NCBI GenBank assembly: GCA_045602305.1
Contig: JAZSBJ010000062.1
Coordinates: 1-33,342, forward strand
Direction: 5' to 3'
DNA from: Eubacteriales bacterium
GTDB taxonomy: Bacteria > Bacillota > Clostridia > Oscillospirales > CAG-272
Length of the DNA: 33,342 nucleotides
Part shown: positions 1-33,342 of the stretch, piece by piece
Position numbering within the stretch: the first letter of the stretch is position 1
Layout: each line of letters opens with the position of its first letter
Position numbers and translations under genes: made by a program
Notes under the pieces: model-generated
Told to the model about the DNA's origin: nothing
What the model saw: the letters and a program-made list of their open reading frames with translations, nothing else
The model's database searches: none

Positions 1-10
1 CTTTCTCCTT
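1..10 (-). promoter_or_regulatory. Shine-Dalgarno (AAGGAGAAAG) for a further minus-strand gene beyond the left edge
   Basis: 1-10 ctttctcctt reads AAGGAGAAAG on the minus strand and points out of the window, suggesting the operon continues. Confidence 0.55.
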
Positions 11-11
11 A

Positions 12-283
12 GGCAAGAGAGAATAGTACGAACTCGGTTTTGGAAGGCAAGAACCCGTATATGCGTCGGCAAATTCCCTCGCAATATTGTAATATTGCCG
101 CGATAATTTGTCTCGCCTATCCAAATTCTTGCTCTTCCAAAACTCTAGACCCTCAAGCCTTAATTTTTTGATGATTTTGGTGCTTGGCGATTGAAGCCAA
201 GTGCGAACTTTGCAAGAGCGACAAGTGCCATAAAGCACTAAAAATTCAGGCTTTAGTGCGGGTTCGCGCTGTTCTCTCTTGCC
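12..283. mobile_element. MITE-like non-autonomous palindromic element (272 bp) with TA target duplication
   Basis: Terminal inverted repeats 12-36 and 259-283 (21/25 match), TA at 10-11 and 284-285, two long internal hairpins (about 37-143 and 155-253). Removing it restores AGT-TAA-GGAGAAAG (stop plus RBS). No transposase. Confidence 0.7.
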
Positions 284-981
284 TAACTGTATACGTAAAT
301 GTGATCCGTGTTGTCAAGCGTTAAATAATCGCTGACGGTCTTGTCCGTGTAACGGGTCTGACACACGAGGATCGAATAGCCGTTGTCATCCGCGTGCACG
401 AGGTTCTTTGCGTGAAGCGTTTCGCCCCCGTGAACAAAGGACACGAGCGTCACTCCGTCCTCGGTCGAAAGCTCGACCTCGCAGTCGTAAAGACCGCGCG
501 AGAGCAACACGACCGCAACAAAGTGTGCAAGGATGGTTTCAATGGCGATCTCGTTGTGGTTCGCGCTCATCCATTTGTCGATGAGCGTGTAGATCTTGCC
601 GTACTCAAAGTGTACAGAGGGATCAAGGTAGGGAGCAAAGAAGGATTTTTCGCCGTTTGCGATGACGTCCTTCTGCGCCTCGGAAAGCACGTAGATCACC
701 ATATCAAGTCCAAAGGAGTTTTCGTGATACAGACGGCCGAAGGCGTCCGCTACGTTGCCGAAGTAGCGGCTCTTGTAAGAATAGATCTCGGTGCGCGAAA
801 GGCGGAGATATGCAAGATAGATCAAAAGGAAATCCGCCTTAAGCAGCTTGTAGATGGCGCCGATGCCCTTGACCTGACGGTGCGAAACCGACTCGGAGCC
901 AAATAAAAATTCCTTGAGCGAGGCGGAGCGGATGCGCTCGTTTAAGAGCGCCGCCGCCTCTTTATAATTCGCGATCTCCAT
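283..981 (-). CDS. Hypothetical protein (232 aa), fifth gene of the TIR operon
   Basis: ATG 3 nt after the ParA-like stop, GAGG upstream; no motif recognised. Confidence 0.8.
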   Translation of the reverse strand: MEIANYKEAAALLNERIRSASLKEFLFGSESVSHRQVKGIGAIYKLLKADFLLIYLAYLRLSRTEIYSYKSRYFGNVADAFGRLYHENSFGLDMVIYVLSEAQKDVIANGEKSFFAPYLDPSVHFEYGKIYTLIDKWMSANHNEIAIETILAHFVAVVLLSRGLYDCEVELSTEDGVTLVSFVHGGETLHAKNLVHADDNGYSILVCQTRYTDKTVSDYLTLDNTDHIYVYS

Positions 982-984
982 AGC

Positions 985-1875
985 TTAGTCCGCGATTACC
1001 TCGGCAAGATGGCTGTAACGGCGCAAGCCTTCCTTTTCATCTGCCGTGATCTCTTTTTCCTTGCTGAGCTTGTAAAGCACGCCTTCCTTCCACTTAAAGC
1101 GCATCACCTCGTTGATGCCGAGCATATCTTCGTCCTCAACGAAATCGGTGATGAAATCGAGCGAGGGAATGCCCTCGATGCGCTCGTTGATGTCCTTGAT
1201 GCCTGCTTGCATCTGCGAAACACCGTCGATGACGGCGTCAGCGGGAACGACGGTAGGAAGAATGATGATCTCCTTGTCGCTGGCGGCACCGTACTTAAGT
1301 GCCAGCTTGTGCAAGTAATTAAAGGTACCTACACGGAACTGATGCGTCATACGCAAACAGAAAACGATCTTGTCTGCGGTGTCTACCGAGAGGATGGCGG
1401 AGAACTGATCGCCCGCCGCCGAGTCCATTACGATGCCCTTGAAGTTGTTGTTGTCGGCAAAGGTGATAAGACGCTCCATCGCGCCGTCCATTCTGCCCTC
1501 AACGTCCTTGCGGTTGAGCTGCTCGCTCGTCACGTCGACGCCAAAGAACATAACGGCTTCGTTGTCCTCAAGACCGAGCATATTTCCAACGGGAACGAAG
1601 TGGTTGTAAAGCGAGTGGTCGGAGAGGTTCGCCATACGGGAAACGGAGAAATTCTCCTCGCACTTCAAAAACTGCTTCACGTCGTACTTGCCCTTGAAAT
1701 GATCCTGCTGATTGAGAAGGAAGGTCATACCCGCACTCTCAATGTCGGTATCCATCAAAAGGATGGGGTGCTTTGCATCCGCATCGGTATGCTCTACGAG
1801 AAAGGGAACGGTGTTAAAGCAGGTGGTGGAGCGACCTGCGCCGCCCTTGTAAGAGAAAAAGGTCGAAATAAACAT
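985..1875 (-). CDS. MinD/ParA-family P-loop ATPase with variant Walker A (KGGAGRST)
   Basis: N-terminal FFSYKGGAGRSTT, Walker A' ILLMDTD, Walker B IVMDSAAG; start overlaps the upstream stop (TGATG). Confidence 0.88.
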   Translation of the reverse strand: MFISTFFSYKGGAGRSTTCFNTVPFLVEHTDADAKHPILLMDTDIESAGMTFLLNQQDHFKGKYDVKQFLKCEENFSVSRMANLSDHSLYNHFVPVGNMLGLEDNEAVMFFGVDVTSEQLNRKDVEGRMDGAMERLITFADNNNFKGIVMDSAAGDQFSAILSVDTADKIVFCLRMTHQFRVGTFNYLHKLALKYGAASDKEIIILPTVVPADAVIDGVSQMQAGIKDINERIEGIPSLDFITDFVEDEDMLGINEVMRFKWKEGVLYKLSKEKEITADEKEGLRRYSHLAEVIAD

Positions 1876-3815
1876 CAGTTGTCCTCCTCACGGGAATTTT
1901 TAATGATCTTGGAAAGGACCTCAGGCGTGGATTCCAAGCGCTCGGTCCACTCGGCAACGAATACGGAAAGATCTCTTTGCATATTTTCTTTGACCGTATC
2001 GAAGCCCGACTTGTTGTACATAATGCCGCGGATGGCGGAAAGCACGTATTCCTTCATAACGTCGGTCACAGCGACCTTCAGCTCCTCTTCGAACGAGGAA
2101 AGCGCAACGGCTTCTCCGCGCAAAGAAGCGCCGATGTTCTGGAATGCGGAGATCACAAGCTCGCTCGCGGACTTCTTGATGGCGTCGTTGATTGCGTTCT
2201 CGATGAGGAAGGACGCACGCGTAGCGGCAAGTGCCTCGCTGTGCTTTTCTTCCAGAGCTTTTATTGCCTCGGCGTGTTCCTTTTCCACGTCGCGACGCGC
2301 CTTGCGGATACCCGCCTTTTTACCCTCTTCACGGGCTTGCTCGAACTTGTTTAAGTAGTCCTTCTCGTACTTCTCGTAATAGTCGTGGAAGTCGGCAACT
2401 GCCTCAATATAACGCTCTGTGATCTTAACGTCGTAGCCACGGTCCTCCCACAGCACCTCGTCACGGGAGATGTTCTCCTGATCGAACAGCAGCTCGTAGA
2501 AGGTACCCATCTGCTTAACGGGGTATCTCGTGATGTAGAAGGCAGCCATATTGTTTGCCTTCACAAGTATAGGAAGCAGGGTGGTGTCGGTGATGTGCTT
2601 GTGGTTTAGACGCTTGGTGTAAAGCTCACCTCTCTCCTTATGACGGGGAAGGAAGGGGATGGTGTAGGTGTCGATGAGGTAGTCGTGACCTCTTTGACGA
2701 AGCTGCTCGTAGGTGTGCTGTACGTTTTGCAGAGCCGACTCCATCGTGTTGATAACGTCGCGCTTGTCGGGGTGGGTAACGTTGACGTAACCGTAAAGAA
2801 GGATAAATACGATGTAAAGGGTATTAAAGAGGGCGTTGGAGCGCTCCATACGGCCAAGGTCCTCGCGGTGAATGGCTTGGTGACCCTTTAAGAAGATGTC
2901 GTTAACGAAGTCTTCCTTGATATCGTCCTTGTAGTTTTCCCATACGTTGTTTGCAACGGCACGGCAGATGCGGCGCCACTTATCCTGACGGGGCTCGCCC
3001 TTCTTGTTGTTGTGGTTGATCTTCTCAAGAAGCTCCTCGTCCTTGGCCTGCGTTGCGTCAAGCACGCCGTTCTCGTCAAAGGTGATGTTGTAGGTCGCGT
3101 CCTCAAAGTCGGAGAACGCCTCAAGCACCGAGTATGTAAAGAAGAGAGAAGCGCGCTCGCAGTCGCGGGTGTAGGACCAACCGCGGTAGAGGGAGTGATC
3201 CTCACCGTCGTCGGGCGCGTTGGGGTCTTCCTCTACGATGACCGATTCCACGAACTCTTGGACGATGAAGGCGATCTCCTTGTCAACTCTCTCAAGGTAG
3301 TCGGCAGAGAGGGAGAGGTTGCCCGCACGCACGGCTTGGCGTACCGAGGTGAAAAAGCTGAGCGCCCAAGTCATAGCGCCCGTATAAGGGTGCTTCTTAT
3401 CAAAGAGCGCCTCGGTGCGTCCGTCCACGGTGAAGAAATTGTCCTTCTCCATCAAGTAGGGGTAAAGGCTGTAGCCGTAGGACTTGATGCAGTCGATGAT
3501 ATAGCAGGTGTTCTTCGACAAGAACTCCTTTTGCTCCTCGGTGAGCGTAACGCCGTAGCGGTTGACAAGAGAAAGCACACCCACGCATCCGTAAATATCG
3601 GAAAGGTAGCCTGCGCGCTTTTCGCGGTCGTCACTGTAGAAGATGGGAAAATCACCGCCGTGAGGGGGCTTGATCTTTTTGAGAAGGTCGTTAAGGATGG
3701 CTTCGCCGAGCTGGCGTCTGTCGGCAAAGGATTTAAAGACGATTTCCGCGCCGTCCTCGGCAGAGGCGACGTTTTGGGAGAGAATGAGGTCTTCAATCTG
3801 TTTTCTGATGGCCAT
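1875..3815 (-). CDS. Large hypothetical protein (646 aa), mostly helical, with C-terminal coiled-coil-like region
   Basis: Long ORF with AAGGAAG RBS; charged helical stretch EQAREEGKKAGIRKARRDVEKEHAEAIKALEEKH; 1-bp overlap with the ParA-like gene. Confidence 0.85.
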   Translation of the reverse strand: MAIRKQIEDLILSQNVASAEDGAEIVFKSFADRRQLGEAILNDLLKKIKPPHGGDFPIFYSDDREKRAGYLSDIYGCVGVLSLVNRYGVTLTEEQKEFLSKNTCYIIDCIKSYGYSLYPYLMEKDNFFTVDGRTEALFDKKHPYTGAMTWALSFFTSVRQAVRAGNLSLSADYLERVDKEIAFIVQEFVESVIVEEDPNAPDDGEDHSLYRGWSYTRDCERASLFFTYSVLEAFSDFEDATYNITFDENGVLDATQAKDEELLEKINHNNKKGEPRQDKWRRICRAVANNVWENYKDDIKEDFVNDIFLKGHQAIHREDLGRMERSNALFNTLYIVFILLYGYVNVTHPDKRDVINTMESALQNVQHTYEQLRQRGHDYLIDTYTIPFLPRHKERGELYTKRLNHKHITDTTLLPILVKANNMAAFYITRYPVKQMGTFYELLFDQENISRDEVLWEDRGYDVKITERYIEAVADFHDYYEKYEKDYLNKFEQAREEGKKAGIRKARRDVEKEHAEAIKALEEKHSEALAATRASFLIENAINDAIKKSASELVISAFQNIGASLRGEAVALSSFEEELKVAVTDVMKEYVLSAIRGIMYNKSGFDTVKENMQRDLSVFVAEWTERLESTPEVLSKIIKNSREEDN

Positions 3816-3840
3816 TTTATGTTCTTCCTTTCGTGTAATA

Positions 3841-4887
3841 TCAGTGGATATGCTTGGTCAAGCAGTGAAGTCCGCCGCCGCCGAGAGAGGCTTCCTTCGC
3901 GTCAAAGGGAACGATATCTCTTTCGGGGAATGCGCGCTTTACCACCTCAAGCGCCTCGGCATCGGTGGGAAGCCCAAACTGCGGCACCACCACAACGCCG
4001 TTCGCGATGGCAAAGTTGATATAGGTTTGAAGCACGGCGTCGCCCGCCTTGCGCTCAAAGGAGCCGTCCGCTTCCACGATGGTGTCGGAATCGTCCGACG
4101 TACGGAAGTATAAGTCGGGAACGGGAATGTGAATGATCGTATACGGCTCGCCGTCGGCGTTTCTCGCTGCCTTAACCGTTTTTTCGATCTCACGCACGCG
4201 CGCATAATGCGCGTTCTTCTTGTCGTCGGTCCAAGAGAGAAGCATCGTCTTTTTGTCGACAAAGAAAAGCACGTTGTCGATGTGACCGCCTGTTTCGTCC
4301 TCGGGAAGTCCCTTTTCGATCCAAACGATCTGCTTGGATGCCGTGGCTTGCTTTAAAAGCGCCTCAACCTCTTCGGTCGAAAGCCCCGGGTTGCGGTTGT
4401 CGTTCACGATGGATTCGCGAATGGCAAAGAGCGTGCCGTTGCCGTCGGGGGCAATGTTGCCGCCCTCAAGAATTAGAGGCGAGGGGGTAAGTCCGTAGCC
4501 AAAGAAGGTGGAGATGGTCTTGTCGATGGCATCGTCGTCGTCCCAAGGCTCGTACAGTCCCGCGCCGTAGGAGTTAAAGCCAAAGGAAGCCAAGCTGCGC
4601 GTGCCGTCGTCGTGGTAAACGACGCTCGAAACGGTGTCGCGCGACCAGCAGTCGTTATACTTGAGCTCAAGTATTTCTACGCGCGGATCGAGCGGATATT
4701 CCTTTACCACGTCCACAAGCTCGGGTAATACGCCCATCACAACGCGCTCGTAAGGCACGATCGCGTTGGCAAGCGCCACCATCATTTTGCGGATGGGAGC
4801 GCAGCCCTCACGCCATACGTCATCGCGCGAGGGAAATAAAATTACGGTTGCGATTTGCTTTTCTACTTCTGCAGGTAAACGGCTCAT
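3841..4887 (-). CDS. aguA: Agmatine deiminase / Porphyromonas-type peptidylarginine deiminase family protein
   Basis: Motifs RLPAE, NDCWSRD, LEGGNI.PDGNGT, NRNP, DETGGHIDN, YINF..AN..V.VPQF and C-terminal GGGGLHCLT (catalytic Cys). Symbol reflects the family, not a confirmed substrate. Confidence 0.88.
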   Translation of the reverse strand: MSRLPAEVEKQIATVILFPSRDDVWREGCAPIRKMMVALANAIVPYERVVMGVLPELVDVVKEYPLDPRVEILELKYNDCWSRDTVSSVVYHDDGTRSLASFGFNSYGAGLYEPWDDDDAIDKTISTFFGYGLTPSPLILEGGNIAPDGNGTLFAIRESIVNDNRNPGLSTEEVEALLKQATASKQIVWIEKGLPEDETGGHIDNVLFFVDKKTMLLSWTDDKKNAHYARVREIEKTVKAARNADGEPYTIIHIPVPDLYFRTSDDSDTIVEADGSFERKAGDAVLQTYINFAIANGVVVVPQFGLPTDAEALEVVKRAFPERDIVPFDAKEASLGGGGLHCLTKHIH

Positions 4888-6683
4888 TCACGTTTTCCTC
4901 TCTTTCTTTTCAGCAGTTCGCTCCCCGTCGCTTCGAGGATCTTTTCTGCCTCGGGATTAAGGTAGAGAAGATAGAAGAATGCATCGGAAAGTTCCTTCAT
5001 AGTGTCGGTTCCGGGGTCGATATTATAGGTCGTTACGGTGCTGTCGTCCTTGCCGCTGACAAGACCCTGCCCCGTGGAATACCACGCGCCGCTAAGTCCC
5101 GTTTTCTCCACGAAGATCGCGAAGCTGTAACAAAGATGAAGCAGCTTATCCTCTCTCACGGGAACGGCGATGAGGTTGTCGCACGCGGCAGAAACGACCG
5201 CCTCGGGAATGTCCGTCACCTTTCCGTTCTTATCGTGATAGAACTGCATCCACGCGGCAAGACGGGGGAACTTTTTGCCGCCCTGCTGGTCCTTGTTGTC
5301 TGCGGTGTAGTCGAGCAAGAAGTTTACGAGCTTCTTGGACTCTGCCGCCGTCACGTCGGTGGCAACGCCCATCTGCCAATCCTCAAGCCGCTTGATGCGC
5401 TCAAGGTAGGTCACGCGCACGTGGAGCGCGTCGAGAAGCACGGTGTTGACCGTCTTGCGCGATTTTTCAAGAAGCGCAACGAATTCCGAAATAAAGCGGA
5501 TGAATTCGTACGAGGTTTCGATCTGTGCGTCGTAGGAGTAGCGCTCCGTTTCGCCGCGAAGCCAGTCGATAAACTCCTCGGGAACGCCCAAAACCTCGCG
5601 AAGCGCGGAGTAATCGAAGAAGTTTTGTGCAAGGTCGGACGCGAAGAACTCATTGAAAATATCCTTGTCGCGCTCATCTTCAATGTTGTATTGCTCAAAA
5701 AGATCGTCCACCGTTTTGCCGTTGAACTCTTGGAAGAAGACATCCACCTTGTTTCGCGTGCAGAACTCACTGCGAATGAGGCGCGTCACCTCTTTACGGC
5801 TTTCGGGTGTCTTTGCGATGAAGTCCTTGATCTTGCGGAAGGCGGCATCTCGGTTTGCCTCTTCCTCGGCGGGTATGTAGTAGTAATACTTGACGCCGTT
5901 CTTCTTGGGATCAAAGGTCTTATATACGCCCTTGCCCGCCTCGTTGCCGAGCAGGTTGGTGGCGATGATCATACAAGAGTAGGTATTGCAATCGTATTCG
6001 ATCAGCTCGTTGGATAGCACGTGGGTTTCGCGCAAGCTGTCCGTGCAGACCTCGGTCGAGCCCTTAATGTCGTCGCTGATGGTGTTTGCGGTACACTTGC
6101 CGCGTACGCAACGGTTGAGAAGCTCGTTGAACTTCTGCGACCTTTTGACGTTCTCCGCCTTTCTCTTGATGTTCTCAAAGACGGCGTTGACGTATTGCTC
6201 GCGGATCTCCTCACAGATGAGGGAAAGCTCTTCCTCGGTGGACGAGGCGTTGTAGCGGCGCACGATAATCTCCTTCTTGATCTCTGCGAGCTTCATCACG
6301 TCCTTGGGGATCTCGTCCATCTTGGTGTCGTCAACGATGATGGGGAAGATCTTGATGTAGGGGCGCGTCGTGTCCGAGGTCTTCATACGCATCACCTGCT
6401 CAAGCTCATCCTTGACCTCTACGGAATAGAGGGAATTCTTGGACATCAAGAAAACGAGAACGCAGCAGCTCTCAAGCGCGCGCCGAATGGTCTTGCGGTA
6501 GTCGTCGCCGCCGATGTTGGTGTCCTTTCCGTTGTGCTGGTACATACACCAGTGATTGATCTTCATAGCATCCAAGCGCTCGACAAGCCGCATCGCCACG
6601 TCCTTGTCCTTGCTGGATAGAGAGGTAAAAATGGAGTTTCGGTCAAGGCTGACCGTTTCCACCAGTTTGCCGTAATCTAGCAT
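4884..6683 (-). CDS. TIR-domain protein (N-terminal TIR, about aa 17-145) with a large uncharacterised C-terminal region
   Basis: IFTSLSSKD (betaA), GDDYRKTIRRALESCCVLVFLMSKNSLYSVEVKDEL with the catalytic-position Glu93, and IFPIIVD; AAGGAG RBS. Confidence 0.88.
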   Translation of the reverse strand: MLDYGKLVETVSLDRNSIFTSLSSKDKDVAMRLVERLDAMKINHWCMYQHNGKDTNIGGDDYRKTIRRALESCCVLVFLMSKNSLYSVEVKDELEQVMRMKTSDTTRPYIKIFPIIVDDTKMDEIPKDVMKLAEIKKEIIVRRYNASSTEEELSLICEEIREQYVNAVFENIKRKAENVKRSQKFNELLNRCVRGKCTANTISDDIKGSTEVCTDSLRETHVLSNELIEYDCNTYSCMIIATNLLGNEAGKGVYKTFDPKKNGVKYYYYIPAEEEANRDAAFRKIKDFIAKTPESRKEVTRLIRSEFCTRNKVDVFFQEFNGKTVDDLFEQYNIEDERDKDIFNEFFASDLAQNFFDYSALREVLGVPEEFIDWLRGETERYSYDAQIETSYEFIRFISEFVALLEKSRKTVNTVLLDALHVRVTYLERIKRLEDWQMGVATDVTAAESKKLVNFLLDYTADNKDQQGGKKFPRLAAWMQFYHDKNGKVTDIPEAVVSAACDNLIAVPVREDKLLHLCYSFAIFVEKTGLSGAWYSTGQGLVSGKDDSTVTTYNIDPGTDTMKELSDAFFYLLYLNPEAEKILEATGSELLKRKRGKRE

Positions 6684-6748
6684 ACCTTGCTCCTTTTGCT
6701 TCGTTTTGCGCGTGCTTGCGCACGCAGTATATATAATATATCATTATA

Positions 6749-6776
6749 AGTATATCATTTTTTGCGTTTTTGTCAA
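6749..6776 (-). promoter_or_regulatory. sigma-A promoter of the TIR operon
   Basis: TTGACA (6776-6771), 16 bp spacer, extended -10 TGaTATACT (hexamer 6754-6749). Confidence 0.7.
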
Positions 6777-6809
6777 GTGCTTTGTAGAAAAAAAGCACTT
6801 TCCGCAGGG

Positions 6810-6838
6810 AAAAAGAAAAGCCCTCGCAGGGCGAGGGC
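6810..6838 (-). terminator. Intrinsic terminator after the TerB-like gene
   Basis: GCCCTCGC/GCGAGGGC stem (6820-6838) followed by a U-rich run on the minus strand. Confidence 0.65.
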
Positions 6839-6844
6839 AAAGGG

Positions 6845-7264
6845 TCATTCCATTAAGCGCAAAAGAAAGGCGTTTTCCGCTCCCGTGACCTTGTGATCGG
6901 AAGCAAGAATGCAAAGGCAAAGGGTGCAAAGCGCGCGCTTGCCCTTTTTGTCAAGGCTGTCGACAACGCGGTCGGTCGCCGCGCGCATTCCCTCACTCTT
7001 AAAGCGCTCGGTCAGGCGCGAAAGATGCTCACGGGTGAACTCTGCGGAAAACAGCTCCGACATAAAATCAAGCTCCTCGTCCGAGAGGGCGCCATCCGCC
7101 CCCAAGGCAGAAGCAACGACGGCGGAAAGAAGCTCTTTTTCGCTCCCTTCCTTTAAGGCGCGCAAAGAGAGAAGCGCCTCGGCGGCACTCTTTCTTGCGG
7201 TAGAAAGCAAGGACGTGCGGCTGGACGCGGTATACTGTTTCAGCAGACTTTGAAGCTCGGACAT
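6845..7264 (-). CDS. TerB-family (tellurite-resistance-like) protein, 139 aa
   Basis: Two TerB-like motifs, ALGADGALSDEELDFM and ILASDHKVTGAENAFL. Start moved to ATG 7264, after GAGGTG. Confidence 0.7.
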   Translation of the reverse strand: MSELQSLLKQYTASSRTSLLSTARKSAAEALLSLRALKEGSEKELLSAVVASALGADGALSDEELDFMSELFSAEFTREHLSRLTERFKSEGMRAATDRVVDSLDKKGKRALCTLCLCILASDHKVTGAENAFLLRLME

Positions 7265-7297
7265 CGTGACACCTCTGTTTCGTGTTTTCTTGCTTCC

Positions 7298-7327
7298 ATT
7301 GTAGCACGCACCCGCGCGGGTTGTCAA
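7298..7327 (-). promoter_or_regulatory. sigma-A promoter of the TerB-like gene
   Basis: TTGACA (7327-7322), 18 bp spacer, TGcTACAAT (hexamer 7303-7298). Confidence 0.55.
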
Positions 7328-7345
7328 TCAATTTTGGGAAAAAAG

Positions 7346-7374
7346 TTGCAATTTTCGTAAGACTGTGTTACAAT
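7346..7374 (+). promoter_or_regulatory. sigma-A promoter of glpK
   Basis: TTGCAA (7346-7351), 17 bp spacer, TGtTACAAT (hexamer 7369-7374). Confidence 0.55.
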
Positions 7375-7407
7375 AAAAGGGAATAAAACAGACGGGAGAG
7401 AATTCGT

Positions 7408-8928
7408 ATGAAAAAGTATATTCTCGCTTTGGATGAGGGAACGACGAGTGCCCGCGCCATCCTCTTTGATAAGGATGCTCGCGTCGTGTCCGTCGCGCAA
7501 AATACTTTTCCCCAATATTATCCCGAGGCAGGGTGGGTAGAGCAAGACCCCCTAGAGCTTTACGCCGCCGAGTACGCCGCCCTCACCGAGTGCATTGCCA
7601 AAAGTGGCATCGACCCTCACGAGATCGCCGCCATCGGCATCACCAACCAAAGAGAAACGACGGTCGTTTGGGATAAAAAAACGGGCGAGCCCATCCATCC
7701 CGCCATCGTTTGGCAGTGCCGTCGTACGGCGGACATCTGCGAACGGCTCACGTCGCAAGGACACGGCGCGTACGTCAAGGAAAAAACGGGGCTTCGCATC
7801 GATCCTTATTTCAGTGCCACCAAGATCGCGTGGATCCTAGACCGCGTCAAGGGAGCGAGAGAACGCGCCGAGCGCGGCGAGCTTGCCTTCGGCACGGTGG
7901 ATACTTGGCTTCTTTACAAGCTGACGGGAGGCGCCGTTTTCGCCACGGACAGAACCAACGCCTCGCGCACGATGCTTTGCAACGTTCATACGGGAGATTG
8001 GGATGACGGGCTCCTTAAAATCTTTGGCGTTCCGCGCGCAATGCTCCCCGAGATCCGTTCCAGCAGTGAAATTTACGGCTACCTTGACTGTATGGGTGCG
8101 CGCATTCCCATCGCGGGCATCGCGGGTGACCAGCAGTCCGCCCTCTTCGGGCAAGGGTGCTTTTCCGCGGGAGATGCAAAAAACACCTACGGCACGGGAT
8201 GCTTCTTGCTTGCCCATACGGGCAACCGTCCCGTTACGAGTCGCGAGGGAATGCTCACCACCGTCGCCGCCACCGAAAAGGGAAGAGATATCGAGTACGC
8301 GCTTGAGGGAAGCGTGTTCGTTGGCGGTGCTGTCATCAGCTGGCTCAAAAACGAGCTTCACCTCATTCACGCCGCAGCCGACAGCGAGTATTTTGCATCG
8401 CGCGTCGCGGACACGGGCGGCGTTTATATCGTTCCCGCCTTTGCGGGGCTCGGCGCGCCCGTTTGGGATATGCACGCGCGCGGCACCGTGGTGGGGCTCA
8501 CCGCAGGCACGGGCAGAAATCACCTTATCCGCGCAGCCCTTGAATCCATCGCCTATCAAACGGACGACGTGCTATGTGCTATGAACCGCGATATGGCGGC
8601 GCTCGGAATGGCGGGCATCACCACCCTCAGGGTGGACGGCGGTGCCTCGCGCAACGACCTTCTTATGCAAATCCAAAGCGATATCTCCGCCGTTCCCGTT
8701 TTGCGTGCAGAGAATGCGGAAGCCACGGCGCTCGGCGCCGCGTTCCTGGCGGGGCTCGCAGTCGGCTTCTTTGAAAGCAGGGAAGCACTGCCTGTAAAAT
8801 GTAAAGAAAAGATTGCTTTTGAACCGAAAATTGACAACGATGAGCGACAAAAAAGAAAAGACGGATGGGCAAGAGCAGTACGTGCCTGTCGCGCCTTTTC
8901 GAGTGTTTATGAAAGCGAGGAAATTTAA
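7408..8928 (+). CDS. glpK: Glycerol kinase
   Basis: YILALDEGTTSAR, GITNQRETT, IVWQCRRT, DPYFSATK, TDRTNASRT, GDQQSALFG, KNTYGTGCF, YALEGS, LRVDGGA. Confidence 0.97.
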   Translation: MKKYILALDEGTTSARAILFDKDARVVSVAQNTFPQYYPEAGWVEQDPLELYAAEYAALTECIAKSGIDPHEIAAIGITNQRETTVVWDKKTGEPIHPAIVWQCRRTADICERLTSQGHGAYVKEKTGLRIDPYFSATKIAWILDRVKGARERAERGELAFGTVDTWLLYKLTGGAVFATDRTNASRTMLCNVHTGDWDDGLLKIFGVPRAMLPEIRSSSEIYGYLDCMGARIPIAGIAGDQQSALFGQGCFSAGDAKNTYGTGCFLLAHTGNRPVTSREGMLTTVAATEKGRDIEYALEGSVFVGGAVISWLKNELHLIHAAADSEYFASRVADTGGVYIVPAFAGLGAPVWDMHARGTVVGLTAGTGRNHLIRAALESIAYQTDDVLCAMNRDMAALGMAGITTLRVDGGASRNDLLMQIQSDISAVPVLRAENAEATALGAAFLAGLAVGFFESREALPVKCKEKIAFEPKIDNDERQKRKDGWARAVRACRAFSSVYESEEI

Positions 8929-9846
8929 ATGGGAGTCTTTATTACCTCTTTGCGCGTGCCGTCCTCCGACGGGATTCATACCCTTGCGGGAATTGCCGCC
9001 GTGCCTTCGGGCAAGCCCCGTGCGATCCTACATATCGTACACGGAATGACCGAGCATATCTCCCGTTATACACCCACGATGCGCGCCCTTGCCGAAAAGG
9101 GCATTCTGTGCGTCGGCTACGATAACCTCGGTCACGGCTATACCGCAGGAAAGGGAGAACACGGCTTCATCGCCGAAAAGGACGGCGACGAGCTTCTCAT
9201 CAAGGACGTTGCCCTCTTTGCCGCCGCCGTTAAGGCGCGCTACGGCAGCGACCTTCCCTATGTCTTGATGGGGCACAGTATGGGCTCCTTTATCGTTCGC
9301 CTTGCCGCCGCCAAGACCTTCCGCCCCGATAAGCTCATCATTATGGGCACGGGCGGCAAAAATCCCGTGGCAGGCGTCGCCCTTGGGCTGATCGCCCTCA
9401 ATCGCAAATGCTACGGGGCAAAGCACGTATCCCCCTTTATCGACAAGCTCGCCTTCGGAAGCTACAACGACCGCTTTAAAAGCGAGGGGAACGAGCGCAA
9501 TCTTTGGCTCACCACCCGCGCCGACATTCGCAAAAAATATGCCGCCGATCCTCTTTGCACCTTCCGCTTTTCCATTGCCGCAATGGGCGACTTGATCCGC
9601 CTTTTAAAGAAAAGCAACGATGCCGCTTGGTACGCCGCGCTGGATAAAGATCTCCCCGTTCTTCTCGTATCGGGAACGGACGATCCCGTCGGCGCCTTCG
9701 GTAAGGGCGTCAAGGAAGTCTACGACAAGCTCATCGCTACCGACCACAACGCCAAGATCAAGCTCTACGAGGGCGCCCGTCACGAGATCCTAAACGATCA
9801 CTCGCGCGACGAGGTCGTCGCCGACCTGCTTGCATTTATCGAGTAA
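8929..9846 (+). CDS. Alpha/beta hydrolase, lysophospholipase/monoacylglycerol lipase-like
   Basis: IVHGMTEH..RY, YDNLGHG, nucleophile GHSMG, GTDDPVG, ARHEILN. Confidence 0.9.
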   Translation: MGVFITSLRVPSSDGIHTLAGIAAVPSGKPRAILHIVHGMTEHISRYTPTMRALAEKGILCVGYDNLGHGYTAGKGEHGFIAEKDGDELLIKDVALFAAAVKARYGSDLPYVLMGHSMGSFIVRLAAAKTFRPDKLIIMGTGGKNPVAGVALGLIALNRKCYGAKHVSPFIDKLAFGSYNDRFKSEGNERNLWLTTRADIRKKYAADPLCTFRFSIAAMGDLIRLLKKSNDAAWYAALDKDLPVLLVSGTDDPVGAFGKGVKEVYDKLIATDHNAKIKLYEGARHEILNDHSRDEVVADLLAFIE

Positions 9847-9866
9847 AAGTAAACAAATCCATACAA

Positions 9867-9898
9867 AAAGAGCCGTTTTCTTGCGAAAACGGCTCTTT
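9867..9898. terminator. Bidirectional terminator between convergent lipase and cotJC genes
   Basis: Perfect 14-bp stem AAAGAGCCGTTTTC/GAAAACGGCTCTTT with a 4-nt loop. Confidence 0.8.
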
Positions 9899-9901
9899 CC
9901 T

Positions 9902-10501
9902 TTACTTCCTGTCGTATGCAGGATTAAAGGCGTAAAAGTTTTTCGAGTCCATTCTGTCCTGTGCGATGCGAAGCGCGTCGCCAAAGCGCTGATAATGCAC
10001 AAGCTCACGCTGGCGCAGGTACTTAATGGGATCGCGCACGTCGGGATCGTCCACAAGACGCAAAATGTTGTCGTAGGTCACGCGCGCCTTTTGCTCTGCC
10101 GCTAAGTCCTCGTTCAGGTCAGCGATCACGTCCCCCTTGATGCCCACGTACTTCATATCAAAGGGCACGCCTGCGGCACTCTGCGGATACAGCCCCGCCG
10201 TATGGTCCACAAAATAGATGTCCATACCTGCGCGCTTCATCTCCTCGGGGGATACCCCCTTCGTCAGCTGATGCAGGATGGCGGCGATCATCTCAAGGTG
10301 TGCAAGCTCCTCTGTGCCCACGTCCGTTAAAATTCCAACCACCTCGCCGTAAGGCATCGAATATCTTTGATGCAAATACCGCATCGAAGCGGCAAGCTCT
10401 CCGTCAGGTCCGCCAAGCTGGCTGATGATCACCTTCGCGATCGCGGGGTTCGGGTTTTTGATCTTAACGGGGTATTGCAGCTTTTTGTCATAGCTCCACA
10501 T
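9902..10501 (-). CDS. cotJC: Spore coat protein CotJC (manganese catalase family)
   Basis: MWSYDKKLQYPV, QLGGPDGELAASMRYL, TDVGTEELAHLEM, EDLAAEQKAR, REL.H.QRFG. Confidence 0.95.
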   Translation of the reverse strand: MWSYDKKLQYPVKIKNPNPAIAKVIISQLGGPDGELAASMRYLHQRYSMPYGEVVGILTDVGTEELAHLEMIAAILHQLTKGVSPEEMKRAGMDIYFVDHTAGLYPQSAAGVPFDMKYVGIKGDVIADLNEDLAAEQKARVTYDNILRLVDDPDVRDPIKYLRQRELVHYQRFGDALRIAQDRMDSKNFYAFNPAYDRK

Positions 10502-10504
10502 AAG

Positions 10505-10765
10505 TTAATTCGCCTCCTTTTCCCAAGGCCAAGGCCCGTCGATCCATTTCCAATGCGCGCCGTCGCAAGCCTCGTTATTCGTCAGCGGTCCGTACTTTTT
10601 CTCGTACTCCGCACGCAAACGCGCGGCGATCTCGCGGTGTCGGCAATAGTACGCGAGGGCGTGGCGGCAATCGGGATGCCCGTCAAGATAAAGCACCGCC
10701 TCGTAGACGGCAAAGTCCTCTGCTTGAAGCCTGCGAAGCAGGCGTGTACGCTCGTCACACATCAC
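10505..10765 (-). CDS. cotJB: Spore coat protein CotJB
   Basis: FAVYEAVLYLDGHP, YEKKYGPL, WKWIDGPWPWE. Confidence 0.93.
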   Translation of the reverse strand: MMCDERTRLLRRLQAEDFAVYEAVLYLDGHPDCRHALAYYCRHREIAARLRAEYEKKYGPLTNNEACDGAHWKWIDGPWPWEKEAN

Positions 10766-11049
10766 GCTTTCCTCCCATCGCCGAAAAAGGGCTTGTCAAG
10801 CGCCGTAAAGATGGTGCCGCGCCCAAGCCCTTCGTCGGGCTCGTATAGCTTTTCAAAGGCTTGCTCGGGTGAGTACACCATCGCAAGCGACGCCCCCGCC
10901 AAGGGGTCGTTTCCCGTTGTGCAGGGGGAAGGGGTATGGCAGTTGCCGATTGCGTCCCCCTCGCCTCTTTCGCCGTTTGTGACGCGGCGACAGCGGCAGC
11001 CGCAGCCGTTTTCCCCAAACAGCGGATAAAAAATGTCTTTCGATTCCAC
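10762..11049 (-). CDS. cotJA: Spore coat associated protein CotJA
   Basis: LAMVYSPEQAFEKLYEPDEGLGRGTIFTALDKPF. GTG start at 11049, 8 nt after AAGGAG. Confidence 0.88.
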   Translation of the reverse strand: MESKDIFYPLFGENGCGCRCRRVTNGERGEGDAIGNCHTPSPCTTGNDPLAGASLAMVYSPEQAFEKLYEPDEGLGRGTIFTALDKPFFGDGRKA

Positions 11050-11140
11050 GGAAGTCACTCCTTTGTAGTTATGGGCTCTCGCCCATATACATCATATGAC
11101 GCAAAAGAAAACCCGTTCCCGCAGAGGACGCGCCTGCGTC

Positions 11141-11169
11141 TTGACAATTTTCAAGGCGCGTGATATAAT
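11141..11169 (+). promoter_or_regulatory. Consensus sigma-A promoter
   Basis: TTGACA (11141-11146), 17 bp spacer, TGaTATAAT (hexamer 11164-11169). Confidence 0.85.
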
Positions 11170-11204
11170 TTATCTTGTAAAAACCTTATATTTTGGGAGG
11201 CAAT

Positions 11205-11447
11205 ATGAAAAAAATACGCACGTTTGCCCTGACAGTTTTACTTTTGCTTTGCTTTACTTTGCTTTTTGCTTGCAACGATGCCCCCGATCTCGACGGCGAC
11301 GGTGGCAAAGACCCGACACCCGATGGAGAAAATAGCGGCGAAAACGGCGGCAATTCGAACGAAAACGGCGGCGAAAGCGCGCTTTCCGAATACGGAGATA
11401 ACGTCGTCGATTACGATGCGCTTTTCGGGGGGAATGACAATGACTAA
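11205..11447 (+). CDS. Small acidic low-complexity lipoprotein (80 aa)
   Basis: GGAGG RBS; MKK, hydrophobic core and LFAC lipobox; D/G/E/N-rich body. Confidence 0.75.
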   Translation: MKKIRTFALTVLLLLCFTLLFACNDAPDLDGDGGKDPTPDGENSGENGGNSNENGGESALSEYGDNVVDYDALFGGNDND

Positions 11448-13446
11448 AACGATTAGATTCTTCCTTGCCGCACTTTTCCTTGTCCTCTTTTCCTTGGCGC
11501 TCGCCCTTACCGCAAGCGCACAGGGGTATCACAACGTATATCCTGCACCCGCAAGCGACGCGGAAGAAACCCTGATCACCGCCGAGCCGCTTTCCGTGCG
11601 CGACGGGGATGGCATCGTCGGCATTACGGCACGCTATTCTGTCAACCGTGAAGCCCTCGCGACGCTTGAAGCGGACTATAAGGTCACCTTCGGCGTTCTC
11701 GTTGCACGCGCCAAGGACGGCTACACTCAAACCAACCTTACCCTCACCTACGACAAGGCAAGCGGAAGCCTTCAAGCTCCTCTACACGCCGCGGTGCGTA
11801 CCGTATACAGCACGGGCGGCGCGCACACCGTCGACGGAACCTTTCTCACCGCAGAGAAGACCGCCTTTTCCGCCACCCTCAATATTGGCACGAAAACGGT
11901 GGATCGCTCCCGTGACGGTGCCGTGCATCTCGCCTTCCTTCTTCTTGAGGATCCGGACGGCATAAAAGAGCCCCGCTTCCTTTATATCGGGCGCAAGGGA
12001 ACCTCGTTTGGCGCCACTCCCTCGCTAGAGGGCGCCGCACAGTACGAATATAACAAAAACAAGGATGATGCTACCGTGCAAGAAGCCTACCTTTCTTTTC
12101 TTAAGGAACAAATGAAAAGCACCGTTGACGACGTTGCCTCGTTGCGCGTCTTGACCGCCGGCGACAGAAGCGCCGCGGCAACCTTAGAGGACGGCGAGCG
12201 CGCCATTTGGGTGCAATATTTGCCGAACAAAGATCCTTACCCCAACGCCACCGACGCACTAAAAGAGAACATTCGCGCCGCATACATCTATTATCCGCTT
12301 GATTTTGACCCCACCACCAAGGGGGCAAGCGAGCTTGTGGAGATGGGTGTCAAGCGTGTTTTTGCCTATATCGGAACCGTCCTTGAAGCAAATTCCCCCG
12401 CCCTCGTCTGCGTTCACGGCGGCGGCGGTCACGCATACGCCCGCTACGTCCACGAGGCGATGAAGAACGGCTATAGCGCCATCGCCATCGATACCGAGGG
12501 ACATCACAATACCACGGGCGGCACGATGGGAGAATACAGTGAGGACGAGAAGAGCTACATTCCCGATACGCTCGGTCACATCGGCAAGGACGGCTTTGCA
12601 AACGCCGAAAAGTCGCTGTCCGAGCAATGGCTTTACTACGCCGTGACGGATACCGCACTTGCCAACAGCGTGCTTCGCTCGCTTCCCACGGTCGACGCGG
12701 AAAAGGTAGGCATCACGGGCATCTCTTGGGGCGGTCTTGTCACGACGACAGCCCTCTGCTATGACCACAGATACGCCTTTGCCGCCCCCGTTTACATCAG
12801 CTTCCATATGACGGAAAGCTACGGCACGTCGCTTGGCGGCATTGTGGAAGAGGGCTTTGCCTCTCGTCTTTGGCAGGACGCTTCGCTCCTTTCAAAGTGC
12901 CCCGTTCCCACGATGATCATTTCCTCGGAATCGGATATGTTCGCCTCGGTCGACACCATTTCCAAAACGGCAAAGGATCTTCCAAACGCCTTCATCACCG
13001 TCAAGCCCGATCTTAACCACGGTCAGCAATACGGCGCATCCCTTGCCGAAATCTATCATTTCGGTCATACCGTGCTTGGCACGGCGGACGGCTTCGTAAC
13101 CCCCGAAAATGCCCCCACCAAGGAGATGGGCAGAGAATATACGCTCTCGCTTCGCGTTCCCGAGGGGGGCACCGACGTCTACGCCACGCTCTACTACCGC
13201 ACATCTCCCCTCGCGCCCTACAAAGCACATAAGGCGCTCGAGTTTTACGCCGAGGATCTCCTCGTCAATGAGGATGGCACGGTAGAGGTCACCGTTCCCG
13301 AGGACGCGTGCCTGTATTTCCTTTCCTTCTCGTATTTCAATGAGGAAGTGTACAACCGCAAGGCAGGCACTCCTTATATCGATTCCGACCACTATGCGCG
13401 AGGATATCTCTACTCCTCGACCGATCTCGTTTTTTTGAATGAATGA
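11440..13446 (+). CDS. Secreted multidomain alpha/beta hydrolase (esterase-like)
   Basis: Signal peptide ending ASA; VCVHGGGG oxyanion motif; GITGISWGG nucleophile elbow; later Asp and HG. Start at 11440 (alternative 11434). Confidence 0.82.
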   Translation: MTKTIRFFLAALFLVLFSLALALTASAQGYHNVYPAPASDAEETLITAEPLSVRDGDGIVGITARYSVNREALATLEADYKVTFGVLVARAKDGYTQTNLTLTYDKASGSLQAPLHAAVRTVYSTGGAHTVDGTFLTAEKTAFSATLNIGTKTVDRSRDGAVHLAFLLLEDPDGIKEPRFLYIGRKGTSFGATPSLEGAAQYEYNKNKDDATVQEAYLSFLKEQMKSTVDDVASLRVLTAGDRSAAATLEDGERAIWVQYLPNKDPYPNATDALKENIRAAYIYYPLDFDPTTKGASELVEMGVKRVFAYIGTVLEANSPALVCVHGGGGHAYARYVHEAMKNGYSAIAIDTEGHHNTTGGTMGEYSEDEKSYIPDTLGHIGKDGFANAEKSLSEQWLYYAVTDTALANSVLRSLPTVDAEKVGITGISWGGLVTTTALCYDHRYAFAAPVYISFHMTESYGTSLGGIVEEGFASRLWQDASLLSKCPVPTMIISSESDMFASVDTISKTAKDLPNAFITVKPDLNHGQQYGASLAEIYHFGHTVLGTADGFVTPENAPTKEMGREYTLSLRVPEGGTDVYATLYYRTSPLAPYKAHKALEFYAEDLLVNEDGTVEVTVPEDACLYFLSFSYFNEEVYNRKAGTPYIDSDHYARGYLYSSTDLVFLNE

Positions 13447-14680
13447 TATGACGATAGAAGCACTAATGAAAAGGGTAGGGTGCGAGGGATATCCCGCCCG
13501 TTGGGAAACGCTTTACGAAAGCGTGAAAGCCGATTTTAAAGAAAACGGCTGTCCCTACCTCGCCCCCGCCTATTACGACGATCTCGCGGCACGCTACGGC
13601 ATATTCCGCGAAAACCTCGCCCTATACAAGGAAGCCGCCGCCCTCGTGCGCGCGGATGGCGACCTTGCTCTTCTTTTCCATCTCCTTTGCCGCGCGCTTG
13701 AAAACCGCGCCACCGCCTACGAGGAAACGCTCGCCCTCAAGCTCCCCAAAAGCCTCAAGGGAGAGCATCGCCTCGCCCTCGATATGCTCGAGGCGCTTGC
13801 CATCTTCTCCGAGATCCCCGATTGCTACGCCACGCTAAAGAGGATAGGGCTTCCCGAGGACTATATCCGCGAAACGCTCTCGCGCCTCGAATACGGCGTC
13901 ACCGAGTATCGCGAGCGAAACGGCGGCGCTCCTGGCTATGGGCTTTTGTATTGGAATCAGCGTATCATTGACGGAAAGCTCTTTCGCGTCGGTCGCCTTG
14001 AGCTTGAGCTGCACGAGGGATGTCCCGCAGGTGCCGCCGTCTTTGAAAACGCAAAGGGCGAGAGATTTGCCCTCGCTGACGGCGTAAAGCTCCACAAAAG
14101 CGGCTATGCCCACGGCGGCATCTTCCACGAGGACGAAACGGACGCTTGGGTAGCACCCATCACCGAAACCGACACCGCCTACGAGGGCTATCCCTTTGAC
14201 GGCAAGGGCTTTGTGCTTCGCGAAAAATGCACCTTAAAGAAGTGCGAATGGCGCCCCATTCTCACCAAAAAGGATAACGTCATCAGCATTCATATTCCCG
14301 CAGACGGCAAGCTCGACGCCACCGCCGTCACATCCACCTACGCCGAGATGAAGCACTTTCTGAAGACCTATTTCCCCCACTTCGATTACAAGGCGTTTTA
14401 CTGTGCCTCGTGGCTTCTTGACCCCACGCTCGAAGCACTCCTTGGCGAGGGCTCCAACATCGTCAAGTTCGGCAAGGGCTATCGCCGCTTTATCGCCCTC
14501 GACGGCGGCTACGGCGTCTTCTATTTTGCCTTCAAGGTCACGGGCAAGCCCGGCACCGATTACCCCTTTGACGACCTGCCCGAGCACACCCGCCTCTTGC
14601 AGGCGATCAAAAACCACTACAAAAGCGGCAAGGGCATCTACGCCGTATCGGGCGTCTTTTTTCCTGATGAAGTGGAGTAA
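13439..14680 (+). CDS. Acyltransferase-domain protein (helical N-terminal domain plus GNAT-like C-terminal domain)
   Basis: LFRVGRLELE, ISIHIPADGKL, FYCASWLLDPTL, SNIVKF and P..TRL match the family related to glycopeptide N-acyltransferases. Confidence 0.75.
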   Translation: MNDMTIEALMKRVGCEGYPARWETLYESVKADFKENGCPYLAPAYYDDLAARYGIFRENLALYKEAAALVRADGDLALLFHLLCRALENRATAYEETLALKLPKSLKGEHRLALDMLEALAIFSEIPDCYATLKRIGLPEDYIRETLSRLEYGVTEYRERNGGAPGYGLLYWNQRIIDGKLFRVGRLELELHEGCPAGAAVFENAKGERFALADGVKLHKSGYAHGGIFHEDETDAWVAPITETDTAYEGYPFDGKGFVLREKCTLKKCEWRPILTKKDNVISIHIPADGKLDATAVTSTYAEMKHFLKTYFPHFDYKAFYCASWLLDPTLEALLGEGSNIVKFGKGYRRFIALDGGYGVFYFAFKVTGKPGTDYPFDDLPEHTRLLQAIKNHYKSGKGIYAVSGVFFPDEVE

Positions 14681-14690
14681 CAGAAAAAAG

Positions 14691-14720
14691 AAAAAGCAGG
14701 GCAAAACGCCCTGCTTTTTT
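14691..14720 (+). terminator. Intrinsic terminator (probably bidirectional)
   Basis: AAAAAGCAGGGC/GCCCTGCTTTTT stem directly after the stop codon. Confidence 0.8.
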
Positions 14721-14724
14721 GCGC

Positions 14725-14903
14725 GGTGGCGGAGAAGGAGAGATTTGCCCTTCCTGAAATATAGTCGCCCGCGCCCCTCGGCATAGCCTCACGGCTTGAG
14801 CTCCTTATTTCAGTTACGGCTCGCAAAAAACGGTTATTAACCGTTTTTTGCTTCGCCGACCCGCGCCGTGACCGGCGCTCGCAAATCTCTCCTTCCCGCC
14901 ACC
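14725..14903. repeat. Palindromic structured element bounded by a direct and an inverted copy of the tRNA-Ser 3' end
   Basis: 14727-14747 is identical to 14943-14963 (21 bp); 14882-14901 is its reverse complement with one deletion. Internal hairpins at about 14754-14813, 14817-14858 and 14863-14878. Confidence 0.8.
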
Positions 14904-14905
14904 AA

Positions 14906-14943
14906 AAATAAAAGCAACCACCGAATGGTGGTTGCTTTTATTT
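14906..14943 (-). terminator. Terminator hairpin after tRNA-Ser
   Basis: Perfect 17-bp stem AAATAAAAGCAACCACC/GGTGGTTGCTTTTATTT with a 4-nt loop. Confidence 0.75.
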
Positions 14944-15035
14944 GGCGGAGAAGGAGAGATTTGAACTCTCGCGCCGGATAAGCCCGGCCTACATCCTTAG
15001 CAGGGACGCCTCTTCGGCCACTTGAGTACTTCTCC
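14943..15035 (-). tRNA. tRNA-Ser (anticodon GCU)
   Basis: Acceptor stem GGAGAAG/CTTCTCC plus GCCA; anticodon stem CGTCC/GGATG with loop CTGCTAA; long variable arm; GTTCAAATC T-loop. Confidence 0.97.
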
Positions 15036-15069
15036 ATAGACAGACTCCCGATTTCAAGTCTGCCATACC

Positions 15070-15098
15070 ATTATACACAAGAAAAGCACAAAAGTCAA
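15070..15098 (-). promoter_or_regulatory. sigma-A promoter of tRNA-Ser
   Basis: TTGACT (15098-15093), 17 bp spacer, TATAAT (15075-15070). Confidence 0.75.
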
Positions 15099-15155
15099 GC
15101 CCTTTTGAGAAAAAAGAAAATAAAATTCCGCCTTGTTTCAAAGGGGAAAACAGCG

Positions 15156-15998
15156 TTATTCAAAACGCGTGCCCAGCACATCTCCCATACGCACCTCAAC
15201 CTCTTTCCCCTCTTCGGTTTGCAAGAAGAGATGCTCGTTTAACCGTACGGTGTCTTTTTGGAGAAGCAGGACGATGGTAGAGCCCCCGTAAAGGAAGGTC
15301 CCTTTTTCTTCACCGCGCGCAAAGGTGTGCGCGCCGTGCAGGTTTGCGATCTTGCCGACGAGAAGCGCGCCGACCTCGATCTGCGTGACGGTGCCAAAGT
15401 TTTCGGTTTCCATCACGGTGTATTCGCGGGCGTTTTGGAGAAAGACGGGAAAGCTCTCAAGCGCAATGGGGCGCACGGTGTGCAATTTGCCCTTGAGAAA
15501 GACGTTCTCGCCCTTCGTTCCGTTATCAAGATAAATATAGCGGTGGTAATGATGTACGCAAAGACGGAAAACGAGCGCCGTGCCGCCCTTGTATGCGTCT
15601 TTAAGCGCCTCGTTGCCGCCGAGGAGTCCCGACACGCTGTAATCGCTCCCCTTGATGTGAAACACGCTATCGTCCTTGATGGGGTATGCCGAGAGGTACG
15701 CGTCGCAAGGGGCAATGAAAAGCGTGCCATCCTTTGGAATGGGGCGCTTCTCGGGACGGATCCTTCTTGTAAAGCAATCGTTAAAGGAGCGATAACGCGC
15801 GTCCTCGTAATCCGAAAGCAGAATGCCGTTCTTCTTCACAAAGCGACCGATGAGGGGACGCGAAAGGGAAGAGGACATAAATGCGCCCACACATTTTGAG
15901 ATGGCAGGCGATACGAGTGGTCTTAAAAAAAGTCTGCCGAGGGCGGTGTGATACAGAAAGCGAAGCGACGCGCTTTCCTTTGCCTTCTTTTCCTTCAT
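15156..15998 (-). CDS. psd: Phosphatidylserine decarboxylase
   Basis: SFNDCFTR, APCD, IKG..YS, FRL...HYHRY, LHTVRP, EVGALLVGKI, GEEKGTFLYGGSTIV (autocleavage GST). Confidence 0.93.
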   Translation of the reverse strand: MKEKKAKESASLRFLYHTALGRLFLRPLVSPAISKCVGAFMSSSLSRPLIGRFVKKNGILLSDYEDARYRSFNDCFTRRIRPEKRPIPKDGTLFIAPCDAYLSAYPIKDDSVFHIKGSDYSVSGLLGGNEALKDAYKGGTALVFRLCVHHYHRYIYLDNGTKGENVFLKGKLHTVRPIALESFPVFLQNAREYTVMETENFGTVTQIEVGALLVGKIANLHGAHTFARGEEKGTFLYGGSTIVLLLQKDTVRLNEHLFLQTEEGKEVEVRMGDVLGTRFE

Positions 15999-16000
15999 AG

Positions 16001-16690
16001 TTAAAGCAGATATGCGAGCAGAAGCAAAACAAACTCGACCGCCCCAATGCCTACCATAATAAGCACGCCGCGCAATCCGGGCTTCTTAAGCTGAAACTTT
16101 GCAACGAAAGCGATGGCGCAGATCGCCATTACGGCAAAATAGATGGGCGTGATGTCAAAGAGCTTTGCCTTGTCAAGAATAAAATCAAGAAGCAGAATGG
16201 TGGGGAAGATGAGGGAAGCGGACGTGATGGGAAGTCCGTAGTAGTACTTTCTCGCACCCGTTTCGGTTTCCTGCCGCTTTTCTTCCGTCACGTTGAAGTA
16301 GGCAAGGCGGATCATACCAGCAAGCAGATACAGCGCCATCACAGCAACGAGAAGCACGAGCGTTACCTTGCCGAGCGCGGGCTCTACCTGCATTGCGACG
16401 AAGAGATCGCGCTTTAAGAGCGCCGCACCGATACAAACGGGAAGCACGCCAAAGGCAACGATATCCGAAAGCGAATCGATCTGAATACCAAAAGCACACT
16501 CCTCGGGCGTACGGTCGGTCTTGGTGCGTGCCACCTTGCCGTCAAAAGCGTCGCAAAGTCCGCAGAAAAGCAAGAAGCACATACCGACGTAAGGATGTCC
16601 CGCCCCCCCGAGAGAAGTAACGATGCCAAGCCCTGCCGACATCAGGGAAAGATAGGTCAAAAGCGTAGTATAGTTATAAAAGCCTAGCAT
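16001..16690 (-). CDS. pssA: CDP-alcohol phosphatidyltransferase, probably phosphatidylserine synthase
   Basis: CDAFDGKVAR...FGIQIDSLSDIVAFGVLP, IRLAYFNV, GLP; adjacent to psd. Confidence 0.88.
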   Translation of the reverse strand: MLGFYNYTTLLTYLSLMSAGLGIVTSLGGAGHPYVGMCFLLFCGLCDAFDGKVARTKTDRTPEECAFGIQIDSLSDIVAFGVLPVCIGAALLKRDLFVAMQVEPALGKVTLVLLVAVMALYLLAGMIRLAYFNVTEEKRQETETGARKYYYGLPITSASLIFPTILLLDFILDKAKLFDITPIYFAVMAICAIAFVAKFQLKKPGLRGVLIMVGIGAVEFVLLLLAYLL

Positions 16691-16722
16691 ATTGTGCCCC
16701 TTTCATTATGCAAAGTTTATTG

Positions 16723-17865
16723 TCAATCGTTTTTGGGTGCGTCCTCTTCCGCCAAAGCCGCGTTGCGCTTTGCGCGCATAGATTGCTGCAAGCAACGGAG
16801 AAGAAAGGAAACGCCGCAAAGGATCACGCAAAGATAGAAGGAGATGGAGCGCGTGAGAAGCTCAAGGTTGGTGGCAAGCACGCCATCCCCAAACAGCTCC
16901 GAAAACACGTCAAGCATCAGTCCGTCCGCAACGCCCATTGCGCCCGGAATCGGAATGTAGTTTGAGCCGAGAACGACCATACACTCCGCACTCCACACAT
17001 CAAGCGAGAGAGAAGCGGCACCGCCCGCCGCGAGAAACGCGAAGAGCGCAACGGCGATCAGCATACCGCGCTGTAAAACGTTGTAGAGCAGTGCTTTTGC
17101 AAGCATTCCGCGATTCTTGCCGATCGAGCGAACGCATTCCTCGTAAGAATCGATGGACGCGTTGAGCTTTTCTCTCTTCTTCTCCACACGGCGGATCAAG
17201 CGGATCTTTGCCAAAAGCGAAAGGAGCTTGTTGCCGAGGAAGCGCAGAATGGAAGCACGGCGCAAAAGGAGAATGAAAATGACGGCGAGTCCCGCTTGCA
17301 TCACAATGCCCAAAAGAATGAGCACTCTCGAGGCGAGCGTGAAATGCAAAAATACCGAGGGCGCGGCGATAAAGGTGAAAATTCCCAAAATGATGATGGA
17401 AAAGGTGTACATAATCAGATTGAGCAGAAGCGCCACAGTCACCGTAGACCCGGGAATCCCGTCACGGATCATCAAAAGCGCGCTCGCAGGCTGTCCGCCC
17501 GTCGCCGAGGGGGTGATGGCGGAAAAATAAATGTCAGCGGCGGAATAGCTGTATCCCTCGCCGAGCGAGCGACGGTAGCCAAGACCGCGGCAGATCACAA
17601 GAAGCGCGTAGCCCTCAAAGAAAATGTAAAGGATCATTGCAAGGAAAGCGGCGGCAAGCCACCCCCATTGTAACGTGCCCAAAAAGCTCCAAAAGACACG
17701 GAAGGAAAAGTTTTGGGTCTGCGAGGTGACTGCCCACACTGTAAGAACGGCAATAAGGACGAACGCTATCGTCCAAAGCGCCTTTTTTCGCAGGTTGTCG
17801 GGGTGGTGCTTAGCACCTGCATCGACAGTGACCGCATCCCTTTTGTTTTTTTTGTTTTTAAACAT
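16723..17865 (-). CDS. Lysylphosphatidylglycerol-synthase TM / flippase-like membrane protein
   Basis: Multiple TM helices; YFSAITPSATGGQP and IPIPGAMGVAD motifs. Start moved to ATG 17865, after GAGG. Confidence 0.85.
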   Translation of the reverse strand: MFKNKKNKRDAVTVDAGAKHHPDNLRKKALWTIAFVLIAVLTVWAVTSQTQNFSFRVFWSFLGTLQWGWLAAAFLAMILYIFFEGYALLVICRGLGYRRSLGEGYSYSAADIYFSAITPSATGGQPASALLMIRDGIPGSTVTVALLLNLIMYTFSIIILGIFTFIAAPSVFLHFTLASRVLILLGIVMQAGLAVIFILLLRRASILRFLGNKLLSLLAKIRLIRRVEKKREKLNASIDSYEECVRSIGKNRGMLAKALLYNVLQRGMLIAVALFAFLAAGGAASLSLDVWSAECMVVLGSNYIPIPGAMGVADGLMLDVFSELFGDGVLATNLELLTRSISFYLCVILCGVSFLLRCLQQSMRAKRNAALAEEDAPKND

Positions 17866-17922
17866 CAATTTCCTCGTGTATCCGTATTTATCTGCGTACA
17901 GCAGACAAGAACATACCAATTT

Positions 17923-17951
17923 ATTATATCATAAAAACGATCCTTTGTCAA
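17923..17951 (-). promoter_or_regulatory. Consensus sigma-A promoter of the flippase-pssA-psd operon
   Basis: TTGACA (17951-17946), 17 bp spacer, TGaTATAAT (hexamer 17928-17923). Confidence 0.85.
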
Positions 17952-17975
17952 GGCATAAAGCGCCTTTTTCAAGCG

Positions 17976-18013
17976 AAAAGACGGGCGTTCCGAGAAAAGT
18001 CGGAACGCCCGTC
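17976..18013 (-). terminator. Terminator ending the rpmH-mnmE-RNHCP run
   Basis: 14-bp stem GACGGGCGTTCCGA/TCGGAACGCCCGTC followed by a short U-run on the minus strand. Confidence 0.7.
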
Positions 18014-18031
18014 CAAAAAGCCCTTTTATAT

Positions 18032-18370
18032 TCAAGGAAGCGGATATTCGCCCGCCGTCAGCGCGATGATCAGATCAAGGTCGTCGGGCTGGACTTTTGC
18101 CTCGTGCGCCGTGCGGCAGCGCGAGGTAGCGCCGCATTTTTCACAGCGATGCTCAAGCACGTACCCTCTTTTGGGGTGCGGCTCGGCGCGCACGGGGCGT
18201 AGAGGTCCGCCGCAGGTGTTTGCCCGATCCCCGGGATTCACGTCCACGTGCAAGGAATACAAGCAAAAGGGGCAATGGTTTCTTGAGGTGTAGCCAAGTG
18301 GCAAGACCTCGCGCCCGCAGTGGGCGCAAACAAAGCCGCTGTCGTTTTTGGTAAAAAGTGCAGTTTCCAT
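18032..18370 (-). CDS. RNHCP domain zinc-binding protein
   Basis: FVCAHCG, RNHCPFCL.SLHVD..PGDRA..CGG, HRCEKCG. ATG 18370 after AAGGAG. Confidence 0.9.
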   Translation of the reverse strand: METALFTKNDSGFVCAHCGREVLPLGYTSRNHCPFCLYSLHVDVNPGDRANTCGGPLRPVRAEPHPKRGYVLEHRCEKCGATSRCRTAHEAKVQPDDLDLIIALTAGEYPLP

Positions 18371-18378
18371 AACGCTCC

Positions 18379-19761
18379 TTATTTTCCTACGCAAAACTTG
18401 CCGAAGATTCCCGCGACCACGTCGTCGCTTACGCCTCTTCCGTCCGTTTCCGCAAATGCGGAAAGCGCGCCCTCGAGGTCGGTGAGTGCGGCGTCAATCG
18501 CAAATCCCGCGCGAAGCGCCTCGGCGGCGGTGGACAGGCACTCGCACCCCCGAAGCAGAGCAGCGTGACTGCGTGCCGAGAAGAGAACGGCGTCCTCTCC
18601 CAAACGAATGTCCCCGTCCGTAAACAGACGGTCAACGAGCGCAGAAAGTGCGGAAAGGTCGCCCACCTTTGCGGAGAAGGGAAGAATGTGGGATGCGTGC
18701 TTCGCAAGGCGCGATGCGTCCCACTTTTGGGGAAGATCGCTCTTGTTTAAGAGAATGATCTTCTCGCCCGAAAGCGTGTCAAGAAAGGAAAGAAGCTCCT
18801 CGTCCTCGCCGTCAAAGGGAGAAGAGGTATCGAAAAGCGCGAGAACGAGCGAAGCCTCGGCGGCGGCTTCCTTGGCACGGGAAACGCCGATTTTCTCTAC
18901 GGGGTTGTCCGTTTCGCGTACGCCCGCCGTGTCCGTCAGACGCAAAAGCACCCGTCCAAGCGGCACGGTCGATTCAAGCAGGTCGCGCGTCGTGCCCGCA
19001 AGCTCGGTGACGATGGCGGCATCTCTGCCGCAAAGCAGATTGTAAAGACTGCTTTTTCCCGTATTCGGCTTGCCAAGCAAGACTGTCTTGATTCCCTCGG
19101 TGACGGCGCGTCCCGTCTTATAGGTGGAAAGCAAGCGGCGCGCACGCGCTTCGGCGCTCTCTGTGCGCGCAAGGATCTCCTCGGTCGAAAGCTCCGCCAA
19201 GTCCTCGTCGGGATAATCGATCTTGGCACAAAGGGAAGAAAGAAGATCCGCGATCTCATCGTAAAGAGATGCAAGTGCTTGGGAGAGCTTGGAACGGGAA
19301 TCCCGCTTGAAGAGCTTGATCTGCGCCATACTCTTGGCGTCCAAAAGCTCCCCGATCGCCTCTGCCTCGGAAAGCGTGATCTTGCCCGCCGCATGCGCGC
19401 GTCGGGTGAATTCTCCCTTTGCGGCAGGATGTGCCCCCGCCGCGTAAAGCGCGCTGAGAATGGCACTTGTGATCAAAGCACCGCCGTGGCAGGTGATTTC
19501 CACCGTATCCTCGCCCGTATAAGAGGCGGGCGCACGGAACACGGTCAAAAGCACGTCGTCAACGGGCTCTCCCTCAAAATAGAGGTCACCGTATGCGGCG
19601 TAGCGCGAGGGAAGCATAGAAACGGCGCTGCCGTTTTTCGCGCGAAAAACGCGCTCCGCGACGGCAACGGCATCCTCACCCGAAATACGGATAAGGGCAA
19701 CCCCGCCCTTACCGGGCGGGGTCGAAAGTGCGGCTATGGTTCGATCAAAGATCTGCATCAT
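18379..19761 (-). CDS. mnmE: tRNA modification GTPase MnmE
   Basis: TIAALSTPPGKGGVALIRISG, SYTGEDTVEITCHG, GKPNTGKSSL, GTTRD, DTAG, NKSD, C-terminal FCVGK. Confidence 0.96.
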   Translation of the reverse strand: MMQIFDRTIAALSTPPGKGGVALIRISGEDAVAVAERVFRAKNGSAVSMLPSRYAAYGDLYFEGEPVDDVLLTVFRAPASYTGEDTVEITCHGGALITSAILSALYAAGAHPAAKGEFTRRAHAAGKITLSEAEAIGELLDAKSMAQIKLFKRDSRSKLSQALASLYDEIADLLSSLCAKIDYPDEDLAELSTEEILARTESAEARARRLLSTYKTGRAVTEGIKTVLLGKPNTGKSSLYNLLCGRDAAIVTELAGTTRDLLESTVPLGRVLLRLTDTAGVRETDNPVEKIGVSRAKEAAAEASLVLALFDTSSPFDGEDEELLSFLDTLSGEKIILLNKSDLPQKWDASRLAKHASHILPFSAKVGDLSALSALVDRLFTDGDIRLGEDAVLFSARSHAALLRGCECLSTAAEALRAGFAIDAALTDLEGALSAFAETDGRGVSDDVVAGIFGKFCVGK

Positions 19762-20728
19762 CGGATGCGGGCGCCTCGGTCACTACCTCTGCGCTCTCCT
19801 CAAGAAGCGTGTCTTCCTCGGGCAGCGTTTCCTCTGCCGCAGGCTTCTTTGCCTCGGTCAGGTAGATCACGATCTTACGGTTGTTGTCCGAGCCGATGGA
19901 GTTGGTGGCAACGCCCTCAATTCCTTGAATCTCAGAGTGAATGATGCGACGCTCGTAGGCGCTCATAGGCTCAAGCATCACGTTGCGGTGATTGCGGAGT
20001 GCCTTTGCCGCCATCTTGCGTGCAAGTGCGCGCAGGGTTTCCTCACGCTTTGCGCGATAGCCCTCAATATCAATGGTAACGCGGCGACGGTCGCGACCGC
20101 CCTCTGCGTTCTTCTTGGTGCTTGCAAGGTTGGCAAGATACTGGAGAGAATCCAGTGCTTCACCGTGATGACCGATCAGCATCGAAGCGTCTTCGCCCGT
20201 AATGGTGATGCGGCGGGAGTTGTCCTCACAGTGATACAATGCAACCTCGGCGTTGATGCCAAGATGCAAAACGAGCTGCTTTACGAAATCGAATGCAAGG
20301 TCCTCACCCTCACCCACGGTCACGGGCTCCATCTTAAGCTCCGTTTCGGGAATGACCGCCTCGCGGGGGAGTGCGGGCTCTGCGGGGGGAACGAAATCGC
20401 TCAAGGAAGCGGATGCGCCTTGGCGCTTTCCGCCGCGACGGCGACGGTTGTTTCTGTTCTTCTTTTGACCCTGTCCCGATCTCTCGGTTGCGCCCTTATC
20501 TTCCTTGCGGACGGTGGGCGTGCCGTGCTGACGGGGGGCTACGGTATCGGGAAGCTCGATCCAAGCGCGCACCTTGGTGGGGCGTGCGCCGATGCCGAAA
20601 ATACCGCGGCTGCCGAGATCCACGATCTCAACGGACATATCGGTAATATCACTGACGCCGAGTGCTACCATTGCATTTTCATACGCCTCGTTTGCGTCTT
20701 TTCCTGTTGCGAGAATTTCTTTTATCAT
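19745..20728 (-). CDS. jag: Jag/EloR (KhpB) RNA-binding protein
   Basis: Jag-N domain (GIFGIG), KH domain LIGHHGEALDSLQYL, R3H domain LEPMSAYERRIIH. Confidence 0.93.
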   Translation of the reverse strand: MIKEILATGKDANEAYENAMVALGVSDITDMSVEIVDLGSRGIFGIGARPTKVRAWIELPDTVAPRQHGTPTVRKEDKGATERSGQGQKKNRNNRRRRGGKRQGASASLSDFVPPAEPALPREAVIPETELKMEPVTVGEGEDLAFDFVKQLVLHLGINAEVALYHCEDNSRRITITGEDASMLIGHHGEALDSLQYLANLASTKKNAEGGRDRRRVTIDIEGYRAKREETLRALARKMAAKALRNHRNVMLEPMSAYERRIIHSEIQGIEGVATNSIGSDNNRKIVIYLTEAKKPAAEETLPEEDTLLEESAEVVTEAPASDDADL

Positions 20729-20754
20729 AATGCTTTTACCTTTATTAATTTGAA

Positions 20755-21858
20755 TTATTTTTTCTTTTTTCTCTGTCTTTGGTGCGACTGCGAGGGGGTG
20801 TTCTGCGTGGGCTTGGGTCTAGCAACGGTGGGCGCTTGCGCGTCGTCATCGTCGTCAAACTTCGAGCGAATTCTCGGCACGTAAACGTCGTCGTCATCGT
20901 CGTCGTCAATGTGGTGCAGCGACTTTGCGCTGTAACCGCCCTGACGCATTGCGGCGCGGTTGGCGTTGGCTCTTTCCTTTTCCGCCTTCAAAATAGCGCG
21001 GATCTCTTCCTCGGTGTAGGTGGGAAGCGGCATTGCCTTGGAAAGAATGAACTGCTGGATAACGCCGAGAATGGACTGATAGATCCAGTAAATACCGAGA
21101 AGTGCGGGCAGCTTAAAGGCAAACCAAAGCGACATCAAGGGCATCATAAGGTCCATAATGATGCCGGACGTGCGCGTTTCGGGCGTCTGTGCCTGCGTTG
21201 CGGGGTTTTGACCCATCAGCTTGCGCGAGATCTTCATCGACGCGTAAGAGGAGAGTGCGGTGAGAATGGGAATGAGGAGATAGAAGGACCAGCTGAGCGA
21301 GGGCGTAACACCCATATTGAGCCCAAAAAGGTTCAGGTTGATATTCTCCATCAAGGACCATTGCTCGGCGGCAATGCCTGCACCGCCAAGTCTTTGCGCC
21401 TCGGCGAGAATGCTCAGCTGGCTCGCCTGTGCCTCAGCCGTGGGGAAGAGCAGCTTGCTGAGCGCTGCAATGGTTTCCTCGGAAAAGCTGCAAAGGTGGG
21501 TCAGGGGGTTTTGAATGATGTTATAAAGAATGATGATGATGGGAAGCTGAAGGAGCATAGGAAGACAGCCCGAAAGGGGAGAGTAGCCCTCCTCCTGTTG
21601 GAGCGCCATCATTTCCTGCTGCTTCTTTTGCAGCGTCTTCTGGTCGGTGCGACCTGCATATTTCTTTTCGATTGCCGCCATCTTGGGACGGAGCTTGGCA
21701 CCCTTGATCTGCGTCTTTTGCTGCTTGATGGACATAGGAAGCAGAATTGCCTTCACTACAATGGCAAAGAGAAGAAGCGCGACAGCGTAGCTTCCCGTAA
21801 AGTTAAAGAGCCAAAGGAGCTTGGCAAAGGGCCAAGAAATAATTTCAATGAAGCTCAT
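20755..21858 (-). CDS. yidC: Membrane protein insertase YidC
   Basis: [35 protein letters not shown]...VIQQ; conserved gene context. Confidence 0.93.
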
Positions 21859-22226
21859 TGTTTCATTTCGCGCGCCTCTTGATAGGGAAGAAGCGACGCG
21901 ACCTTTCTTTTGCGTTTCTTTTCCAATACATAAGCATTGGATGATGCACCTTGTCCCTGATCGGGACCCTCACCCATCTTCTTGCGAAGGAGATCGATCC
22001 TTTTCCACGAAATGCGCCGCGGTACGGGGTCGTACCCGCATCCGCCAAAGGGATTGCAGCGGAAAATACGGCGTATGGAAAGGAATGCTCCCACGAAAAA
22101 GCCACGGTAGGTAAATGCCTCAAGGGCATAGGCAGAGCAGGACGGTGTGAACCTGCAGCAAGTCGGTTTGATGGGGGAGATAAATTTACGGTAAAACCGT
22201 ATAAGCAAGCAAGCGATATGCTTCAT
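21855..22226 (-). CDS. yidD: Membrane protein insertion efficiency factor YidD
   Basis: [10 protein letters not shown]...[25 protein letters not shown]. Confidence 0.92.
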
Positions 22227-22615
22227 TTGGCATCGGAACGGCGGGCAAACAGCCCGAGCTTGTCAAAGGCAAGGGAAAGCTCGAGAGCGATCTCGGTGCT
22301 TTTTTTGTCACGGGCACGTTCTCTTGCGGCGATCACGATAAGATAGCCTGCCTTGATCTCGTGCTCTCTTGCGACGGCGCGAAGCCCCTCACGGAGAATG
22401 CGCTTGACGCGGTTGCGTGTGACGGCGCCTCCCAGCTTCTTGGAAACGGTAAGTCCGATGCGATTGATCTTTGTCTTTTGGGGATTCTGTCTGCGGAGCA
22501 TCTCTGCCTTTAAATCGGGCAAAAGGTATACCGCGACCGAGGGCGTCACCGCCCGTTTTCCCTTGGAATACGCTTTGGAATATAGGTGATTTTCACAAAT
22601 GGCGTGAAATTTCAT
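22223..22615 (-). CDS. rnpA: Ribonuclease P protein component
   Basis: [25 protein letters not shown]. Start at ATG 22615, after AGGAG. Confidence 0.95.
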
Positions 22616-22717
22616 ACTTTCTCCTGCGGGTTTGTTTTGGGTATGATATGAAAAAACTCCGATAAAACGCAAGGATGCACGTTATCGGAGAAATTTCACT
22701 TCATAGCGCACGAGCGA

Positions 22718-22852
22718 TTAATAGGTGAGTCTGGCTCTTCCCTTGGCGCGTCTTCTCTTAAGAACTTTTCTGCCGTTGGCAGTTGCCATTCTCTTTCTGA
22801 AACCGTGCTCCATCTTTCTCTGTCTTTTCTTAGGCTGGTAGGTTCTTTTCAC
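22718..22852 (-). CDS. rpmH: 50S ribosomal protein L34 (44 aa, absent from the ORF track)
   Basis: Manual translation from GTG: [44 protein letters not shown]; AAGGAGGT RBS. Confidence 0.97.
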
Positions 22853-22937
22853 GAGTGGCACCTCCTTTATTCTTTTTGTTGTGGTTTGCGTGGTTTGAAT
22901 GCTTCATTCCGCGCGTATTCATACAAAGACATCTTGT

Positions 22938-22966
22938 ATTATATATAAAAAAATAGCGTTTGTCAA
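22938..22966 (-). promoter_or_regulatory. Consensus sigma-A promoter of rpmH
   Basis: TTGACA (22966-22961), 17 bp spacer, TATAAT (22943-22938). Confidence 0.85.
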
Positions 22967-22998
22967 GTGTTTTTATAAAAAAAGTGGAAAAAAGAACG

Positions 22999-23027
22999 AA
23001 AAATCCCCGCCCGTGTGACGGGCGGGG
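22999..23027 (-). terminator. Terminator of the pot operon
   Basis: CCCCGCCCGT/ACGGGCGGGG stem followed by a U-run on the minus strand. Confidence 0.75.
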
Positions 23028-23043
23028 CAAAGTGTCCTAAAAA

Positions 23044-24336
23044 TCAATAATCCTTGGCGCGGATGCGGCGTCGAACGCAGAAGAAAACGACGGCAAACGC
23101 AAGGGCGGAAACGATCACAATGTCCGTAACGATGATCCAAGGCTCAATGGAGCTCTCGGATTTGAGCTTCGACCAAAGATCGTTTGTAAAATCGAGAAGA
23201 TTTCCGTTTTCCTCGGTGTTGGCGATGGCGCGGAAGAAGGAAGTCTTTAACTTCTCGCTCTCAATCTCACCAAGGTCGGTGTAATCGTCGATCAAGACCT
23301 CTTTTCCGTAAAGGATCTCCATCGCGTCCTCGTGCCAATCGTTCATATACGCGATGTAGTCCTCGTTTTCACGAACCACGCGGTTGGGACAGCCGTAGCC
23401 GATATACATTGCATTCGCAACGGCAGGCTCTTCCGTCAGCATAAAGTCGATATACGCGTGCGCGGCATCGACGTTCTTCGCGCATTTGGGAATGCACATC
23501 GCGTCCACGAAGAAGTTGGTGCCTTCCTCGGGATAGTAAAAGGCAAGGGAATCGTTGGAGTCGTACATCGTCAGAAAATCGCCCGAATAGTAGGGCGCAA
23601 CGTACGCACTTGCAGAGATCATCTTGTTAAAGATCTCGTCCATCACGTACGCCTGCACGAGGGGCTTTTGCCGCTTCAAAAGGTCAAGCGCCGTCGTCCA
23701 CTTGGCGTGGTCCGTGGTGTTGACCGAGTAGCCGAGATGGTAAAGCGCCGTGCCAAAGGCGTCGCGCGGGTTGTTGAACTGCAAGATCTTGCCCGCGTAC
23801 TTTTCATTCCAAAGCAGGTCCCAAGAGCCCGTATCCGCCTCATCCACGAATTCGGTGTTGTAGATGACACCCACCATCGAATAGGTGTAGGGGACGGAGT
23901 ATTTCGCCTCGGGGTCGTAGGAATTGTACTCAGTAAAGAACTTTTCGTCGATGTTCGATTTGTTGGGGATCTTCTCAAAATCGAGAGGGATGAGCAGGTC
24001 TTCCGCAATCATACGCTCGATCATATAGTCCGAGGGAACCACGACGTCAAAGGATGCCGAGCCGCTGACGAGCTTGTTGTACATATCCTCGTTCGAGGGA
24101 TAGGTCGAGTAGTTGACTTCAATATAGTAGCCGTACTCGTCTGCGAGGTTCGCGTTGAAGTACTCCTCAAAAAGGTCGTTCGTATCGGGAAGATCGTCCT
24201 CGCCGTCCGCGATATACTGTCCCCAGTTGTAGACGTTCAAGGTCACCGTGTCAAGGTCGTCCTTGGCGTCCGCAGGGAAGCACAAAAGCGCGGAAAGGAG
24301 CGAGAAAATCATCATAAAAGAAAGGATCTTTTTCAT
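23044..24336 (-). CDS. potD: Spermidine/putrescine ABC transporter substrate-binding protein
   Basis: LNVYNWGQYI, SNEDMY, DVVVPSDYMI, YSVPY, PEEGTNFFVDAMCIP; extra C-terminal TM helix. Confidence 0.92.
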   Translation of the reverse strand: MKKILSFMMIFSLLSALLCFPADAKDDLDTVTLNVYNWGQYIADGEDDLPDTNDLFEEYFNANLADEYGYYIEVNYSTYPSNEDMYNKLVSGSASFDVVVPSDYMIERMIAEDLLIPLDFEKIPNKSNIDEKFFTEYNSYDPEAKYSVPYTYSMVGVIYNTEFVDEADTGSWDLLWNEKYAGKILQFNNPRDAFGTALYHLGYSVNTTDHAKWTTALDLLKRQKPLVQAYVMDEIFNKMISASAYVAPYYSGDFLTMYDSNDSLAFYYPEEGTNFFVDAMCIPKCAKNVDAAHAYIDFMLTEEPAVANAMYIGYGCPNRVVRENEDYIAYMNDWHEDAMEILYGKEVLIDDYTDLGEIESEKLKTSFFRAIANTEENGNLLDFTNDLWSKLKSESSIEPWIIVTDIVIVSALAFAVVFFCVRRRIRAKDY

Positions 24337-25142
24337 TTCTTCCTCTCCTTTCTCTCTCCTCTTGCCGCTGTGAGATTTGAAAGGATCAAAAGCGCAAGGA
24401 TCACGATGACGAGAATGGTAAAGAGGGCGTAAATGTCGGGCTTGACGGGCTTCTTCGTGTAGTTGTAGATCAAAACGGGAAGCGTCTTATAAATGTCGCC
24501 GCCGTTGAAAAGGGAGATAACGAAGTCGTCAAGCGAGAGGGTGAACGCCATAATAAAGCCCGAAACGATACCGGGCAAAATGTTGGGCAGCTCCACCTTG
24601 AAGAAGGAAGAAAGGGGTGTACAGCCAAGGTCCTGCGCCGCCTCGGGCAAGAATTTGTCAAGCTGACGGATCTTGGGCGAAACGGAAAGGATCACGTAGG
24701 GCAGGTTAAAGGTCACGTGTGCAATGAGCAAGGTACCAAAGCCAAGCTCCACGTCCGACGCGCGGAAGATGTGATTGCTGATGAACACGAAAAGAAGCAT
24801 CATCGAGATACCCGTGACGATCTCGGGGTTCATCATAGGAATGTTTGTCACGGCGTTGATGGCGCCCTTTGCGGCGCGGGAGCGCATTTTTGCAAGTCCC
24901 ACCGAAACGAGCGTGCCGATGACCGTAGCCACCGCCGCCGAGCAAAGTGCGAGAAGCAGGCTGTTTTTGAGCGCCTCGAAAAGCTCGGGCTTCTCAAAAA
25001 GGGAAGCGTACCACTTGAAGGAAAAGCCCTCAAAGCTAGAGGTGCTTTCTCCGCTGTTAAAGGAGAACAGGATCAAAACGAGAATGGGCACGTAGAGAAT
25101 GAAGAAAATGATGCCCATATAGGATTTGGCAAACCACTTCAC
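24333..25142 (-). CDS. potC: Spermidine/putrescine ABC transporter permease
   Basis: LYVPILVLILFSFN, PEIVTGIS, EAAQDLG, AFTLSLDDFVIS. Confidence 0.93.
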   Translation of the reverse strand: MKWFAKSYMGIIFFILYVPILVLILFSFNSGESTSSFEGFSFKWYASLFEKPELFEALKNSLLLALCSAAVATVIGTLVSVGLAKMRSRAAKGAINAVTNIPMMNPEIVTGISMMLLFVFISNHIFRASDVELGFGTLLIAHVTFNLPYVILSVSPKIRQLDKFLPEAAQDLGCTPLSSFFKVELPNILPGIVSGFIMAFTLSLDDFVISLFNGGDIYKTLPVLIYNYTKKPVKPDIYALFTILVIVILALLILSNLTAARGERKERKK

Positions 25143-25972
25143 GGCAAGATCCTCCCTTCTCCCTCTTCGCCGTCCGCAAAGCGGTTCATCACGGCGATGG
25201 AGAGCAAGAGCAGTACCATCATCACGAGCGAGATGGCAGCACCCACGTTGTAGGTGAGGGGGTTGGCAAACAAACGCTCAATGGCGTCGCCCACAAGTTC
25301 AAAGGTACCGCCGCCCAGCTTTTGAGAGATGTAAAAGGTGCTGATCGAGGGGACGAACACCATCGTCACGCCCGAAATGATGCCCGAGCGCGAGAGGGGC
25401 AAAACGACGCTCGTCATCACCTTAAGGCTGTTACAGCCGAGGTCCTGCGCCGCCTCAAGCACGCGCGGGTCGAGCTTGGACACCACGGTGTAAATGGGCA
25501 AGATCATATAGGGCAGAAAATCGTACACCATACCGAAAATAACGGCGCCCTTGGTGCCAACGATATGAAGCTCCGTGCCGAGAACGGTGTTGATCAGACC
25601 CCCGTCGTCAAGGAGCGCCATCATCGAATAGGTGCGAATGAGCAGGTTGATCCACATCGGGAGCATCGCCGCAAGCAAAAGCACTTTCTGATGGCGCGGC
25701 TTCGCGCGGGAGATGAAATACGCCATAGGGAAGCCGATCAAAACGCAAATCACGGTTGCGATCAAAGAAAGGCTGATGGAAAGGAAAAAGGTGTTCCCGT
25801 AATCGCCGAGTGCCCCAAGATTTTCAAACGTGAAGTTTCCGTTTGCATCGGTCAAGGCATAATAAAACACGAACAAAAGAGGGGCAACTATAAACAGAAC
25901 GCTCCAAACGACGTGAGGGGCTGCTGCGGCGCGGGCAAAAAGCGATTTCGTCTTATTCACTGTCCGCCGCAT
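25139..25972 (-). CDS. potB: Spermidine/putrescine ABC transporter permease
   Basis: [33 protein letters not shown]. Start at ATG 25972 or GTG 25960. Confidence 0.9.
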
Positions 25973-27110
25973 CCTCCGTTTCCTCTTCCTTTTCGTCCTC
26001 GGCGTCAAAGTCGGGGTCGGAGAGCGTGTCCATCTCATCCGAGAAGGTGGAATAGTCGCCAAACTGTCCCGAGAACTCGGATTTCTTCATAATGTGAATG
26101 GCGTCGGGCTCAATATAAAGACCGATGGTCGCCCCCTCAGCCACAAAGTCCGAGGTTTCGATCATCCATTTAAAGCCGCCGATGTCGACGATGATCTCGT
26201 AGTAGTCGCCCTTAAAGGTAACGCCCGTCACCGTGCCCGAAAGCATACCGTTTTCGGGGCGCACGACGTCCACGTCCTCAGGGCGCACAACGACGTCCAC
26301 GGGCTCGTTTGCGGCAAAGCCGCCGTCAACGCAGGTAAAGGTGTGTCCCGAGAAGCGCACGCGGCAATCGGCAAGCATCACACCGTCCACGATGTTGGAT
26401 TCGCCAATAAAGTCCGCAACGAATGCGTTTTCGGGCTCGTTGTAAATGTCGGTGGGCGAGCCGATCTGCTGGATCACACCGTCTGCCATAACGACGACGG
26501 TATCCGACATCGAAAGCGCTTCCTCTTGGTCGTGGGTGACGTAAATAAAGGTGATTCCCGTTGCCTTTTGGATGGTCTTAAGCTCGTTCTGCATATCCTT
26601 GCGGAGCTTGAGGTCGAGCGCACCGAGAGGCTCGTCGAGCAAAAGCACGCGGGGCTTGTTGATGAGCGCACGCGCAATGGCAACGCGCTGCTGCTGACCG
26701 CCCGAAAGAAGATTGACGTTCTTCTTTTCAAATCCGCGCAGGGAAACGAGCGCGAGCATCTCGTGTACGCGCTCTGCGATCTCGGCGCGCGGCACCTTGG
26801 CTTGGCGCAGACCGAACGCGATATTTTCATAAACATTCAAATGAGGAAACAGGGCGTATTTCTGAAATACGGTATTGACGTTTCTTTGGTAGGGGGGAAG
26901 CTCGTTGATCCGCTTGCCGTCAAAGAAAACGTCACCCTCGTCGGGCGTTTCAAAGCCGCCAATGATGCGGAGCGTCGTGGTCTTGCCGCAGCCCGAGGGA
27001 CCGAGAAAGGTAACGAACTCCTTATCTCGGATCACAAGGTCGATGTTCTTCAAGACCGCTTCGCCGTCAAAGGATTTTGAAATGCCGTGCAACTCAATGA
27101 TGTTGTTCAT
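25953..27110 (-). CDS. potA: Spermidine/putrescine ABC transporter ATP-binding protein
   Basis: [34 protein letters not shown]-terminal TOBE-like domain. Start at ATG 27110. Confidence 0.95.
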
Positions 27111-27191
27111 TCTTTTTTGATGGGTACTCCTTTGAAGAAAAAATACCGCTATCGGTGCGGGAAAAATCCCTTGCATCCGATAACGATATGA

Positions 27192-27220
27192 ATTATAGCA
27201 AATCTGTTTATAAAATGCAA
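27192..27220 (-). promoter_or_regulatory. sigma-A promoter of the pot operon
   Basis: TTGCAT (27220-27215), 17 bp spacer, TGcTATAAT (hexamer 27197-27192). Confidence 0.6.
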
Positions 27221-27341
27221 TATCTTTTGCGAAAAAAACCTTTATTTTTTTGCATTTTTTGCGAAAAAACGAGCGCTTTCCGTGTAAAGCGATTGGAAAC
27301 CTCGTTTTTTCTCTTTAAATCTCTCGAAATCTCACGAAATC

Positions 27342-27929
27342 TCAAAAATCGTTGGGAGAGGTGTTTTTTCTCTCCAAAAGAAAATATAAGGAAAAAAAGA
27401 CGCCGCAAAGCCCGTTTCCCGACAGATAATACAAAAAAAGGCAAAAATAGAAGAAAAAAGCGAGAAACAGGCAACTCAAAAGGGAAAGGATCGCACGCGC
27501 CGCCCTCGGCACCGTGCGCGCAAGAAAAAGCCTTAAAAGACGCTCGCCGTCACACCCGCCGAAGGGGAGAAGATTGCCAAGCCCAAACAAAAGATGCACG
27601 GCAGCGGCAAGCAGAAAAAAGCTATGCTCTCCAAGCCTTAGGGCAAAAAGTCCAAGCGCAAGATTAAAAAGCGGTCCCGCCGCGGCGACGAGCAGCTCTT
27701 CGCGCGGCAAAAGCGGGAGCGCGGGCGTGAGGCGCGCGCCCACCCCCTCAAGCCGAAAAAGGGGGGCTTTTGCCCCAATGAGCCGAAAGGCGCAAAGATG
27801 CCCCCATTCGTGAAAGGCAAGGGCGCTGAGAAAAAGAAGCCAAACGGCAGGCGGCTCGGAAAGGAGCAGATAGGCGATCAAAAGCCCCGCGGGGAGTGCC
27901 TCTACTAAGGCAGATGCGCGTCCCCTCAA
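27342..27929 (-). CDS. M50 (site-2) intramembrane metalloprotease, SpoIVFB-like
   Basis: FHEWGH, ELLVAAAGPLFN, NLLPFGGCDG; hydrophobic; TTG start overlaps the upstream TGA. Confidence 0.75.
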   Translation of the reverse strand: MRGRASALVEALPAGLLIAYLLLSEPPAVWLLFLSALAFHEWGHLCAFRLIGAKAPLFRLEGVGARLTPALPLLPREELLVAAAGPLFNLALGLFALRLGEHSFFLLAAAVHLLFGLGNLLPFGGCDGERLLRLFLARTVPRAARAILSLLSCLFLAFFFYFCLFLYYLSGNGLCGVFFSLYFLLERKNTSPNDF

Positions 27930-28171
27930 CGCCCCGACCAGCCGAGAAAGACGGCAATCGCTTCGTTTTCGCTGAAAAACTCCTCAAAGCGAGATACGGC
28001 AAGGCTGATGTCCCCCGTCCCCATACGGTCGTCCCATAAAAGAAAGGAGCAAACGGTCAAAACCGCCGCCAACGCCCCCAAAAGGGAAAGAAAAACGCCC
28101 CCGCGCCGTCCCACGCTTCGCTCCTCGCTCCGTCCCGGGGTCAAGGGATCCTCTTCCTTCAGCCAACGCAT
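27926..28171 (-). CDS. Small single-pass membrane protein (81 aa)
   Basis: GGAGGT RBS, one TM segment, 4-bp overlap with the M50 gene. Confidence 0.65.
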   Translation of the reverse strand: MRWLKEEDPLTPGRSEERSVGRRGGVFLSLLGALAAVLTVCSFLLWDDRMGTGDISLAVSRFEEFFSENEAIAVFLGWSGR

Positions 28172-28251
28172 ACGCTACCTCCGTAAAAAGCATTTCAAAA
28201 AAGCATATGCAAAAGGCAAAAAAATAAAACCGTTTCGGCAAGGAAACGGTT

Positions 28252-29046
28252 TTAAAGAAGGGCAGCCTGCGATGAAAGCTCGTAGCGTGCGCCACGGCTT
28301 CCCGCGATGACGAGCGCCCCTGTATCGGTAACGGAGATCACCTTGCCGCGCCGTTTTTTCTTTCCGTCGCGGAAGCGAACGCGCTTGCCCATCAAAAGAA
28401 GTCTTGTGCGGTATTCGTCCCAAAAGGGAAGGGCGGTGTCGCCCGCCGTGGGAATGGCGTCGTACATCGTGTAGAAATCGTGCAAAAAGGCTTGCGTCAG
28501 ATGGTCGGCGTTGGAAACGGGACGCGAGGTGAAGATTCTTGCCACTGCGTCCACCATTCGCATAGGAAAGCGCGATTCGGGCATATCGATGACCGCGTGC
28601 AGGATCATATAATCCAAAAATCCGCTGGGCAAAAGCAAGCTCTGCGAGAAGACGGTCGCGATGCGCTTGGTTGGGAAAAGGGCAAAGCGGCGGCGCTCAA
28701 GATGAATGTCGCCAAGCCAACGGATCTCGGTACGCGTTTCCGAGTTGCGCTCAATGGCGTGGCAGACGGCGAGCGTTCCCATCGCGTTGATGACGCCCGC
28801 GAGATCCGCGTGCTTGCCGGGACGCAAAAGCGTGCAAATGTGAAGGCGGGGGAAGGGGTGCGCCGAGGGGTCTTCGCCTTGTATGCGGTCGGAAATGACG
28901 GTATACCCCTCTTCAGCACCTCTTTTGGCAAAGGAAACGAGCGTGGCAAGTGCGTCCGCGACACCGATACGGTTGTCGATCAGCAGGGTTCTGCCGCCGG
29001 GGATCTGCAAGGATGTCAAAGCGGAATCTCTGTGTGCGTGTGCCAT
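28252..29046 (-). CDS. Degenerate biotin-protein ligase (BirA)-like protein
   Basis: BirA-like order of elements (GYTVIS, LHICTLLRP, IRWLGDIHL, LMGKRV...GKVISVTDTGALVI) but catalytic motifs are altered. Confidence 0.7.
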   Translation of the reverse strand: MAHAHRDSALTSLQIPGGRTLLIDNRIGVADALATLVSFAKRGAEEGYTVISDRIQGEDPSAHPFPRLHICTLLRPGKHADLAGVINAMGTLAVCHAIERNSETRTEIRWLGDIHLERRRFALFPTKRIATVFSQSLLLPSGFLDYMILHAVIDMPESRFPMRMVDAVARIFTSRPVSNADHLTQAFLHDFYTMYDAIPTAGDTALPFWDEYRTRLLLMGKRVRFRDGKKKRRGKVISVTDTGALVIAGSRGARYELSSQAALL

Positions 29047-29082
29047 CTCTCTCTCCTTTCCGTGATATGAAGCAATGGGAAA

Positions 29083-30522
29083 TTAGTACGACTTACCCCA
29101 ATAAACGAGCTTCTTCGCGGGGCGTCCGCAACAAACGCAGACGTCGCTCACTTCTTCGGTGTCGCCAAAGGGAATGCAACGGGAAGAAAGATCTGCTTCC
29201 TCTTTGATTTTCAGCTCGCAATCCAGGTCGCCGCACCACATAGCACGCACGTAGCCACTCTTTTCCTTGGCAAGGGAGAGAAGCTCGTCGTAGCTCGTTG
29301 CGGTAAAGGTGCGCGCGGCGCGGTTGGCAAGCGCCTTTTCGTAAAGGGAAGTGGTTACGAGAGCGAGCTGCTCCTTCACCGTTTCCTCGATGCCCTCAAG
29401 CGAGAGGAACTGCTTTTCGAGGTTATCGCGGCGTACAAGCACGCAGCTTCCCGACGCGATGTCGCGGGGACCAAGCTCGATGCGTACGGGAATACCGCGC
29501 ATCTCGTGCTCTGCAAACTTCCATCCGGGCGAATTGTCGCTGTCGTCCACCTTTACGCGGCAGAAGGGTGCAAGACGGGCGCGCAGTGCTTCCGCCGCCT
29601 CAAGGACGCCTTCCTTGTGCTGCTGTACGGGAACGATGATGACCTGTACGGGCGCAACGGCAGGGGGAAGCACGAGTCCGCGGTCATCGCCGTGCGTCAT
29701 AATGATACCGCCGATGATACGGGTGGAAACGCCCCAAGAGGTCTGGTGACAATACTTGAGCGTGTTGTCTTTGTCGAGGTATTGGATCTCAAAGGCGCGG
29801 GCAAAGCCGTCGCCGAAGTTGTGCGAGGTACCGCCTTGGAGCGCCTTGCCGTCGTGCATCAGTGCCTCTACGGTGTAGGTCGCCTTTGCGCCGGCAAACT
29901 TTTCCTTGTCCGTTTTCTGTCCGCGAAGCACGGGCATACCGAGGTCCTTCTCAAAGAAGTCGCCGTATACGTTCAGCATACGGAGCGTTTCTTCCTCAGC
30001 GTCCTCTGCGGTCGCGTGCATCGTGTGTCCCTCTTGCCAAAGGAACTCGCGGCTACGCAAGAAGGGGCGGGTGGTCTTCTCCCAACGCACGACCGAGCAC
30101 CACTGGTTGTAGAGCTTGGGCAGGTCGCGGTAGGAGCGAATGATGTTTTTATAATGCTCGCAGAAGAGTGTTTCCGAGGTCGGACGAACGCAAAGACGCT
30201 CCGAAAGTCTTTCCGAGCCGCCCATCGTGACCCAAGCAACCTCGGGCGCAAAGCCCTCAACGTGCTCCTTTTCCTTCTGCAAAAGGCTTTCGGGAATGAA
30301 CATCGGCATATACACGTTCTCGTGTCCCGTTTCCTTGAAGCGGGTGTCAAGGATCTTCTGAATGTTCTCCCAGATCGCGTAGCCGTAGGGACGGATGATC
30401 ATACATCCCTTGACGCTCGAATAGTCGATCAAGTCTGCCTTTTTTACAATGTCGGTGTACCATTTTGCAAAATCCTCGTCGCGCGAGGTGATGGCTTCCA
30501 CCATTTTTTTCTCGTTTGCCAT
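29083..30522 (-). CDS. proS: Proline--tRNA ligase (archaeal/eukaryotic-like type)
   Basis: [25 protein letters not shown]...[26 protein letters not shown]-terminal Cys cluster ending WGKSY. Start at ATG 30522. Confidence 0.97.
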
Positions 30523-30558
30523 AATGCTCTCCTTAAAAAGAAAGGGTTTATCTTGTTT

Positions 30559-30587
30559 ATTATAACGGTCTTTTTTGCTTTTGTCAA
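30559..30587 (-). promoter_or_regulatory. Consensus sigma-A promoter of proS
   Basis: TTGACA (30587-30582), 17 bp spacer, TATAAT (30564-30559). Confidence 0.85.
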
Positions 30588-30608
30588 GTTGTAGGACGAA
30601 AAAGGCGT

Positions 30609-30643
30609 AAAAAAAGACGGAGTGCCCAAAAAGCAACTCCGTC
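30609..30643 (-). terminator. Terminator after the YegP-family gene
   Basis: GACGGAGT/ACTCCGTC stem followed by a U7 run on the minus strand. Confidence 0.7.
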
Positions 30644-30657
30644 AAAGAAAAATGAAA

Positions 30658-31035
30658 TCACTCTTCTGCGAAAACGATCTCCGCGGCGGGGGCGTTTTCG
30701 GCAATGCTCTCGATCCCCACCTTGGCGCTCGTCTTGGCGGTGTAGCCCTGCGAAGCACAGATGATCTCGCCGTTCGAGGCACGCAGATGGAAGCGGAATT
30801 TTTCTTCCTTGTCCGCAAAGATCTCGTACTTGGGGCAGAGAAGCGGCGCGTAGCCCTCTTCCGTTTGGTCCTCAATGTGCGACGCTGCGTTTGCACGGAT
30901 GCTTTCAATGCCGTTTTTGCAGTTTTGCAGGGTGGTGTAGGTTTCCGAGGTCGCGATCACTCTGCCGTTGGGGGCATAAAGGTTGAACATATACTCGCCG
31001 TTTTTAGCGAGCTTGATCTCAAATTTTGCGGACAT
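30658..31035 (-). CDS. YegP/DUF1508 family protein (tandem repeat)
   Basis: Two repeats: YMFNLYAPNGRVIATSETY...KNGIESI and FRFHLRASNGEIICASQGY...KVGIESI. Confidence 0.9.
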   Translation of the reverse strand: MSAKFEIKLAKNGEYMFNLYAPNGRVIATSETYTTLQNCKNGIESIRANAASHIEDQTEEGYAPLLCPKYEIFADKEEKFRFHLRASNGEIICASQGYTAKTSAKVGIESIAENAPAAEIVFAEE

Positions 31036-31071
31036 TTTTCATTGCTCCTTAACCGTATTTTTGACATCTCT

Positions 31072-31100
31072 ATTTTAGCACATTTCCGTCCTTTTTGCAA
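31072..31100 (-). promoter_or_regulatory. sigma-A promoter of the YegP-family gene
   Basis: TTGCAA (31100-31095), 17 bp spacer, TGcTAAAAT (hexamer 31077-31072). Confidence 0.55.
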
Positions 31101-31296
31101 GCCCTCAGGTGGTATTTTACGAAAAACTTTTTCGCTTGTGCGGACTCTCTTTGCCAAAAAACGTTTTTTGACACTTTTGCATTGAAACTTGCAAAACGGT
31201 TTCCCGTTTTGCGCGAAAAAGGGCTGAAAAAAGCACTTTTCCCACTTTTTTGCGGATTTAAAATGCAAATTTACATAAAATATCTTGCAAAAAACC

Positions 31297-31326
31297 TTGA
31301 CAAATGCGAGGGAATTGTTCTATAAT
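31297..31326 (+). promoter_or_regulatory. sigma-A promoter of hppA
   Basis: TTGACA (31297-31302), 18 bp spacer, TATAAT (31321-31326). Confidence 0.75.
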
Positions 31327-31424
31327 ATGTTATATGTTAAATTTGTGACAAAAAATGTCAAGCCGCCTTGTGCTTGTGCGTATAAAGTGATTCGGAAAAA
31401 GTAGGAAAGAAGTAAAGGAGAAGT

Positions 31425-33342
31425 ATGGAAAATTTAATCGTTATACTCACTTTCGTCGGGGCGATCATCGCCCTTCTTTACGCCCTCTTTACGGCGAAGC
31501 GCGTGCTTCGTGCGGATGAGGGAAATGAGAAAATGAAGCGCGTTTCGCTTTCGATCCGCGCGGGTGCCAATGCGTATTTGCGGCGTCAGTACACCGTCGT
31601 CGGCATTTTCTTTGCGGTGGTGTTCGTCGTTTTGTGCTTGATGGCACTCTTATTTGATGATTTCAGCTGGTTCACGCCCTTCGCGTTTGTGACAGGCGGT
31701 ATCTTCTCGGGGCTTTCGGGCTTCATCGGAATGAAGATCGCGACCTACGCAAACTCTCGCACCGCCTGCGCCGCACAGTCGAGCCTCGGTAAGGGCTTGC
31801 GTATCGCCTTTTCGGCAGGCTCGGTAATGGGCTTCGTCGTCGTCGGTCTTGGACTTCTCGACATCTCCGTTTGGTTTGCCCTTTTGAAGTACGTATTCCA
31901 CAAGGGCGCCGCCGAGATCTCTTCCGCGATGCTCACCTTTGGTATGGGTGCGTCGATGATGGCGCTCTTTGCCCGCGTGGGCGGCGGTATCTACACCAAG
32001 GCGGCAGACGTCGGCGCCGACCTTGTCGGTAAGGTGGAGGCGGGCATTCCCGAGGACGACCCCCGTAACCCCGCCGTCATTGCCGACAACGTAGGTGACA
32101 ACGTAGGTGACGTTGCAGGTATGGGCGCCGACCTTTATGAGTCGTACGTCGGCTCCATCGTTTCCGCCTCTGCCTTGGGAGTTGCCGCCTTCGGCAACAT
32201 TTGGGGTATGGGTGTGCCGCTTCTCATTTCGGCAATCGGTATCTTCTGCTCGCTCATCGGTAGCTTTTTCGTCCGCACGGGCGAGTCCACCGACCAAAAG
32301 AAGCTCCTCGGCGCGCTCTCGCGCGGCACGAATCTCTCTGCTGTGTTGATCGCCGTTGCGTCCTTCTTCATCATCTGGCTTTGCCTTGGTATGGACCGCA
32401 TCGGGCTCTATTTCTCCATTCTCGCGGGACTCCTTGCGGGCGTCTTGATCGGTAAGTTTACCGAATATTATACCTCGGACACCTACAAGCCTACGCGTGC
32501 GCTCGCGGGTAGCACCGAAACGGGCTCTGCCACCACTATCATCAGCGGCATCAGCCTCGGTATGCTCTCCACCCTCGCACCCATCGTCATCGTTGCCATC
32601 GCCATTCTTATCGCATTCTTTGCGGGCGGCGGTGCGGAGAGCGCAAAGCTCGGTCTTTACGGCATTGCCCTCTCTGCCGTGGGTATGCTTTCGACGCTCG
32701 GCATCACGCTTGCCACCGACGCCTACGGCCCCATTGCGGACAACGCGGGCGGTATCGCAGAGATGGCAGGACTTGATAAAGAGGTTCGCCGCCGTACCGA
32801 CGCGCTTGATGCGCTCGGCAACACCACCGCCGCAACGGGCAAGGGCTTTGCCATCGGCTCTGCGGCGCTCACCGCACTCGCTCTTATGACCTCGTACATT
32901 GATAAGGTCAACGAGATGAGCGTTGGGCTGGGCGGCTTCCACTTCGACCTCAGCATCACCTATCCCGCCGTTCTCGTCGGCTTCTTCATCGGCGGATGCT
33001 TGCCCTTCCTCTTTGCCGCGCTCACGATGCAGTCGGTGGGAAGAGCCGCGCAGAGCATCGTCAAGGAAGTGCGCCGTCAGTTCCGTGAGATCAAGGGGCT
33101 GATGTCGGGCGAGGCAGAGGCAGATTACGCTACCTGCGTTGACCTTTGCACCAAGGCGTCCTTAAAGGAAATGATCCTTCCCACCGTCGTATCGGTCGTC
33201 GCGCCCGTCATTACGGGACTTTTGCTCGGCCCGAACGGTGTTGTCGGACTTCTCGCTGGCGCAACGGTCACGGGCTTCCTCGTTGCCGTGTTTATGTCCA
33301 ACTCGGGCGGCGCTTGGGACAATGCGAAAAAGTATATCGAGG
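31425..33342 (+). CDS. hppA: K+-dependent membrane pyrophosphatase, probably Na+-translocating (3'-truncated; absent from the ORF track)
   Basis: ATG 31425 after AAGGAG; GGIYTKAADVGADLVGKVEAGIPEDDPRNPAVIADNVGDNVGD, DAYGPIADNAGGIAEM, GNTTAATGKGFAIGS (Ala marks K+-dependence), GGAWDNAKKYIE at the edge. Confidence 0.96.
   Translation, partial: MENLIVILTFVGAIIALLYALFTAKRVLRADEGNEKMKRVSLSIRAGANAYLRRQYTVVGIFFAVVFVVLCLMALLFDDFSWFTPFAFVTGGIFSGLSGFIGMKIATYANSRTACAAQSSLGKGLRIAFSAGSVMGFVVVGLGLLDISVWFALLKYVFHKGAAEISSAMLTFGMGASMMALFARVGGGIYTKAADVGADLVGKVEAGIPEDDPRNPAVIADNVGDNVGDVAGMGADLYESYVGSIVSASALGVAAFGNIWGMGVPLLISAIGIFCSLIGSFFVRTGESTDQKKLLGALSRGTNLSAVLIAVASFFIIWLCLGMDRIGLYFSILAGLLAGVLIGKFTEYYTSDTYKPTRALAGSTETGSATTIISGISLGMLSTLAPIVIVAIAILIAFFAGGGAESAKLGLYGIALSAVGMLSTLGITLATDAYGPIADNAGGIAEMAGLDKEVRRRTDALDALGNTTAATGKGFAIGSAALTALALMTSYIDKVNEMSVGLGGFHFDLSITYPAVLVGFFIGGCLPFLFAALTMQSVGRAAQSIVKEVRRQFREIKGLMSGEAEADYATCVDLCTKASLKEMILPTVVSVVAPVITGLLLGPNGVVGLLAGATVTGFLVAVFMSNSGGAWDNAKKYIE

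What the first reader, a model, noticed from the sequence alone, without database searches (positions are those of the whole stretch)
283..6776. Candidate undescribed system: TIR protein + deiminase + helical/coiled-coil protein + variant ParA ATPase + unknown
Seen: one promoter (6749-6776) drives five co-oriented genes with junctions of -4 (ATGA), +25, -1 (TGATG) and +3 nt, and an RBS at 1-10 implies at least a sixth gene. Established: bacterial TIR domains with the catalytic Glu are NADases or signal generators in immunity (Thoeris, CBASS, Pycsar, SPARTA); agmatine deiminases normally sit in polyamine-metabolism operons. Inference: a deiminase translationally coupled to a TIR gene, beside an NTPase switch and two unknowns, looks like a multi-component defence or signalling system. 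It might sense or remove a polyamine-like signal, or citrullinate a protein target. I do not recognise this gene set as a named system.
Basis: partly seen in the sequence, partly recalled or inferred. Interest (0 to 1): 0.88.

Follow-up and report, generated by a model that had tools for sequence, protein, structure and literature searches.

The report
ParA-toroid defence operon with TIR
This is a rare, horizontally scattered six-gene operon of gut Clostridia that matches the computationally predicted, untested "APE" anti-phage system, and it carries two polyamine-type enzymes whose role in the system is still open.

Summary
Five co-oriented minus-strand genes have junctions of -4, +25, -1 and +3 nt behind a promoter-like site at 6776-6749. 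The predicted sixth gene exists: contig C107 overlaps window bases 1-57 and starts a 268-aa tandem AdoMet-decarboxylase-like gene.

The set is not a chance adjacency. All 17 related loci from Clostridia MAGs keep deiminase, helical protein, ATPase, unknown and decarboxylase in the same order, with unrelated flanks. Ten of the 17 also keep the TIR gene.

It is not undescribed. A preprint of 22 Oct 2026 (Li, Burroughs, Aravind) defines the APE system: alpha-alpha toroid, ParA, effector. One variant has an upstream TIR fused to an inactive HKD domain, plus a deiminase or AdoMet decarboxylase. I tested these features:
- toroid with a long C-terminal helix;
- Walker A Lys-to-Arg ParA;
- TIR plus a PLD/HKD-fold domain.

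New here:
- the decarboxylase is present in 19 of 19 loci;
- it is a pseudo-dimer in which only the C-terminal half is catalytically intact;
- host genomes show no convincing spermidine synthase and no AguB;
- the two enzymes may therefore convert arginine to agmatine to N-carbamoylputrescine, rather than deplete AdoMet.

Nothing has been tested experimentally.

The parts
6749..6776 (-). Promoter-like site (TTGACA, 16 nt, TATACT, TG-extended), 65 nt upstream of the TIR start codon
   Evidence: It is a consensus match only; the region has no excess of such sites over shuffles (4 found, mean 4.1).
6820..6838 (-). Terminator-like hairpin ending the upstream TerB-like gene. It marks the upstream border of the operon.
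   Evidence: 8-bp stem, 7 G-C pairs, T-rich tail. The TerB-like gene (6845-7327, Pfam TerB E 2.2e-5) has no counterpart in the 18 other loci.
4884..6683 (-). TIR protein (599 aa): N-terminal TIR domain with invariant Glu93, a helical linker, and a C-terminal PLD/HKD-fold domain that lacks the HxK(x)4D residues
   Evidence: Pfam TIR_2 E 1e-10. AF2 model pLDDT 85.0. Residues 13-166 match TIR structures at Z 13.2 (rmsd 3.0, 126 aligned). Residues 194-588 match SauUSI at Z 10.1, FAM83-type 4urj at Z 10.0 and phospholipases D at Z 9.7. E93 and H221 are invariant in 26 of 26; the consensus HILSNEL has no Lys.
3841..4887 (-). Agmatine-deiminase-like enzyme (348 aa), overlapping the TIR gene by 4 nt
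   Evidence: PAD_porph E 3.9e-89. TIGR03380 aguA scores 304.2 bits against a cut-off of 381.8. Full-length alignment to Arabidopsis agmatine iminohydrolase 1vkp, E 3.3e-55. D84, H202, D204 and C342 are invariant in 15 of 15.
1875..3815 (-). Alpha/alpha-toroid protein (646 aa) with a long C-terminal helical region: the 'A' of APE
   Evidence: AF2 pLDDT 89.5, pTM 0.79; helix 463-534 followed by four more helices. VIA-align Z 20.0 to D-mannose isomerase and Z 19.4 to the TED of complement C4b (275 aligned, rmsd 3.5); the two are tied. No Pfam or NCBIfam family.
985..1875 (-). ParA/MinD-like ATPase (296 aa) with Walker A KGGAGRS (Arg in place of the P-loop Lys), overlapping the toroid gene by 1 nt
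   Evidence: NF047398 E 2.7e-14. K10, G11, G12, A13, G14, R15 and S16 are invariant in 16 of 16. The preprint gives Lys-to-Arg as a mark of its ConB2 clade.
283..981 (-). 232-aa protein of no known family in the 'effector' position. It equals the first ~238 residues of a ~740-aa protein found at the same position in other loci.
   Evidence: hhalign of the long-form profile against the short-form profile: E 1.1e-71, long-form residues 9-238. No Pfam, NCBIfam, PADLOC or PHROG match. No PDB sequence match with a profile. The ESM Atlas gave nothing usable.
1..282 (-). Leader between gene 5 and the off-window decarboxylase gene: RBS AAGGAG at 1-10, a weak promoter-like site at 114-86, and a 116-nt insert (87-202) carrying a short multi-copy repeat
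   Evidence: C107 bases 1-57 equal window 57-1. Rfam finds nothing here.

Best explanation
The locus is a member of the APE (Alpha-alpha toroid, ParA, Effector) class of predicted anti-phage and anti-plasmid systems. It belongs to the variant that also carries a TIR protein with an inactive HKD domain, a deiminase and an AdoMet-decarboxylase-like enzyme.

Shown here:
- a six-gene unit conserved in order across distantly related gut Clostridia, with unrelated flanks;
- a cytoplasmic alpha/alpha-toroid protein with a long C-terminal helical region;
- a translationally coupled ParA-like ATPase whose P-loop Lys is Arg;
- a TIR domain with the catalytic Glu;
- a deiminase and a pyruvoyl-type decarboxylase that both keep their catalytic residues.

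Inferred, following the preprint:
- the toroid-ParA pair is the constant sensor and switch; ParA dimerises on nucleotide binding, and the toroid recognises or coats an invader;
- the remaining genes are back-up effectors; the TIR protein would cleave NAD+ once triggered.

My own inference on the two enzymes: they act in sequence. The tandem SpeD-like enzyme decarboxylates L-arginine to agmatine, and the deiminase turns agmatine into N-carbamoylputrescine plus ammonia. This would drain arginine or make an amine used by the system. The preprint suggests instead that the decarboxylase drains AdoMet.
For: Conservation.
- 17 of 17 genome-contig loci hold PAD, toroid, ParA, unknown and decarboxylase in the same order and on the same strand. 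10 of 17 hold the TIR-599 homologue directly upstream of the deiminase; the 4-nt TIR-deiminase overlap is seen in the window and in four of these loci (L005, L007, L008, L019). Flanking gene clusters are not shared, apart from a few between closely related loci and a glpK/mgsA neighbourhood described below.
- A same-genus genome (G011) has a divergent version, 22-27% identical in the toroid protein: TIR380, toroid, ParA, 770-aa protein, decarboxylase.

APE features tested.
- Toroid plus a 72-residue helix.
- C4b, C3 and alpha2-macroglobulin TEDs among the tied top hits, Z 18-19.4.
- KGGAGRS invariant in 16 of 16, matching the ConB2 Lys-to-Arg trait.
- TIR fold at Z 13.2 and PLD fold at Z about 10, without the Lys and Asp of the HKD motif.
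- The preprint's section 21 describes exactly this accessory set.

Sporadic distribution. Toroid homologues occur in 2 of 41 relatives, counting the window's own genome, and in 2 of 399 genomes of the class, the second being a weak 25.7-bit partial hit.

Enzymes.
- The decarboxylase is present in 19 of 19 loci (window via C107).
- Its N-half has Gly65-Gly66 where T. maritima AdoMetDC has Glu62-Ser63, and Asp where it has Cys83.
- Its C-half keeps Glu190-Ser191-His192, His196 and Cys211.
- In 5 of 5 host genomes the only AdoMet_dc matches are this gene, and the only PAD_porph match is the operon's deiminase. The same holds for the deiminase in 4 further genomes.
- No convincing spermidine synthase in 5 of 5. 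No AguB over the cut-off in 6 of 6.
- The nearest tandem SpeD homologues outside APE (35-40% identity) sit in speD-speE-speB-X and speD-speE-X operons that already hold a separate SpeD. The Michael laboratory reads that situation as a sign of an arginine or ornithine decarboxylase (PMC10407285, passages read).
Against: There is no experiment anywhere. The preprint is purely computational, and immunity is inferred from domain content and patchy distribution.

Context and mobility.
- The locus is not in a recognisable defence island. Its neighbours are glpK, a hydrolase, PS decarboxylase, mnmE, proS and pflB.
- No relative was found in viral contigs or plasmids.

Structure.
- The toroid matches sugar isomerases, epimerases and GH76 enzymes as well as it matches TED (Z 20.0 against 19.4). 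The TED link is therefore not specific.
- I could not test the Ser/Thr said to replace the thioester Cys.
- The bDLD6 effector described in the preprint could not be tested. The window's 232-aa protein covers only the first third of the long form.

Arginine reading.
- It rests on context only.
- G011 has no deiminase anywhere (93% complete).
- The two genomes with polyamine-operon homologues also hold PLP-dependent decarboxylases, so the tandem enzyme is not their only candidate arginine decarboxylase.
- Sequence alone does not tell AdoMet from arginine or ornithine.

In this genome the decarboxylase is separated from the other genes by 287 nt.
Confidence: 0.62

Rival explanations
1. It is the same APE-type conflict system, but the decarboxylase is a true AdoMet decarboxylase that drains S-adenosylmethionine during infection, as the preprint suggests. 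The deiminase then acts on an unrelated guanidino compound.
For: The preprint's proposal. The only family matches are AdoMet_dc (E 7.7e-30) and TIGR03330 (71.4 bits against a 75.65 cut-off). The C-half keeps the Ser, His and Cys set of T. maritima AdoMetDC. The lack of a spermidine synthase also fits a pure drain. G011 has the decarboxylase without any deiminase.
Against: An agmatine-deiminase-like gene accompanies the decarboxylase in 18 of 19 loci. That would be an odd partner for an AdoMet drain. The nearest homologues outside APE sit beside a separate SpeD, which argues for a different substrate. SpeD homologues have repeatedly become arginine or ornithine decarboxylases (PMC10407285, abstract and passages).
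Confidence: 0.22
2. It is not immunity. It is a horizontally mobile metabolic or structural module. The toroid protein is an enzyme (sugar isomerase, epimerase, glycosidase or terpene-cyclase-like). The ParA-like protein positions it. The two polyamine-type enzymes make an agmatine-derived building block. The TIR-like domain acts as a nucleoside- or NAD-utilising transferase.
For: The top structural matches of the toroid are sugar isomerases, epimerases and GH76 enzymes, with squalene-hopene cyclase also listed (Z 19-20). The TIR model also matches nucleoside 2'-deoxyribosyltransferases at Z 10.8. The neighbours are housekeeping genes. PADLOC finds no defence match.
Against: The accessory genes differ between loci (the TIR-HKD gene in some, an unknown ~515-aa gene in others), and the third-position protein has short and long forms. 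The ParA carries the Lys-to-Arg variant that the preprint ties to conflict clades. Distribution is extremely patchy, even within one genus. The catalytic Glu of NAD-cleaving TIRs is invariant. TIR structures score higher than transferases (Z 13.2 against 10.8).
Confidence: 0.12
3. It is a chance adjacency of a polyamine gene pair with an unrelated TIR/ATPase cluster.
For: Agmatine deiminase and SpeD are normally polyamine genes. In this genome the decarboxylase is 287 nt away from the rest and has its own weak promoter-like site.
Against: The same order is found in 17 of 17 related loci from several families of Clostridia, with different flanks. The two enzyme genes flank the core on both sides. 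The TIR gene and the deiminase gene overlap by 4 nt. No AguB over the cut-off and no convincing SpeE partner in the hosts searched.
Confidence: 0.02

Closest known systems
APE system (Alpha-alpha toroid, ParA, Effector): Li, Burroughs and Aravind, bioRxiv 10.64898/2026.10.19.760177, 22 Oct 2026. I read sections 18 and 21 and passages by search; supplements were closed.
   Same: Toroid protein with a long C-terminal helix next to a ParA with Arg in Walker A. A third 'effector' gene. An upstream TIR fused to an inactive HKD-type domain. Extra deiminase and AdoMet-decarboxylase genes. TED-like structural matches.
   Different: The preprint writes 'a deiminase or AdoMet decarboxylase'. In this branch the decarboxylase is in 19 of 19 loci and the deiminase in 18 of 19, so they come together. 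The window's third gene is a short 232-aa form, not the full multi-domain bDLD6 protein. I could not see the preprint's figures or supplements, so I do not know whether these very loci are listed there.
Thoeris and other TIR-based bacterial immunity (SPARTA, TIR-STING, TIR-SAVED): general knowledge, recalled
   Same: A TIR domain with the conserved catalytic Glu. The model matches SPARTA TIR-APAZ, AbTir and ThsB structures.
   Different: No ThsA-type (SIR2, Macro or SLOG), Argonaute, SAVED or STING partner. The only PADLOC hit is SAVED_TIR at E 0.0098. The TIR gene is dispensable in 7 of 17 related loci.
ParA/MinD partition and positioning ATPases
   Same: Deviant Walker A with the signature Lys (KGG...), a DxD motif, and ParA-like length and profile matches.
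   Different: The P-loop Lys is Arg (KGGAGRS). No ParB or centromere context. The partner is a toroid protein.
Thioester domain (TED) of complement C3 and C4 and alpha2-macroglobulins
   Same: Alpha/alpha-toroid fold. C4b TED Z 19.4, rmsd 3.5 over 275 residues.
   Different: 9-10% identity. The match is tied with sugar isomerases and GH76 enzymes. According to the preprint there is no CGEQ thioester motif. The protein is cytoplasmic and has no macroglobulin domains.
Polyamine enzymes: agmatine deiminase AguA, and SpeD with its neofunctionalised or fused forms (PMC10407285)
   Same: A full-length agmatine-deiminase fold with the catalytic Cys, His and Asp. A pyruvoyl-type SpeD fold. The tandem SpeD fusion recalls the SpeD-SpeDC fusions described there.
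   Different: Both enzymes score below the NCBIfam equivalog cut-offs. The hosts have no AguB over the cut-off and no convincing SpeE. In the described V. vadensis fusion the C-terminal domain is the dead one. Here the N-terminal half is dead and the C-terminal half is intact.

Membership tests
APE system (preprint 10.64898/2026.10.19.760177) | [quoted passage not shown] | tested here: met
   AF2 model pLDDT 89.5. Toroid matches over residues ~5-490 at Z 18-20. Single helix 463-534, then four more helices to 645.
APE system (preprint 10.64898/2026.10.19.760177) | Toroid related to the TED of complement C3/C4, with Ser/Thr at the place of the thioester Cys | tested here: inconclusive
   C4b, C3, A2ML1 and alpha2M TEDs score Z 18-19.4, tied with sugar isomerases and GH76 at Z 19-20. 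The residue-level equivalence of a Ser/Thr could not be read from the outputs.
APE system (preprint 10.64898/2026.10.19.760177) | Adjacent ParA of the ConB2 assemblage: Arg in lieu of the Walker A Lys, and a PG motif after sensor-1 | tested here: met
   KGGAGRS is invariant in 16 of 16. An invariant P95-V96-G97 lies downstream of D42-x-D44, but I cannot tell whether it is the preprint's 'PG'. No tree against the preprint's clades was made.
APE system (preprint 10.64898/2026.10.19.760177) | Conserved three-gene neighbourhood: toroid, ParA, variable effector | tested here: met
   Toroid, ParA and a third gene occur in the same order in 19 of 19 loci: the window, 17 genome-contig loci and G011.
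APE system (preprint 10.64898/2026.10.19.760177) | Effector with a central bacterial Death-like domain 6 flanked by helical, SH3 and OB domains | not tested
The 232-aa protein equals only residues 9-238 of the ~740-aa form. Profiles of both forms find nothing significant in PDB sequences.
APE system (preprint 10.64898/2026.10.19.760177) | [quoted passage not shown] | tested here: met
   TIR at Z 13.2. C-terminal residues 194-588 match PLD-fold proteins at Z 9.7-10.1, a middling score. The HxK(x)4D motif (recalled) is not kept: H221 is invariant, but Leu223 and Ile228 stand at the Lys and Asp places. Deiminase and decarboxylase are present.
Thoeris | ThsB-type TIR together with a ThsA-type effector (SIR2 or Macro with SLOG) | tested here: not met
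   No PADLOC Thoeris model matches any of the seven proteins searched. No such domain was found by Pfam.
Agmatine deiminase AguA (TIGR03380 equivalog) | Score over the curated cut-off, and an AguB partner for putrescine synthesis | tested here: not met
   304.2 bits against a cut-off of 381.8. No AguB-family match over the cut-off in 6 of 6 genomes. The fold and the catalytic D84, H202, D204 and C342 are kept, so it probably works like an agmatine deiminase.
S-adenosylmethionine decarboxylase SpeD (TIGR03330 equivalog) | Score over the curated cut-off, a self-processing Glu-Ser site, and a spermidine synthase partner | tested here: not met
   71.4 bits against a cut-off of 75.65. The Glu-Ser site is kept only in the C-half. 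There is no convincing SpeE in 5 of 5 genomes: one 25.1-bit partial match and one match below the cut-off.

The most novel reading that the evidence does not exclude
The two 'polyamine' enzymes are a dedicated arginine to agmatine to N-carbamoylputrescine line built into an immune system. Its product is used chemically by the other parts. It could be the amine nucleophile that reacts with, or caps, an ester-type reactive bond in the TED-like toroid; small amines are the classical reagents for complement thioesters (recalled). Or it could be the acceptor that the TIR domain joins to ADP-ribose, by analogy with the histidine-ADPR signal of type II Thoeris (recalled). Either would be a new link between amino-acid-derived amines and bacterial immunity.
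Probability: 0.12. Interest if true: 0.85.

Novelty: new member of a known kind. Interest (0 to 1): 0.5.

Why it matters
APE is one of 28 ParA-centred conflict systems predicted in a preprint of October 2026, and none of them has been tested. This locus is a compact, intact example from a small gut Clostridia genome, with clear borders, and it could be cloned as it stands.

If the system works as predicted, it would bring three things into bacterial immunity:
- a complement-like toroid domain;
- a ParA switch with an Arg P-loop;
- a TIR effector.

The finding added here gives a simple biochemical test. The decarboxylase is universal in this branch. It is a pseudo-dimer with a dead N-half. It is paired with an agmatine-deiminase-like enzyme in hosts that have no convincing spermidine synthase and no AguB. 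The test is which substrate it takes: arginine or AdoMet. The answer decides between metabolite depletion and amine production as the role of these genes.

The tandem SpeD family has at least 154 clusters at 90% identity. It may also interest the polyamine field, because it is a prokaryotic fusion of two SpeD folds in which the N-terminal half is the dead one.

Tried and rejected
- PADLOC and PHROGs gave only weak P-loop or TIR-level hits.
- Literature searches for 'KGGVGR', for TIR domain + agmatine deiminase + defense system and for S-adenosylmethionine decarboxylase + TIR + anti-phage found nothing relevant. The preprint came up only with the terms agmatine deiminase, TIR, ParA and conflict systems, 3 of 4 required.
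- The ESM Atlas gave no usable hit for the TIR protein's C-terminal part or for the 232-aa protein.
- hhalign found no relation between the ~515-aa extra gene of the TIR-less loci and the TIR, toroid or unknown families. It also found none between the C-terminal part of the long 'unknown' and the TIR protein.
- Profiles of the short and long 'unknown' found nothing significant among PDB sequences.
- Complex prediction of the ParA with toroid residues 455-646 returned 'no answer' (score 0.00). This is no evidence either way.
- No relative of the toroid protein was found in viral contigs by pattern scan or in plasmids by tblastn.
- No RNA holder was listed among sequencing runs, so nothing can be said about expression.
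- Rfam found no RNA family in window 1-7500.
- I tried to show that the tandem SpeD is the only possible arginine decarboxylase in the two genomes where it sits in a polyamine operon. This failed, because both genomes also hold PF02784 and PF01276 decarboxylases.
- I considered placing the decarboxylase on a tree with the characterised SpeD, SpeDA and SpeDC proteins. I dropped this because their sequences could not be fetched by accession, and the source paper reports that arginine decarboxylases arose several times.
- The preprint's figures and supplements (Figure 5D, S1, S2G-I) and the supplement of PMC10407285 (Fig. S5, active-site residues) were not available. They may list these loci or give residues that settle the substrate.

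Full report
WHAT IS THERE

The window is a complete contig (G000:C62) of a fragmented genome of 1.72 Mb in 193 contigs, 86.9% complete. On the minus strand, one search lists five ORFs:
- 4884-6683 (599 aa)
- 3841-4887 (348 aa)
- 1875-3815 (646 aa)
- 985-1875 (296 aa)
- 283-981 (232 aa)

A promoter-like site (TTGACA, 16 nt, TATACT, 11 of 12, TG-extended) lies at 6776-6749. A terminator-like hairpin at 6838-6820 closes the upstream TerB-like gene. The promoter scan as a whole is not above shuffles (4 found, mean 4.1), so the site is plausible but not proven.

Family searches give:
- TIR_2 (E 1e-10) for the 599-aa protein;
- PAD_porph (E 3.9e-89) for the 348-aa protein, with aguA TIGR03380 at 304 bits against a cut-off of 382;
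- the NCBIfam 'KGGVGR-motif variant AAA ATPase' domain (E 2.7e-14, below its cut-off) for the 296-aa protein;
- nothing for the 646-aa and 232-aa proteins.

PADLOC and PHROGs give nothing beyond weak P-loop or TIR-level hits.

THE SIXTH GENE

Contig C107 of the same genome matches window bases 1-57 at 100% in reverse complement. An ATG at C107:63, 5 nt beyond window base 1, opens a 268-aa protein with two AdoMet_dc (SpeD) matches. Pyruvate formate-lyase and its activase follow. A 1591-nt contig of a public run covers window 1-130 with its last 130 bases and no mismatch, so the DNA does run on to the left.

In this genome 287 nt separate gene 5 from the decarboxylase. In the related loci the two genes abut or overlap. 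The spacer holds a weak promoter-like site (114-86) and a 116-nt insert. Depth spikes in the metagenome contigs show that the insert carries a short multi-copy repeat. This probably explains why the assembly broke here.

IS THE GENE SET REAL?

The 646-aa protein has 101 homologues with E up to 1e-3 in the word-indexed search, all unnamed or 'hypothetical'. It has 253 representatives in the exhaustive search, 39 of them at E up to 1e-30.

A pattern scan of 185,579 species genomes returned 17 loci. All are from Clostridia MAGs labelled Lachnospiraceae, Oscillospiraceae, Christensenellaceae, Acutalibacteraceae, Scatosoma and the like. tblastn with the window's proteins and all-against-all clustering of ORFs show the following.
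- All 17 loci carry deiminase, toroid protein, ATPase, 'unknown' and decarboxylase in that order on one strand.
- Ten also carry a ~600-aa homologue of the TIR protein directly upstream of the deiminase; a 4-nt overlap like the window's is seen in four of them (L005, L007, L008, L019). I call this type A; the window belongs to it.
- Seven lack the TIR gene (type B). They have a ~740-aa protein in place of the 232-aa one. In 6 of the 7 there is an extra ~515-aa gene of no known family after the decarboxylase. The seventh locus ends 355 nt after the decarboxylase.
- The 232-aa protein is homologous to residues 9-238 of the long form (hhalign E 1.1e-71).
- Flanking genes are not shared between loci, with two exceptions: a few clusters shared between closely related loci, and a recurrent glpK/mgsA neighbourhood.

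Among 40 relatives of the window's genome, only one (G011, same genus) has a toroid homologue, at 22-27% identity. Its order is TIR (380 aa), toroid, ATPase, 770-aa protein, decarboxylase. It has no deiminase anywhere in a 93%-complete genome. Across 399 scored genomes of the class, the toroid profile hits only the window's own genome and one weak partial match. The unit is therefore conserved, rare and patchily distributed, which is the pattern of an accessory, horizontally moving system.

IT HAS BEEN DESCRIBED

[quoted passage not shown]'. I read its outline, sections 18 and 21 in full, and passages found by term. I could not see its figures or supplements.

Section 21 defines the APE system as a three-gene neighbourhood:
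- a ParA of their 'ConB2' assemblage;
- a variable effector.

One effector type has a bacterial Death-like domain 6 core with helical, SH3 and OB domains. [quoted passage not shown] The work is computational throughout.

MEMBERSHIP TESTS

Toroid. With a 52-sequence alignment, AlphaFold2 gives pLDDT 89.5 and pTM 0.79. The model has paired helices up to about residue 460, one 72-residue helix (463-534) and four further helices. Foldseek's best hits are (alpha/alpha)6 enzymes: GH76, invertases, squalene-hopene cyclase and cellobiose 2-epimerase. In the VIA-align second look, D-mannose isomerase scores Z 20.0 and the C4b TED scores Z 19.4 (275 residues, rmsd 3.5). C3, A2ML1 and alpha2-macroglobulin TEDs score Z 18-19. 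The toroid is confirmed. The TED relationship is compatible but not distinguished from the sugar enzymes.

ParA. K10-G-G-A-G-R15-S16 is invariant in 16 of 16 sequences, which matches the ConB2 trait.

TIR protein. With 26 sequences the model has pLDDT 85.0.
- Residues 13-166 match TIR domains: Z 13.2 to a Hydra TIR, and Foldseek hits to RPS4, SPARTA TIR-APAZ and AbTir.
- Residues 194-588 match PLD-fold proteins: SauUSI Z 10.1, the FAM83-type 4urj Z 10.0, and phospholipases D Z 9.7. These scores are middling, but four independent PLD-superfamily entries agree.
- The alignment keeps His221 but has Leu and Ile where the HxK(x)4D motif (recalled) needs Lys and Asp. This fits 'inactive HKD'.
- Glu93, at the place of the catalytic Glu of NAD-cleaving TIRs (recalled), is invariant in 26 of 26.
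- The C-terminal domain is found only in about 35 clusters, all ~600-aa TIR proteins.

Death-like effector.

THE TWO ENZYMES

The deiminase aligns end to end with solved agmatine deiminases (Arabidopsis 1vkp E 3.3e-55; E. faecalis 2jer). It keeps D84, H202, D204 and C342 in 15 of 15 sequences.

The decarboxylase is a tandem of two SpeD folds.
- Aligned to T. maritima and A. aeolicus AdoMetDC, the N-half has Gly65-Gly66 in place of the self-processing Glu-Ser, and Asp in place of Cys83.
- The C-half keeps Glu190-Ser191-His192, His196 and Cys211.
- Both patterns hold in 19 of 19 sequences.
- It is thus a pseudo-dimer with one active site, in the C-terminal half. This is the reverse of the V. vadensis SpeD-SpeDC fusion described by the Michael laboratory (PMC10407285, passages read).

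Host genomes.
- In 5 of 5 host genomes searched, this gene is the only AdoMet_dc match and the operon's deiminase is the only PAD_porph match. The same holds for the deiminase in four type-B genomes.
- No convincing spermidine synthase was found in 5 of 5. There was one 25.1-bit partial match and one match below the cut-off.
- No AguB over the cut-off was found in 6 of 6.
- These genomes are MAGs, so absence is 'not found', not proven.

Homologues outside APE. A search of 399 class genomes with the decarboxylase found two other tandem homologues (35-40% identity) and one ordinary 127-aa SpeD. The two tandem ones lie in polyamine operons: speD-speE-speB(agmatinase)-tandem, and speD-speE-tandem. 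They sit next to a separate SpeD. That is the 'anomalous second SpeD' situation that the Michael laboratory found to mean arginine or ornithine decarboxylase.

However, those two genomes also hold PLP-dependent decarboxylases, so the argument is suggestive only.

Weighing this, I favour arginine to agmatine (decarboxylase) to N-carbamoylputrescine (deiminase) over the preprint's AdoMet-depletion idea, at roughly 2 to 1. The substrate has not been shown.

HOW IT MOST LIKELY WORKS

Shown:
- the architecture;
- the conservation;
- the intact catalytic residues.

Inferred:
- The toroid-ParA pair, translationally coupled and constant in all 19 loci, is the sensing and switching core.
- The Arg P-loop suggests slow or no hydrolysis, so nucleotide-dependent dimerisation would act as a latch.
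- The TIR-HKD protein, present in type A, replaced by other genes in type B and shorter in G011, is an interchangeable effector that would cleave NAD+.
- The 232-aa protein is a short version of the third-position effector or adaptor.
- The enzyme pair either drains a metabolite (arginine or AdoMet) or supplies an amine.

My attempt to get computational support for binding between the ParA and the toroid C-terminal helices gave no verdict.

AGAINST AN IMMUNE ROLE

- No experiment exists.
- The neighbours are housekeeping genes.
- No phage or plasmid copy was found.
- The toroid looks as much like a sugar enzyme as like a TED.

I give a non-immune metabolic or structural module about 12%.

VERDICT

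It is a conserved multi-component conflict-type system, but it is already named (APE) in a very recent preprint. The TIR is accessory rather than central. Protein citrullination has no support.
- Novelty: a new member of a known, purely predicted kind.
- Interest is moderate (0.5). The system is untested and unusual. This report adds a concrete, cheap biochemical question (arginine or AdoMet) and a compact locus that could be cloned as it stands.

Noticed in passing
window 1-282; G000:C1:21414-21581 (L023 4415-4582): The spacer before the decarboxylase gene shares about 90% identity over ~166 nt (window 1-86 and 203-282) with the region just upstream of a GH95-like glycosidase gene on contig C1. 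The similarity runs up to the RBS. The window has an extra 116 nt (87-202). Metagenome contigs pile up on 152-189 and 231-266 (word depth up to 92), so a short multi-copy repeat sits here. There is no Rfam match.
   Followed up: partly
window 6845-7327 (minus strand): A 160-aa TerB-domain protein (Pfam TerB E 2.2e-5) lies directly upstream of the operon on the same strand. It has its own promoter-like site (7327-7298) and its own terminator-like hairpin. It is not found next to any of the 18 related loci.
   Followed up: partly
L004 (G011:C23:7000-26000), 8481-15903: A same-genus genome carries a strongly diverged APE variant (TIR 380 aa, toroid 715 aa, ParA 311 aa, 770-aa protein, tandem SpeD 269 aa) with no deiminase. 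It sits between methylglyoxal synthase and a PocR/AraC regulator followed by glpK. The window's operon also lies next to glpK, and L012 and L020 have mgsA just upstream of the TIR gene. This may be a recurrent insertion neighbourhood.
   Followed up: partly
L013 15807-17324; L014 11237-12790; L015 10687-12252; L016 15799-17385; L018 15911-17440; L021 16301-17908: The TIR-less loci carry an extra conserved gene of 505-535 aa after the decarboxylase. It has no Pfam or NCBIfam match and no profile similarity to the other components. In L021 a 990-aa protein with a weak TIR_2 match and TPR repeats follows it.
   Followed up: partly
L029 (G090:C207) 1560-4948; L028 (G277:C34) 9935-12483: Tandem SpeD-fold proteins of ~264 aa also occur at the end of ordinary polyamine operons (speD-speE-speB-X and speD-speE-X). 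The family has at least 154 clusters at 90% identity, all labelled simply 'S-adenosylmethionine decarboxylase'. Its substrate seems not to be established.
   Followed up: partly
L013 7177-8181: In one related locus a YhcG/DUF1016 PDDEXK nuclease gene lies about 700 nt upstream of the deiminase. It is the only defence-type neighbour seen among the flanks that I annotated.
   Followed up: no
window 7408-33342: The rest of the contig is housekeeping: glpK, alpha/beta hydrolases, a GNAT-like protein, phosphatidylserine decarboxylase, an MprF-like TM protein, mnmE, an ABC sugar transporter and prolyl-tRNA synthetase. No other defence genes were seen among the 10 proteins scanned.
   Followed up: partly
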